A stretch of 63,367 bases of DNA, the filler included, from Asterionella formosa (taxonomy: Eukaryota), in NCBI GenBank assembly GCA_002256025.1. It is 6 parts of 6 records of this genome, joined end to end, with 100 filler letters (N's around TTAATTAATTAA, not from the genome) between each part and the next. Parts side by side here need not be neighbours in the genome. Positions count along the whole stretch, not along the records: positions 42,331 to 62,044 come from NKIB01003577.1; 5 more parts are not named here. The stretch is one strand, 5' to 3'. The position numbers and the translations under genes are program-made. Each line of letters starts with the position of its first letter. The stretch's first letter is position 1. Of the stretch, positions 1 through 63,367 are shown piece after piece. Below the pieces are notes generated by a model. That model did no database searches, was not told where the DNA came from, and was given only the letters and a program-made list of their open reading frames with translations.

Positions 1-1325
1 AAGTTTATCCAACGATGTATATAAAGGAAAAGGAAAAAGATGCGAAGGTTTTCATATCGAGCCACAAAGGGAGACTAATATCAGCATGTCGAACTAGAAA
101 GACCCCGTTGGTATTTGATGTGTTTTTTTACCTAGCATTGTTCTGAATACGGTATGTACATGTGCAAAACTGAGTTCCAGTACCAGGTACCAGTACCTTG
201 GTATCGAGTACGGTATGTACACGATATGAACGAAAATTACCTAGAACATAATTTACGTAACGGTAATTTTTAATGTTAGCTCACTTGTGGCTCCTCTGTT
301 GATTACCGGTATGTATTTACGGAGAAGAATTCGCAATGTTCGGACTTTCCCCGAACTTCCAGGGTGGTACCTACCCTGGGTACATGGTCGATGGAGGCGT
401 TTGTCATCCGATGAGTCATTATTCCTGGCATAGTGAAAAAATTTAGAAACCATCTTTACGATTATACCTAGGGAAGTTGCAGAAAAACAGGTGCTGACTA
501 TCAGGAAAACAAAACTAAATGTCGCATATAGCGCAACTTCCCATGGACATCGTCAATTTTCATTTCGAAAAATGTCCATAACACAACACTCCAGGGTTAT
601 TTCTATTCGCTGAAAAGTTAACTATTTCACCTTTTGGTCGATAGTTTGGGAAAACAATATTCGACTAGGTATACAAACATATTGAATCACACTTCTTCGA
701 CGACATGACGTTTTTTAAGATTACAATGGCTTTTGGCTCTTGACATTTGGTCGTTGGTATGGACATGTTAGTAGCGGATGGTCATTTTTGAAAAAAATCT
801 TTTTAACTATTTAAGACATTTTGCAAAAATCCGGTTAAGGCGTCTCAATGACTGCAACACCCGAACCACCAGGTTCGCGTCAACCAACAAGTGGAAGTCA
901 TTACACTTTTCAGCAGTAATCAATATTGATAATTGTGCATGAAAGTCTCGCTTATGAATGCATTTAGATTTAATGTCCACATGTGGACAGACCTGCATAT
1001 TATTGACAGGCTTTTAATTCCTCTAGTTTTCTTTCGTATGTATCGTATGTACCGGTACTCAAGAGCATTTTCACTTTTCGTCCGCCTGGTGATCTGTGCA
1101 CCTCAGCAGCTCGTGTCGCGTGCAATTGGCATTTGTGGGTTTTATTCCTTTCGCTCATTTTAGTAAAGTGAAGAAAGGCTGCCAACGTTGCTGCTATCCA
1201 GCGAGACGATTTCGATTGCATTTCCTTTCCCATCCTGCCTGTTATCGCTCAGCAACTGCCTTAACGACCCACTTTCTTGAATCCCTAATAAAGGAAACAA
1301 GAACTGCCACTAAATACCTTCCATC

Positions 1326-3553
1326 ATGAGCAATAATAATGTACTTTCGATCCTCCCTTTAGTCAGCATCCTGACCGCGGCCGTGTTTATTTGCGTGCAC
1401 GTGGCGTCAAGCGGAACAAAGCCTTCTTCGTCAGCATCCAACAACGAAAACGTTGGCGGTGGACCTGGAGGACTCGTATCATTTACCTACACACCGACGA
1501 CAGCGCCAAACTCTGATTTACAGTTTGTTCCTGTCCCAACTGCCATGGTGTTTGCACATATTATACCACAAATCAGTGACGTAATACCGACTGCACCCCC
1601 CAAGCCACAACTTGTGAATAATCCTCCGAGACAACCAACCATGTAAGTAATCTCTTCGAAGAAACAATCAGGTTGTTGTTTGCGAACGTGCCTGTGCTTT
1701 CCAATTTCATGGATTGATTGCAATATATGCTTTGCCTTTTTCGGACATTGCCTGTGTCAATGCAGGTACTTGTCCATTTATTCTAGACATGATCCAACGT
1801 ATGTTGGATGAGGAACGTTGGATTGTCATCCGAAACTAACTCAATCTACACCCCTCCCCTTTACAACTTCTCCTTCAGTGATTCGGCACTATTAAACAAC
1901 AATGGATCACCTCAGTTACAAGTTTTGAACATTCCCCTAGGACAACCGACTCCAGATCCAGCGTTGTTGCCTACTCTCATAGGATCCCCACTGGTACAGT
2001 ATTCGCAAACTCCGAGAAAGCCTCATTCTACTGTGCGTCCTTTGGAATTTGGTACTTCAGCACCATCAATAAATTCATCCCCTTCACTTCCATCCCTTCC
2101 TCTCGGAAAACCCACCAAATCACCTACCAAGAAACCTAGTCCACCGAAGCGATCGCCAACAGTTAGTCCTGTGTTATCCCCTCCAGTGTTTCGTCCCACA
2201 ACAAGTCCAGGGCCATCCTATGGCGGTCCTCCCGTAGTTGCCCCCACTTCTACAAGACAACCTGTCGCTAAACCATCTCGACCACCTGCAGCATCAGTGG
2301 CAAAGACGCCATCACCGACAAAAGGGGTGCCGATAAATGTCTCGCCATCGTCCGGTCCAATAGCCCTCTGGGTTCCTCCTCCGATGCAACCTACCAAGGC
2401 AAATGCGCCTTCGACTTCGGCTGTCCCTTTTCCGCCTTCAGTGTCACCTCCTACTCCTTTAGTTCGTCCTCCAAGTCCACCTTCGTTACCAGGTCCGCCT
2501 TCGGTACCAGGTCGGCCTTCGTTACCAGGTCCGCCTTCGGTACCAGGACCTCCGGTGTCGCCTTCACAAGTAACTGGTGGACTACCAAGTGAAGTCTTAA
2601 TCCAAACTGGTGGGGAAGGGGTACAAGTTGTTATTGGGATCAACGTCGATCCCAACGCCGATCCTAAAGTGGTTGTTTCCTCCGGTAGTGGTGTTGGTAG
2701 TGACCCCTGGTGGAATGTAGTGTTGACAGTCCCTCCGACTTCCGAACCACTTTTTGCAAAGCACAATGAAATTTTTCTCAAGGGTTGCAATCCACTTCAG
2801 TGTATCTTGAATGAAACAGCTACATTTAATAGCATGTCAAACGAAGATGAGTCCATTTACGAAATCTTTTACACTAATCCTATCAAGTGTTGTCGAGTTA
2901 TTGTAGAGATTGGCGTTGGTAACGGAGAACGCCATTCGGTATCGAAATTCTTTGAAGATGCCTTGAAATGGCGACCACTTCTGATTGAGGCCAACCCAGA
3001 CATTTATAAAGAATTACAAGTCAACCGTCCGAACGCTACAAAAATCAACGGTGCCTTCTGCGAAAGTGATTCCATGACATTTGAAAATGGAAACTTTCAT
3101 GCCGTTGGTGGGTCCATAGAGGTTACTTCAGAGTTACATACCTTGGGTAATAGTGCTAACGGCGGTGCGAAGCACACAATTCCATGCCTTCAAATGGACA
3201 GTGTCTTTAGTGAAAACGGGATAACCAAAGTGGATGTTATGGTGATACGTGTACCTGGTGATGCTCTTGCTTACATTCGGTCCATGGACTGGACCGTTCG
3301 AGTCGACATTTGGATAATACTTATGCATGGACAGCAGTCTAAACAAGATCGAGATGACTTAGTTCGTACTGTGCTGTCGAAGAATGAATACGTCCAAGCA
3401 GAATGGGATATCAAGAGGTGGTGTGCTGATACTGGTGTGTGTTTAAACAATGAAGTATTTTTGAGAAAGGGGTTCAACCCATTGCCTGGTGAGCTTGCTG
3501 AGTTACAGCAAGGGTTGAGACGAAATCTGAGGAGCGGAACTGGAAAGCATTAA
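1326..3553 (+). CDS. Membrane-anchored Pro/Ser/Thr-rich FkbM-family (Methyltransf_21-like) protein, paralog A; join(1326..1642,1879..3553)
   Basis: Exon 1 encodes a hydrophobic anchor (ILPLVSILTAAVFICVHV). The intron 1643-1878 has a GTAAGT donor, a CTAAC branch site near 1836 and a TTCAG acceptor; the phase-2 join is in frame with ORF 1808..3553. The C-terminal domain has VEIGVGNG..S..FFE..LKW..LLIEANP, typical of FkbM. The paralog has the same intron. Confidence 0.8.
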
Positions 3554-6500
3554 TAGAGCCATTCAACTCCTGCACAGTAACTGATGTGACTTCTGTTTGG
3601 ACTGCTCCTGGGATAAAATAATGACAGTTCTATGAAACTGTGTGACAAGCAAGGCACCTGAACTAAATTGTTTCAAGACTAACATGATTACTGAGTGATG
3701 ACGAGGAATCTCAGAATGAAGGTACCAGTGAAAAACTGTTGTGACCCACTTAAACAAATTTGGAACCACTGTGACCCACTGAACAGGAGAAAAACATGGC
3801 TTGACCCCACCAAATGCTGATTTCTTAATTTTAAAGCTTTGACCCAAATCCTTAGTATCTGCGCTTTAAGGATAAGCCATTAGATGTACTGGTAGTCAGT
3901 TTATAGCCAATGGGCTTGTCCTAAAATATTGATTGAAAAGTGCAATCGATGAAAATATTGCCAGAACATTGATTACCCCATGTTTTGAGGATTCATTGTT
4001 ACATGACATATGCAGCTATACACAGCAACAACTTGCTTATGTTCATATCCTCAGAATTGAGAAAACGATGATGAAAACAAATGCTAGCAGCTATTTCAAA
4101 TTTTTTGTTGTTAATATTGGCGCTAAAAAATTTATTATTGAATGATTACCTCATCTATGTTAGGCTAATACATGTACAAACCGCCAGTACCAGCACCAGT
4201 AATATTCCTGGTACCAGTACTCTAGCTACAAAACTACAGGTACTACTACTACTGTCCATAGAGCTGTACAGACCATCTTCACATACCATGGTATTGTAAG
4301 TACAACAGGCATGTGTGGAGGATTGTCTAAGCATATTACTGAACCAGGTAACAGCATCTAGGTATGAAAGTATAATGCTGTCAAAGTAACAACAGTAGTC
4401 TACATTATTCTACAAGAAATCGCTCTGAACTTGCATATGCACTTAAAGTTCTCATCTTTCCGGTAGTCTACTGCAGTAGTCCTCCTTGTTTCAACTCATG
4501 AATTTTAAGGGTGATTGTGGTAATTTCATGGAAATATCTCTTCAATGGAGTTCCACAGGAGAAAGTACCACGATTCCATCTAGCTCCACCATGCAATCGT
4601 CCTGTATTTGAGAAAACGATGAAACTGTTGATCATCAAAGCAAACGGTGAAGGTAGTGATTTCTGGCTGAAGTTACAGTGAAGATCACCTTCACGGTGTT
4701 CTCCTGAACGATTGTCCAGTAGCTACCTGGTACTAGATTGTAGCAGCATCCTACGAAAGACTAAATCAATTTATGGAATCCTGTGTTGTGCACATTGCTG
4801 GATAAGTTTTTCATGAGCTCATGTGTGTTGGAAAGAATTTTGATACATGCATTATGATAAACTTACTCACACATCACAGCCATGTTCCATCATTTCATTG
4901 CTACATGACGACTCAATGGCTGTTCCCATCAATCAGCCTCTTGGTGAATACTTATTGCGCTTGCTTGGTAGACCTTGCAGGAAGTCATTGAGTAGTTAAT
5001 GCAGGTTTGGAACAAGTTAAGTGGCAAAGCATGTTTGGCATTAGTAGATTTGCCACCAAGAATTTATAATTTCCTTTTGTCACAAATCTTTCCCTCCATC
5101 GCTCACGCAAACAGAACTTGGCTATACTCAGCAGAACCTCATTTAATGTTTGACAGGCATGATATCGTTTCAACATTCTCGTTTTCAAACAAAACTCGAC
5201 TCAATTAGAATTTGATTTTTAATTAATCTGTCAGTGATGCCAGCTGAACGAAGAAAAAATTATTTTAGCTCGTTCATTCCATTTTTCGTTGACAGCAACC
5301 TTTGGGTTTAATTATGTCTGAAACACAACATAGTTGGTGAGTTCGAAGTACGACAAGTATGATTAAGTATATAAATCGCTAAAACATGATTGCTTTAGTA
5401 GTTATGTTCGTATCTAGCATATTTAGTTTTAACGTTGACTCTTAGTTCAAAATCATTAAAGCGTGGTTGGCTCTCAGTTTTTAGGTGGTACTGAATCTCA
5501 GGAGGTGTCATTACCTTTTGACTATGAGGACGGAGCAGATTTACCGATTTTGTGGAAAATTATGAAAGTCCAAAGTCTACAATGATAACTTGAATTCCTG
5601 ATTCAATCATAACAGATACTAACAGAACCATCATGTCGTTACACCCCCATATATCCTCAAGGATCTAGATGCACGGCACATGGAGCACTTCACATGTACA
5701 AACTCGAACAAGTTGGCCAGGGCACCACTTACAACACGTTTCATATTCAAGAATGAATAATTTTGTATGCTGATTCCCTATTTTCCTCCCGATCTCGACT
5801 CCGTCGAGAATTCGGGGGTAGCTATACATGATAGTCAAAATTGTAACTCTATGAAAAATATGGAATTCCTTGTAAGCATTTCTTGAGCATCTTCCCTGTA
5901 GCTGCACAAGTGAACACTGCCTGAAAATGCCTAGTACCAGGGGACCAGAAATTCCATACATTATGACAAAGTTGTCATCAGACAAAATGTTGCACACATC
6001 ATGATTTGGGAATCAAATTCTTATGTATATTTGTAAATCCGTGATAATACATATTATTTGCTTATCCCTAGTGAGGCTGACGAAGAGACAGGTCCCGTTG
6101 TACCATTTGGACGAAGAAAACCAGTACTAATTGTTTCCATTCAAGTGGGCACAAGTGCGATTTTTGGATAGCTTTAACAAACAATAAAATCTAATTAACC
6201 TTTAAGTGGACCAATATTTGCAAATGCATGTCAGAAACTTTGTTGACATTTAGAGAATCCTGAAGAGGCTCATTAGAGCGCTGCTGAATGTTTGAAAAGA
6301 TTTATCGCAACTGATAAAAGAAACGGAAAAATGTAAATGAGACCACCATAAGAATTACAAGTTCAAGATGTGGTATTGGTTGAAAGATCATTTGGGGATA
6401 ATCCAGATACCAGGACATAGGCAAGTGCATACTTGTTGCTCACCATCATTGGTGGTGATTGCTGTTGAATTGAATTTTGATAGGCAGGGCAAAAGTGTTT

Positions 6501-6739
6501 CACTGTCTCCTGCACCAAAGCAGGCATGTGGCACGACTGTCAGATGGATGAACGGAACCACTTTTGTAATGAGTCTCCTCAATGTTGATGAGTGTGTGGA
6601 AATTCCAAGTCTCATTGCAGCAATGTAGGTGCAATAATGAGTTCAAAAATCAACAGGTTGGTTCATGAACTAAGCACAATGATGTGCATTTTCAGTTCAT
6701 TGAAAAATGAAGGCTTCTTATGATATTTTCAATGATTAA

Positions 6740-7461
6740 GGTTCCTACTACGTAAGATCACCTGCCTAGCTGGAAACGGTAGTAGGGTTAAAAAATGTTG
6801 ATTCAGAGAAATTAAACACACAAATATGCCTATTGTGACTAAGAGCCTTCAACATTAGACGCCCTTTTGTTGCGCTTAGATACAACAGTAAAAGATCAAA
6901 GTATGGCTGGGAACATGTCAAACTTAGATAGCTACCTTGAGGATATAGGATCTGGCAAGAAACTGCAGAAAGAAACACGGTTTTGAAACTAGTATGCTAA
7001 AATGAGTAGAAAATCCGGGGCAAAACAGTTTTTTTTTGCATAGTAAAGAATGTAAGTTCCTTGCTTTCTGCAGTTTCTCACCAGACGTTACCTTCATCTG
7101 ATGCTATTCGAAGGTTGCCTATGTACTTAATTTGCCTTCAAAGAAGCCAACCATTGGTTTAGCAATTATTGTTGGAAAATCGAGAAAATCGGCCTTTCCA
7201 ACAGTCTTCAAAACATTGGAATCACAATCACGACATACTGAAACTACCTAAAGGGAATAGGAGTCTAGTCAACAAATTTTTAGTCGTAAAATCGCCTGTA
7301 CATAAATATGCCTATGCTCCATTTTCCAGTCATATGCATTCTAATGGAATTTTGATGAAGCAGAGTCATGTGTTGTTCTCAAAAAGTCGCTTGTACACAT
7401 TCCCAATTCCAGACACTAAGCAAAAGAATAATTTTTGTCTAGGGTTTCTGATGCAGCAACC
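6740..7461 (-). mobile_element. Diverged non-autonomous TIR element, same family as 28059-29240 and 30232-31466 (Kolobok-like)
   Basis: TTAA|GGTT at the left end and ATGCAGCAACC|TTAT at the right end. Both subterminal regions and the internal AAACTGCAGAAAG inverted repeat (~6950-7085) resemble the reverse complement of the 28-31 kb copies. Confidence 0.6.
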
Positions 7462-8300
7462 TTATTATGCTATCCTCACAAAACTGGTAAAAAGTCTTTG
7501 AGTCTTCCGAGTCATTTCTCCCCGGGGTACTTGGAAAACAAAAGTCATTGCTTCTTCCTTCCCACACTGCCTTTCTTCGTAGCTTATTATTAGCTATCAG
7601 TACATCGCTTAATTATATTACTTATTCTTAATCATTCTACGACAATAGCAATAATCGACGTCGTAAAAGAGTGCTAAGAAAGTACCTGGTACCTGGTATC
7701 TCTTATGGTATGCTAAGCATAAATCTGACCGTAACATTCATGAAGTTATTTATGACACAGGCTGGACCAGAAAACATATTGTATGTCGTACATACATGGT
7801 AGACGTATATACCGGTAGTTTCGTCTCAATGACTGCGACTCCCAAACCAGCACCAGGCCAGTGTCATAAGACCAAAAAGAAGTCTTCATCGCTTTTTAGC
7901 AGTCATCATTGTTGACAATAGCACGTGATATTCTCGCTCATAAGTGCCATTAGATTTTATGTCTAAACATGGACACTGGGGCATAGGCACAGCCCATAAG
8001 TGCCTTTGGATTTAATGTAAAAGGATGGACACTGGGGCATATAGCTGGACACAGACATCTACTACATCCTCTCATTTTGTTTCATATACCGGTCCCTTCA
8101 CTGATTTGATCTATTATAAAAACTCATTGTGAGATTAAAAGTTCAGTGAAGAAAGGCTGCCAACGTTGCTGATATTCCAGCGAGACGATTTCAATTGCAT
8201 ACCCTTTCCCATCCTGCCTGCCTGCCTGTTGTCGCTCAGCAATTCCTTGATCGACCCACTTCCTTGAATCCCTAATAAAAGAAACAAGAACTGCTACTAA

Positions 8301-10756
8301 ATGCCTTCCATCATGAGCAAGATACTTTCGCAACCATGGTTCCTCCCTGCAGTCAGCATCCTGGCAGCGTCCGTGTTCATTTCCGTGCACTTGTCACCAG
8401 GAACGAAATTGTTTTCGTCAGCATCCAACAACGAAAACATTGGCGGAGGACCATTGACCAACGGGGGAGGGATCGTATCATTTACTTATACACCGACGAC
8501 AGCGCCAAACTCTGATTTACAATACGTACCTGTCCCCACTGTCATGGTTATTGGACATAATATACCACAAATCAATGACTTAGTTCCTTCTGCATCCCCC
8601 AAGCCGCAGCTTTGGAATATTCCCCTGGGAGAACCAACTCCGTAAGTACTCTCTGTAGGAAGAATCAATCAGGTTGCTGTTTGCGAGCGTGTCTGTATTT
8701 TCCATTTCTGGGATTGATTTGCAATATAGACGTTTTGCCTTTTTGGATATTCCAGCTATCATTGCAGTTGCTTGTCGTCCTCTTGCTGTTCAAGGCATGA
8801 TCATGTAACGTAGTCTATGTTGGATGAGGTAACTTGGATTGTTATCCGAAACTAACTCAATCTATATCCCTTGCCCTTTACAACTTCCCCTCCAGTGATC
8901 CGGCAATGTTATCCAACAATGGATCACCTAGTCCTGCACTCGGTTTGAACATTTCAAAGGGTGAGCCGACTCCAGATCCAGCGCTGTTACCCAACCAAGG
9001 GACACCTATTCACCTTGGTTGGAATATACCAAAGGGTGAGCCGACTCCAGATCCAGCGCTGTTACCCAACCAAGGGACACCTATTCACCTTGGTTGGAAT
9101 ATACCAAAGGGTGAGCCGACTCCAGATCCAGCGCTGTTACCCAACCAAGGGACACCTATTCACCTTAGTTGGAATATACCAAAGGGTGAGCCGACTCCAG
9201 ATCCAGCGTTGTTGCCAAGTCTCATAGGCTCCCCACAGGTTCAGTATTATCCTCCATCAGCTGTGCGTCCTTTGGAATTTGGTACGTCGGCACCATCAAT
9301 AAATCCCTCTCCTTCAATTCCACCCCTTCCTCTTGGAAAACCCACCAAATCACCTACCAAGAAACCTAGAGCACCGAAGCGATCGCCAACAGTTAGTCCT
9401 GTCTTATCCCCTCCAGTGTTTCGTCCCACAACAAGTCCAGGGCCATCCTCCCTGCCATATGGTAGTCCTCCCACGCTCGCCCCTACGAAAAAATCTGTCG
9501 CTAAACCATCTCGACGGCCTGCAGCATCAGTGGTGAAGACGCCATCACCGACAAAGGGAGTGTCGATAACTGACTCTCCATCGTCCGCTCCTACCCTCTT
9601 GGTTCCTTCTCCGACTAAACTTCCAAAGACAAATGCGCCATCAGCTGTCCCGACGCTGCCTCCAGTGACACCTCCTACTCCTCTAGTTCGTCCTCCGAGT
9701 CCTTGGCCAATGCCAGTGGTGCATTTGCCAATTCCAGTACCAGGACCACCTATGTCGCCTTTGCTAGTAATTGGTGGACCACCAACTCAAATCGTAATCC
9801 AAACCGGTTCGGGAGGGGGACAAGGAGGTGTTGGTGGGGTCAACGTCGATCCTAAAGTGGTTGTTACCTCCGGCGGGTGTGGCAGCGGCGGCGGTGTCGT
9901 TGTTGTTCACCCCTGGTGGAATGTCATGCCGACAGTCCCTCCGACTACCGAACCAGTTATTGCAAAGCACAATGAAGTTTTTCTCAAGGGTTGTGATCCA
10001 CTTCAGTGTGTCTTGAATGAAACAGCCACATTTTACGGCATCTCGAACGAAGACGAGTCAATCTACGAAATCTTTTACACTAATCCTATCAAGTGTTGTC
10101 GAGTTATTGTAGAGATTGGCGTTGGTAACGGAGAACGCCATTCGGTATCGAAATTCTTTGAAGATGCCTTGAAATGGCGACCACTTCTGATTGAGGCCAA
10201 CCCAGACGTTTATAAAGAATTACAAGTCAACCGTCCGAACACTACAAAAGTCAACGGTGCCTTTTGCGAAAGTGATTCCATGACGTTTGAAAATGGAAAC
10301 TTTCATGCCATTGGTGGGTCCGTAGAGGTTACTTCAGAGTTACATACCTTGGGTAGTAATAGTGCAAACGGCGGTGCGAACCACACAATTCCATGCCTTC
10401 AAATGGACACTGTCTTTAGTGAATACGGGATCACTAAAGTGGATGTTATGGTGATACGTGTACCTGGTGATGCTCTTGCTTACATTCGGTCCATGGACTG
10501 GACCGTTCGAGTCGACATTTGGATAATACTTATGCATGGACAGTCAAGACAAGAACGAGATGACTTAGTCCGTACGGTGCTGTCGAAGAATGAATACGTC
10601 CAAGCAGAATGGGATATCAAGAGGTGGTGTGCTGATACTGGTGCGTGTTTAAACAATGAAGTATTTTTGAGAAAGGGGTTCAACCCATTGCCTGGTGAGG
10701 TTGCTGAGTTGCAGCGAGGGTTGAGACGAAATCTGAGGGGCAGAACTGGAAAGTAA
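8301..10756 (+). CDS. Membrane-anchored Pro-rich FkbM-family-like protein, paralog B; join(8301..8641,8896..10756), start may be 8313
   Basis: The intron 8642-8895 (GTAAGT...CTAAC...TCCAG) joins in frame and recreates GEPTP|DPA, which matches the downstream repeat unit. The C-terminal domain is nearly identical to paralog A, and the upstream region ~7820-8300 is homologous to ~840-1325. Confidence 0.8.
8956..9216 (+). repeat. In-frame 75-bp (25-aa) tandem repeat, ~3.5 copies (KGEPTPDPALLPNQGTPIHLGWNIP)
   Basis: AAAGGGTGAGCCGACTCC recurs at 8956, 9031, 9106 and 9181. Paralog A has a single copy. Confidence 0.95.
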
Positions 10757-10903
10757 TGATAATATAGCCATGTAAATCTTGTAAAGTAAACGACAGAAAT
10801 TCGAAACGTGATCATATACCATCAAGAATTCTAGTTTATAGTCCTTGAAATGCCGACACAGGACAATGCTCTCATTTGTTCAAAGTAATATGTGTCGGAT
10901 AAT

Positions 10904-11663
10904 GGGCGCGCTCTGATAATAAAAAATTATTATATCCTGTGTATTATAACACAAATCGTTGTACCCATAACCCCAAAATTTGTGTTTGTGTTGACCAAAT
11001 TTGGTAAACCTGGCACAAATTTTTTACAGTTATAAATAACAGTGCATTATATAAAAAGATGTTTAGACATGGATGACTATATAGAATTTCCCGGAATATT
11101 TCAAGACTTGCTTGCTCATACTCAAAATGGCTTGCTCTTGCCAAAATAGGTATGCATATACATATGCATATGCATATCGTTACATATCAATCAACCTCCT
11201 CAATAAATCGATTGTCATCGCTTTTAGATTTCGGCCATGTCTTCATCTTCTTCTGGTCAAAGGAGAGCAGCCAGGGAGGGCTTCCCTTCCTCTCCTAGGC
11301 TGCTTGAAGGTCGCCGTCACCAGCATGGAGAGCACATTGCTAACAGTCGCAATGTGATCATAATGTCATCATCATCATCATCAGGAGATGGGATGAAAGT
11401 CGACATGGTCAGTGACCGACAATGATGAATATATAGAACTCATGCGTATAATGAACAAGAGGCGGCATAGCATACAAGAGGATGCATCGATATGAAAATT
11501 TAACTGTTGAAAATTAAAGTTAAAAATATATATAATGTCAGAGAAGTAATCTAAAATATCTATAATATCAGAGCGCAAGGACGATATTATGTAGCAGATC
11601 ACCAGAATAATTTGTGTTATAATGCACACATGATATAATAATTTTTATTATCAGAGCGCGCCC
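10904..11663. mobile_element. MITE with ~33-50-bp TIRs and AAT target-site duplication (PIF/Harbinger-related PHIS group)
   Basis: GGGCGCGCTCTGATAATAAAAAATTATTATATC starts at 10904 and its exact reverse complement ends at 11663. AAT is directly repeated at 10901-10903 and 11664-11666. Confidence 0.9.
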
Positions 11664-12321
11664 AATAGGTAATTAATCCCTATCGAGTCTCTCAACGCCC
11701 TCTCCTCTCTTAAGACTCTCCATTAGTATCTACCGGTATACTCAGCTCATAGCAACCGCTAAGCTAGCCCACGCCAAGAACACATTTGAATGTAAAGGTC
11801 CTTCAAATACACGCACAATATGTACAACCGAGTAACATCTGCGCACATTTGGCACCTAGCTACGGGTACCGGTACTTGCCTCCATTTCTCCCGTTGAGTG
11901 TACGGACGACCCTGTAGACCCCAAAGGTCCTACCAACACAACTACCGGTATGTAATTTGGTACGATAATAGCGCATCGAACATTGGTGGAGGCACCGCCA
12001 GTGGTATATGCAGCTTTGCTTTGCAATTTCTACACACAGCAGTATCACCAGCGAAACGAACAGGGAGGTCCGTATCATCGCACGTTTTATGCACACCTTT
12101 TCAGTTTCGACGCACTCCAAATGCATCGTCTCATGCCTGCCAGATGAGATAGACTGGCCTTTCATTGCAAACTCTTTTAAGTAACTTTCTCCAATGTTCA
12201 ATTATCATTCATTAAATCCAAGTTGTGTTCTGATCATCAAAATCAAGTTTGCTACTACTAGTATTCAGCAACTGGATGACGGTTTGCTAAGAATGGAATT
12301 CACCAATCAAAAAATCAGTAA

Positions 12322-13400
12322 CTTCTAGTCGTATTAACAAGCACTTGTAAGTCATAGTAAGCACTTGTAAGTCATAGTCAGCAGTTTCTAGTCATAGTCA
12401 GCAAATTCTCGTTGCTGTCAACAAACTCTAATCGTTGTCAGCAGATTTCTAGTTGTATCAGCAATTATAAACAAAATTGTGATTTTGAAAATGTGAATGA
12501 ACTCTTAATTGACATTACTAAAATAGAGAATCAAAAAAATTCTTTCAACCTACAGATTACCATAGTGTAGCGTGCTGTGTACTGGAAAAGTGTCAAATTT
12601 GGTCGTAACTTTGTCATTTTGAATTGTGGATCATCAAAACTAAGTGATGGTGATATTTGTGGTATTACAATTATTTTTTATGATTGTATTATCTATGTTG
12701 TGTTAGATATATTTACCAGATAGCATAGCGTCGCTTTCATTTTCCATGGAGAAATTCCTTTTTTTCGACATGGTCAAGGCAGAGATGGTATGGTGCAGGA
12801 TTCTCCAGCAGCGCAGAAGAACTACACTCTAGTGTTTCATATACAGATAGAGATTGCAACATCTAAGCGTAATAATTATGAACAAGCTTCTATAAGGGCT
12901 ACCTCGGCTAACAGGAGCGAGGTACCCTGAAAATATATAATGGTATCCTATGATCATGTAACCATAGTATTTTTGTGATATACTATGTATGAGGATATTG
13001 CAAATAGAATAGCGGTGGGGGGGGGGGGGGGGGCGGGGNNNNNNNNNNTTTTTTTTAATAAATTTTTTTGTTTTTTTTTTAAATTTTATTCTTTACTCCC
13101 TCCCCCCCCCGGTACTAGGCTGTTGCATCTGGCGTGATAATGACTATGACCATGTACATAGATATGACATTAATTACATATGCTTTTATGTAGTATCGGC
13201 AAGGCAATCAGGCGGGGCTAGTGGTTGTCTTCGTTCATGTATATACTTCATAGGCATAAGGGTCATTCAGAAAATCTATTCTTATTCGCAAATTCTAGTC
13301 TCTGTAAGCAAGTTTTAGTCGTAGTCAGCAAGGTCTAGTCGTAGTCAGTAAAATTCTAGTCGTTGTCAGCGAATCCTAGTCATTGTCAGAAACTTCTAAA
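12322..13400 (+). repeat. Two blocks (~12322-12465 and ~13291-13400) of a degenerate ~20-bp minisatellite (TTCTAGTCGTAGTCAGCAAA), probably internal to a decayed TE
   Basis: CTAGTC(G/A)T(A/T)GTCAGCA units recur on both sides of the gap at 13039. The flanks at ~12130-12305 and ~13410-13595 show weak inverted similarity. Confidence 0.6.
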
Positions 13401-14319
13401 CGTAGAAAGGCTGTGAATTCCAAAGCTAGAAGACGGTTATTTGAACCCGTTAATTAGTCATCAAATCCTAGTAGTCGTGATCAGAGACTGACTCTGCAAA
13501 TCGAAATCAGTCAATATGAGTAATGTTTTCCTAAATTACTCAAGTAATATTATTTTCATCGAAAGCTGGCCTATATCGCTCGTCCGGCACCAGGCTTTTT
13601 CTTTATTTTTGACTGTCCCAAAATTGTCGTAGTAGTGTATCGTTGTTTTTGTTATTGATCATGCATATAAAGTTATCGATCAATAACGTTTTGCGCATTT
13701 GATCATAAACATATTCATAATCAATCACATATCTTATTGATTTCCCCTGTTGCCTCAAGAGGTGAAACACCTATGCAATAGTATGTTGATTACATGTATA
13801 TATCAAATGCTATTATAACTCAAATGTAATGATAATTGAAATATCTTGCTGTTTATATTTTGACTAATCTGGATTTTATGATTGATACATATGCCTTTGT
13901 TCCTACCCTTCAATTCAATCATGCCTTGCTTTGCATTCCTTTGTTGTTGAATGCCTTTATCCTCAGCATTCTTGCATTCCATGTAAACTGACAAAAGATC
14001 CATGCTGTACTGTATTGTAGTATGCATAACTTTCTATGCTTCTGATTCTCCAACATAGAATACATGAATGTGTGAGCTGAATACTTCTTGATTATACATA
14101 CAGTGTCACTTTAATTTTGCATAGCAGCTTACATTCTCGAAATTTCAAGTTCTTGTTAATGGCACAACACATTGGCTGAATATAGCCTCAGTCCATTATT
14201 TGTTACAACATCAAAAATAATTTGTCAAACTTGTTAGGTACCTTGAACCAAATTCAATTTCCTGACCCTTCAAGAAGAAAGAAAGCCCACCCAGGTGGGG
14301 GCATCTTTAGGTAACCTGG

Positions 14320-14931
14320 TGTCAGAGTGTGTCTGTTAGGCTGTTGATGTCGACAGGTGTCCGAAGACTAGGTAGTCTGAGGAATGTCTAAACGGGAATA
14401 GACAGGGTTTATATAGCAGAATAATCTGCAGACTAGCGGCGTGAGAAAGATCTTGACCGGTCATTCCAGGGAAGTACTGGAGCGCGCTAGAGTAGGCACC
14501 ATATATTTCAACATGGTAGCGGGCTCGTTAGTACAAGTGGTACGAGGAAGTACGTGAAAACCAGAGGTCGACAGTTCGAGTCCTCAGCAAGAACAGAAAG
14601 AAAAAAAGAGAAAAGAAAAAAAAAGAAAAACAGAGACGAAGAAAAACGAGAAGGCACTATGAGAATTCCTCTAGGAAAGGATGTGTCGAGCATACACATT
14701 AGGATGATGTGGTATGTCGAGCATCAACAGGGGAGGGTGTCAGAGTGTGTCTGTTAGGCTGTTGATGTCAACAGGTGTCCGAAGACTAGGTAGTCTGAGG
14801 AATGTCTAAACGGGAATAGACAGGGTTTATTTAGCAGAATAATCTGCAGACGAGCGGCGTGAGAAAGATCTTGACCGGTCATTCCAGGGCAGTACTGGAG
14901 CGCGCTAGAGTGGGCGCCATATATTTCAACA
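14320..14931 (+). mobile_element. Complete TRIM (miniature LTR retroelement): 194-bp LTRs at 14320-14513 and 14738-14931, 224-bp non-coding interior
   Basis: The TG...CA direct repeats differ at about 6 positions. A PBS-like TGGTAGCGGG lies at 14514, a PPT AGGGGAGGG abuts the 3' LTR, and the 6-bp TSD ACCTGG is at 14314-14319 and 14932-14937. Confidence 0.92.
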
Positions 14932-15538
14932 ACCTGGTACATGGTACCTGAACAAGACCCCCTAATTTCACATGTACTCAAAAATGGGAGAGCAAATAAA
15001 GGATTAGAATACAAATCTCAAGTCTAAAGGCCAAAACAGATGTAAGTGCCCTAGCATCAGAATTCTAGTTTTTCACATGACAAGCTCCATGTGTGTGTCA
15101 CAAAGGTACAAAAAATGACAAATTGAACCTCTGGTGTGTATGTTTGAAAATTGCCTTTGTTTTGGGATGAGTACCAGCCAGCAGTACATGATGTGACAAA
15201 TAATCGCAATCATGTTCGGACTTTCCCGGATCTCGAAGCATGAAAGGACATTTGTTGAACGTAGGATCTAATCCGATTAGATATTCCTAAACTGTTTGGG
15301 AAAATATTGTGTGGACATTTCTGAAAATAACCCCGTGATTTCCTTTCTTTGCTTTGCTTGCTCAAACAGTAATGTAATCCATTAGTTAGATATTCCAATT
15401 ATATGTGTATACCGTGGATTGGATAAATGAGTATTGGACCTTTCTGAAGTTAACCCCGTTATTTCTTTACCAACTGAATGACGATTTCCCATCTGTTGTC
15501 TGGGACATTTACGGATGACGTCCTTCCGTGATTGCCAA

Positions 15539-15628
15539 GCAAATTGCGGTCATTTTGTTTAAACTAACATTTTAATCTGGGATAAAGATAGTTAAATCTT
15601 TAGTTTCAGCAAAATTACCGCAACTTGC
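15539..15628. mobile_element. 90-bp mini-MITE (copy 1)
   Basis: Inverted ends GCAAATTGCGGTCATTTTG / CAAAATTACCGCAACTTGC. A reverse-oriented relative of the same length is at 58900-58989. Confidence 0.7.
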
Positions 15629-16270
15629 ACAGGTTCATGGATCGTTGGTCGTCGAAAATGTACACCGTTTGGAGAAATACCGAACAATTGGTTCAAATTT
15701 CGTTCACGGTCGCTCATTGACGAACACAGTCCATTCTATATTGCTTATTCATACATACTGTACTCACAAAGTGACACGATACATAATTACATCAATTATT
15801 TATGTATTAATTGCTATTTTTGTCACCTCAAACCGGTTAAATAAAATACTTACATGGAATTCATCAAATACATAGGAAGAATGATTAAGACGGCAATGGT
15901 GAACCATTATTTTCTTACCGGCATTTAATTATGTGTTGGTCTTATATGTTACAGTATTGCTTGATAAAAAACGACCGGTAATAGTTCAATGATCCGCTAG
16001 CTAGTTGAAATATACCGGAAGTATTTCTCCAACCAACAGTCATCACAATCACTTTTTACAAGTTCCCCTTTCATCGATTGCACTTCCTTGCTTCACTAAC
16101 AAAGACACAAAAAGTCATTTTGGCGTGGCAGTTCCTCTGCATAGCGACCAACGTCATTCCCAGTTGTGAATATTCATTTTCCATACTAAATATTTACAAT
16201 CGAACGAACGAGGAGACTACCGCCGGTATACTAGCTGATTCAAGCTTTCCTATATAAACCTCACTAAACT

Positions 16271-18139
16271 ATGAAAGTGGATCGTATCGACCACATGAAA
16301 ACTGCCATTATTCATGAGCTACTTACTCCTCAGTCCAGCAATGTACGACGTCCAAGCTTGTCATCATCTGCTCATCATAGACAGCAGCAGACAGGCGTGT
16401 CCATCAATAATTTATGCACCAGTACAACAAAGGTGTATCGCATTGGACAGCCACTGCGTAATGTTGGCGATGATGCCACCATGATACTAGTACCATTGCA
16501 ATTGAGACGACGAAGCAAATCAAATGACGATGTCCCTCTTCGTCGTCACAATAAAGTGGCAACTTATTGTGGCAACAACGAGGACTCGGGACTGGTCAAT
16601 AACCTGCTCGCTACTACTACACTATCATCGCCGCTTGCAACGAATAGTGAAGAAGTACTAGTATCAGTGTCTCGACGAAGACATAGTACATCCGCAGACA
16701 ATTGTAACAATGATTCCAAGAGCAGGACAATGACTTGCCGTCGTCTGTCACGAGGATCAAAGAATCCTGTTCGAAATAAGTCTGCGGATCATGACCTTGG
16801 CGATGTTGTTGTGTCCTTCAAAGAGATGAAACTTGAAGGGTCAAAGCTGAGCCAGTCTATGCATGACCTTGGCAAAGATCTTTGGATCAAGACACGAGTT
16901 GATGATGTTGGCAATGAGAAGATACAATCCAAGCTTCGAAGTTCTCGTTCCAGATCCAGCCATCATGGCCTCGGGAATGCTGTTCAAAACTTTGGGCTAC
17001 AAGAAAAGCACAAAAACATTGTTGAAGCGGACTTGAAATCATGTCGTCGCCAATCAACAAAAGACGCTGGTCGAGTTGATCGTGAGTTGTTGGCAAAATC
17101 CAACAAATCTATCAGCAGACGGAAATCATTACCACTTGATCCTTCTGTTGCAGGTTTGTCAGTCTGCAAGAATCTTCGAAGGCCTTCGGATCATGGGGAG
17201 GAAATTTCTTCGCATCTAAAACCTATTCATCAGCCCATGGTAATAAGCCAGAATGACAAAAAGTCGTTTCTCTACAAAAAACATGTTCGTAGCTCGCAGT
17301 GTATCATATTGGACCCTGTCCCTAATCCAATCACCTGGCTCGAGAAAAAAGTAGAAGCCAAGAGGAAACATGCATTGCGAAAGATTGAACAATTCCTTGT
17401 CGGAGAAGGAGTTGGTGCTGACGAAAGCATTGATAAGAATGATCATGACGGTCACGTAACTGATAGTTTGGTCGCTAAAGCGAGTCAAGCACCTGCCTCC
17501 TCAAGCAGTCTAATCACAAAGATTGAACTCTATATTGCATCACGCCAAACTCATATATCCAATATCAGCAAGAGATTATCAATATCCTCAGAAATGGGTA
17601 AGATGGCTCTCCCTAACACAGCATCTTTTGCCACACATGTCTTCCAGAGCACTATGCCCACTACTCCTGATCAATGTTACTTTGCAACTTCTTCCCTTGA
17701 CAATAAAGGTGATGCCATAAAAAATTATGCAGAGGAATCCATTTGTACCTCACGTTCCAAATGCCGCATTCTATCGGTTGATTCGTTAGACTTGTTGGAT
17801 GACAGCAAACAAGGGTGGACTCGTCCTAGAAAGCGTCACAGCAGCGGCAGTACCAAGTTCAAGGGCATTGAAACCACCATGCTGGGTACTAATCATCAAG
17901 AATGTCATCAATCAAGCGGCAGCGAACTTGATGATTTCATTTTTGAGAAGCGATTACAGAAAGCCCTTGCATGTCGACAAGTGGAACCAAAAAACGAGCG
18001 CAAGGGCACGATAAGGCGAAGATCGCATGGTCGACGAGACGGTGATACTCAGAAAGTAGTGGAACAATCATATTACAAGGGAGTTGATATTGATAAAAAA
18101 ACGCCACGAGCAGTTGCACCTCTAGAATGGAAACATTAG
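16271..18139 (+). CDS. Hypothetical Ser/Arg/Lys-rich, probably disordered protein (622 aa)
   Basis: Long uninterrupted ATG-to-TAG ORF with repeated RRxS motifs and a TATATAA ~20 nt upstream. No recognisable domain. Confidence 0.6.
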   Translation: MKVDRIDHMKTAIIHELLTPQSSNVRRPSLSSSAHHRQQQTGVSINNLCTSTTKVYRIGQPLRNVGDDATMILVPLQLRRRSKSNDDVPLRRHNKVATYCGNNEDSGLVNNLLATTTLSSPLATNSEEVLVSVSRRRHSTSADNCNNDSKSRTMTCRRLSRGSKNPVRNKSADHDLGDVVVSFKEMKLEGSKLSQSMHDLGKDLWIKTRVDDVGNEKIQSKLRSSRSRSSHHGLGNAVQNFGLQEKHKNIVEADLKSCRRQSTKDAGRVDRELLAKSNKSISRRKSLPLDPSVAGLSVCKNLRRPSDHGEEISSHLKPIHQPMVISQNDKKSFLYKKHVRSSQCIILDPVPNPITWLEKKVEAKRKHALRKIEQFLVGEGVGADESIDKNDHDGHVTDSLVAKASQAPASSSSLITKIELYIASRQTHISNISKRLSISSEMGKMALPNTASFATHVFQSTMPTTPDQCYFATSSLDNKGDAIKNYAEESICTSRSKCRILSVDSLDLLDDSKQGWTRPRKRHSSGSTKFKGIETTMLGTNHQECHQSSGSELDDFIFEKRLQKALACRQVEPKNERKGTIRRRSHGRRDGDTQKVVEQSYYKGVDIDKKTPRAVAPLEWKH

Positions 18140-18819
18140 ATTTGCGAGCAGGGCTTATGGCCGAAGCCGTCATGATGGAGGGTAGAGTATGAAAGCAAGG
18201 TGTTTTGCTATAATGGTGTGTTGTAGCTGATCGTTTAAATTAGCTGCCCCTACTTCAGCAAATGTATAGATATATTTGTCAGAGCAGCAGAGTAGTAGGC
18301 AATCTTGTATACCTGGCTTGTATTAGGAGCAGACTAGACAGGAGAGACGCAAGGAGTAATATTAGTATTTATATCAGCATAATTTCTCAGTTTCAGAAAC
18401 GGGGGTTCAAGAATGAGCAAGTTAGTCACCAGTCACGGTAGGAATGAGGGACAGTGCTGACAGAGAATGATTCATAGTAGCTGCCAAGTAGCATCAATGG
18501 ATTCAGTCACAACATTAGCATATATCATCAATCATGCCAGCATTTGTCTTACCCCTTTGCTGCGGCAGTGGATACCCCCCTTATAATCTTCTTCGTGTTC
18601 CCCCACACTTCCCTTGTACTTGCTGTTGCAGAGTACTGGAGAAGGCTACTGGGGCTCAGCAGTCCTAAAGTAAATGCATATGTTCCCAAAAAAAGTAACA
18701 ATGCAGGGAGGTCAAGCCACCACTTCAATTGCATGGAGAACAATAGTACCAGCAAAAAGAGGAAAATACATGCAACAATGGGAACCTGTCAGGATCTAGA
18801 TTACTCTAGGCCTCTTCCA

Positions 18820-19156
18820 TAAGGGGCTGGTGGTCCATTGCTGCTGGAAAATAGCTTTCCGTACCCTCCGGGTGCGTTACTCCCGGTTGGTGCATGGATC
18901 CGTGCAGGTTTATTATGCTCCTGCAGCATCGCATTCGCCGTACGACTCCTGCTACCCACATCACAACGTACGTATAGATGCAGTCCCTCCATATTGCTAC
19001 GTACCCGATAGACCTAAACCTGGAGGTAGTCCTAGTCCATCACACAAAGGGAGATTACTCCCCACGAGGTTTTGTGTGACCCCGTCCTTGATCAGGCAGT
19101 GAGTATATTACAGTAGTTGGAACCACTACTTTCATCGCTTGCCCGTAGGAGCTTCA
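18820..19156. mobile_element. Candidate decayed solo LTR
   Basis: GC-richer block with TA...CA ends (TG possibly mutated) and near-TSD flanks TTCCA / TGCCA. Confidence 0.3.
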
Positions 19157-19747
19157 TGCCAATGTACTATGTGTACCTGACAGAACCGCACCTCTACTGG
19201 AAAGCAAAGTTGTAAATGGGCTAGCAAAGCAACTGACTACAAGATGCCAATAAATCCCACAAACTGACCTGCTGAGCGAAGTTGCTGAGATTGCTGAGAT
19301 TGCTTCAACAATATCACATGTGCTCTGCCTGACTGCCCAGAGTACTAAGTAGAATTGGTTTGATGGCCGCTCTTGCAGCCAGAGAATGCATCCCATAGCA
19401 ACATACTATGTAACTCTGCTTCCTGTGCACTGTTGATTGATGCACGATGTCAGCCAAACTTCAGATGTCCATATGAATGGAAATGCCATCTTGCATAAAC
19501 ATTTCGGTTGAGTGGTGGAAGCGACGACAGAAAAATAACATACATTTATTACCAGTATTATTATTAGTATCATGCAGCGCCATCCATATCAATAAATGCA
19601 TAATCATTCTTGTTCTTCCACATACTTTGACTCAATTTTACTCTAGTTGCTTCTAAAATGGCAGAGTCCTCGCTTTGCATTTCTCCATCAGAAGTACTCC
19701 ACAACAAGCCCTGCTATCAATGGTGAGAACTGTGCCAATTGGAACAA

Positions 19748-19847
19748 NNNNNNNNNNNNNNNNNNNNNNNNNNNNNNNNNNNNNNNNNNNNTTAATTAAT
19801 TAANNNNNNNNNNNNNNNNNNNNNNNNNNNNNNNNNNNNNNNNNNNN
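19748..19847. other. Assembly gap with artificial TTAATTAATTAA linker (also at ~21116, 22440, 42275, 62089)
   Basis: The same 12-mer, which has stops in all six frames, is centred in 100-nt N runs. Confidence 0.95.
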
Positions 19848-21071
19848 TGGCTCTAAATAAGTTTAAGATGCTTGTTGAGTCCAAAAGGTGGAATTTGCCC
19901 TCTGTCCAGGATGCCAAGTTGGAGGCCCAAATTGTCGCCCTCACGGCCAAATTAGAGTATTTCAAGGCAAACAAGTCACTCAAGGAGGTTAAAAATGATA
20001 AAAGGGAGAAAGCTCGCAAAGCCAAATTGTCCAAGAAGTGGGCATGGAAGCTTGTGCCACCTAAGGAAGATGACCCGAAGACCAAGACGGTAGACACCAA
20101 AGAGTATCATTGGTGCTCTAATCACGCCTCCTGGACGGTGCACACCGCCAAGGAGTGTAACATGAGCCCACAGGGCATGTCTCCTCCAGTGAAGATCCCA
20201 AAGAAGCCCAAAGACAAATCTGCCGAGGCCATCGCCCTCTCTACTGCCCTGGCCAGCATCATGGAGGGAAATGATGACGATGATGATTCTAATCAAGGTG
20301 GAGAGGATATGTCAGTTACCGGCTAGGAAGGTGGCCGGGGAATGATGAGCAAATTAAATAGCATACTTAGCTATTGGTTTTATCAGTTCATTCTCTGTGG
20401 GCCAGCGTGCATGACCTTATTGTCCGAGTTCTTTGGCCATACCGTGATGATGTGCCTATGGGTATGCTGGGCACTTGTGCTTGTATCTAGCATCCCAGTG
20501 CTATGCCCAGTGTTGGATGACACCTGTAGGACCCCATTTCGTACTATATACATTCCTAAGCGGAATCGTTCAAAGATGATGTCACTAATGTCAAGAGTAT
20601 GTGCAAGAGGGTGTTCGGCTATCAATACCACCTTGTGTCAGTTAGAGATTTCCCTTGCACGACCCACGTGTCGCATGAAATTCCGAAAGACAAAAGTTTT
20701 CCGATCAGGGGTTTCCTGGGAGCAAGAGTCCGGTGTCTACCGTAAGCCACGGGAGTATCTGCGGATTTCAGCACCTATGGATCAGCCCTTGTCATTTGGG
20801 ATTGGTATGTCCACCACGTCACGAGCCGGCCCGGTTACCCCACCTTTTGATTCAGATAGTTATATGTTGATGATTGACAATTGTTGCTCTAAGTGTGTGA
20901 CAAACTGCAGCACGGATTTTGTGGGAGTGCCTACACCAGTTCATGCTGAAATCAGCGGAGTTGGAGGCCCAATTGCGGTATTGCAAAAGGGAACGGTTAA
21001 ATGGAGCATACAGGACGACTTCGGTCGTATTCACCATTTTCGTATTCCTGGGACGTATTATGCCCCTGATG
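19848..21071 (+). mobile_element. Ty1/copia (diatom CoDi-type) fragment: gag C-terminus (to 20326) plus aspartic protease region (20342-21071), bounded by gaps
   Basis: The gag knuckle KTKTVDTKEYHWCSNHASWTVHTAKEC is followed by an acidic tail. The protease motif is FDSDSYMLMIDNCCSKCVTN...GTVKWSIQDDFG..H...IPGTYYAP. Confidence 0.85.
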
Positions 21072-22499
21072 NNNNNNNNNNNNNNNNNNNNNNNNNNNNN
21101 NNNNNNNNNNNNNNNTTAATTAATTAANNNNNNNNNNNNNNNNNNNNNNNNNNNNNNNNNNNNNNNNNNNNGTAAGCAATCGATGCTTTTAAGGTAAGAT
21201 TTATTTGCTTGCTATTTTTGCAATTATATCACCAAGCGAGGGATAACTCATGATGTGTCATGCTGTTGTTTTCAACATTCATTTGACATTTGAACAGGCC
21301 TTTTCAGAAAAGCAGTGTTCTTTGGAAAGTATGAGTGATAGCAGATGAAATGACACAGCAATATGGAGACCCGCAATGGAGGCCTTCAAGGTGAGCTTAA
21401 TCTTCAGTTTCATAATTGTATCAGCAAAGCGAGAGAGAAATCACATGGTTCTGTTATTGTTGTCTACATTTATTTTACATTTTAGCTGTCCATTTCACAA
21501 CAGGAGCCATCTTTTTTAATGCATCAGTGAGTTGCGGTGCTGCCTGGTGGCTGGCTAATGCCGGTGTTCTGCTGTCAATTTGTCTGCTCTGTGAAACAGT
21601 TGAAAAGCACATGTGTGTGTTGCTTTCTGCTGTTGCTAGTTCTATTAATTGAATTACTGACACACTGTTCTTTTGTAAATCTTTGCAGGTCAATGAAGAA
21701 GTCATTTCAAGGACAAGGAGGAAGCCAGTGTGATACATTCCTGTTGCGATTTCGCACCATGATGCCTTTTCAAGAATGAATAATTTTTTCATTCAGAATG
21801 AATGGTTTCTGTTTGTCTTGCATTGTCCTTACAGACATCTCATGATGCCTGCCTTCTCAAGACTGAAGATGCCATTCTGAAAGAACTGCTTTGTTTGATT
21901 GCATATCGAGATTTGTTTCCCATGTAATGTGAAATACCGGCAGTTGAATTAGAAATCAACATATTTGATTGTACTTTTAAATTACGTAAACAAATTTAAT
22001 TCATTATGTGAACTATATTATAAAATTACGTGAACAAAATTTTTAGGCAATGTGAACTAAATTACAGAATTAAGTGAAGTATTTTAAATAATTATGTGAA
22101 GTATTTCAAATAATTACGTGAAGTATTTCAAATAATTATGTGAAGGTGATCACGTAATATAGTGATGATCAGGAATGCATGCATGATACTCTGATCAAAT
22201 AATGAACGTGATGTATTCAGATAATATATAGATATATTCAAAAACGAGCATTTTGATGTATTCAACTAATTCATGTGATCAATTCAAAATCAACTAGGCT
22301 TATTTATGTGATGGTCACTTCATGTAATACGCGGCTTAGATGACCCAACGTTTGGCATAGTCCTGGATTGATCATTATTCCAAGCATTAAAAGCANNNNN
22401 NNNNNNNNNNNNNNNNNNNNNNNNNNNNNNNNNNNNNNNTTAATTAATTAANNNNNNNNNNNNNNNNNNNNNNNNNNNNNNNNNNNNNNNNNNNNGGCC

Positions 22500-24990
22500 T
22501 AATCAAAAGTCGCGCAGATCAATGCATCTACCAAGGTACAATCAATCAATGTCATGTCATCTTAGCCAGGTCCAGTGATGATATTTTGGTGGTAACCTTG
22601 TCACTGGATACATACAACCATATTATTACTACTCTTGAATCTCACTGGAAGATACCCAATATGGGGCAGTCAAGTCTCTCATTTTTGGTCTCAGATCCCT
22701 GTTTGTTTCCATTCGTACTATGACAATTCACCAAACTTATATGGTTCATGAAGTGCGTTCTTCAATATGTTTATTGTTCATCCTGGGACAAACAAATTCT
22801 CTCGCAAACCAGCATCACCATACTCGCTCTCCAAGTGCATAAAACCATTCAACTTTAAGGTTTTGAATAGAGGACGTTGTTGGGGCAATTTCAACATCTA
22901 TGCCAATGGACAAGGCTTGAGATACAAACAGCTGTACAAAAGCTTGCTCAATATCAAAATGCTCCTGGATCAATGCATTTTGATGCATTACTATAAAGGT
23001 CACTATAAACTGCGAAATACCTTCGGCAATATCCGGATATTCCACTTGCATTCAACAGAAATGTATATCGGGGTTGTTTCACTGTTTCGGTTTCACATAT
23101 CAGTCAAGCTGCTCCATGGTTGGGTGAACCTACTGTCATCAGTGTTGAAGCTCACCAATTTGACAAAGATCATACTTTCTGGCATATGCCCTGTATTATG
23201 ACTGGTCTGATCTCCACTTCATCAGTATCTGCGCCGCCTCATTATCATCCACGCTTCAAGAACAGAAATTTTTTCTAATATCAGCAAAACTCTTCTTGGA
23301 ATAGCACCTACCACCAAAGGCTATGCAGGTGCCAACTTTGGAGGTGCCATATTTGACCGGTTCACATATTTTGGTGGTGTCATTATGAATCATGATACTG
23401 CAGTTTGACTTGGTTGGTTGGTCAGATGTAAGAGACAACAATTAAATGGTCCCCATGTCCATCCACTACTATCTTCTGGTTGAAATAACATGAAATCATG
23501 TTCAGTGGCCATAATGATCTGCAATGGCGCCGTGCTTTGGTGCCACTATAGAAAGATTCCGATAAACCAATTTCTTCAGGTGTATGGTATTCTTTTGGAA
23601 GATATCCTGTATCGGTACTTAACAATTCCAATTGTTTCGTGCATCCAGGGATGATGCAGTACTAACGGGCAAGGTCAAATACTTGATCATAATGTTCATC
23701 CAAACTTGCAACTTTTCCTGAATCACAAACTTTACATAATTCATCATTTATAGCAAAAAGATAATGCACAAAATGGTTGTTTTCCTCCTCACCTGATCTT
23801 TTGCAAGAAACAATTAGCACATACAGTAGTTACTGTCATGATGAAGTGGATCACAATCACCTTGGTATATATACAGTTTGTCATTACCCTTTTCTGGGCT
23901 CTCATCCAAATCAAATATAACCTTTACATCAGTTGGATGAACTTCATGAAATATATAATGGATCATAGAGCAAGGTCATTGTTTCAAGGTGCTGTCCCAA
24001 TATGCAAGATCTTTAAAATCTGAAGATGATTTTTTGATACCTTTGATTCCATAAATTACATAGGCGTAAAAGCATATTTCTTGTGGGGTTCGTGTGTACA
24101 AATCTTTCCACAATTTTAGTTGTCCATGAGTTTTCGGCAAACTCAAGGAAAATGCAATTTGCTTTGGCATAATCACTCTACACATTTCACATGCCGAGCG
24201 ACTCTTCACAAAATTCGGCTAGCTGCCTTTGGGATTGTTCTCAATGGTTATACAAAGAAATACTATTCTCTTTCTGCCATGTTAACTTCGTTCCCGACTC
24301 AGTGCATCAACTGCCTTAGCCAGCATGGTCATCACATCTCTGTCTGCATTGATCTAGTTCATGAATTCGAGGTCTTGATCTAGCTCGGATATCTTTTCTT
24401 TTAGAAATACAATATGTTCTCTGCTCTGCTTTCATGATGTTCATCTTGATGGTCTGGACGAATAGTGAGACATAATTCTTGGTTTTGCAACTTTTCAACC
24501 ATTTCTACTTCAGAAGTGATGTCGCCCACAATTCCGCCGGTATTTTCATTCATCGCATAAATTTGTTCATCAAATGAATGAGAATCACTGAGTTCTTCTT
24601 CGTTATTATCGATTTCAGGAGAATGAGGAGCAAAATACGAAACTGGATGGAACTGTGACTCTGTAGGAATATAGTCTTCATCCGCGATGAACAACTGTTT
24701 GGGTTTCCTTGCTCTTCGAAAGCAATCTTTCCCTCTTTTCAATCTCTACCACTTTTGAATCGCTTGGCATCATACTTCATTATTTTTTCTGGAGAATTAT
24801 GAGTCTGTTCAAATTCATTTGTTATTTGAGTGTATTCAAAGGAATCTTCGATTGATTTAATAAGTTTCTTCATATTCTTTTCCAAAAACATAAAGTCGTG
24901 TAGTGTAAACAATGGAAGTAAGTCATGTTTCTTGTTTGACTGATCCCTTGCATGAAATCCATGAAATGCCATTTGGAACGTTGTCAAAGG
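22500..24990 (-). pseudogene. Degenerate coding-like sequence of unknown identity, probably TE-derived
   Basis: Chain of abutting short minus-strand ORFs with protein-like composition, broken by stops and frameshifts. No motif recognised. Confidence 0.3.
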
Positions 24991-25739
24991 GCCAGAAGAC
25001 TATGATGTAAAACAGTGGAAGGGAAACACGGAGATTTTCGTGGCGCTTGCAGAGGTGCAGCTGGTGTGATGGTAACCGAGTGTAGTAATTGTTGAACAGA
25101 GCACAGCAGTGTAATATGCATGTTCCGCCAGCGTAGTGTTAACACAATACAGCTATAACAAGGAAAAACGACATGACAATGAACGTGATGGCTGGTTGTT
25201 GAGTATACCTGTATGTGATATGCATCAATCAATATCACAAATCATATTATAGTGATGCACATATCAACACATCCGTATACTTAGATCCTATCCACTGTAA
25301 AATACTATCATATTAACTATTGGCTTTTACTGTATACATTAAAAGTCGAGTTTATATATTAAGTAACATAATTATGATTTATTTTCATTTATTTTTTGTG
25401 ATGTATCGATAACGTACATCTTTTATCGTATTTTATTGTCATTGTATTATTTTAACATGATCATATTTTGATCAAAATTATATCAAAACCATTTTAAGAA
25501 ATCATCACAGTTCAATGATTAATGCATCATAGCTATGTGATATACTTTATTCAATATTAAGTATCATACTTTGATGATATATGCATCGATGTAAACCTAT
25601 CGTGATATCACATTATCATCTTATCAATCATGATTAACGAGATGATTGGGAACTGTAGTATTCTGCAACGTACTACAGAGTATGATATTATAACATGCAC
25701 TTTAGTAGCTAAGCAAGTCACTCCTGTAATGTAAACAAG

Positions 25740-26200
25740 TCGGCAGTGCACATACACACAAGCTTATCAGGTTTGAGGCAACGGACAGTGGTTCCAACGA
25801 GCAAATGACGATACCGCGGGTACCAATTTTTCCAGCAGCAAACCGCAATGATGAATAAAACTTGTCCCTCTATTGATGAGGATGACACGGACACCGACTT
25901 TTCCAGGAGCAAACAACAATGAAGAGAGCCAGGCCACTTGTCGCTCTATTGATGGTAACAAAGATGCGGACAAGTTCAACAGTGAATACAAGAGCAACAT
26001 ACCAATGAAAACGAGTTGGCAGTGTGTGTACGCACACACCAAGCAGGTTTGAGGCAATGGACAGTTCCAACAAGCAAATGACGATACAGATATCAAATAT
26101 TTCCTACGAGCAAACAACAATGAAGAGAGCCACTTGCTTTCGCTTTCTTGATGGTATCAAAGATGCGGACAAGTTCTATAGTAAATACAAGTACAGCATG
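25740..26200. repeat. Imperfect local duplication (sub-repeats ~200-275 bp apart)
   Basis: CAGGTTTGAGGCAA...GCAAATGACGATAC occurs at ~25768 and ~26045. GAGCAAACAACAATGAAGAGAGCCA occurs at ~25907 and ~26108. Confidence 0.7.
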
Positions 26201-28058
26201 CCAAATGCAGAAACGAGCGACATAAAAAGGAATTGTACTCAGAATCATTCTATAACTATAGCTATGTGGACAGTAGTCTGTTACTCACATTTTCGTATCT
26301 CCTTCTATGCTGAATCTCAATAGTAGATGTAGCATCATGTGAGAATTAAAAATGTCAACGAGAACAAGTAGAATGTGTTTGTTTACAAGTTGATTGGCGA
26401 GATTGCAATGCTGGTGGTCGACGAAATGGATTCACAATGTGCGCTGTGTGCGGAACCATTACAAGTTCGAATGATTTCTTCTCTCCTGTAAACTCTTAAT
26501 TGAATGATTATGAACAAAGGTTCACTGCACATGACGATCACTCAAAGATATAATGATCACATGACCAACAATTGAAGACCTCGTTATCGCAAACAATCAT
26601 TCCTCTTGTCATCGCTAGTATTTTTTGTTGTTGCAAAAATCACAGTGATGACAGATGGAAATGACGAGCCAAACTACATTACTTCAGCTGGTACATTATC
26701 CTACCAAGAAATTCGAATACAGGAATCTAATAGAAACAATACATATAAAAATTAAATATTTGTAGTCAAAAGGGTTACTATTTAAATTACAAGGGCATTT
26801 ATCAAAATTATTAGATGATATAACGAAAAATTATGATCAGATGATCACAATCCTATGAATGCATCATGGAAACATGATAGTTTTTATTTGCAGACGATGG
26901 TATCATAACTATGATAGTATTATCATACTTCAACTTCAGTAAAATGTTAATAAATCATCATAGTTACAGGATACCTTGATCATAGTTTTGATCCAAAATT
27001 TATCACATATATGAAAATGTTTTGCCACTTAGCGTACGATACCCTTGATCATACCTGCATGACATTTTTTTGTTGCAGACTGTCCCTCACTACCCACCCA
27101 CTCCCATCAGATACAAGCTCTGACTGTTCATCCCCCCCCCCCCAAGATTTACTCCTCATCATTTTCCTGATCCTCATCATGAGCTGGGTCGCTGTAGCTG
27201 GTTCAACCCTTCAGATATCGAAACATATGATTTAAAATATGGTTGTCATAGTCTTCAAGATTGTTCCCGGAAGGCAAAGTCCGATCAGGGAGTAAAAATG
27301 GCGAACCAAATGCTAAGGCCTTCTTCCAATTCAGCAGGGCATGCTGATCCATCTTCTAAAGAGTTCGATCAGTAATTAAAGTTGACATTTTTTTCATTCC
27401 AGTGCCTGCAGGAGATCTTGTAGTGAATTGAGAGCCAACAACATGTCTGTTTTGATAATCACGGGAATAGCAATCTTTTAAGACCAAATCAAAGGCAGAA
27501 ACACGATCTGCATTTCTTTCTGGGATGTTGGTATTCAGCTCCTCTCTACTCCAAAGGTCTTCGAACTGACCCCTTCCCCTCAGCAGAGACTCCAAATATC
27601 CAATGCATCCTTTCACGGATGGATCGCCATGATAAAGTAGATATATTTTATTCTGAAGATTTTTGATCATCATTCTTGGCCCTCCTGATACTGGTGTGTA
27701 GTTGGATGACAACAAGACAGTAGCATCGCTCAAATTGCGGGAAAAACTAACTCATTCCCAAATAGGAATCATAATATTTCATTTATAAAAGTAGTCTAAT
27801 AGAAATATTTTACTTTTTTTTTAATGGTTTTGTCATCCTACGTCACAGTAGATGGGTGGTTGACAGCATTTAGGATTTCCCAAAAACCGATAGCATCGTT
27901 TTTGCGTCAGTTGACCAAAACCAATACCAATCCAAAAATAAGTTTTTGGGTTTTCGGGTCAACGGTTAGCAATGGCCTCAGAATTCATAGTAGGAAGCTC
28001 CCTGTTCCACGCCGCTTTTACAACCCTAGCGACATTTTCTCCGAACTAGGGTTAAGCC

Positions 28059-29240
28059 GTTGCTGCATTTGAAACCCTAAGCAAAAATTAAGAAATTGCT
28101 TAGGGTTGCCAAAAATCCCTGGAATTAAGTATTTAATTAGCTATTTTTGAATAATATGTACATAGATTCCTTGTCGAAATCGGTAAATATATATATTGAC
28201 ACTCTTAGTCGCTGTATGTATATATACGCTAAAAATACGATAAAAAAATATGCATAGACACTCTTTACTCCGATTAACGATTTTATATGATATGCATTGA
28301 ATCTGTTCCACATATATTTAAATAGTTTAATATATATATGTATATTTTTATAAATATTTAGATTCTACATCGCATCATGTGCAAACACCAGTACTACAAT
28401 CTATACTCCGATCGACGACTATTTGTCATGTATACGACCCGGCGGCTTGGCTAATATTTGAAAGTGCACTCAAGGAGCGGTACGCGTATGTTCAATGATG
28501 ATCATCAACTGGTACCCGTCGAGAATATAGAACCGGACTGTCAGTACACCGAAGAAAATATTACATGTTTATACAATGTGGCCGGCGTGGGTTGCAAGAC
28601 CTCGCAAACCAGGCCAATCAAACAGAGGAATAAAATTCACGTTTACCAATCATGTTATATATGTGGAAGCGGCAACTTACAATGGAATTTTTCGGTCAGG
28701 AGATTTTAGGACTAAAAATTCCGGCACACGACTACCATTCCGATGATGACGTTTCGGCACTTAATAGTTCTGATTCCGATATTTTGGCGACCGTAGAAAA
28801 GGCCGATTTTGTCGAGTTTTTGGACGACGATAGCTAATTGTTGGCTGGGTCTGACGGCGATTTAGATACATAGGTAACTTTCAAATAGCATCAGTATATA
28901 ACTTCTGGCGAGAAACTGCAGAAAGGAACTTCGTTTTTTTACTATGCCAAATAAACAGATTTCCCCCGAATTTTCTAGTCTTTTTAGCATAGTTAAAAAA
29001 CCGAAGTTCCTTTCTGCAGTTTCTGACCAGATCCTATATACTGACGATATATAGAGTGAACCTACATCCCTACTTTGTCCGCAGACTGTATTTAAGCATG
29101 TGGAAAGGGTGTCTATTGGTGAAAGCTCCTTTGAGCATTATACATTTTTGATTTCCATTTTGAAAGTATGTGTTTGATAAGTCTGACTCAATATTATTTC
29201 TTATACCCTACACGGAGCTACGGGTTCAAATGCAGCATCC
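28059..29240 (+). mobile_element. Non-autonomous TIR element A, copy 1 (Kolobok-like)
   Basis: GTTGCTGCATTTGAAACCC at the left end and GGGTTCAAATGCAGCATCC|TTAA at the right end. Colinear with 30232-31466. Contains an internal inverted repeat at 28905-29030. Confidence 0.85.
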
Positions 29241-29244
29241 TTAA

Positions 29245-29813
29245 GGTTGCGGCCCCGCAGTTACACATTGCGAGGTCCGTTTTTTCCCAAAATATTTTTA
29301 TGATGTACCTTAATCCACTCATTATGTACAAGTAAAGAAAATAGTTTTAGGTAAAATTAGCTTTCACCAATACGACCACATGGTAAGGGGTATGTTCTAT
29401 CTCCGGATATGGTAAGGACCTCATTTCTGGAAAGAAACTGCAGTTATGTATCGTAGAATCGTAACTATCGCAAAAATAAATAAAAAGGGGCTACGCAGCA
29501 TAGATTCAATAAAACGTGTTAACACGAACAATGAGCGTACATGTTGGTGTACTCCTGATTTATACATGTGTTTTTGCGTTGAGCAGAACAATGTCTACAT
29601 ACACCAATGTAGATAAAGTAATAACGTTTAAATATCATTTTTGTTTGTTGAAAATGGAACTCTATCAATCTGGCGCCGATTCCTATTTTATTCAAGTATT
29701 CAAAGAAGGGACTCTCGAATCATGGGAATTCATAGTAAGAAACTCCATGTTCCATGCCGTTTCTACAACCCTAGCGATATTTCTCCAAACTAGGGTAAAG
29801 CCGGGCCGCAACC
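29245..29813. mobile_element. Non-autonomous TIR element B (Kolobok-like), joined to the A copies through TTAA
   Basis: TTAA|GGTTGCGGCCC ... GGGCCGCAACC. Removing the nested solo LTR restores the right-hand TTAA. A remnant of B's right end also lies at ~27980-28058. Confidence 0.8.
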
Positions 29814-29814
29814 T

Positions 29815-30224
29815 TGTTGAAATGGTCTGTACTCCTTCCTGCGGGCTGGGTCTCTCTTCATGTAGACTCTTACGTGATCGTAGTACTACCTAGCACCACT
29901 TACTTTCTCTCTTGTCTCTGCTTCTAGCCTTCTTGCTAGATAGACTAATTGACCTTCCTGTCAATTAACACACTGTTTTCTCTCAGTTGATATTCTAAAA
30001 CTCAAATTAAAATATAAGCTAAACTAAATGTTTCCTTTCCATGCATCTTTGGTTCCTGCACAGTTGTTCTAAGACTCTCTTTAAGTTTCCACTTAACATT
30101 TCCATAGAAATCTTCAATCTTTGATCTCGTTAGACAGCTGATTGACGTGGCAATGCAATATTAGACTCGTTCGATTACAATCGAATCCACAATCCTTGTG
30201 ACTTGGGCTAATATTCTTGACACA
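29815..30224. mobile_element. Solo LTR inserted at the B/A junction
   Basis: TGTTG...ACA with ACCT duplicated at 29811-29814 and 30225-30228. Excision gives GCCGCAACC-TTAA-GGTTGCTGC. The exact end could be 30222 or 30224. Confidence 0.75.
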
Positions 30225-30231
30225 ACCTTAA

Positions 30232-31466
30232 GGTTGCTGCATTTGAACCCCTAGGCAAAAATTAAAATATTGCTTAGGGTTGCGAAAATTCCCTGAAATT
30301 AAGAATTTAATTAGCTATTTTTGAATGACGTGATTCCATTTGAAATATTTGAATCAGTGGAAATTTGCGAATACGTACATAGATTCCTTGTCAAAATCGC
30401 TAAATATATATATAAACACTCTTAGTCGCTGAATGTATATATATGCTAAAAATACGATCAACATGTATGCATGGACACTCTATACTCCCATTAACGATTT
30501 CATATGCTATTCATTGAATCCATTCGACATATTCAAATCGTTTAATATATATATATAAATTTAGATTCTACATCGCTTCATGTGCATACACCAGTACTGC
30601 AATCTATACTCCGATCGACGACTATGGGTCATGTATACAACCCGGCAGCTCGGCAAATATTTGAAAGTGCACTCAAGGAGCGGTACGCGTATGTCCAATG
30701 ATGATCGTCTACTGGTACCTGGTACCTGGTACCCTGGTACCCGTCGAGAATATAGAACCGGACTGTCAGTGCACCGAAGAAAATATTTCATGTTTATACA
30801 ATGTGGCCGGTGTGGGTTTGCAAGACCTCGCAAACCAGGCCAATCAAACAGAGGAATGCAATTCACGTTCACCAATCATATTATATATGTGGAAGCGGGT
30901 ACTTACAATGGAATTTTTTGGACAGGAGATTTTAGGACTAAAAATTCCGGCACACGACTACCATTCCGATGATGACGTTTTGACACATAATAATTCTGAT
31001 TCCGATATTTTGGTGACCGTAGAAAAGGCCGATTTTGTCGAGTTTTTGGACGACGATAGCTAATTGTTGGCTGGGTCTGACGGCGATTTAGATACATAGG
31101 TAACTTTCAAATAGCATCAGTATATAACTTCTGGCGAGAAACTGCAGAAAGGAACTTCGTTTTTTTACTATGCCAAATAAACAGATTTCCCCCGAATTTT
31201 CTAGTCTTTTTAGCATAGTTAAAAAACCGAAGTTCCTTTCTGCAGTTTCTGACCAGATCCTATATACCGACGATATATAGAGTGAACCTACATCCCTACT
31301 TTGTCGGAAGACTGTATGTAAGCATATGGAAAGGGTGTGTATTGGTGAAAGCTCCGTTGAGCGTTATACATATTTGATTTACATGTGGAGAGTATGTGTT
31401 TGATTAGTCTGACTCAATATTATTTCTTATACCCTACCTCGAGCTAGGGGTTCAAATGCAGCAACC
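30232..31466 (+). mobile_element. Non-autonomous TIR element A, copy 2 (Kolobok-like)
   Basis: Perfect TIRs GGTTGCTGCATTTGAACCCCTAG / CTAGGGGTTCAAATGCAGCAACC, flanked by TTAA and TGAA. Confidence 0.9.
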
Positions 31467-31779
31467 TGAAGATGCCGGTACTGGTACATATTTTGTATAC
31501 GAACAACGAGCAACACGTTTTTATTTTTGGTGTTGCGACCACGACGACGAAAATGTCAACAACACAAATGTTGGCACCACGGAAGCAACACGGAACCATC
31601 AATCACCCTATCCGGCACCTCGTACCAGCTACCAGTACCGGTACAAACATACGGCTAACATGATTTTATACTTACTCAGCGAATGCATTTGCATCTATGA
31701 TATCCATCTCCTATGCAGTACCGTTATAATGATTATTGATAACATTCATGTATTTTCATGTTCTAGGATCAGAATCCAG

Positions 31780-32004
31780 AAGATTCATGACAGGACCGCA
31801 CTGGCATGGAATGCCGCCAACTGTTCGTTCTCCGATGTCTATTCGTTTCTTCGAAAATTCAAAAAGATTCATTTCGACGATTTGCTGGATGGGTCAGAAG
31901 TTGTCAGAGGTTTTCAGAAGTACCCGTACCCTCAGGGCAGCGCGAATTGTTACTACCTGGCCAGTATCCTGTTACCGTAACGGAAATCGAATTCAGAAGA
32001 TTCG
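31780..32004 (-). promoter_or_regulatory. Three YGAATCTH (PSR-type phosphate-starvation) boxes upstream of the PiT gene
   Basis: AAGATTCA at 31780 and 31864, and AAGATTCG at 31997. These are reverse complements of YGAATCTH, the motif reported for Phaeodactylum PtPSR. Confidence 0.65.
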
Positions 32005-32247
32005 TATTTGCAGCGTTCTTGAAATATTGGATCCTGTAAAACAAAAATCAGGAATCTCCGTCTCAGCCATAGAAACATTTATGTATACGGGTACCTGGTA
32101 ATGGTACAACTGTTAAACGCGTGCCGGTATAAATATAGAGAACATCATAGCGAGGCAAAAAAGTACATGACATCCTGCCTTCAAGATTTATCACATAAAT
32201 TTCCTTTTCCTTTAGAGAACTTCAGGGAAAGTAACACGTGAAGCAAA

Positions 32248-33789
32248 ATGGCTGCCGCGCTCCCCGAGTACCTGTGGATGTGCATTGTCGGAGGTTTCTT
32301 CGGCTTTATCTACGCCTTCGGAATTGGAGCAAACGATGTTGCGAATGCATTCGCCTCCACTGTTGCCTCTGGCTCCCTTACGTTGAAACAGGCTGTCCTC
32401 GTCGCAAGTATCTTCGAGTTTTGCGGGGCGTTCTTCCTGGGTTCTACTGTGACGAATACTATCAGATCCAAGATCTTCTCCACTAAGCTCTACGCTAATG
32501 AACCGGAAGTTGTCATGTTGGGCATGATGACTTCGCTAATTGTTGCTTCTTTTATGTTGCTTCTCGCCACCTCCTGGGGTCTCCCTGTGTCGACCACCCA
32601 CACCATTGTCGGTACTATCATGGGTTTCTCCATTTGTGCCAAGGGTTTTGATTCTATCAATTGGACTGTTGCCAAACAAATCTTTATTTCCTGGGCTGTG
32701 TCCCCCTTGGTCTCGGGAGGTCTCGCCTTCCTCTTCTTTTTATTCGTCAAGTACGCCATCATGAAAAGTGAGCATGCGTTTGACAGAGCAGTCCTGTTGT
32801 TCCCCGTTGTCTTGACTTGCGGCATTGGAATCGACCTTTTCTTCATTCTCTTTAAGGGAATTTCAAACAAAAAGAAACTTGAGCTCAAGGTAGCCCTTCC
32901 AATCGCCTTTGGGGTGGGTGCCTTCTGTGGGCTTATTTGGCTACTTATCGTCGGGCCAATTGTGAAGAGAAGAATCTATGCCAAAATGGCTGAGGATGAA
33001 GCCCATGTTGACGCAGTTGATGTCGAGGATGGCGAAGCCAAGGTTATCGACGACCCCACCAAGGAGGGCGAAGAAGTCGATCAAGTTGATGTTGACGGTG
33101 AAGTTGACACTCCGAAACCCGATGAGGCAGTAGTTGATGGTGACGCCGTTGTGAGAAAAAGCTTGTCGCAGAGATTTGCTGATGCAACATACGGACAAGA
33201 TCTCAGGGCCCAATCCTATCATGAGAACAAGAGATCCGAGCAGCTTTGGGACAACGCTGAAAATTATGACATCCATGCCGAAGAGCTCTTCACCTATGTT
33301 CAAGTGTTCACTGCTTGCCTCAACTCCTTCGCGCATGGAGCTAACGATGTAGCTAACGCTATTGCCCCGATCAGTGCCATTGTCTACATCTACCAGACTG
33401 GTGCACTCAACTCCAAGTCTCCCGTGCAAAAGTGGATCCTTGCCTACGGTGGAATAGGTATTGTTGCGGGTTTGCTCCTGTACGGTTACATCATCATGAA
33501 AACCTTGGGATACAAAATGACTCCTTTGTCTCCTTCCCGCGGCTCTTGCGCTGAACTTGCTGCCTCTCTTTTCGTGGTGACTGCTTCGTTTTTGGGCATT
33601 CCTGTCTCTTCTACCCAAAGCATTGTCGGCGCCGTTGCTGGTGTTGGTCTTGTGAATGGCTTGAAAAATTTGCAATGGTTGGTTTTGCTCCGTATTTGCT
33701 TGGGCTGGGTTGGAGTCTTCTTCACTTCGGTTATTCTCTCTGCTGGCCTATTCTCGTTCGTTGCCTTCTCACCTACTCTCGTGAATTAG
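32248..33789 (+). CDS. PHO4: Inorganic phosphate transporter, PiT/PHO4/SLC20 family (513 aa)
   Basis: Two GANDVAN signature motifs, PVSTTH and PVSSTQ, SPSRG..AEL, many TM segments and an acidic central loop. Intronless. Confidence 0.97.
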   Translation: MAAALPEYLWMCIVGGFFGFIYAFGIGANDVANAFASTVASGSLTLKQAVLVASIFEFCGAFFLGSTVTNTIRSKIFSTKLYANEPEVVMLGMMTSLIVASFMLLLATSWGLPVSTTHTIVGTIMGFSICAKGFDSINWTVAKQIFISWAVSPLVSGGLAFLFFLFVKYAIMKSEHAFDRAVLLFPVVLTCGIGIDLFFILFKGISNKKKLELKVALPIAFGVGAFCGLIWLLIVGPIVKRRIYAKMAEDEAHVDAVDVEDGEAKVIDDPTKEGEEVDQVDVDGEVDTPKPDEAVVDGDAVVRKSLSQRFADATYGQDLRAQSYHENKRSEQLWDNAENYDIHAEELFTYVQVFTACLNSFAHGANDVANAIAPISAIVYIYQTGALNSKSPVQKWILAYGGIGIVAGLLLYGYIIMKTLGYKMTPLSPSRGSCAELAASLFVVTASFLGIPVSSTQSIVGAVAGVGLVNGLKNLQWLVLLRICLGWVGVFFTSVILSAGLFSFVAFSPTLVN

Positions 33790-36684
33790 TCGATTGAGCT
33801 GTAACAGGAAAAAGGCGATGTGTTAAGTTTACTTCCCGCCAATTCCATCAGTATACGTGTTTGTGAGACTCCTGGTCTAATTAGGTTATTTGAAAAATAA
33901 AGCCTTAATAGTGCAACTGGAAATTATACTCGGGAGTGCATTTTTCATGAAAATTGGAAGGAGTAGGGTAAAGTTACAATAGAGTACCGGTACGCAGCGA
34001 GTCCACCTCTAGAGTACCGGGAACCTTCTCTCTGCAGTAGAATAAAGATTCCCTGTAAAGTAATGATTGTCTGACAAGAGGAAATGTCTGTGTCGAATGA
34101 GTGGTGCGAGCATATCACGTCCAACCGAAGGATTTTTCCAGTTGCAATCAGGGACCAGTGGAAGGTTAAGAATTTTCAGCTGTAATCCATGCTTGTGCAC
34201 TGACATGTGTAATGGAGAGCGGAGCCATGTACCAGTAAGATAGTTGGTTGTGGCTGTTATGGTGTGCAGTAGCATAACCATGTATTATGTGGCTGGGAGA
34301 AGGATTGGCATTGACTGTGCTGTTCCTCCCTGAAGGTCAAGAAAAATTGGGATCAGTGGAGAGACAAAATTGGAAAAGAGGGGACCATGGTGCAGTTGCA
34401 AACTTCACCATTGGAGCATAATTTTGTAGTCTTACTTGACAGGGTTGCATTAGGCAAGATATGTAGTAAGGTATTTAGAACAGTTGTTGTAGTCCTGCAG
34501 ATGATTCCGGTTTTGGAAGTACCTAGTAGGAGTGTAGGACTGATGAGGGAAGTGGAAGCAACACTGTTCTTATGAAAGTAGTCAAAAGTATTAATTAGGA
34601 CATGCATGCAAGCATGGTTGGGGAACCTGGTGCTGCAGCAGGTGCCATTGTTGGCTTTGGAAGTTGGAAAGGATTTGAATTTGGCATGGTTCTCACTGGG
34701 GGTATCATTCAATCATTTGGCAAAAGTAAATGGTTGGCTGGGTACATAGCCACATATTAGTTGGTTTGGTGCCTGCAAAGGAGTGAGACAATCATGTTTC
34801 CACTGCAAAGTTTTTCGGTGTTTCCAGTATTGTTGGGAGCCATGACACAGAGTTGGTATGGAGGGTGGAGACACTTGAACCTGTTCACTGGTAAGAATCC
34901 CAAGTTTGCGTCGTTTTTCCTGCGGAGATTGTTGGATGTAGGTGTAGAGTGCACATCATTTCCTTTGTTAGGTGAAGCAAATTGCTTTTAAGGTGGTATA
35001 TGGAGCCAAGAACCCCAATTGTTGCTGGGGTGTTGCCAAAGGTGTGCTGTGCATGCTAGCCCACTTTCATGGTGCAAGTTTTGTTGATGACCTCCTGAGT
35101 AGTGGCCTAAACATAAATTCCTTCAAGTGCTGGTTGGGGATAGGAGCATTGCAAAATTAGACAGAAGTTTGAAGTAGTCTGCTGTTGTAGGTGATGGATG
35201 GAAGTTTACTCATTGGGCATTGGAGATTGCTACGACAGCATAGCTACTAGTGGTCCAGTGCAACAAGGCAAATAATGGAATAGGAAGGCAGAATCAATGT
35301 GCCTGTGGATCACCTGGAGCACAGCGTAAGTGTACTTTGAAGTTCTCGTGGACAATGAGAGTGTCCTGTTTTGACTTGACCTTTAAGCCGCACTGAGGGT
35401 GGGGTCCGTGTAAGGTGGTGGTGGTGGATGGGACTAACTGTCAACTGATGGGGACCATTGTTGATTGTTCTATGCCTGCCAGATGAAGTTTTTTTGTTTG
35501 ATTTTTGACATTTTTTCGTGTATGCGATAGGAGAGTTTGGTTTGGAAAGAGACAGAGGATTTTATCCTCTTTTGCAAGCAGTTCATTGGTGGGGGCTGCA
35601 AAGGCTACTATGGTATTATCTGTAGTTAGATGAATAAAGTGCTTGGAATTGTAGGGATTTTGAGATTCCTGGTTGAGGGGTCCAGGCCATATGGCTCGCC
35701 ATGAGCAGCAGATGGCTGGGTAGCTCTACAAAGGTAGGTAGGAGGCTCCATATCTGGGAAAGTGGGTGCGGGCCAGTGGCTGGAATGTTGTTTGGAGATT
35801 CCGTTGTATCTCACGGACCCAAGATTGTGGTAGGTATGTTGGCCCCCATGAGAAAATCAGCCATAAGATGCAGGTAGATGCAGGTGAACATGCCAAGGAA
35901 GGATTTGTCAAAATCTTGGGTGGATTATTGGTCGGTTTTTCGACCCCGTTGCTGAGGGTTCCTGTGATTGGTCCCCTGGTATGCAACCATTGGAGTTGCC
36001 AAGAGGCAGAGGGTGCTGGTGGGGGCCATCATGACGTATCCTGACCTCAGCTTTGTGCTCAATGTGAGATGGAGGCGGGCCATAATGTTGGCCTGCTGCT
36101 GATGAAGGTTGACGGGTTATTTACCTGGAGGCATCAACAACACAGGTACAGGTGGAGGTGGGGTAAATCATTCACTGTTAGACCTGCTGGTCACTGCACA
36201 GCAAAATCAGTCAAATTCACCTGTTCCTTCCTAAGGAAACGACTTTCGCCTACTTTGCGCGCCTCTGACAGCACATTTGTCAAATGAGTCTACAGACTAA
36301 CCTACACGCTGCTTCTGATCCTCCTCGTGTGCACCAAGCCTGTTTCGGGCACCTATGCTGCCGCTCTTCCACTTCATTTCCCTCCACCACCAGTGTCTCA
36401 TCCCAACGCTGCCCTTACAAATTCAAAGAATACAGAATCATCCAGAACCCCTCTCTCCACACTGCAAAAGAAACCCAAACCCGCAGAACCATTGGTTAGT
36501 GCATATTCCATGCACCATTCTCCAATCCCCAAATTTACCACCAGTCTCACTTCTCCTTCCCCTCGACTGACCCCTGCCTCTCCCGCTTATCATGTCCTGA
36601 TCATTTTATGGTCTGCACAGCTATCCGAAAAGAGGCATCTACCGCAGCCAGCCCCAATCCCTCTATTTTTCCGGCCACCAAAAA

Positions 36685-37590
36685 GTGAGTCAAAATTGAG
36701 ATGTGCCGCAATAAACTTCTCCTATTCGGAGCATCTACAAATAGTCTACAGCGATAACTCTAACAAGTACAATATAGAAAAAGAAGCAAAGGATGATTAG
36801 CTGTCACCGATTGAATTCGTAAATTCGTTTAGAAACAGCTGTTGCATATTTTAACATTCGATGCATGTTGCTTTAGTGAGTCAAAATTGAGATGTGCCGC
36901 AATGGCCTTCTCCGTTTCGGAGCATCTACAAATAGTCTACAGCAATAACTCTAACAAGTACAATATAGAAAAAGAAGCAAAGGATGAGTAGCTGTCAACG
37001 ATTGAATTTGTAAATTCGTTAAGAAACAGCTATTGCATATTATAACATTCAATGCATGTCACATGAGGGAGTCAAAATTGAGATGTGCTGCAGTGGCCGT
37101 CTCCTATTCGGAAAATCTACAAATAGTCTACAGCAATAACTCTAACAAGTACAATATAGAAAAAGAAGCAAAGGATGAGTAGCTGTCAATGATTGAATTC
37201 TTTAATTCGTTAAGAAACAGCTGTTGCATATAATAACATTCAATGCATGTTGCTGTAGTGAGTCAAAATTGAGATGAGCCGCAATGGCCATCTCCTATTT
37301 GGAGCATCTACAAATAGTCTACAGCGATAACTCTAACAGGTACAATATAGAAAAAGAAGCAAAGGATGAGTAGTTGTCAACGATTGAATTCGTAAAATTG
37401 TTTAGAAACAGCTGTTGCATATTTTAATATTCAACGCATGTCGCCGTAGTGCTTCGAAATTGAGATGTACCGCAATGGCCTTCTCCTTTCCGAAGCAGCT
37501 AGGAATAGTCTCAACTTGTAACTTTCGAAAGCACCATAATATAGAAAAACAAGAAAGAATGAGTAGCTGTCAACGATTGAATTAGTAAAT
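36685..37590 (+). repeat. Satellite 1: 191-bp unit, ~4.7 copies
   Basis: GAGTCAAAATTGAGATG recurs at 36687, 36878, 37069, 37260 and, diverged, at ~37451. Confidence 0.95.
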
Positions 37591-37676
37591 CAGTAATAAT
37601 AGTAATAATTTTGGTTCCTACTAGTTCATTTGCCCTTTGACAATGGTCAATTCGTCAAAATTGAAATACATTTTCA

Positions 37677-38120
37677 CTAAACTGGAGTGAAGTTCAATTG
37701 TCTTGCAACATCTTTCATTGACCGTTTGAAATACTCATATTCACTCCTAGTTTCATTTGCCACCTTGATTTTTTCATCTGTCATCTCCACTGATTCTTCG
37801 TCTAATTTGCTTTTCTTGAACCTGTAAAAGTCCCTGTGCAACTTTGCGTAGATCTTCTTCTTAGCCACTTTGTATTTCCTCTCACCCTTTGCTGCAACCT
37901 CCTCGAATTTTTTAATGTAGCTCTCATCATTCATCATCCCTTCTTTAATTTCATCTCCAAAAAGGTCTGGGGGTGCAATGTTCTGATCAATACAAGCCTT
38001 ATAAATTTCACTCTTTTTCTTCATCCGAAGCTCCACATACATCTTTTTCTTCGTCTCTTGGAAGTACCAATCTGTGGCACCCTTGACTTGGTCTAGGGGG
38101 AAGTGAATAATCACGTTCAA
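37677..38120 (-). pseudogene. Lys/Glu-rich ORF remnant, probably TE accessory sequence
   Basis: 147-codon ORF with a non-ATG start, on the same strand as and adjacent to the broken ORF at 38371-38730. Confidence 0.3.
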
Positions 38121-38225
38121 ACTCTTTGCAATCTTTGTACTACCAGTTGTTATCGTTTAAGTTTTTCCTGACTTGTGGAGTCAATCCACTGATGGAAGAT
38201 GCCGGAGTTGTGCTTACTGGAATAG

Positions 38226-39996
38226 AACTCGCCACTAGATCATTACGAACTCTGATGGCAGGCACACTGTTGTTCCCTGTCGTAACTTCAATGAAAATTT
38301 CCATCAATTAGTCAATATTCTCCATGAACATCAGGTCAACAATTCCACTTTGTTCAATTCCCCGAAGTGACTAACCTTGTGGAACTCCAGCCAAAACAAG
38401 AAGATTGGACTTAAAGCTGATCCGCAACTGCCTGCTCATGGCAGTTGTCCTTTGGTGAGCAACTATGTCATACAGGCTGTTGAACCTGGCATATCCGCCC
38501 CTTTGCGTCCCAGCCCCCATATCTCTTTCCCTGTCCTCCAGTACCGGTATAAACGTATTTTGGTGCAGGAGTATCATCGTCATGACCTTTCATTATTGCC
38601 TTATACAACCAGACATCCCAACAATTCTCCAAGACCAACAATGGAAAACCTTCGTCAGAAACACTTACTACAATGTCACTGATATGCTTCTTAGCACACT
38701 GTCGTTTCCAAGACAGCTTTCGCCCCACCCTGGAATAAAAGTACTCAACTAGCTAGAAGAAAAAAGGATGATTCTTGCTTGGCTCCTTCTTGTTATGAAT
38801 CACCTCTTTACATGACTTGTCAGTTTATGTCTGTGTCTGTTTGTCTGACAGTACCTGTGCATCTTATTTGAATCATCGTTCTTCTATATCAACTTAATCT
38901 AATCACTCTTTGAACAAACACACTTTCCAAACTCCTTTTGAGCTTGTCAGGTTAGTTATCGGACTCCCTTCCTCCATCGTCTCCTCGTTCATCGACCTCG
39001 TCGATCTCTCTCGTCCCCTCCTTCACTGCGGGTTATGACCCCAAGCTGTTTCCTTGAAAGAAACAATAGTTGCCGGCTAGGGGTTTATCTAACTGGGTGT
39101 CGTGCGGTTCAACTCGTCACTAGATCATTACGAACTCTGATGGCAGGCACACTGTTGTTCCCTGTCGTAACTTCAATGAAAATTTCCATCAATTAGTCAA
39201 TATTCTCCATGAACATCAGGTCAACAATTCCACTTTGTTCAATTCCCCGAAGTGACTAACCTTGTGGAACTCCAGCCAAAACAAGAAGATTGGACTTAAA
39301 GCTGATCCGCAACTGCCTGCTCATGGCAGTTGTCCTTTGGTGAGCAACTATGTCATACAGGCTGTTGAACCTGGCATATCCGCCCCTTTGCGTCCCAGCC
39401 CCCATATCTCTTTCCCTGTCCTCCAGTACCGGTATAAACGTATTTTGGTGCAGGAGTATCATCGTCATGACCTTTCATTATTGCCTTATACAACCAGACA
39501 TCCCAACAATTCTCCAAGACCAACAATGGAAAACCTTCGTCAGAAACACTTACTACAATGTCACTGATATGCTTCTTAGCACACTGTCGTTTCCAAGACA
39601 GCTTTCGCCCCACCCTGGAATAAAAGTACTCAACTAGCTAGAAGAAAAAAGGATGATTCTTGCTTGGCTCCTTCTTGTTATGAATCACCTCTTTACATGA
39701 CTTGTCAGTTTATGTCTGTGTCTGTTTGTCTGACAGTACCTGTGCATCTTATTTGAATCATCGTTCTTCTATATCAACTTAATCTAATCACTCTTTGAAC
39801 AAACACACTTTCCAATCTCCTTTTGAGCTTGTCAGGTTAGTTATCGGACTCCCTTCCTCCATCGTCTCCTCGTTCATCGACCTCGTCGATCTCTCTCGTC
39901 CCCTCCTTCACTGCGGGTTATGACCCCAAGCTGTTTCCTTGAAAGAAACAATAGTTGCTGGCTACGGGGTTTATCTAACTGGGTGTCGTGCGGTTC
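38226..39996. repeat. Near-identical 885-bp tandem duplication (38226-39110 / 39111-39996) containing a frameshifted minus-strand ORF remnant
   Basis: Identical ORF sets are offset by 885. The remnant reads VSVSDEGFPLLVLENCWDVW...YT...YGGW / GYARFNSLYDIV, resembling TE-associated hypothetical proteins of diatoms. Confidence 0.93.
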
Positions 39997-40394
39997 ACTT
40001 GTGAACCAGAAGCACCGAGGACAATCATCGTACTTGCTTTTTCGTTTTTCGTTTTGTCACTGTTATTGCTTCAGCGAAATTGTGATACAAAAATCAATCA
40101 TTTCACTGTGACTGGCATCCTTGGTATCTGGATAGACCATCCACGTTCAATGATACATATTAGGGCGGGGCGGACAAATATATTGAGCAAGGTATCACTT
40201 GTGTTTTCGTCATACCAATTTCGACCGTACATACCTACGTAGTGCAATCTACTTCATTGTACAACCGAATCGCTGATCGTCTCATCCACAGCACCATCCA
40301 CGTACAGTAAGCATACCAAGCTTCCGTACAGTGCGTAGGCTACACTACCGGTACTTACTTAATTATAACTGCGTACAAGGTACCAGGTACCCCG

Positions 40395-40600
40395 TACATA
40401 TTCCGCAGTACCAGCTGTACCGGTACTCGAGACTTCCTCAAGTACTCCGAAGCTCCGAAGTATCAGAGTACCTGTTACATACTCCGTACCAGGTACCAGA
40501 TACATATTCCGCCGTACCAGCTGTACCGGTACTCGAGACTTCCTCAAGTACTCCGAAGCTCCGAAGTATCAGAGTACCTGTTATATACTCCGTACCAGGG
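40395..40600. repeat. 106-bp tandem repeat x2 in the probable LTR/leader of a copia element
   Basis: TACATATTCCGC...CTCCGTACCAGG at 40395 and 40501. Confidence 0.9.
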
Positions 40601-40723
40601 ACGTGGTACTGATTACTAGCTGTACTCCGAGTATCAGGTGATACCATTGCGGAAGCATTGATAAGTGGAAGTGACGAATCATAGTCTCTACACATTCTTT
40701 TTTGGTTTACTCTTCTTATCAGG

Positions 40724-42230
40724 ATGTCGTCTCGGCAATCGACATACACCCGAACTACGAGCGACCATGACCATGCTACCCAACGTGCTCGTACAACACG
40801 AACAACAACACCACCATCTGCACTCCCCAAGCACCCCCGACATTCCACACGCCTTCATGATACTTTCCCATGTTTCGCAGACGTTTCTCCTACCAGCCAA
40901 CAACATCTTTTCCGTGGTTCGGATCGCCAGCTGGCATCTTTACTCGAGACACTTGGAACCCTTTCTGCAACATCACGTGTCCACTCAGTGGCTCCTACTA
41001 ATCCTACTATGCGTAAAGTCGTACCTTACCCTATGACGATCAGCATACAATCTGACCCGCTTCATGATCTTATCACGACACGTGGTCGACGCCGTAATTC
41101 CTACCACCGTATCTCTCTTGAAGAGCGATTCAATACTGCCCCCCACAGTCGAGTCTCTATGACTCGAAACATACCTTTGGACGCCCGCTCTACTTATAGT
41201 GGCCAACAGTATGATACTCTTACAGACGGGAATACTGTTGATACTCATACATCTGTTCATCTCCCCTCTTCCCCTACTCCCACGTTACCTGTGGAGCTAC
41301 TCAATAACATTGAATCCTGCATACAGTCTTACGTAAAGGAACGGTTAAATTTAAATACCATAACACACGACGGCCGTTATTCTATGCACCCTGTGGAAAA
41401 TTACCATGTCCGCCGAGGTATGCAGCCACCACTTCAGTCCTCTACACTTTGTCCTTCTTTGTCACACCAGCATCACGAGTCATACAACAATATTGATCCT
41501 GATCCAGGTGACGATTGTCCTTCTTTGTCACACCAGCATCACGAGTCATACAACGATAATGATCCTGATCCAGGTGATGATCCACCAGAATCCACCTCAT
41601 CTGACCAGTCTCATTCCAACAGTGAAGCTCACCCTCCATTTAATGATCATCTTGCTGCCTACAATGAAGATAATCCATTCTTACCAAGATTCCGCCCCAT
41701 TCCAGCTACAGAAGAAGAACTCACGGACTATCTCAGAAATCTCCACATCCGCTCCTTGCATTGTAATTCTAATGCTCCTGATGTTGCCTGGTTCCAAAGT
41801 TCAACCACTACTCTCCTTGGTCCCTATGGTGGTCAATATGCCCAAATTAGTAAAACATTCACAAAACTTGTTACACTTTATTCCGCACACTTCTTTGCAT
41901 GGTATAATACACTTTGCGCAGCCTTTAATTCCACAGGATTTCACATGGATTTGCTCCCAAAAGTCATTGACATGGTCTATGATGCTGACCTCCGAGATTC
42001 TCCAATTGATGGTGAGCTTCTTGAAGGAATGCGCATCAAATTTGGTCCCAAAGTGAACATTGTCAATTTAGCAAAATTATCTATTCTGCTCTCAACCATG
42101 GCAACATACTTCCACTTCACCAGGGTAATCAAGCTAAGGACATACTTGAGAAATATAGCCCCACTGGAGATGGATTTGGTGTGCTTCAAGATTTTTTACT
42201 CTTATTTCACCCTGGTCTGAGAGATAATCA
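40724..42230 (+). mobile_element. Gag-like ORF of an LTR retrotransposon, frameshifted near 42050 and truncated by a gap
   Basis: Long Pro/Ser/His-rich ORF with a 66-bp internal duplication (CPSLSHQHHESYN..DPDPGDD x2). An alternate frame continues GDGFGVLQDFLLLFHPGL, like the DG[FY]..L..L....HP.L motif of diatom copia gags. Confidence 0.6.
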
Positions 42231-42371
42231 NNNNNNNNNNNNNNNNNNNNNNNNNNNNNNNNNNNNNNNNNNNNTTAATTAATTAANNNNNNNNNNNNNN
42301 NNNNNNNNNNNNNNNNNNNNNNNNNNNNNNATGACGATCCATCGGGCATTTCAGTTGGTGATCAACTTGCC

Positions 42372-42547
42372 ATGGCGCAAGTGTTCATTGAGTTTAATGG
42401 TGTGTTGGCAGAGCCGCAATTTCGAGAGAAATTGATCACCTTTGGACTCACCCCAGCTCAAGCAGATATCGTGATAGAGAATGGGGCGGTCTCAGCGAAA
42501 TCTTTTGCACGCCTTTTCGATAAAGATGCTTTGGACAAACTCTTTCA
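42372..42547 (+). mobile_element. Possible N-terminal gag fragment fused to satellite 2
   Basis: Protein-like start MAQVF...FREKLITFGLTPAQADIVIENG, which switches abruptly into satellite sequence. Confidence 0.3.
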
Positions 42548-45500
42548 ACCAATTCATTGTCAATTTCTATCTAGCATAGTATTAGATTTACAAGAGATCA
42601 ATGCAGATATTTCGAATGTCGAAATGCTCTCTCAGAACGAACATACCTTGATCAAACTGGTCATCAGGATGGTGTGTAAATATTCGGTACTTGTGGCGTG
42701 ATCATTATTGCAGAAGCAACAAAAATTCCAAACAACCCTTCTCAACCAATTTAAGGCCGATTTCTATCTAGCATAGTATTTGATGTACAAGAAATCAATG
42801 CAGTCATGTCGAATGTTGATATGATCAGAACGAACACATATTGATCAAAGGAGGCATCCGGATGTGTAATTTTTCGGATGCTTGTGGACTGATCATCAGT
42901 GCTGTGGCAACAAAAATTCCAATCCATCTTTCTCCACTAATTTAATTCTAATTTACATCAATCATAGTATTCGATGAACACGACATCAATGCCGTCATAA
43001 TGAATGTCGTTTTACTAAGAACAAACATATTTTGATCAAATTGTTCATCACGATGTGAAATAAATTTTCGGTGCTTGTGCACTGATTTTAAGTGCTGTGG
43101 CTACAAAAATTCCAAACCATCTTGCTCCACCATTTTAAGGCTGATTTCTATCTAGAATAGTATTCGATGTACACGAGATCAATGCCGACATGGCGAATGT
43201 CGATATTCTTAGAATAAATATATATTAGTTGAATTGGTCATCAGGATGGTGTGTAAAATTTCGGTGCTTGCTATGGACTGAACATCAGTGCTGTGGCAAC
43301 AAAAATTCCAAACCATCTTGCTTGCTCCACCAATTAAAGGCCGATTTATATCCACCATAGGATTCTATGTACATGAGATAACTGCCGTCATTTCGAATAT
43401 CGATATTCTCAGAACGAACATATATAAATCGAATTGGTCATCAGGATGGTGTGTAAATTTTCGGTGCTTGCTGTGGACTGCTGCATGACCAGTGCTGTTG
43501 CAACAGGAATTCCGAACCATCTTGCTCCACCATTTTAAGGCTGATTTCTATCTAGCATAGTATTCGGTGTACGCGAGATCAATGCCGTCATGGCGATTGT
43601 CGATTTTCTCAGAATGAACATATATTGATCAAATTGGTCATCAGGATGGTGTGTAAAATTTCGGTGCTTGCTGTGAACTGAACATCAGGGCTGTGGTTGC
43701 AAACATTCCAAACCATCGTTCTCCACCAATATAAGGCCGATTCATATCCGGCAAAGTATTCGATGTACACGAGAACAGTGCCGTCATTTCGAATATCGAT
43801 ATTCTCAGAACGAACATATATTGATCAAATTGGTCATCAAGATGTGTAAAATTTCGGTTCTTGTGAACTGCTGCATGACCAGTATTCCAAACCAACATTC
43901 TCCACCAATTTAAGACCGACTTCTATCAAGCAAAGTTTCCGATGTACAAGAGATCAAAGTTGTCATGGACAATGTCGATATTCTCAGAACGACTATATAT
44001 TGATCAATGGAGGCATCAGGATGAGTAAAATTTTCGGATGCTTGGGACTGATCATCAGTGCTGTGGCAACACAAATTCCAAACCATCTTTCTCAACCAAT
44101 TTAAGGCCGATTTTTATCAAACATAGCATTCGATGTACAAGAGATCAATGCTGTCATTTCGAATGTCGATATTCTCAGAACGGACATGTATTGATCAAAT
44201 TGGTCATCAGGATTGTGTATAAATTTTTGGTGCTTGCTGTTTACTGCTGCAGCGGAAATTCCAAACCATCTTGCTCAACAATTTTAAGACTGATTTCTAT
44301 CCAGCCTAGTATTTGATGTACACAAGATCAATGTCTTCATGGCCAATGTCAATTTGCTCAGAACAAATATAAATTGATCAATGGAGGCATCAGGATGTGT
44401 AAGTTTTCGGATGCTTTTGGACTGATCATCAGAGCTGTGGCATCAAAAATTCCAAACCATCTTTCTCCACCAATTTAAGGCCGATTTTTATCCAGCAAAG
44501 TAACACGAGATCAGTGCCGTCATGTCGAATACCAATATTCTCAGAGCGAACATATATTGATCAAATTGGTCATCAGGATGTGTAAAATTTCAGTTCTCGT
44601 GGGCTGCTGCATGACCAGTATTCCAAACCATCTTTCTTCAACAATTTAACGCTGCTTTCTATCAAGCAAGGTACTCGATATACACGAGGTAAATGTCGTC
44701 ATGGAGAATGTTGATATTCTCAGAACGAACATTTATTGATTAAATTGGTCATCAGGATGTGAAATAAATTTTCGTTGCTTGTGGACTGATCATAAGTACT
44801 GTGGCAACAAAACTTGTTCCATACCTCCTTTCTCCACCACTTTAAAGCCGACTTTTATCCAACATAGTATTTTATGTACATAAGAGCAATGCTGTCATTA
44901 TGAAGGTCGATATTCTCAGAACGGACATATATTGATCAAAGGAGACGTCAGGATGTGTAAATTTGCTGTGCTTGTGGACTGATCATCAGTGCTGTGGCAA
45001 CAAAAATTCCAAAACATCTTTCTCCACCAATTTAAGACCGATTTCTATCCAGCATAGTATTCGATGTACACGAGCACAGTGCCGTCATTTCGAATATCGA
45101 TATTCTAAAAACGAACATATATTGATCAAATTCGTCATCAGGATGGTGTGTAATATTTCGGTGCTTGCTGTGGACTGCTGCATGACCAGTGCTGTTCCAA
45201 CAAAAATTCCAAACCATCTTGCTCCATTCAAGGATGATTTCTATCCAGCATAGAATTCGATGTCCACGAGATCAATGTCGTCATGGACAATGTCGATATT
45301 CTGAGAACGAACATATACTGATCAAAAAAGGCATCTGGATGTGTAAATTATCGGATGCTTGTGGACTGATCATCAGTGCTGTGGCAACAAAAATTCCAAA
45401 CCATCTTTCTCCACCAATTTAAGGCCGATTTATATCCAGCATAGTATTCGATGTAGACGAGATCGATGCCGTCATTGCGAATGTTGATATTCTGAGAAAG

Positions 45501-45730
45501 AACATAAAAGGAGGTATCAGGATGTGTAAATTTTGTAATTTTCGGTGATGGTGGACTGATATGATCAATGCTCTAGAAACGAAAATTCAAAGCCATCTTT
45601 CTCCACCAATTTAAGGCTGATTTCTATCCAGCATAGTATTCGATGTACAAAAGATCAATGCCGTCAAGGCGAATGTCGATATACTCATAATGAACATATA
45701 TTGATCAGAAGAGGAGGCATCAGGATGTGT
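42548..45730 (+). repeat. Satellite 2: ~180-200-bp unit, ~16-17 diverged copies
   Basis: TTGATCAAA and variants, usually followed by TTGGTCATCAGGATG or GGAGGCATCAGGATG, recur at 42648, 42841, 43032, 43626, 43821, 44000, 44191, 44374, 44557, 44932, 45122, 45701 and elsewhere. Confidence 0.95.
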
Positions 45731-45994
45731 AGATGGTGATTGTGGCACTTCTCATTTTTGATTTCCTAGTAGCATAGGATGTGCTAGTATGCCGTGATGA
45801 TAGTTAGTACATCGCTCAGCAGGGGCGCACCAAAACTCAAAGCTATTATTTTCTACCAAATTGCATCCATCTACTAAACTGCTAAGAGTTTTATTGGTCA
45901 AGTCAGACATCAGCAAATAGTTTTTGGAGTGCATTGACTGGTGTACAGAAAAGGTGCGAAATATTGCAAAAAATACAGGTTAGCTATGATGGAG

Positions 45995-46892
45995 TGGTTG
46001 AATTCAATGAAGTTGATAGTCCTCATCTCCTTGGCCCTTGCCTTAACAACCAATTTGTTATTGCTACAGTTATCAATATAGATGCAATCTAGCCGATCGG
46101 CAAAGAAGAATGTCATTGCGGCACATCTCAATTTTGACTCACTATGGCAACCTACAATGAATGTTAAAATATGCAACAGCTGTTTCTTAACGAATGTACA
46201 AATTAAATTGTTGTCAGCTACTCATACTTTGCTTTTTTTCTATATTGTACTTGCCAAAGTTATTGCTGTAGACTATTTGTAGCCGATCCGAGAAGGAGAC
46301 GGCCATTGCGGCACATCTCATTTTTGACTCACTATGGCAACATGCATTGAATATTAAAAATATGCAACAGCTGTTTCTTAACGCATTTACGAATTAAATT
46401 GTTCTCAGCTACTCATCCTATCCTTCTTTTTCTATATTTTACTTGCTAAAGTTTTCGCTGTAGACTATTTGTAGCTGCTCCGAAACGGAGAAGGCCATTG
46501 CGGCACATCTCAATTTTGACTCACTACGGCGACGTGCATTAAATGTTAAAATATGCAACTGCTGTTTCTTAACGAATTTACGAATTAAATTGTTCTCAGC
46601 TACTCATCCTTTCATTCTTTTTCTATATTGTACTTGCGAAAGTTATCGCTGTAGACTATTTGTAGCTGCTCCGAAACGGAGAAGGCCATTGCGGCACATC
46701 TCAATTTCGACTCACTACAGCAACATGCATTGACTATTGAAAATATGCAACTGCTGTTTCTTAGCGAATTTACGGCTACTCATCCGTTCCTTCTTTTTCA
46801 AAATTGTACTTGCTAGAGTTATCGCTGTAGACTATTTGTAGCTGATCCGAAATGGAGAAGGCCATTGTGGCACATCTCAATTTCGATTCACT
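45995..46892 (-). repeat. Satellite 1, second array in inverted orientation (~4.7 copies)
   Basis: GCACATCTCA recurs at 46121, 46311, 46503, 46694 and 46870. It is the reverse complement of the 36685-37590 unit. Confidence 0.95.
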
Positions 46893-47859
46893 TCGGAGAC
46901 ATGCAATCATGCTCAACGATGCTCACCAATGAGGACCAATGATGCTTTATTTCTAATCTGGCAGGCTATTGTAATCTCTACAATCAACAATGACTAAACA
47001 ATGTGTCTACAACATCAACAACTACTACTTGTGCTGAATTCTACTGTGTGAATCTTCCTCTTGCATGTGTTGCTAATTGCCAGTTGGCTTGCTACCATTC
47101 TTAATGGAAGCAACAATCAAGCATGAGAGCACAGGTAAGTAATATGCACATTGCCTGCTCATACGGAAATTGGAGTGACGGATTGTTCATGTGATCGATT
47201 CATTGCACATATCTACGTTTAGATGCCTTGCTTACTTGATGCAACCGTTTTGCTAACATTGCTGTTATTATCTCTTACAGGAAAGTTGTACAAGAACATT
47301 GGAGAATGTGACTTGCTGCCATTCGCAATTGTAGATGTTCGAATAAAGCATCATCAATTTCGTTTACTCTCTCATTTCATTTTGAAAAGGCAATGATCTA
47401 AACATAGCTACCGGAAGTGAAAATTGTGGTATTGAAGACCACTGTGTGCTCGTTCTGATAGAGGATGCATAGTGGAAATTATGGGTGACCAGAAGTAGAA
47501 TATTTGAGTATTAAATAGCAATTAATTTAATTCGATTTGTGTTCATCATTGATCGAACATGATAATAGATTTGATCAATGAGAGAAATAAGTTAGATCAG
47601 TAGTAATGAATGTTAGATCAAAAGCTAAAAATCCTATTTGATATTAGCATTCCAAAGGTTAGACCGAATGAATAACTGATTTGATCTCACGAGTACTATC
47701 TTCAGATCAAACACCAAAACATTAGTTGATATCAATCAGTTTTTTGTTTGATCAATCAGTATCAGTTTTTTTGTATGATCAATCAAAAAATAGTACGTCA
47801 TACTGAGAATTTTTGGGGCAATGGGTCTTACAGCAAAACTGTTTGGCCTAACGGTTTTT

Positions 47860-48439
47860 TAATGTACAGACGATGAGTGTAATTGTTATCATCTTTGTTT
47901 CGTTTCTGTATGCGGCGATTTTAAAGTGAACACAAATACAATGAAGTTGTTGTAGCGACATCTGTTGAATGAGCATGTCTTTTATCATTGTCAAAGACCC
48001 TTTGTTGTCAATGAAAAAATCAGTAGGAGTGATATGTGCAACCCACTGGTCATCCTGTTTCCTTGCTGCAGAGTAAGTTTCATTGTCCAAAGACAATTCA
48101 AATGATGCCATTGTGCAAGTCATTTACAAGTGATGAAAAGCGTTATTCCATGAGTAGCTAGTGATAATAATAATTGCTTAGAATCCCTCCTCCCAAAATT
48201 CATTTCTGTTGTTGCTGTTAGAGATAAAAATGTTTCTTTGTTGATTAATTTAATTACATGTTAAATATTAATTTTATAAAATTAGTGTTAACGCTGTATC
48301 TGCAGCGATACACACAGATACACATTTTGGAGCAACAAAAAATGTGTTGCTGGAAGCAACATATCACCGGATATGTGAGATACAAAAAATTGGGCCAAGC
48401 AACAATTTTTGATTTTTGTATCTCTGTTAAGATTGGCCC
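47860..48439 (-). mobile_element. Truncated DNA-transposon end, copy 1 (Harbinger-like terminus)
   Basis: Inverted homolog of 62324-62870. The shared sequence stops at GGGCCAATCTTAACAGAGATACA. Confidence 0.65.
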
Positions 48440-48631
48440 TTTTTTAACTGTTGGTATCTTGGTGCAACCTGTAAATTTTTCAATAGGTCCACCATACTAT
48501 GCTTCATCCAAAGATCCTGGGTTTGTGTGCTTTAAATGTCTTCTTCATGTTCATTCTGGCTATCAAAAGGTTTAGCTCTGAAAAACGTTAGTCCATAATT
48601 TAAAAATGGATCTATAAGGTAATCTGACATG

Positions 48632-49657
48632 TCATCCTTTATTGTCTAGTCCCCTACTTCTGAGGAATGCGTTCTTGATGTTTTGTTTTTCCAATATCTT
48701 CTCGATTGCATTTGGAAGTTCGTTTAATCTCGAAATTTTTTCACTCACGTCCTTCATTCCCTTGCTGCCCAATTTTCGTCGACTGTTTGCATGTCGAGGT
48801 GACAATGTAGACCAGGATGGCTGACCACCTGCTGATACTTGCGAATCAGTCGACTTCTTTAACTCTTCCAACTCAATCCAAACTGCATGAGCTCCATTCC
48901 GGCTTGACCCCCATACATCATTCGCCAAGCAATCTCCGACATGACACCAAACATGTGAATTCACGGTGAGGCTGCGTGGGTAACGTTCGTGGTATGCGGC
49001 TATGCAGGCTTTGAAAATTCCTTTTTGAGGCTTCCTCTCTGGAAAGATTTTATCGTCTTCACCGCTAATGCAAAACTCAAAATAGGGTGCAAGAGTCGAG
49101 TTCATAAAGAGTGGATTGCCGCGCCCATTCGTAATGGCAGCGATGCAAACATGTGGATATTTCTCCTTAATCTTGTTCAGCATGTCAATGGCACCCACGA
49201 ATAGGTTACGCTCCGCCGAACGATGTCGTTCGTCCAACCATGCATTGTAAATATCGTGCACCAAATCATAGTTGACCACGTCTCCAGGCATCGAAAAGAA
49301 CTCCAACTCCTGCTGAATAGCCCGCTTTCTCAGTTCTGTATATGTCATCCTTCGTTTGGATTTACGCTGAATCGCCTTGGTATGGCGGAGAATATTTGTG
49401 TCTGTGGCTTTGGGGTAGCCAGCTGCGTGAAAGGCTTGAATCATGGCAACATCAGCATCAAACACCACAGACATGACCGGGAAGAGAGTGTCGTCCAAAT
49501 CAAATGTGAGCAGCGCCAATTTGGGTGTTTCCTCCTCGGATCCCGTTGTGCTGTAAAGTGAAGAAGATGAAGGATATGTTCTAACTCCAAATTGTGGACT
49601 TAAGCCAGCCACTGCCGTCGAAACTGACAACAACAGAACCACGGAAATACCAATCAT
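48632..49657 (-). CDS. HAD-superfamily hydrolase/phosphatase with N-terminal signal peptide (341 aa from ATG 49657)
   Basis: Motif I FDLDDTL, motif II ITNG, motif III RKP and motif IV HVGDCLAND are present. MIGISVVLLLSVSTAVAG is followed by a Ser-rich stretch (possible bipartite plastid presequence). 49657 is the only ATG before motif I. Confidence 0.92.
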   Translation of the reverse strand: MIGISVVLLLSVSTAVAGLSPQFGVRTYPSSSSLYSTTGSEEETPKLALLTFDLDDTLFPVMSVVFDADVAMIQAFHAAGYPKATDTNILRHTKAIQRKSKRRMTYTELRKRAIQQELEFFSMPGDVVNYDLVHDIYNAWLDERHRSAERNLFVGAIDMLNKIKEKYPHVCIAAITNGRGNPLFMNSTLAPYFEFCISGEDDKIFPERKPQKGIFKACIAAYHERYPRSLTVNSHVWCHVGDCLANDVWGSSRNGAHAVWIELEELKKSTDSQVSAGGQPSWSTLSPRHANSRRKLGSKGMKDVSEKISRLNELPNAIEKILEKQNIKNAFLRSRGLDNKG

Positions 49658-49676
49658 TCTGAGTGCTCCGGTAGAG

Positions 49677-50116
49677 CTATCCAAAGAAGCTCTTTTTGGC
49701 GTTTTCTGCTAATCTGCGTGCGCGTTCGTCGCTTCGACAAGCTTTGTAATTGTCGTAAAATGGTTGACAAGCGCCTTTGTTGTCGTAGTTTTCCTGAATG
49801 CACTCCAGCGAACGCCCGTATTCGAGACGACAGTCAGTGGCAAGCTTTTTTGCGATTTTGAAGTAAATAGTAGACTCATATGTGTGAGGGAAAGGGGAGA
49901 ACTGACGGAGAACACGAACGCAAACATAAACATGTTCGAAACATACTGGCGGCTCCTAACAACAAGTACAAAGGCGGGAAAGCTACCAGTACTAACCTTG
50001 GAGTTTTGCTTTCCATGCGAGTCGAACGAGGGTCTCAAGGGCTGACCTGCGTTATGCTGGTTAAAGTCTGTTGCAATTTTTCCCTTATTCGCTGCTGTTA
50101 ACTCTGATGAGGACAT
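49677..50116 (-). CDS. COX23: Twin CX9C mitochondrial IMS protein, COX23/CHCHD7-like (95 aa); complement(join(49677..49844,49997..50116))
   Basis: Exon 1 (MSSSEL...KQNSK) ends at a phase-0 GTTAGT donor. The intron 49845-49996 has a CTCAC branch-like site and an AAG acceptor. Exon 2 reads LATDCRLEYGRSLECIQENYDNKGACQPFYDNYKACRSDERARRLAENAKKSFFG*, i.e. C-x9-C-x10-C-x9-C. Not in the ORF track. Confidence 0.85.
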
Positions 50117-50601
50117 ACTGCATCCAATTTCGAAAATAGTGAACAAATGATTTATGGCAGCATCTTGATGTGGTTGTCGTGGACGAATTACAGCTAAACC
50201 CGACTTTTTGTGTCAGCAAGCAATGGCGTCAGCCAGATCGATCGGCGGTCAGTAGTGGATCTTCAGGCGTGTGTATCCGAGATCACCATATCGTCATTTC
50301 GGCAATTTTGCCGCAACTTGCATGTACCAGGTACCTGGTACCTTGTAACAGGGTACCAGGTACATGGTACCAGTACCACCATCTATGGTCGTCCGTGTAC
50401 TTGACGTGTACTGAGTACCTGGTACCTGGCACCAGGTACTGCACGGTATTTGGTTTTGTTGATGACTGATTGGTTTGCTTTCTTTGCACTTACGGAGGAC
50501 AGCAGCATCGCATACCGGTATGCACCCTGGGTGGTGTACTCGTACCCTGGTACCAGGTACCTACTCCAGTTTATCTACCGGTACAAGTGCGAAAATTGAC
50601 G

Positions 50602-50620
50602 AAGATTCATCCAAGATTCG
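50602..50620 (-). promoter_or_regulatory. Two adjacent YGAATCTH boxes in the divergent promoter between the COX23-like/HAD pair and the NRPS-like gene
   Basis: AAGATTCA at 50602 and AAGATTCG at 50613. Confidence 0.5.
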
Positions 50621-50940
50621 TTGAATGTCCGTACGCTGTCCGCTAGTCCCGACGAAAATTTTACTCTTACTTCTTAGGTATTCATTACGGGTGATGTAAC
50701 TCGGCTGTCATGGTTCCCTCCTTTACATGGAACTTTTGGACTAGACTACCGGTACCGCTATTTTGGATTCCTGTGAATGGCTATGTCATTGATACAGGTA
50801 GAGACGATCTATGTAGGAACTATCGGTGCATATTTAGAAGCAAGCACACAAAAATACTGTTGCAGTTCCATGAAGATAACAAAATAGTTGCAGAAACATA
50901 GACTTGTTGAAAGTAATCAAATCACGATCAGTTGCTATGG

Positions 50941-53900
50941 ATGATGGAGCTCCAAGGACTTCTCAATGATTCAGCATACCAAAATGGGAATGAGAAGGAG
51001 TACAGCCCGTTGGTATCGTCGTGCAAACATTTGTTGCAGCCAAATGGCAGCGTTGTTGGGGAAGAGGTCGCTCAGACCGTTCTTCCCATGTTTCCGTCAT
51101 TCTTTAGTTGCATACCATCCCGATCATCTCCCGCCCTTGCCAGCATTGATGGTCGTGCGTCCATCAATCAAGACCGAGTTCGAGACTTCATCCAACGAGA
51201 ATTGGGACCGTCGATCCATGCTCTTGGCTTTGGTCGTGGCCATCGGATCGCTGTGGTCTTACCAAATGGACCAGAGTTGGCTCTGGCTGTCCTTGCCATT
51301 GCGAATTGGTCTTGTTGCGTCCCTCTCAACGCATCAGGTGCCAAGAGCGAGCTCGAAGCAGACTTGCGAGCATGTGGCGCCAGTCTTGTCATCGGTCTAG
51401 CAACTCTACAACAGTATAATGATGACGAAAACCAAGGCGGCACCAAAAGTCGTACTGTTATTCCCAACAGCAAGGATGGTTGTTTCAATGTCATGCCAAG
51501 CAACACAATGTCGGAATTTGGTGCGTTCGACCATGTTCACGAGACTGCCCGAAAACTTGGGATTCCTTTCGTTGGTCTTGTGCCGTCCAAACGCGAAGCT
51601 GGAATTTTTCGTTTGATCTCAGGCCTTCCAGTCACGGTAACTGACTCTTTGTCTGTTTCCGGAGGCGTGGATGCATATGGAACCTTTGGATCTTCTCAAG
51701 AAAGGGTGAATGAGTCTCCTGGAGGGCCCGTAACGTCGTCCAACCGGTTCTGGCCATGTTGCCATGATGATGAAGTGTTGGTGTTGTTTACCTCTGGAAC
51801 CACAGGGAACAAGAAGATTGTTGCCCATAAACTTGGAGAAATGATAGTAGCTACCGCAACTATCTCTTTGTCTTGGGATTTGACGTCCGCGGACGTCAAC
51901 TGTAACTTGATGCCGTTGTTTCATGTGGGTGGAATAGTCCGTCAAGTCTTTTCCCCTGTCATGTCCGGTGGATGTGTCATTTGCTGTCCTAGTTTTGATA
52001 CAAGCACCTTTTGGGCACTGTTGAAAAACCAGGCTTTCAATTGGTACTATGCTGCTCCTACTATGCATCAAATGATTTTGCAGGCTGGAAAGGAACAAAT
52101 CAATGGCACAATTACACTTGCACAGTCAATGAATCCTAAGCTACGTATGATCGCGAACGCTGCTGGTGGGTTGCTACCTTCGTTAGCGTTTGAGCTCCGA
52201 GATACGTTTCATGCGAATGTCTTACCATCCTATGGTATGACCGAATGCATGCCTATTTCGTCGCCTCCTTTTAATTATCAACTAGACAAACCAGGAACTT
52301 CTGGAGTAGCTGTTGGCCCTGAAATAGGCATTCTCAATTTGACCACTTTCAAGGCCTTGGAACCTGGTGTCGAAGGTCCTATTTGCGTCCGAGGATCACC
52401 GTGTTTTCTTGGCTATGGATTCAATCTTTCTGATCCCACTCAAACAACCGGAAAGGATTCCTTTATGAAGGACGGTTGGTTCAACACTGGTGACTTGGGT
52501 TACCTTGATCAGGATGGCTTTCTTTTCATTACTGGTCGTTCCAAAGAAGTCATCAATCGTGGCGGTGAAATTATCAGCCCAATGGAAGTTGAGGAAGCCA
52601 TCTTGAGCCATCCAGATGTTGTTGTGTGTGCTGCATTCTCAGCTTTTCACGATGTTCTACAAGAAGTTGTGGGAATTGTCATTGTGCCCAAGCCGAATCG
52701 ACCTCGGTTGGATCTTCAAGTTTTGCATGAGTACTTGGGAACTGATCGATTGGCATCACCCAAGTGGCCACAGTGTTTGGTCTTTATGGATGCCCTCCCT
52801 AAATCGCATACGAACAAGTTGCTGCGAGTTAAGTTGGGAGAGCGGCTTGGTCTGCCTGAGTTCACTGACGGCATGCATCCAATTGAGCGAACTTTTCAAG
52901 CTGTTTGTCCTCCACAAGGAACACCCCTGGAAACACCGATCTTTTGTGAGCAAGTCATCGTGTCGCCAAAAGAAGTTCAAGGCGCTCTACAAAAGAGTTT
53001 GTTGGATTCATTTGACTCGGTATCGCCAGAACACCAGGTTTGGGTGATACCTCATCCAACTCGAGTTGGCTCATTAGTTTGCCATGTATATGAAGTAGAT
53101 AGAAAGACGGCAATCGAAATGGCAAAGAAATGCTTGCATAGTTATCTTATCCCTTCCCATTTTTGTGTTTTGGAAACTAAGGCTATTGATGAGAATGATT
53201 TGTTGGCTCCTAGGCCGTCGGACGCTGTGATCAGTATTCTACTTGGACCTTCCAGTGGAGTGGTTGATCCATTGGTGCAAGAAATTCAAGATATCTTTCA
53301 GTCCCTACTGGACCTCGATTATGTTCCTCCTCCGGAATCGAGTTTCTTCAATCTTGGTGGGTCATCGTTGCTAGGCTCTCAGCTAGCAAGTCGAGTTCGG
53401 AAGATCCACGACATTTCCTTCAGCGGAGCCGAAGTCTTTCAGCATCCTAGCTGTAAAGCGATTGCAAAATTAATTGAAGAACGACAAAGTGCTGGCATAG
53501 GTGGTTCTAAATCAAAGTCTGTCAGTACAAAAGGCGCAACATTTCCATCCGAACGTCTCCCAGCAGAAGATGGTCTTTTCTCGGCTCTTGTACAATTGAC
53601 GCCACTGTGCATCGTCTATCCAATCTATCAAATTTCCAGGTTCTTTCTCTTCTTTAATGTTTTGCTCTGGACTCTTCACAGCATTCCTTCTGAGGGCTCC
53701 ATAATAACATTTGTGCTAACATTGATAATCTTCCACTTGTTGTGGGTCACATTCATGCCACTTGTGTTTGTTATTATCAAGTGGACAGTTATCGGACAAT
53801 ACAAAGAAGGTCGATATGCACTATGGAGTAATTACTATTTGCGTTGGTGGTTTGTTGACGTTTGTCGCAAGCTGTTTGGTAGGGGCATCTGGGGATCAAG

Positions 53901-55929
53901 TAAGCCAGTTTTAAACTTTTACTATCGCATGCTGGGTGCTAAAATTGGTAAAGGAGCAAAAATTTCATTGGAAGCAACACTTGCTGAATTTGATTTGGTT
54001 ACTATTGGAGAAGGAGCAGCAATTGAACATTCGACTGTTCGTGCTTTTGGATTGGACAATGGAGCCATGATTTTGGGGTCCATTTATGTTGGCAGTTATG
54101 CAAGTGTCGGATGTCGATCTATTGTTGCTCCTTTCACTATGGTTCCCGATGATTGTCATTTGGGACCAGTTTCGTCATCATATGAAGTGGGAACTGCTCT
54201 TGATAACAAGCATGTGAGATACAATCGGGCAGCCCTGCCGACACCCAATCTCTTCACACAAGTCTGTATTGGGGCACCTATCACATTTCTGGTGGATTGC
54301 ATTTCAAAATTTCCTGCGTTCCTTGTTCTCTACTATATGATGAAAATTCCAGGACGCCAGAGTAATGCTGAGTTCGGGACATTAAGTGATTTGATGGAGT
54401 GGTTGTGTGATCTCCGAAGAATTCCTTACTATATTGGGATTAGAATGGCAAAGAACCTTTTAACTCCATTTGTGAAAATGACAGGTGCACTTGTAGTCAA
54501 ATGGCTTATCATTGGTAAATTCCATGCTGGACCTCGAGATACAACATCTGAATGGCAACTATTGAGGCATTGGTTGGCGGCAACGTTGTTTTCTCGCCAA
54601 AACATGCAAGAAGTGACTGAGCTTCTGGGCCGACATTATGAGCTGGTGAGTTGCCTATACCGCCTTTGTGGTGCCAAGATTGGATATCGTGTTTTTTGGC
54701 CAGGCGTACAACCAGTTTTTGGTGGCGAGTTTGAGTTGCTGGAAATTGGAGACGATGTTGTCTTTGGATCCCGTAGTACTATGCTATGCACGACATCAGA
54801 CTGTTGTGAGAAGATCACACTTTGTGCGGGTTCCAATGTTGCAGATAACTGCGTGCTTCTTCCAGGTTCAATCATTGGAAAGAATGCTGTTCTTGGCTCC
54901 AATTCAGTTTGTCCTGAAGGTCGTTACCTACCTGAATCAAGTTTGTGGTTTGGTTCTCAAGGGTGTGAGCCTGTCTTACTGGAACAGGGAACAGAGGATA
55001 TATCTGGCGTGATTATGTCTACTGATATCAAACAAGATAAGCTTCAATTTGAAGGTGATAGCTCCACTCTTCGTCCATTTGGCAAGGCATTTTACAATGG
55101 CAAGGCCACCTATAGGGTCATACCTTTGTACATGGTGATAATTTTTACCTTCACAGTACGAATATTCTTTGCTGCTTTTCATACCACTCCACTCCTTGGT
55201 GCCCTTCACGGAGCTGGTGGTTTCTTGTGGGGATTTCGCTTTGAAGATCGAGACTATGCTTCAATTCATTACTCCTCTGCGACCGTCTTTATGACATTGT
55301 TGACAATTGCCTTCATTACCAATTTCATTCGTGTCTTGCTGTGGGCAGCCATTGAGGTCAGTGCAAAATGGGCTATTATGGGTCGCAGAAAGGAAGGAAG
55401 ATACAATTGGGATACATCTCCATATGCACAGAATTGGGAGTTGTATCAGGGTATAACACGAATTCGACAAATTGGGCGTCACAGCATGATGGATTTCATC
55501 TGCGGTACCCGGTACATGGTTGATTTCTTCCGTTGGCATGGTTGTAAAATTGGTAAAAGCGTTTGTCTCTACCCTACCGGAGGTGATCCCTACATGCCAG
55601 AACCAGACCTTGTTGAAATTGGAGACCAATCTGCAATTGACTGTGCTTCCATTGTTACACATTTGAACACAAAGGGAAATTTCGAATTGGTAAAAATTAA
55701 AGTGAGCAAGCATTGCACTTTACGAGCACGGTCAAGAATCCAACAAGGTGTCTTTATGGAACCTGGTTCTATGTTGTTGGAGAAAGGTCTTGCCATGACT
55801 GGGGAAGTCATTGAAGCTGACAGTGTTTGGCAAGGTGCACCAGCATCAAGACTGTTTGCATACTCAAGTGACCCTTTACTTCCGTCAGATTCATGTTCAG
55901 ATTTTGTTGATGATGGGTACCTTGTTTAG
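50941..55929 (+). CDS. Membrane-bound NRPS-like enzyme: adenylation domain, carrier (T) domain, three TM/left-handed beta-helix terminal repeats (epsilon-poly-lysine synthetase-like architecture), 1662 aa
   Basis: A-domain motifs LFTSGTTGNKK, SYGMTE, FNTGDLG, ITGRSKEVINRGGE and LPKSHTNK. The T motif is FFNLGGSSL. Three blocks read KW..IG....G.Y..W...GAKIG...LV.IG. The first ATG is at 50941; no intron is needed. Confidence 0.93.
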   Translation: MMELQGLLNDSAYQNGNEKEYSPLVSSCKHLLQPNGSVVGEEVAQTVLPMFPSFFSCIPSRSSPALASIDGRASINQDRVRDFIQRELGPSIHALGFGRGHRIAVVLPNGPELALAVLAIANWSCCVPLNASGAKSELEADLRACGASLVIGLATLQQYNDDENQGGTKSRTVIPNSKDGCFNVMPSNTMSEFGAFDHVHETARKLGIPFVGLVPSKREAGIFRLISGLPVTVTDSLSVSGGVDAYGTFGSSQERVNESPGGPVTSSNRFWPCCHDDEVLVLFTSGTTGNKKIVAHKLGEMIVATATISLSWDLTSADVNCNLMPLFHVGGIVRQVFSPVMSGGCVICCPSFDTSTFWALLKNQAFNWYYAAPTMHQMILQAGKEQINGTITLAQSMNPKLRMIANAAGGLLPSLAFELRDTFHANVLPSYGMTECMPISSPPFNYQLDKPGTSGVAVGPEIGILNLTTFKALEPGVEGPICVRGSPCFLGYGFNLSDPTQTTGKDSFMKDGWFNTGDLGYLDQDGFLFITGRSKEVINRGGEIISPMEVEEAILSHPDVVVCAAFSAFHDVLQEVVGIVIVPKPNRPRLDLQVLHEYLGTDRLASPKWPQCLVFMDALPKSHTNKLLRVKLGERLGLPEFTDGMHPIERTFQAVCPPQGTPLETPIFCEQVIVSPKEVQGALQKSLLDSFDSVSPEHQVWVIPHPTRVGSLVCHVYEVDRKTAIEMAKKCLHSYLIPSHFCVLETKAIDENDLLAPRPSDAVISILLGPSSGVVDPLVQEIQDIFQSLLDLDYVPPPESSFFNLGGSSLLGSQLASRVRKIHDISFSGAEVFQHPSCKAIAKLIEERQSAGIGGSKSKSVSTKGATFPSERLPAEDGLFSALVQLTPLCIVYPIYQISRFFLFFNVLLWTLHSIPSEGSIITFVLTLIIFHLLWVTFMPLVFVIIKWTVIGQYKEGRYALWSNYYLRWWFVDVCRKLFGRGIWGSSKPVLNFYYRMLGAKIGKGAKISLEATLAEFDLVTIGEGAAIEHSTVRAFGLDNGAMILGSIYVGSYASVGCRSIVAPFTMVPDDCHLGPVSSSYEVGTALDNKHVRYNRAALPTPNLFTQVCIGAPITFLVDCISKFPAFLVLYYMMKIPGRQSNAEFGTLSDLMEWLCDLRRIPYYIGIRMAKNLLTPFVKMTGALVVKWLIIGKFHAGPRDTTSEWQLLRHWLAATLFSRQNMQEVTELLGRHYELVSCLYRLCGAKIGYRVFWPGVQPVFGGEFELLEIGDDVVFGSRSTMLCTTSDCCEKITLCAGSNVADNCVLLPGSIIGKNAVLGSNSVCPEGRYLPESSLWFGSQGCEPVLLEQGTEDISGVIMSTDIKQDKLQFEGDSSTLRPFGKAFYNGKATYRVIPLYMVIIFTFTVRIFFAAFHTTPLLGALHGAGGFLWGFRFEDRDYASIHYSSATVFMTLLTIAFITNFIRVLLWAAIEVSAKWAIMGRRKEGRYNWDTSPYAQNWELYQGITRIRQIGRHSMMDFICGTRYMVDFFRWHGCKIGKSVCLYPTGGDPYMPEPDLVEIGDQSAIDCASIVTHLNTKGNFELVKIKVSKHCTLRARSRIQQGVFMEPGSMLLEKGLAMTGEVIEADSVWQGAPASRLFAYSSDPLLPSDSCSDFVDDGYLV

Positions 55930-56904
55930 GTATCCTTGCTGTTCATAATATATTTTCCCAAGGCTTGTATAGAACCAGATAATATTCACAGAAATAATAC
56001 TGTTGCCTCTCAAATTATGACACTTTGTGATTATCTAGGCCAATAGAGAAATTCAATAAAGCAACATGTTAATGCATTCCTAGAAGGAGGCTTATTGTTT
56101 TCATCATTCCTTTAAGAAAATGATCACAGTTGCAAAAGTCCCCTCTTTTGCTGCAGCAAGGATATGGCATCAGGGATGTTCTTATTATTCCACATCTCTT
56201 GGAAAAAGTAGCATCATTTCCAGGTTTCAGACAACAATGGTATCAATTTTGGGTATCAGCAACAACTACCATTATAACATCAATACAGCATCCTTGATAC
56301 CAAAATGATACCATTTTGACCCCCTCCAAGAAGGTATCAGTGAAACTGGTGAGTATCATTTCTGTTGTCACTGATAAAATAAACTGAACATAAGCCAGCA
56401 GGGTACTAATTTTAGCATCACTTGTTACATTTCATCATCAATATTTGCATTATCTTCTCAGAGATATTGATGCTCCTCATCATGCCTGAGCAGTGATGGC
56501 GACATGATTGATTGATGTATATACTGGTTTATGCATATACTTTGGTGTAGACCAGACTACCAATATAGACTATGGATTCTAGGAATTTCAAATTCATAGA
56601 TTTCCTACATATATTAAGTACTGAATAGCCATCAAAATAATCTTGAGGGAAAACACATGTTTGTAGCCAACTTTTAAGCATTGAAGATCCATTATACTTT
56701 TGGGTGATATGAGAATTTTTTTAATGGAAAATGAATATTTTCAGTTTAAATCGAATAGCGATTGTGTGATACTTTTTCAAATCTTATGATACCATCTCCA
56801 AAATGATTAGGACAACAGCCCTTATTTAGTAGCTAGTCATTTTGAAATATTGTTTAATTGCGCACATATACACATGATGTTCAAAAAATTTCCCATTAGT
56901 AATG

Positions 56905-57240
56905 GACCAAGTTACTGTTTCTTTTACCTGCATCACAGATGCTAGAAAACTACAGCCTCTCAAAATTGGGAACTACAAGAAGCCTCATTGTTTCCGTAAC
57001 ATTGATTTGAATCCCCGCTTCAGAGTTTCATACAAATCCAGTAGCAAAGTATGGATGACTAATTCTAATATTCAATGAGAATCTTTTGAATTCGAATGCA
57101 TACACGGCACGGCTTCTCAGAAAATAAAGATTGTTTTATTCTTAGATAATGCCTCAGCCCCTCCCATTCCACATTCTTGATGCGCATACAAGTTCAAGAC
57201 TAACACAAATGAAGGTTCAATTCTTCCTCGCACACCAGAC
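56905..57240 (+). pseudogene. pogo/Tigger DDE transposase remnant
   Basis: Broken frames read VTVSFTCITDARKLQPLKIGNYKKPHCF, YKSSSKVWMT and KIVLFLDNASA, matching DDE_1 motifs. Confidence 0.7.
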
Positions 57241-57996
57241 ACTCCTTCGACAGTAGCCTTTTTATATCTGTGGTTTCATCAACTAATTGACTGTTGGTAG
57301 CTATTTCAAATACCATATTTTAGTACTTGTTGAACTCTAATGATTGTGCATACTTGTTCCTCCTTATGCCAAGAATAGTCAGGAGTCAAAACTCCTTCAA
57401 AACAAAGCGAAGACTCTGATGCAGAGGACTGATGGCATCCATCTTATTTTCGAAACTAGAACATCATGCAACAGAGTACTACTTCGAGCTGCTCTGAGTA
57501 CAGCCCTAGTATATAGTCCAAAAAGTGGCCAGTCAGATTCCCCTCCTTCACCTGGCTGTTGTTTCTGTTGATATCCCACCCCTTACACCTGTCACTCCTT
57601 CTGCTATAACAGCTTCTGCAATAGCCACCAAAATCATCAAGTTACACCTCTGCCCCAGGTGCTCAATCTAATAACAATCAGCCTCATTTGCTCAACTTAA
57701 TTATTACTTGTTCTCGCCATTTCTTATAAAAGTGTAATTTGTTTTATAGCCCATTTGTACTCCCCTTCTTCTAGGCAAGTCTTTCATTGGGCTACCTGCC
57801 GACAAAACCTTTGCTTCCCTAGTTTTGTAAGCGAAGAAGAGTCCCCAATCATCGTTCGCGAAAGGTGATCATCTTAGCCATGGCGTTAGGGGAAACTCCG
57901 ACCGCCTAGGAAGGTGGCACAAGCTGCTTGTTGGGGGAGGCGACCCACTATTTTATGCACACCAGGCAAGACCGTCTAGGATGGTACTAAGGAGTG

Positions 57997-58093
57997 TGGG
58001 AGTCGAACCCAACAATTGCTTCTCAAAAATTTGCGTGAATCGAACCACATAACCTCAGATCAAATGTAACGTGCTTGACCACTAAGCCGTTCC
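57997..58093 (-). other. tRNA-derived Pol III promoter (SINE head or tRNA pseudogene)
   Basis: On the minus strand, an A box CGGCTTAGTGG (58089-58079) and a B box GGTTCGATTC (58046-58037) lie at tRNA-like spacing. A second B box GGGTTCGACTCC is at ~58010-57999. There is no intact cloverleaf. Confidence 0.45.
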
Positions 58094-58409
58094 CTCTCAC
58101 TTTTACTTATAGTAATCCTCTATGGCACAGTTTTTGTAAAATTGAAGCATTCAAATAGCCAATTCGATGTATTCAATTGCTCACTTTGGTTGATTCACCT
58201 ATTTCATAAGATTCGTGTAGAATCAAATACATAATCATACCAATATGATAGGCTTATTTATGTGACTTGGATGTTGCACTCCTAGTGAGCTGCTACATAC
58301 AGGAATGATGGATTTAATTTTTGTGTACTTTGTAATACAGTTTATATATTCTTATGATGATTATGCATACAGTTATGGTTTGTTACCAAGAAATTAAACC
58401 CACATTTAA

Positions 58410-58856
58410 GGTTTCTGTATGCAAAACCCTAGCTCAAGCTAGGATCAAAAAATTATATTGATTCAGAGTAATCAAACACTCACTTTTCACAAGTCAAATA
58501 AATATTAAGAACTATATATTGCTCTCTCACCATTTAACATCCTTTCCATACACTTACCAGATACTATTTTCATTGCTCCTTTCTGCACTTCTTGTCAGAG
58601 GTTCAAAACTGATGCTATTTGAAGCATATCTATGAATTTTTTCGCCTTCAAACACTGCCAATGTTGCGCAATTGTCATCTGAAAAGTCAACAAAATTGGC
58701 ATTTCAACCATTGCCAAAATATTGGAATGAGAATCACTAAGTGCCAATATCCACATTTGAATAGGAGCTTTGTGAAGAAATTAATGATGTAATTATTCAA
58801 ATGCAATTATTAGCTCCTACAAATTCCCAATTTCCAGGGTTTCAAATGCAGGAACC
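58410..58856 (-). mobile_element. Short diverged member of the Kolobok-like family A
   Basis: TTAA|GGTTTCTGTATGCAAAACCCTAG ... AGGGTTTCAAATGCAGGAACC|TGAA. 58425-58560 resembles the reverse complement of A's right subterminal region. Confidence 0.7.
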
Positions 58857-58899
58857 TGAAAGTGGGTTTAATTTTTCGAATACCGGTAGCTAAATACCA

Positions 58900-58989
58900 G
58901 CAATTTGGGGTAATTGTGCTGAAACTAAAAGTTTAGCTATCTTTATCCCATATTAAATTGTTTATTTAAGCAAAATGACCGCAACTTGC
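58900..58989. mobile_element. 90-bp mini-MITE (copy 2)
   Basis: Reverse-complement homolog of 15539-15628 with inverted ends. Confidence 0.7.
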
Positions 58990-59129
58990 AGTACTACTGT
59001 TGTAACAGGGTTGGCATGTACCAAAGTAATCGTAAAATCGTAGTTATATAACGTCACTTTGTTGTCTATGTCAAGAAAACTATTGGGTCTTTGGTGCTGG
59101 CAGCAACCTAGACTCTGAATTATATGGAA

Positions 59130-60309
59130 CAGTGGAACCTCCCTATAAAATACACCCTGTTTGCTCCTGCAATTATGGCCTTTTGTATCCTATAGGGAGG
59201 GGTATCTTATATGGAGGTTCCGCAAGTTTTACTCTGTTTTATAAGTACTACAGAGCCAGTGTACACAATATATACAAAATGCATAAAAAGGGAGGAAGGT
59301 TGAAACAAATAATTTGCAGTTTATTAGACTTACCTTTGATTTTCATTTGGAAGAAAAAAGATTCGATTAGAGGCTGAATAAGTCTAGAATGAGACCTTTT
59401 TCAATTACTTCAAGCAATGGAAGCTCTTGCTTGAATGAATCATTTTCTGTTACATTCATCAGTGCTGTTTTAAAACCAAACAAAGCATCTCGTTAGGTTA
59501 TAAGAACCTTATTGGACACGTCACTGACTGCTGCCAAGATACCATCTTTATCCAAGGCACTGTCATCCTCCTCATCCCCTTCATCAATATATTCAGCAAC
59601 CAAATTTACAATTAGTGATTCAGCCGCAGCACGTGGGATTGCATACTCGCCAATACAATCTTGTACATAATGAACATTAATTTCTCCAAGCCTCTCTGTC
59701 AACTCCTCCACTTCATTTTCAGTTTCCTCTGGTACTGATACACATTCTTCATCACATACTATATCAAAACCACATGCTTCTTTAAAGCATTTTTGAATTG
59801 TTTCAGTTGTAACACTTCCCCAGGATGAAATGAGTGAAAGAATGGAAGCAAATGGACAAGAAACAATCAAGTTTTGTTTCAGTAAAGTATAAAATGAAAA
59901 ATTATCATAAAAAGTGTCATTAAGAAGTTATGTCACAAGTGACAGTACCACCAGATAATTGCTATGCAAGATGATGTGGTACATGATGTATACTACTGAC
60001 AATTCTATTACATGTGTATGCATGTAATAGTACCAAGGGTTGTCAGCCCACAGCAGTGGCTGATTTGAGATGATCAAAGCATGCAAAACAAGGTAAAAAC
60101 TACTGGCTCAAACAGATTGCAGACTGTGTGGCACTCATTTTTATCTTATATAGAGGTCAGAATAACCAATTTTTTAGAAAAAGTGTATCCAAGTGTATCT
60201 CACAGACACACAGAGAGAGTCTCTTACAAGGATTTCCAAATTGGGGCACTTCATTAAGAAAAGTGTATCTTATAGAGAGTGAACGGTATCTAATAGGGAG
60301 GTTCCACTG
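59130..60309 (-). mobile_element. pogo/Tigger-like deletion derivative
   Basis: TIRs CAGTGGAACCTCCCTAT / ATAGGGAGGTTCCACTG followed by TA. The internal ORF 59493-59870 has SWGSVTTETIQKCFKE (transposase C-terminus). Confidence 0.85.
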
Positions 60310-60404
60310 TATTTTCAGTTCCATACTGTGCCAGTAAAATGGTCCCAGCAGATTACGAGGTACGCACCTAGTAGGTACTCCGAGTACTAGGTTGTGGTCC
60401 CGGC

Positions 60405-60603
60405 ATGCTGAAGGCAATACACGCCCGAGGTGGTCTCTTGCCTGCGAGTATACATGTGTTCGAGGCTGGGTGGCGCGAGTAGGTTGACCGTACGAGTGGC
60501 GCCCCCGGCGCTGCGAGAAGGTCACCCTACGAGTTCCATCCCAGTCGAGTACACATGTATACGAGAAGGCAAGTAGCCGCCGAGAAGGGTATTGCTGAGG
60601 CAA
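60405..60603. other. GC-rich imperfect foldback (~200 nt)
   Basis: Nested complementary blocks GCAATAC/GTATTGC, CTTGCCT/AGGCAAG, GTATACATGTGT/ACACATGTATAC, GTAGGTTGACC/GGTCACCCTAC and GCGCC/GGCGC. Confidence 0.7.
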
Positions 60604-62323
60604 TTCCCGCTCTAGCTATCGTCGCGTCATTCGCTTACCTACTGCCCACGAATTTAGCATAAATGTCAATTTTAGCCTACTATTGCCCATCATATAAAAT
60701 ATATTTTGGATATTTCCTATCTTCACCTCGAAAATTGCCAAAGGTCCGATATTGCCCATCATTAAAATATATTTTGTATATTTCATATGTTCGCATTTTG
60801 GCAAGACAACAGACACCAATTGCCCCTCGGTTTTCCAGCCCTGGGATTGCCGAAATCGGCAAGGGGTCTACTTAAGGAAACAATTTTATATACTATTCAG
60901 ATTCTAATAATTTATATCTAGAATTCACCTCGTTTTTGTTCGTCTCCTGAAAAGTGGACTCCGGCAATTCACCTTTCACCATGCCAATCGTCGTCCATCA
61001 TGACCGGTTTGAAGCGAAATCAGTTCCGCGATGACGCCAGTAGCGATTCTTTGCCTAACGGATGCGGTTGATTGTTGGATTGCTTGTCTTCTCGAGGTAT
61101 TCATGTAGTCGCATCGTCCATATTTCGTCGGACGCACGATGATATCGATACATCTGATGTTGGTGGCAAGTTTTTGCTCCGGTCATGTATGTAATGATGC
61201 TTAACGGATATTCTACCGGTACCGGCAGTAATCTAGTCTACATACGTACGTGGTACTAAAACCAACCATGCATGGTTTAAGGTATGCTTTAACGCTTACT
61301 TTGAACACGTTATAATATTATCTCTGTAGACTCGGTATTATTTTTACGAGACCTGAAATGTTGAATTATATCGTTCACATATTCATTGATTTTACGTACC
61401 ATATGCCCGATTTCGTCCTCACAAATATAGTTCTCACTCTATCTTGCCTGCCTTTGCTCTATTCGGGCTTGCAATAGGCAACGTTCGTCTTTCCTTTATC
61501 CCATAGTCTGCTGCTTGTTATGCTAGTTGAAGCGGATCGGTGAGTACAACAGTGAAATACTGAATGTGGATTGTTGTAGATCGTATTTATCGGGCCGACT
61601 TTCCGATTTGATTGCTTCCGTGGTTTGTTTTGATCGCTTCCATCGTTGTTTGTCGTTACGCACTGTCGTTTTGTTTCGATTGTACATATCTACATGAGAA
61701 CCAATGCATTTATCAATGACTACTCATTGAAGATGTGGTATTGTGCCGTTGTTGATCGTATTTGTTGATTTGTAGAGTCGTTGACAATGATGTCAATATT
61801 GCTGCCAAGCAATGCATTTCTTGTACTAACGCGCTTTGCTACAATTCCACTACGAGTTCGTATCAGAAGCTACATGACAATACTCAGCTAGAGAGAGTCA
61901 ATAGTTTTGGAGCAGCGTGGCGATCACGCTTGCTCAGAATGGAATGATCAGGGTTGCTTGTTTGGTGGGCAGCGGAGAGGAATGACTGTGGCAGAAATAC
62001 TGCTACTGGTGTCAGGCTACTACAGCGATGCGCATGGTTGCAGANNNNNNNNNNNNNNNNNNNNNNNNNNNNNNNNNNNNNNNNNNNNTTAATTAATTAA
62101 NNNNNNNNNNNNNNNNNNNNNNNNNNNNNNNNNNNNNNNNNNNNTGGGTATGACTCTCACCTATGTTGGCCGGAGTGCTATGGTTTTGGAGCTACTACAC
62201 AATTCTACTGATTCGGCAAAGTGGCGCATGAATATTCGAGAATACAGAGTGGCTCCTTTTGCCTTCGATTAAGAGTGACTCCTTTTGCCTTCGATTACGA
62301 CAGACAAGGTTGAAGCTGAGTTA

Positions 62324-63280
62324 GGGCCAATCTTAACAGAGATACAAAAATCAAAAAAATGTTGCATGGCCATGTTGCTTCCAGCAACACTTTTTTGTTC
62401 CTCCGAAATGTGCATCGGTGTGTATCGCTGCAGATACAGCGTTAAGCAACACTAATTTTATAAATTTAACATATGTTATGTAATTAAATTAACCAACAAA
62501 GACACCATTTTTATCTCTAACGGCAACAACAGAAATGAATTTTGGGAGGAGGGATTCTCAGCAGCAATTATTATTATCTCTAGCTACTCATGGAATAATG
62601 CTTTTCAACACTTGTAAACGACTTACGCAATGGCATCATTTGAATCTTAGGACAATGAAACTTACTCTGCAGCAAGGAAACAGGATGACCAGTGGGTTGC
62701 ATGTATCACTCCTGCTGATTTTTTCATTGACAACGAAGGGTCTTTGAGGACGATAAAAGACATGCTCATTCAACAGATATTGCTACAACAACTTCGTCGT
62801 ATTTGCATTCACTTTAAAATCGCCGGATACAGAAACAAAACAAAGATGATAATGATTACACTCATTAATAATTGGTTTAAGACTCTTGATCTTTGAGACA
62901 TGATGGGGTACAACAAAAAGTCATCAAAAAAACCAAAGAAGTATCTGAAAAGAAACGGAGCTCCGTTTACTCCTGAATCATCAACAAGGTTGTCTTCTCG
63001 CCTAAAGAAGTATCTGAAAAGAAAAGGCTCTCCCTTTACTCCTGAATCATCAACAAGGAAATCTCCTTGCCTACTACTATCAAAGCAACTTTCTTCTACC
63101 AGAGAAGATATTGCCAATGACTCAAGTACAGATTCCGAATCATCTCCTTCCCAATTGTCTTTACATCTCCAGTTCCTACTGATATTTTATTGGATGACGA
63201 TTGTAAAAGATCCCACCAGATTATTAAGAAACAGGGACGGCCTCCCGAGAATCAGAGGAAAAGAAATGATGCAACTGCTC
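62324..63280 (+). mobile_element. DNA-transposon end, copy 2, with decayed accessory ORF
   Basis: TTA|GGGCCAATC terminus. Homologous to 47860-48439 up to ~62870, then a Lys/Ser-rich ORF with duplicated KKYLKR.G.PFTPESSTR. Confidence 0.55.
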
Positions 63281-63367
63281 CCAAATTGATGCCGGCTGTA
63301 CAGCAATCGTGGCGGTTATCATTGGATGTACACAAGCTGTTGCGAATGCTGGGGATTCCCGAGCTGT
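63270..63367 (+). pseudogene. PP2C protein phosphatase fragment running off the window end
   Basis: The frame from 63288 reads DAGCTAIVAVIIGCTQAVANAGDSRAV (PP2C G[CST]TA...VANAGDSRAV). There is an in-frame TGA at 63267. Confidence 0.65.

Follow-up and report, generated by a model that had tools for sequence, protein, structure and literature searches.

Tandem twin-CX9C and HAD-superfamily hydrolase genes in the diatom Asterionella formosa: a probable ancient bicistronic mRNA

The window, by which we mean the whole stretch of 63,367 nucleotides analysed, includes a part of the Asterionella formosa record NKIB01003577.1 in which two ORFs lie in tandem on the minus strand, the strand of all the features given here. 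The upstream ORF encodes a twin-CX9C protein resembling COX23/CHCHD7 and is split in two: exon 1 (49997..50116) supplies 40 codons, begins with an ATG at 50116 and contains a conserved HNxGQP stretch, while exon 2 (49677..49844) supplies 55 codons and a TAG stop (49679-49677) and holds both CX9C pairs. The exons are separated by a GT..AG intron of 152 nt (49845..49996), whose joint is found in RNA contigs. A spacer of 19 nt without an ATG, CTCTACCGGAGCACTCAGA (49658..49676), leads to the downstream ORF (48632..49657; ATG at 49657, stop at 48634-48632), a single exon that encodes a HAD-superfamily hydrolase (type IA, YigB-like) of 341 aa with a signal-peptide-like N-terminal segment. A preliminary description had placed a spliced 95-aa COX23-like CDS here with its stop at 49677 and the only usable HAD ATG at 49657, 19 nt past that stop; our reading of the minus strand and recomputed coordinates agree with both. 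The HAD frame is open only from 49708, past a TAG at 49711-49709, and 49657 is the only usable ATG because the next in-frame Met, residue 61, sits beyond the catalytic FDLDDT motif.

The ends of RNA contigs, though weak indicators of where transcription begins, suggest a 5' leader at 50117..50200. From a listing of upstream ATGs and from the sequence itself, this leader contains two short uORFs, with ATGs at -47 and -7 relative to the CX9C ATG: the first (ATG 50163, end 50152) reads MLP*, and the second (ATG 50123, end 50085) has 12 codons and overlaps the CX9C start. Only one ATG (50014..50016, at +100) lies in the interval from the CX9C start to the HAD start; it is out of the CX9C frame, and the 51-codon ORF that it begins ends with the TAG at 49711-49709, leaving 51 nt to the HAD ATG. 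A motif scan of the minus strand from 50200 to 48400 returned a sole AATAAA, at 48638..48643. It lies beside the HAD stop, and the locus thus offers neither space nor a signal for separate messages, in line with the earlier argument that the 19-nt spacer is too short for a poly(A) site plus a promoter.

The 95-aa product has the arrangement C45-x9-C55 and C66-x9-C76, and all four Cys are invariant across 66 homologs. In the AF2 model, these Cys are borne by two helices, at residues 46-58 and 63-93 (pLDDT of the block 82-91). A Chaetoceros homolog (P0138) is 55% identical over residues 16-92, with no gap across the exon junction. The Pfam family PF06747 matches the window protein at E 9.4e-4 (19.7 bits, against a curated cut-off of 27.2) and six of the six aligned family members at E<=1 (best 1.4e-7), and precomputed matches to it exist for many of the homologs. 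When the family profile was compared with PDB chains, CHCHD7 (2lqt, E 9e-7) and Cox17 (0.017) were the only matches at E<=1. A Foldseek search of the PDB with the AF2 model gave no matches at E<=0.001; among its 32 weak rows (E 2-10) are COA6 and several entries from mitochondrial respiratory complexes and mitoribosomes. By sequence, the diatom family appears closest to CHCHD7/COX23, of which its members are putative orthologs, and the label ‘COX23-like’ given in the preliminary description is borne out by CHCHD7 as best solved relative and by the four of 90 homologs that JGI names ‘cytochrome c oxidase assembly protein subunit 23’. The product shares with yeast COX23 and human CHCHD7 the four Cys, the two CX9C pairs and the helix-turn-helix, but differs in its diatom-specific N-terminal HNxGQP stretch. 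Judging by its family, it would reside in soluble form in the mitochondrial intermembrane space, enter there by disulfide trapping and serve in the biogenesis of cytochrome oxidase.

The downstream protein, which is identical to P0001 of a public collection, is a HAD type IA superfamily hydrolase by its motif I (DxDxT), other conserved motifs and profile matches. Residues F52 D53 L54 D55 T57, T176 N177, K209, G241 D242 and D247 are invariant in 37 HAD sequences, and the HAD profile matches the structure 3vay, itself a HAD protein, at E 7.8e-15, while PF00702 matches at E 2.6e-5 (25.2 bits, slightly under the cut-off of 26.4). The best NCBIfam match is YigB (NF008018; E 5.6e-14), although its 51.9 bits are under the equivalog cut-off of 225 bits, and many of the homologs are named ‘FMN phosphatase YigB’ by JGI. 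Thus the protein resembles the YigB-type HAD IA phosphatases, which act on 5-amino-6-(5-phospho-D-ribitylamino)uracil/FMN, in its DxDxT motif I and invariant HAD residues, but is not an equivalog and differs in its eukaryotic targeting extension and its C-terminal tail of ~70 residues. The orthologs keep a hydrophobic segment at the extreme N-terminus, and HAD therefore needs an N-terminus of its own, a point in favor of the bicistronic reading; in most of them, the aromatic residue that is characteristic of import into diatom plastids comes after the predicted signal peptide. The HAD protein is probably destined for the plastid, so that the two products of the locus would have different destinations, mitochondrial for the CX9C protein and plastid for HAD.

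RNA evidence came from assembled contigs of four runs (X4, X5, X6 and X7). The joint 49844->49997, which skips 152 nt bounded by CT..AC on the plus strand, is present in contigs of three of the four (X4, X6 and X7), from three studies, so that the intron predicted earlier at 49845-49996 is indeed removed. Both ORFs are complete, and the intron absent, in X4 record 1 (1564 nt; 48484-49844 joined to 49997-50199) and X7 record 16 (1432 nt; 48617-49844 joined to 49997-50200), while X6 record 14 (49410-49844 joined to 49997-50177), from which the intron is likewise removed, bridges the ORFs in part. The joint was not seen in the X5 contigs, one of which keeps part of the intron, and this counts against the bicistronic reading; the parts of the stretch that X5 contigs leave uncovered we weigh neither for nor against it. 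Unspliced pieces of low depth or partial extent are X4 record 2 and X5 record 10. The spliced 95-aa protein is also found as a called protein, P0121, on a JGI contig of 2039 nt, and P0220, a 341-aa member of the HAD cluster, is likewise on a JGI contig of 2039 nt; judging by this equal size only, the two presumably share one contig. We regard the intron as real because of the joint in three of the four runs, the called protein P0121 and the gapless Chaetoceros alignment over the junction.

The contigs also bear on an alternative raised in the preliminary description, in which splicing from the donor at 49997 to an acceptor at 49706 would make the locus one gene with two isoforms, one of them a fusion of the CX9C N-terminus to HAD. 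An AG is present at 49707-49706 and the junction would be in frame with HAD, as had been claimed, but its use finds no support in the RNA: no joint to 49706 occurs in contigs of the four runs, which drop rare variants, and 49844->49997 is the sole joint in them. Moreover, some 56 residues of the fusion would precede the HAD signal peptide and leave it buried within the protein.

The 5' ends of the contigs lie at 50199 (X4), 50200 (X7) and 50177 (X6), and the 3' ends at 48617 (X7) and 48628 (X6), with others farther out at 48586 (X5) and 48484 (X4). The AATAAA adjoining the HAD stop is 10-21 nt upstream of the two 3' ends at 48617 and 48628, and among the loose ends listed for the RNA contigs, none falls between 48441 and 50321. 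The locus appears to be one transcription unit of ~1.4-1.6 kb once spliced, running from about 50200 to about 48620/48484, and we infer that single RNA molecules carry both ORFs. A contig that spans two genes is also expected from overlapping separate messages, and does not imply a single transcript. Nested transcripts would be such a case: the long RNA would serve the CX9C protein only, with the HAD ORF as its 3' UTR, and HAD would be made from a shorter message with a promoter or start site within the CX9C gene, an option raised in the preliminary description as a HAD promoter in exon 2; these overlapping messages would be inseparable in contigs. In X4, X6 and X7 no contig 5' end lies within 49677-49844, which argues, if weakly, against such a start site.

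The preliminary description had proposed looking for the same pair and spacing in other diatoms; the pair, with short spacers or an overlap, recurs. We fetched 47 loci with the HAD profile and scanned all 47 for a CX9C ORF. In four distant metagenome loci (L001-L004), a homologous CX9C ORF lies directly upstream of HAD on the same strand (tblastn E 3e-21 to 2e-9), and the HADs of these loci are 37-47% identical to that of the window. The spacers are 15 nt (L003), 22 nt (L004) and 37 nt (L002), while in L001 the ORFs overlap, since the HAD frame has no ATG past the CX9C stop and its ATG is within the CX9C ORF, 98 nt before that stop. That short spacers of 15-37 nt, or an overlap, have been kept despite this divergence of HAD weighs against nested transcripts. 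The CX9C ORF is intronless in all four loci, and thus the splice fusion is not the conserved mechanism; the frame of one ORF relative to the other varies as well (0 in L003, +1 in the others), and we give the fusion very little chance of being correct. Fusion by stop-codon readthrough or frameshift was rejected for the same variation in frame. No shared sequence is visible among the four spacers, and an IRES in the spacer was likewise rejected, 15-37 nt without a shared motif being too short.

The pair is also found in Seminavis robusta, in which Sro814_g206250 (CHCH, f:3590-3973) is followed by Sro814_g206260 (HAD, f:4143-5030), with consecutive accessions. There the annotation records two separate genes with 169 nt between the coding regions, a point in favor of nested transcripts. 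HAD and CX9C matches fall on contigs of exactly equal size 12 times, compared to 1.37 expected per offset, and above 3.5 kb they do so eight times, compared to 0.14 expected; the identical sizes imply eight additional relatives on contigs >3.5 kb with the pair. A search with 90 CX9C queries, which took in 12 of the 47 loci, found no upstream CX9C ORF at E<=0.01 in L005-L012, that is, in eight of the 12 eukaryote-like HAD loci. The HADs of these eight are 30-36% identical to the window HAD, L012 is partial and three of the loci have <300 nt upstream, and we take the loci to hold paralogs or HADs of more distant kinship, or to be short of upstream sequence, rather than to be clean counter-examples, although they do count against the bicistronic reading. 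No poly(A)/poly(T) ends were found on the short contigs L004, L007, L010 and L011. Among MMETSP transcript names in 10 clusters, no CX9C and HAD entries share a transcript number, the species sets being disjoint. Matches to a C-x9-C..C-x9-C regular expression in L001 (minus strand), L002 (720-1175), L028, L032 and L043 were discarded as chance Cys/Ser/Arg-rich ORFs without similarity to the family.

The upstream cistron is depleted of ATGs. From the CX9C start to the HAD start, the five loci together have 10 ATGs in 1642 nt, compared to 114 in the 5004 nt of the HAD ORFs next to them, or 0.61 versus 2.28 per 100 nt (Poisson 1e-7). Dinucleotide shuffles of the region gave 21.7 ATGs on average, and none of 2000 shuffles reached <=10; likewise, only two ATGs come ahead of the first one whose frame continues into HAD, compared to 19.7 in shuffles. 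The first cistron has no ATG in L002 (364 nt) and L003 (234 nt) and one in the window (304 nt); a point against the scanning model is that L004 has five between the two starts. The same tendency is found in the proteins: an internal Met is absent from 59 of the 90 CX9C homologs, and Met makes up 0.46% of their residues compared to 2.08% in 120 HAD homologs. Depletion in all frames is expected if ribosomes must scan through the first cistron, and matches the leaky-scanning signature of the green-algal bicistrons. Since the depletion spans the whole first cistron and not merely its 3' end, it is not explained by scanning from an internal start site, and we consider nested transcripts unlikely.

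The first AUG, of the CX9C ORF, has A or G at -3 in all five loci and G at +4 in two of the five, the loci being compared with one another; the second AUG, of HAD, has a purine at -3 in four of the five, with T in L004 (for L001, the HAD-frame ATG within the CX9C ORF was taken). The context of the CX9C AUG is thus not obviously weak, which speaks against leaky scanning, since under the green-algal model the first AUG should be sub-optimal, and is a further point in favor of nested transcripts. In the window, the out-of-frame AUG at +100 and the two leader uAUGs would cost HAD initiation. Delayed reinitiation driven by uORFs was rejected as a conserved mechanism, since L001-L004 have no uATG within ~190 nt (66 nt are available in L004).

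CX9C AUGs in good context are also what would be wanted if one bicistronic mRNA fed both ORFs by termination and reinitiation, with HAD started 15-37 nt past the CX9C stop. The spacers are very short, and short spacing is said to favor reinitiation in the discussion of PMC11291117. The first ORFs are, however, 73-131 codons long. Ribosomes reinitiate inefficiently past ORFs this long unless special elements assist, and the four spacers have no visible sequence in common. In L001, the signal peptide has a single HAD-frame ATG upstream of it, the one located 98 nt before the CX9C stop. Reinitiation also does not predict ATG depletion within the first ORF, and we find this route quite improbable.

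Our preferred explanation, which we consider probable, is an ancient diatom bicistronic mRNA on which those ribosomes that pass over the first AUG translate HAD. The mature mRNA would carry two unrelated ORFs, the 5' twin-CX9C ORF and, 19 nt farther on, the 3' HAD ORF. Some 40S subunits would bypass the CX9C AUG, meet almost no further AUG across the first cistron and then, most likely, initiate at the HAD AUG by leaky scanning. Three lines of evidence support the bicistronic reading: spliced contigs from three studies bridge the ORFs, the tandem pair is conserved, and the first cistron is depleted of ATGs. The proposal of the preliminary description, that one mRNA yields both proteins, gains from all three, although contigs cannot prove one molecule; translation of both ORFs from one mRNA, and the scanning mechanism, are what we infer from them.

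The textbook eukaryotic mRNA encodes one protein; exceptions are systematic in green algae and scattered among plants, animals and fungi. The preliminary description knew of no characterised diatom bicistrons, and our literature search concurs: it returned no natural diatom bicistronic mRNA, only engineered 2A or chloroplast contexts. We suggest, tentatively and as a claim that may well prove too broad, that the locus supplies the first nuclear bicistronic mRNA of natural origin to be recognised in diatoms, and in stramenopiles as a whole, that it is ancient and common to lineages with ~40%-identical HADs, and that through it a cytochrome-oxidase assembly factor of the mitochondrion is hard-wired to be co-transcribed with a YigB-like phosphatase, plastid-directed and possibly of the flavin pathway, start-codon choice being all that sets the ratio of the two. 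If so, leaky-scanning polycistrony would reach a second major algal lineage, one of secondary-endosymbiotic origin, and one message would couple the expression of a mitochondrial protein to that of a protein probably destined for the plastid. In annotation, such pairs pass for two ordinary genes, Seminavis robusta being a case in point, or the small ORF is overlooked, and more such loci might be hidden among ‘adjacent genes’ of diatoms. The locus would also provide a native template with a very short inter-ORF for two-gene expression in diatom biotechnology.

The closest precedents are the nuclear bicistronic or polycistronic mRNAs of the green algae Chlamydomonas, Chromochloris and Auxenochlorella (PMC7896298, PMC11291117/PMC11892635). 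In these, two unrelated proteins are encoded on one capped, polyadenylated mRNA with the small protein first, and leaky scanning operates through AUG-poor upstream ORFs, with inter-ORFs down to 14 nt or overlapping (PMC11291117). The diatom locus is similar in its order, its short or overlapping inter-ORF, its AUG-poor upstream cistron and the conservation of the pair over long distances; green-algal first cistrons are often small mitochondrial proteins (TOM22, LYR-motif proteins), to which the CX9C protein may be compared. It differs in its lineage (diatoms, stramenopiles) and its gene pair, in a first AUG that is not visibly weak, and in that its co-transcription is deduced from assembled contigs. 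Diatoms are mentioned in neither PMC7896298 nor PMC11291117/PMC11892635, and the terms COX23, CHCH, COX17, COX19, haloacid and twin gave no matches in six supplementary files of PMC7896298.

A second precedent is set by a CHCH protein: in plants, arthropods and nematodes, according to Hayden & Jorgensen 2007 (PMC2075485), it is encoded by a conserved ORF upstream of main ORFs to which it is unrelated. In that paper, homology group 8 of the conserved-peptide uORFs (Mic1-like in land plants) forms a clade sister to CHCHD7-like proteins. The diatom locus resembles group 8 as there described, in which an ancient functional CHCH 5' ORF has been stably joined, in a ‘transcriptional fusion’, to a larger ORF unrelated to it, but the diatom protein is nearest CHCHD7/COX23 itself and its partner is a HAD phosphatase. 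If the bicistronic reading is true, the diatom locus would be a further independent capture of a CHCH protein, in another eukaryotic supergroup.

The CX9C and HAD ORFs lie in tandem on the minus strand, and every coordinate that the preliminary description assigned to the locus proved correct on direct reading of that strand. The first CX9C exon (50116-49997) begins with the ATG at 50116 and comprises 40 codons followed by a GT donor; the second (49844-49677) follows the AG acceptor at 49846-49845 and comprises 55 codons and a TAG stop. Computed joining of the exons yields a 95-aa protein with C-x9-C pairs C45/C55 and C66/C76. A 19-nt spacer, CTCTACCGGAGCACTCAGA (49676-49658, minus strand), precedes the HAD ORF, which runs uninterrupted for 341 codons from the ATG at 49657 to 48632. 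Because the HAD frame is closed upstream by a TAG (49711-49709) and the following Met is already past the catalytic FDLDDT motif, 49657 is the sole usable HAD start. The presumed leader holds two minus-strand uORFs, one starting at 50163 (MLP-stop) and one of 12 codons starting at 50123, which overlaps the CX9C start. The sole minus-strand AATAAA in 50200-48400, at 48643, lies 10-21 nt before the RNA contig ends at 48628 and 48617.

Both proteins fit the identities first proposed for them. The CX9C exon-2 peptide matches Pfam CHCH only below threshold, but all six aligned family members match PF06747, and the best solved relative is human CHCHD7, the COX23 homolog (2lqt; E 5.2e-5 with a 6-member profile and 9e-7 with a 66-member profile), with Cox17 a distant second. 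The JGI label ‘cytochrome c oxidase assembly protein subunit 23’ is attached to 4 of the 90 CX9C homologs found; the label COX23-like is thus borne out. The named organisms shown among these homologs are all diatoms (Pseudo-nitzschia, Nitzschia, Seminavis, Conticribra, Chaetoceros and Craspedostauros-like labels). In an AlphaFold model the four Cys sit on a helix-turn-helix (pLDDT 82-91 there), and a Foldseek search with this model returned no significant match. The description of the larger protein as a signal-peptide-bearing diatom HAD also holds: it is a type IA hydrolase with invariant HAD motifs, a profile match to the HAD structure 3vay (E 7.8e-15), a PF00702 score slightly under the cut-off, and YigB as its nearest NCBIfam model, with a score far under the cut-off of that model. 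Named organisms among the best 120 of its 256 relatives are diatoms. The N-terminus is hydrophobic in the window protein and its orthologs, and in most orthologs examined this segment closes with a small residue and then Phe, the plastid-import (ASAFAP-type) signature of diatoms, where the window protein has Leu. We regard the subcellular destinations of both proteins as putative.

Assembled RNA contigs bridge the two ORFs. Among the runs listed, 20 match the stretch and 19 of these are recorded as RNA, mostly freshwater metatranscriptomes; we used four runs from four studies (X4-X7), as assembled contigs throughout rather than reads. Removal of the predicted intron is seen in contigs of X4, X6 and X7 as a joint 49844->49997 across 152 nt that are bounded by GT..AG on the minus strand. 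One 1564-nt contig in X4 spans 48484-49844 and 49997-50199, and one 1432-nt contig in X7 spans 48617-49844 and 49997-50200; in X6, one contig spans 50177-49410 with the intron spliced out, and another covers 49412-48628. The X5 contigs lack a spliced joint, and part of the intron is kept in one of them; X4 also has an unspliced piece at depth 2. None of the loose contig ends listed falls inside the CX9C-HAD unit. At JGI, the spliced 95-aa protein is on a 2039-nt contig and a 341-aa member of the HAD cluster likewise, which from their equal size we infer to be one contig. The contigs fit a single mRNA of ~1.4-1.6 kb, although overlapping messages would assemble alike, and a contig over two genes is not proof. 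Single-base differences between the window and the RNA contigs (49460, 49581, 49670, 49704 and 48560; for example, A>T at 49460 common to X5 and X7) fit variation among strains or alleles in lake populations. Just past the longest 3' end of the unit, 36 nt (48405-48440) match pieces of unrelated X5 and X6 contigs that then diverge, and are probably a short dispersed repeat.

The alternative splice raised in the preliminary description, from the exon-1 donor at 49997 to 49706, would fuse CX9C exon 1 with HAD and bury the HAD signal peptide. No joint other than 49844->49997, and thus none to 49706, is listed in the X4-X7 contigs, and such a fusion is impossible in the orthologs described below because their CX9C ORFs lack introns; we consider it very improbable.

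The gene pair and its spacing recur elsewhere. A HAD-profile scan of metagenome contigs recovered at least 47 loci, a set from which closer relatives are missing, and all 47 were scanned for a CX9C ORF. In four (L001-L004), a CX9C homolog with an ATG start and no intron lies immediately upstream on the same strand, even though their HADs are only 37-47% identical to that of the window. The stop-to-start distance is 19 nt in the window, 15 in L003, 22 in L004 and 37 in L002. In L001 (2719-2866), the HAD frame has no ATG from the CX9C stop to the signal-peptide segment, and the sole upstream in-frame ATG falls within the CX9C ORF, 98 nt before the CX9C stop and in another frame than CX9C; therefore either the cistrons overlap or HAD has a non-AUG start. 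The public gene call for this HAD begins at a non-ATG codon, 2866, and the Mayamaea model P0049 carries a 36-residue extension ahead of the signal peptide. The other eight eukaryote-like loci yielded no CX9C ORF with 90 queries; their HADs are more remote relatives, and upstream sequence is scant in three of the eight. In Seminavis robusta, a CHCH gene (f:3590-3973) is directly followed on the same strand by a HAD gene (f:4143-5030), and their accessions are consecutive; because this HAD model lacks the N-terminal extension seen in orthologs, the actual gap is possibly shorter than 169 nt. As an indirect tally, longest-contig sizes for HAD matches (117 rows) and CX9C matches (85 rows) coincide exactly 12 times, compared to 1.37 per offset over 600 near-miss offsets, and 8 times above 3.5 kb, compared to 0.14. 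These coincidences include the Seminavis pair and another (7777) comprising the closest relatives (65% and 82% identity).

The first cistron is depleted of ATGs. From CX9C start to HAD start, the five loci (the window and L001-L004) have 10 ATGs in 1642 nt, compared to 114 in 5004 nt of the adjacent HAD ORFs (0.61 versus 2.28 per 100 nt at similar GC; Poisson 1e-7). Dinucleotide-preserving shuffles predict 21.7, and 0 of 2000 had 10 or fewer. The ATGs present are mostly in the HAD frame with no stop intervening before HAD. Ahead of the first HAD-productive ATG stand only two decoys, one at +100 in the window and the other a one-codon ATG-TAA in L004, compared to 19.7 in shuffles (0/2000). The next ATG downstream of the CX9C start is itself HAD-productive in three of five loci (0.5 expected, P 0.004). 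No CX9C protein of the five loci has an internal Met; the frequency is 0.46% in 90 CX9C homologs (zero in 59), compared to 2.08% in 120 HADs, and several exceptions look like Met within miscalled N-terminal extensions.

Depletion over the entire first cistron fits ribosomes scanning through from the cap. A nested HAD message, begun at an internal site such as a promoter in exon 2, would not predict it, and we consider this unlikely. Termination-reinitiation on a bicistronic mRNA agrees with the short spacers, but would not predict the depletion either and misfits both L001 and first ORFs of 73-131 codons; we give it still less credence. The bicistronic interpretation first proposed is thus supported by bridging spliced contigs, a conserved tandem pair and ATG depletion, and its best reading, which we consider probable, is one mRNA with HAD translated via leaky scanning: ribosomes would load at the cap, scan the AUG-poor CX9C cistron and initiate at the HAD AUG. 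IRES, readthrough and frameshift mechanisms were ruled out by spacer length and the non-conserved relative frame of the ORFs. In none of the five loci is the HAD ORF interrupted, and therefore the first stop codon has no exon junction downstream of it; polycistronic messages are typically immune to nonsense-mediated decay (PMC3951408).

Divergent from the unit, a single open frame of 1670 codons (50917-55929, plus strand) has AMP-binding, AMP-binding_C, phosphopantetheine-carrier and hexapeptide-repeat domains, and its predicted product is an adenylating enzyme that bears a carrier domain and a long C-terminal region. A palindromic motif of 7-nt period, GGTACCWGGTACC, occurs 15 times in the window (≤1 mismatch; 0.04 expected), at 50323-50561 and at 179, 7681, 14936, 30714, 40379 and 40485. 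Seven copies form a cluster 120-360 nt upstream of the inferred unit start, within the intergenic region that separates the unit from this divergent frame; short pieces of the motif match RNA contigs that are unrelated and very deep (depth 1046 in X4). The motif is possibly a promoter element, or else a dispersed micro-repeat.

The preliminary description knew of no characterised diatom case, and the literature searched, with most subscription journals outside it, likewise yielded no natural polycistronic or bicistronic mRNA from diatoms or Phaeodactylum; matches were engineered 2A constructs (PMC8517075), reference-list mentions (PMC8307304) and organellar or other-organism contexts. Mechanistically closest are the green-algal polycistrons, in which, according to PMC7896298 and PMC11291117, second-ORF output drops with a stronger first AUG or an added upstream AUG, and some inter-ORFs overlap or are only 14 nt. 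All five CX9C start codons carry a purine at -3, and two have G at +4, which speaks against a straightforward replica of the green-algal model, with its weak first AUG. Thematically closest is the case described by Hayden & Jorgensen 2007 (PMC2075485): in land plants, arthropods and nematodes, a CHCH-domain protein whose clade is sister to that of CHCHD7 forms a conserved uORF ahead of three unrelated main ORFs, pairs which the authors read as stable transcriptional fusions. With HAD as partner, the diatom pair would add another independent CHCH capture. The locus is best filed among leaky-scanning bicistronic nuclear mRNAs with a small mitochondrial protein first, in which both the lineage and the gene pair are new.

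What the first reader, a model, noticed from the sequence alone, without database searches (positions are those of the whole stretch)
50941..55929. Pls-like membrane-bound NRPS-like enzyme with an acyl-CoA-ligase-type A domain
Seen: an intact A domain, a phosphopantetheine-site T domain and three TM/LbH repeats, with no canonical C or TE domain. Known: A-T followed by three membrane-embedded terminal repeats is the layout of epsilon-poly-L-lysine synthetase and related uncharacterised bacterial and fungal proteins. Seen: the A4 region is MPLFHVGG rather than FDxS, as in carboxylate-CoA ligases (oxalyl-CoA synthetase/PCS60-like). Inference: it activates a non-amino carboxylic acid and polymerises it or transfers it at a membrane (e.g. 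EPS or wall acylation). The product is unknown and could define a new diatom pathway.
Basis: partly seen in the sequence, partly recalled or inferred. Interest (0 to 1): 0.75.

Follow-up and report, generated by a model that had tools for sequence, protein, structure and literature searches.

The report
Diatom homologue of polymalate synthetase
This diatom gene encodes a membrane enzyme of the same family, and with the same predicted substrate pocket, as the black-yeast enzyme that strings malic acid into the polyester polymalate, which suggests that diatoms make a malate polymer or malate-decorated surface material that has not yet been looked for.

Summary
The gene is an intact 1,662-aa ORF, single-copy in this genome and covered by uninterrupted RNA contigs. 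Its layout is an oxalyl-CoA-synthetase-like A domain, a T domain (Ser809) and three helix-pair/left-handed-beta-helix repeats. It is not a poly-lysine synthetase, and its family is not uncharacterised. It is collinear with one Aureobasidium protein (36% over 1,475 aa). All four published knock-out primers for the A. melanogenum polymalate synthetase gene (PMAs) translate onto that protein, in order. The ten predicted pocket residues are identical (VGRYNASPIK). An Arg aligns with the amine-binding Glu of the ornithine polymerase PosA, and the oxalate-specific residues are lost. Most likely it activates L-malate, loads it on Ser809 and polymerises it at a membrane (about 0.6). Transfer of malyl groups to a glycan is the main rival. 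The family spans diatoms, fungi, other protists and a few bacteria. This scan noted it before in Ostreococcus, basidiomycetes and Elsinoe. New here: the primer link to PMAs, the pocket charge swap, and a vestigial second A-subdomain. No diatom product has been shown.

The parts
50941..55929 (+). Intron-free ORF, 1,662 aa, polymalate-synthetase-family (PMAs) membrane NRPS-like enzyme
50843..56014 (+). Extent covered by RNA contigs without a joint (approximate transcript; contigs do not give exact ends or strand)
51211..52416 (+). Adenylation core (aa 91-492), nearest to oxalyl-CoA synthetases
51784..51816 (+). P-loop LFTSGTTGNKK (aa 282-292)
51910..51945 (+). A4 region MPLFHVGGIVRQ (aa 324-335): G330 replaces the oxalate-pocket His; R334 aligns with PosA Glu221
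52585..52818 (+). First (active) A-subdomain with catalytic-type Lys626 (aa 549-626)
52948..53232 (+). Second, degenerate A-subdomain (about aa 670-764) lacking the catalytic Lys; probable remnant of the original NRPS A domain
   Evidence: Pfam does not detect it in the diatom copy
53278..53475 (+). Thiolation (carrier) domain, aa 780-845; attachment Ser809 at 53365-53367 in FFNLGGSS
53599..54159 (+). Terminal repeat 1: helix pair (aa 887-950) plus left-handed beta-helix
54250..54954 (+). Terminal repeat 2: helix pair (aa 1104-1191) plus left-handed beta-helix
55126..55845 (+). Terminal repeat 3: helix pair (aa 1396-1480) plus left-handed beta-helix carrying E1554 (55600-55602) and H1574 (55660-55662), shared with bacterial Pls/PosA; candidate catalytic pair

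Best explanation
A diatom member of the polymalate-synthetase (PMAs) family that makes poly(beta-L-malate), or short malate oligoesters, at a membrane. Step 1 (inferred from pocket identity with Aureobasidium PMAs): the A domain adenylates one carboxyl of L-malate with ATP, while Arg334 at the pocket floor holds the other carboxylate. Step 2 (shown: site conserved and a PPTase present; inferred: loading): malyl passes to the phosphopantetheine arm on Ser809. Step 3 (inferred from the fold and from the Pls mechanism): the three beta-helix repeats form a pseudo-trimeric O-acyltransferase on six membrane helices. His1574/Glu1554 of repeat 3 activate the 2-hydroxyl of a non-covalently held malate or growing chain, which attacks the thioester; this repeats without a C or TE domain. 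Family membership is close to certain (about 0.95). The confidence given is for malate polyester as the product in diatoms.
For: (1) Collinear full-length homology to the Aureobasidium protein: 525/1475 identities. By domain, A is 51% and the terminal domain 32%, against 21-23% and 23-26% for three bacterial Pls/PosA proteins. (2) 4 of 4 published PMAs knock-out primers, designed on A. melanogenum ATCC 62921, translate onto that protein at about aa 298-306, 481-487, 634-639 and 819-825, in the right order and orientation; shuffled primers reach the score 0, 1, 5 and 0 times in 100. (3) Ten pocket columns that reproduce the published PosA code DMEHNGTVSK read VGRYNASPIK in both the diatom and A. 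melanogenum, and in 28 of 51 family rows; R334 is present in 51 of 51. R334 is kept in 109/109 diatom-search, 188/189 fungal-search and 40/41 representative sequences. (4) AtAAE3 oxalate residues His216, Ser289 and His319 (PMC8905533) are replaced by Gly330, Ala408 and Pro438. (5) Both domain trees put diatoms and fungi in one family clade apart from OCS-like and Pls proteins. (6) Ser809 kept in 369/369, Glu1554 in 349/349 and His1574 in 348/349 aligned sequences; both of the latter are kept in 3 of 3 bacterial Pls/PosA. (7) Best fold matches of the repeats are maltose-O-acetyltransferase-type proteins (Z 12.1 and 12.0, rmsd 3.8 and 3.5 over 147 and 146 residues). (8) An Sfp/AASDHPPT-type PPTase is in the genome. 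(9) PMAs mechanism and knock-out data as reported in PMC11286673, PMC9210645 and PMC9909216.
Against: No biochemical test on any diatom protein. The library holds 0 papers with both 'polymalic acid' and 'diatom' (other spellings not searched with 'diatom'). PMAs itself has not been purified according to PMC9210645; the evidence is genetic, and complementation restored only a third of production. The family is present in many fungi (Fusarium, Trichoderma, Erysiphe) that the reviews read do not list as producers, so an identical pocket may serve another acceptor or a related acid. Diatoms carry Gln335 (109/109) where fungi carry Asn (188/189), and Ala405 where most fungi carry Cys. The R334-E221 register rests on one alignment with a one-residue gap beside it; I had no model coordinates to see where R334 points. 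Two reviews place the six TM helices of PMAs at the N-terminus, whereas 3 of the 4 hydropathy peaks of the Aureobasidium protein lie after the T domain; I read that as a reviewing error given the primer match. QHD40385.1 itself was never seen, and 5,049 bp implies 1,682 aa against 1,685-1,690 in the full-length cluster members listed (one longer model, 1,726 aa).
Confidence: 0.6

Rival explanations
1. Same activation of malate (or a near C4 acid), but the terminal domain transfers the acyl group to a glycan or lipid acceptor, giving malylated EPS, wall or membrane material rather than a free homopolymer.
For: The closest folds of the repeats are sugar O- and N-acyltransferases. PMC9210645 says fungal polymalate is membrane-embedded, with probable covalent bonds to polysaccharides. 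Deleting PMAs changed pullulan molecular weight from 3.3e6 to 1.3e5 (PMC9909216). The family is far wider than the known producers.
Against: Every characterised protein with this terminal domain in the papers read is a homopolymer synthetase. No glycan genes lie next to the gene: on its contig the neighbours are a HAD hydrolase and a small ORF.
Confidence: 0.2
2. A polyester synthetase for a different hydroxy-dicarboxylate (for example 2-hydroxyglutarate, citramalate or tartrate), the diatom clade having drifted in specificity.
For: The diatom clade sits on a long, fully supported stem in both trees and has its own Gln335 and Ala405.
Against: All ten PosA-anchored pocket positions equal those of A. 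melanogenum.
Confidence: 0.12
3. An oxalate-activating enzyme (oxalyl transfer or detoxification), as automatic names such as 'Oxalate--CoA ligase' on fungal members suggest.
For: Nearest solved structures and folds are oxalyl-CoA synthetases; some database records carry the name.
Against: His216, Ser289 and His319, the last two described as conserved only in oxalyl-CoA synthetases, are replaced. The prokaryotic OCS-like proteins read mostly keep the H-x-H-G, R-S-x-S and H-Q motifs, which the family lacks. Oxalate has no hydroxyl with which to form a homopolymer (general chemistry).
Confidence: 0.04
4. A true Pls/PosA-type poly(amino acid) synthetase making a cationic isopeptide.
For: The terminal domain is homologous to Pls/PosA.
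Against: The alpha-amino-binding Asp217 and side-chain-binding Glu221, both essential in PosA, are Val329 and Arg334. TIGR02353 gives 210-216 bits against a cut-off of 423, while PosA scores 725.
Confidence: 0.02

Closest known systems
Polymalate synthetase PMAs of Aureobasidium melanogenum ATCC 62921 (QHD40385.1; Wang et al. 2020, seen only through PMC11905612, PMC11286673, PMC9210645 and PMC9909216)
   Same: Layout (A, vestigial A-sub, T, three TM/LbH repeats), length of about 1,690 aa, 36% identity over 1,475 aa, identical 10-residue pocket code, Ser/Glu/His sites, sub-threshold TIGR02353 score (198 against 210-216), no TE.
   Different: Diatom host; Gln335 for Asn and Ala405 for Cys next to the pocket; a shorter N-terminus before the A domain; product and regulation not shown.
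epsilon-poly-L-lysine synthetase Pls and delta-poly-L-ornithine synthetase PosA (TIGR02353 family)
   Same: A-T plus six TM helices and three beta-helix repeats; E and H of repeat 3 shared; no C or TE domain.
   Different: The A domain is of CoA-ligase type, only 21-23% identical, with no amino-binding Asp and Arg in place of Glu; there is an extra A-subdomain; the score is below the family cut-off.
Oxalyl-CoA synthetases AtAAE3, LsOCS and yeast Pcs60p (PDB 5IE0/5IE2/5IE3, 6QJZ, 8AFF)
   Same: Nearest sequence and fold relatives of the A domain; sister group in the A tree, though rooted on long branches.
   Different: Stand-alone CoA ligases with His216/Ser289/His319; here these are replaced, and the acceptor is inferred to be the T domain.
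Trimeric LbH acyltransferases (maltose and galactoside O-acetyltransferases; PDB 3ECT, 3SRT)
   Same: Fold of each terminal repeat.
   Different: The three copies lie in one chain, are anchored by helix pairs, and only repeat 3 keeps the conserved His; the donor is inferred to be a T-domain thioester, not acetyl-CoA.

Membership tests
Polymalate synthetase (PMAs) family | Full-length collinear homology to the gene knocked out as PMAs | tested here: met
   36% over 1,475 aa; 4 of 4 knock-out primers map to the Aureobasidium homologue
Polymalate synthetase (PMAs) family | A, T and membrane-bound condensation-like domain with six TM helices, no TE | tested here: met
   TM character from hydropathy and model only
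Polymalate synthetase (PMAs) family | Same predicted substrate pocket | tested here: met
   VGRYNASPIK in both; flanking Q335/N and A405/C differ
Polymalate synthetase (PMAs) family | Identity with record QHD40385.1 itself | tested here: inconclusive
   Accession not among the listed cluster members (15 listed of 52 and 15 of 126), nor in the supplement searched; linked through primers instead
Polymalate synthetase (PMAs) family | Activates L-malate and produces poly(beta-L-malate) | not testable with these tools
   Needs assay, complementation or knock-out
Polymalate synthetase (PMAs) family | Carrier Ser and a PPTase to modify it | tested here: met
   Ser809 in 369/369; PPTase with ACPS and AASDHPPT_N domains in the genome; the modification itself is not shown
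Pls/PosA homopoly(amino acid) synthetases | TIGR02353 above the curated cut-off (423 bits) | tested here: not met
   210-216 bits; PosA control 725
Pls/PosA homopoly(amino acid) synthetases | Amino-acid A domain with Asp (alpha-amine) and Glu (side-chain amine) | tested here: not met
   Val329 and Arg334 at PosA Asp217 and Glu221
Pls/PosA homopoly(amino acid) synthetases | Three tandem TM-pair/LbH repeats after T | tested here: met
Oxalyl-CoA synthetase (AAE3/Pcs60) | Oxalate-pocket His216, Ser289 and His319 | tested here: not met
   Gly330, Ala408, Pro438
Canonical NRPS module | Condensation domain (PF00668) | tested here: not met
   Not among the 6 Pfam families at E<=0.1; the region after T folds as LbH repeats

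The most novel reading that the evidence does not exclude
Centric, araphid and raphid diatoms share an expressed polymalate synthetase and secrete a poly(malate) polyanion, or malylated exopolymer, as an overlooked part of their extracellular or cell-wall organic matrix. It would be a C4-acid carbon sink that binds cations. The enzyme arose by grafting an oxalyl-CoA-synthetase-type ligase onto a Pls module whose own A core was lost, swapping an amine-binding Glu for a carboxylate-binding Arg and so turning a polyamide synthetase into a polyester synthetase.
Probability: 0.35. Interest if true: 0.8.

Novelty: new member of a known kind. Interest (0 to 1): 0.5.

Why it matters
If the diatom enzyme does what its fungal relative does, diatoms make a biodegradable polyanionic polyester that the papers read report from fungi and a slime mould. 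Diatoms are major primary producers (general knowledge), so this would add an unmeasured compound to their exudates and surfaces. It gives a cheap, direct test: alkali-releasable malate, and complementation of an existing Aureobasidium knock-out. The pocket code and the E/H pair also give the first site-level hypotheses I found for an enzyme of industrial interest that, according to PMC9210645, has not been purified. As a kind of system it is known, and the scan has met the family in other genomes.

Tried and rejected
Gene cluster: none seen. The window is a scaffold with N gaps, and ORFs around the gene encode a HAD hydrolase, a phosphate transporter, two FkbM-type methyltransferases and unassigned ORFs. 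Paralogues: the terminal-domain search of the own genome gave only this locus (2 of 2 matches); the A-domain search gave it plus 10 matches at 25-38%; both are lower bounds. Bacterial contamination: rejected, because all 11 hits with an organism name among the 120 listed are diatoms, a poly(A) library holds the transcript and the neighbour is spliced. Direct retrieval of QHD40385.1 failed, and the primary paper (PMID 31765748) is not held. A sequence alignment of repeat 3 to sugar acetyltransferases in the PDB found only weak gamma-carbonic-anhydrase-like and hexapeptide hits (best E 0.003), so equating His1574 with the catalytic His of those enzymes is recalled and untested. No solved structure covers the whole terminal domain (best TMq 0.17 among the listed rows; one search tested mainly repeats 2 and 3). 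Pfam does not see the second A-subdomain in the diatom copy (0 families) and gives E 0.16 in the planctomycete copy. The A-domain tree is a quick tree with long-branch outgroups, and 4 of 71 rows (two Pls, two paralogues) dropped out at extraction. The terminal tree lost 6 rows at extraction and I dropped 10 long or divergent names by hand, of which some were already missing. Neither tree shows direction of transfer. Presence in Phaeodactylum tricornutum or Thalassiosira pseudonana was not tested. Literature searches that found no description of the diatom gene; PMC4661987 surveyed algal NRPSs by C domain and so would not list it. Runs with small word shares were not used. No complex prediction was run.

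Full report
1. Observation. Window 50941-55929 (+) is one open frame of 1,662 codons. Pfam gives AMP-binding 91-492, AMP-binding_C 549-626, PP-binding 780-845 and Hexapep, and no C or TE domain among 6 families at E<=0.1. TIGR02353 matches in three stretches at 210 bits against a cut-off of 423. A profile of the last repeat finds three repeats (iE 7e-15, 9e-10, 3e-81; reversed control 0.18) and three in PosA. AlphaFold models are confident: terminal domain pLDDT 92, pTM 0.90, with six long helices in three pairs, each pair followed by a beta-helix; A domain pLDDT 88. The gene is real and expressed. RNA contigs of runs X1, X2 and X6 (poly(A)) cover it without a joint, and the same runs splice a 152-nt GT-AG intron in the neighbouring gene. 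Of 6 variants inside the ORF, 4 are synonymous. The terminal domain has one locus in the own genome.

2. Relatives. Of 2,365 hits, the best 120 were listed at 51-100% identity. All 11 with an organism name are diatoms: Seminavis, Mayamaea, Stephanodiscus, Nitzschia, Cylindrotheca, a Bacillariaceae record and a 'Psemu1' record (Pseudo-nitzschia multiseries, by recall of the code). A Gedaniella member appears. More distant full-length homologues, mostly 32-42% identical, belong to ascomycetes, a basidiomycete, chytrids, a mucoralean, the diplonemid Artemidia, Gymnodinium, Mesostigma and a Myxococcota record. In the A-domain tree the 51 family rows form one clade (SH-aLRT 99) beside an OCS-like clade. 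In the terminal-domain tree 38 family rows stand apart from 3 Pls/PosA rows. Diatoms are monophyletic in both. These are quick trees; the rows dropped are listed under Tried and rejected.

3. Link to a studied enzyme. From recall I suspected the Aureobasidium polymalate synthetase. Passages of PMC11905612, PMC11286673 (also section 10, part 1) and PMC9210645 describe it as an NRPS-like A-T-C-like enzyme with six TM regions, no TE, a 5,049-bp gene and accession QHD40385.1. The primary paper is not held. Searching from a Hortaea homologue found an Aureobasidium protein of 1,688-1,690 aa, 36% identical to the diatom protein over 1,475 aa. It is the only lineage named Aureobasidium in the best 120 of 758 hits. 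The accession did not surface, so I tested identity another way. PMC9909216 (passages, section 18 and the supplement) knocked out PMAs with primers designed on the A. melanogenum ATCC 62921 sequence and reports a product free of PMA. All four primers translate onto the A. melanogenum homologue in order and orientation (9, 7, 6 and 7 identical residues; shuffles reach these 0, 1, 5 and 0 times in 100). The gene called PMAs is therefore a member of this family. Against this, two reviews place its TM helices at the N-terminus, which the sequence does not bear out, and the length differs by about 6 residues.

4. Substrate pocket. The A domain is nearest to oxalyl-CoA synthetases by sequence and fold. 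However, AtAAE3 His216, Ser289 and His319 (PMC8905533 passages) are Gly330, Ala408 and Pro438 here. In an alignment whose columns reproduce the published PosA code DMEHNGTVSK (PMC10522769 passages), the diatom and A. melanogenum proteins both read VGRYNASPIK, as do 28 of 51 family rows. PosA Asp217, which binds the alpha-amine, is Val329; Glu221, which binds the side-chain amine and is essential, aligns with Arg334. Arg334 is kept in 109/109, 188/189 and 40/41 sequences of the three search sets (the sets hold near-duplicates). In EntE, Ser240, five residues after Asn235 as Arg334 is after Val329, binds the substrate (PMC11661926 passage), which supports a pocket-floor position by analogy. An opened pocket with a buried Arg fits a C4 dicarboxylate such as malate. 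This is inference: the register has a one-residue gap beside it and I could not inspect coordinates. Diatoms differ from most fungi at Gln335 and Ala405.

5. Carrier and terminal domain. Ser809 is kept in 369 of 369 aligned homologues (374 candidates), Glu1554 in 349/349 and His1574 in 348/349. The last two are shared with 3 of 3 bacterial Pls/PosA, and in the alignment only repeat 3 has a His at this place. The repeats fold like maltose-O-acetyltransferase-type LbH enzymes (Z 12.1 and 12.0), as was modelled for PosA. In Pls the growing chain is held non-covalently and extended iteratively (PMC9205021 passage). An Sfp/AASDHPPT-type PPTase is encoded in the genome.

6. An unreported piece. Between Lys626 and the T domain lies a second A-subdomain. 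A profile built from 26 family segments hits 86 of 86 forward targets, which include the query and the Aureobasidium protein themselves. It falls on the A-subdomains of OCS-like, NRPS and Pls proteins (Pls/PosA iE 6e-10 to 2e-7) and hits 0 of 86 reversed sequences. The Atlas features of the Aureobasidium segment give AMP-binding_C clusters (0.92, few shared features). The segment lacks the catalytic Lys, barely matches the family's own first subdomain, and within three multi-A proteins scores higher on the last A domain (NRPS-type by position before the carrier, inferred) than on the earlier ones (36 vs 25, 37 vs 14, 26 vs 9-13 bits), although stand-alone OCS-like proteins reach 36 bits. The simplest history (inference) is an OCS-type ligase fused in front of a Pls-type module that then lost its own A core.

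7. Mechanism, ranked. Polymalate synthesis (0.6): malate to malyl-AMP to malyl-S-Ppant on Ser809, then ester formation with the hydroxyl of a bound malate or chain at the His1574/Glu1554 site. Shown here: architecture, conservation, expression, family identity, pocket identity. Inferred: substrate, catalytic roles, product and location. Rivals: malyl transfer to a glycan or lipid (0.2; the folds are sugar acyltransferases, PMAs deletion altered pullulan size, and the family is wider than known producers); another hydroxy-diacid (0.12); oxalate (0.04); poly(amino acid) (0.02).

8. Novelty. This is a new member of a known kind. It works like Pls but fails two Pls membership tests, and it passes the testable PMAs ones. 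Earlier notes of this scan reached the same family reading for Ostreococcus, two basidiomycetes and Elsinoe; I had stated my reading before the first look-up and did not count the notes as evidence. I found no paper on the diatom gene or on diatom polymalate; most subscription journals are not in the library and bioRxiv supplements are closed. Interest 0.5: the enzyme type is known, but a conserved, expressed diatom copy with an identical pocket makes a clear and easily tested prediction of an unreported diatom polymer.

Noticed in passing
window 48632-50116 (-): A spliced mRNA (intron 49845-49996, GT-AG) carries a short Cys-containing ORF ending about 20 nt before a HAD hydrolase ORF; RNA contigs span both. 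Already noted by this scan (e1-7563759).
   Followed up: partly
window 1793-3553 and 8828-10756 (+): Two paralogous Pro-rich proteins ending in an FkbM-type methyltransferase domain; the second has a short N-terminal peptide repeated several times.
   Followed up: no
window 32242-33789 (+): PHO4/PiT-family phosphate transporter.
   Followed up: no
window 19796-21127 and 40685-42220 (+): ORFs without Pfam match beside N gaps that look like retrotransposon remnants (judged from recall).
   Followed up: no
window about 50320-50565: A GGTACC/GTACC-rich low-complexity tract upstream of the gene, matched by unrelated transcripts' ends; it may be a shared promoter-type repeat.
   Followed up: no
L014:4668-9434: A Planctomycetota contig carries the whole PMAs-type architecture near an ECF sigma gene; it groups with a Myxococcota record (P0163). 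Bacterial members seem rare.
   Followed up: partly
P0218, P0242, P0142: NRPS-like proteins with more than one A domain before a carrier domain, at least one oxalyl-CoA-synthetase-like in P0218 and P0242: a possible model for how the ligase was grafted.
   Followed up: partly
L005:1069-6906: An Azospirillum Pls/PosA-family gene lies directly upstream of a fumarate hydratase gene; possibly chance, but of note given the malate link.
   Followed up: no
P0231 (1,702 aa): A full-length family member with degenerate P-loop and pocket motifs, apparently a catalytically altered A domain.
   Followed up: no
L094 and L095: The PPTase matches twice with the same score on two contigs, probably haplotypes or a duplicated assembly.
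   Followed up: no
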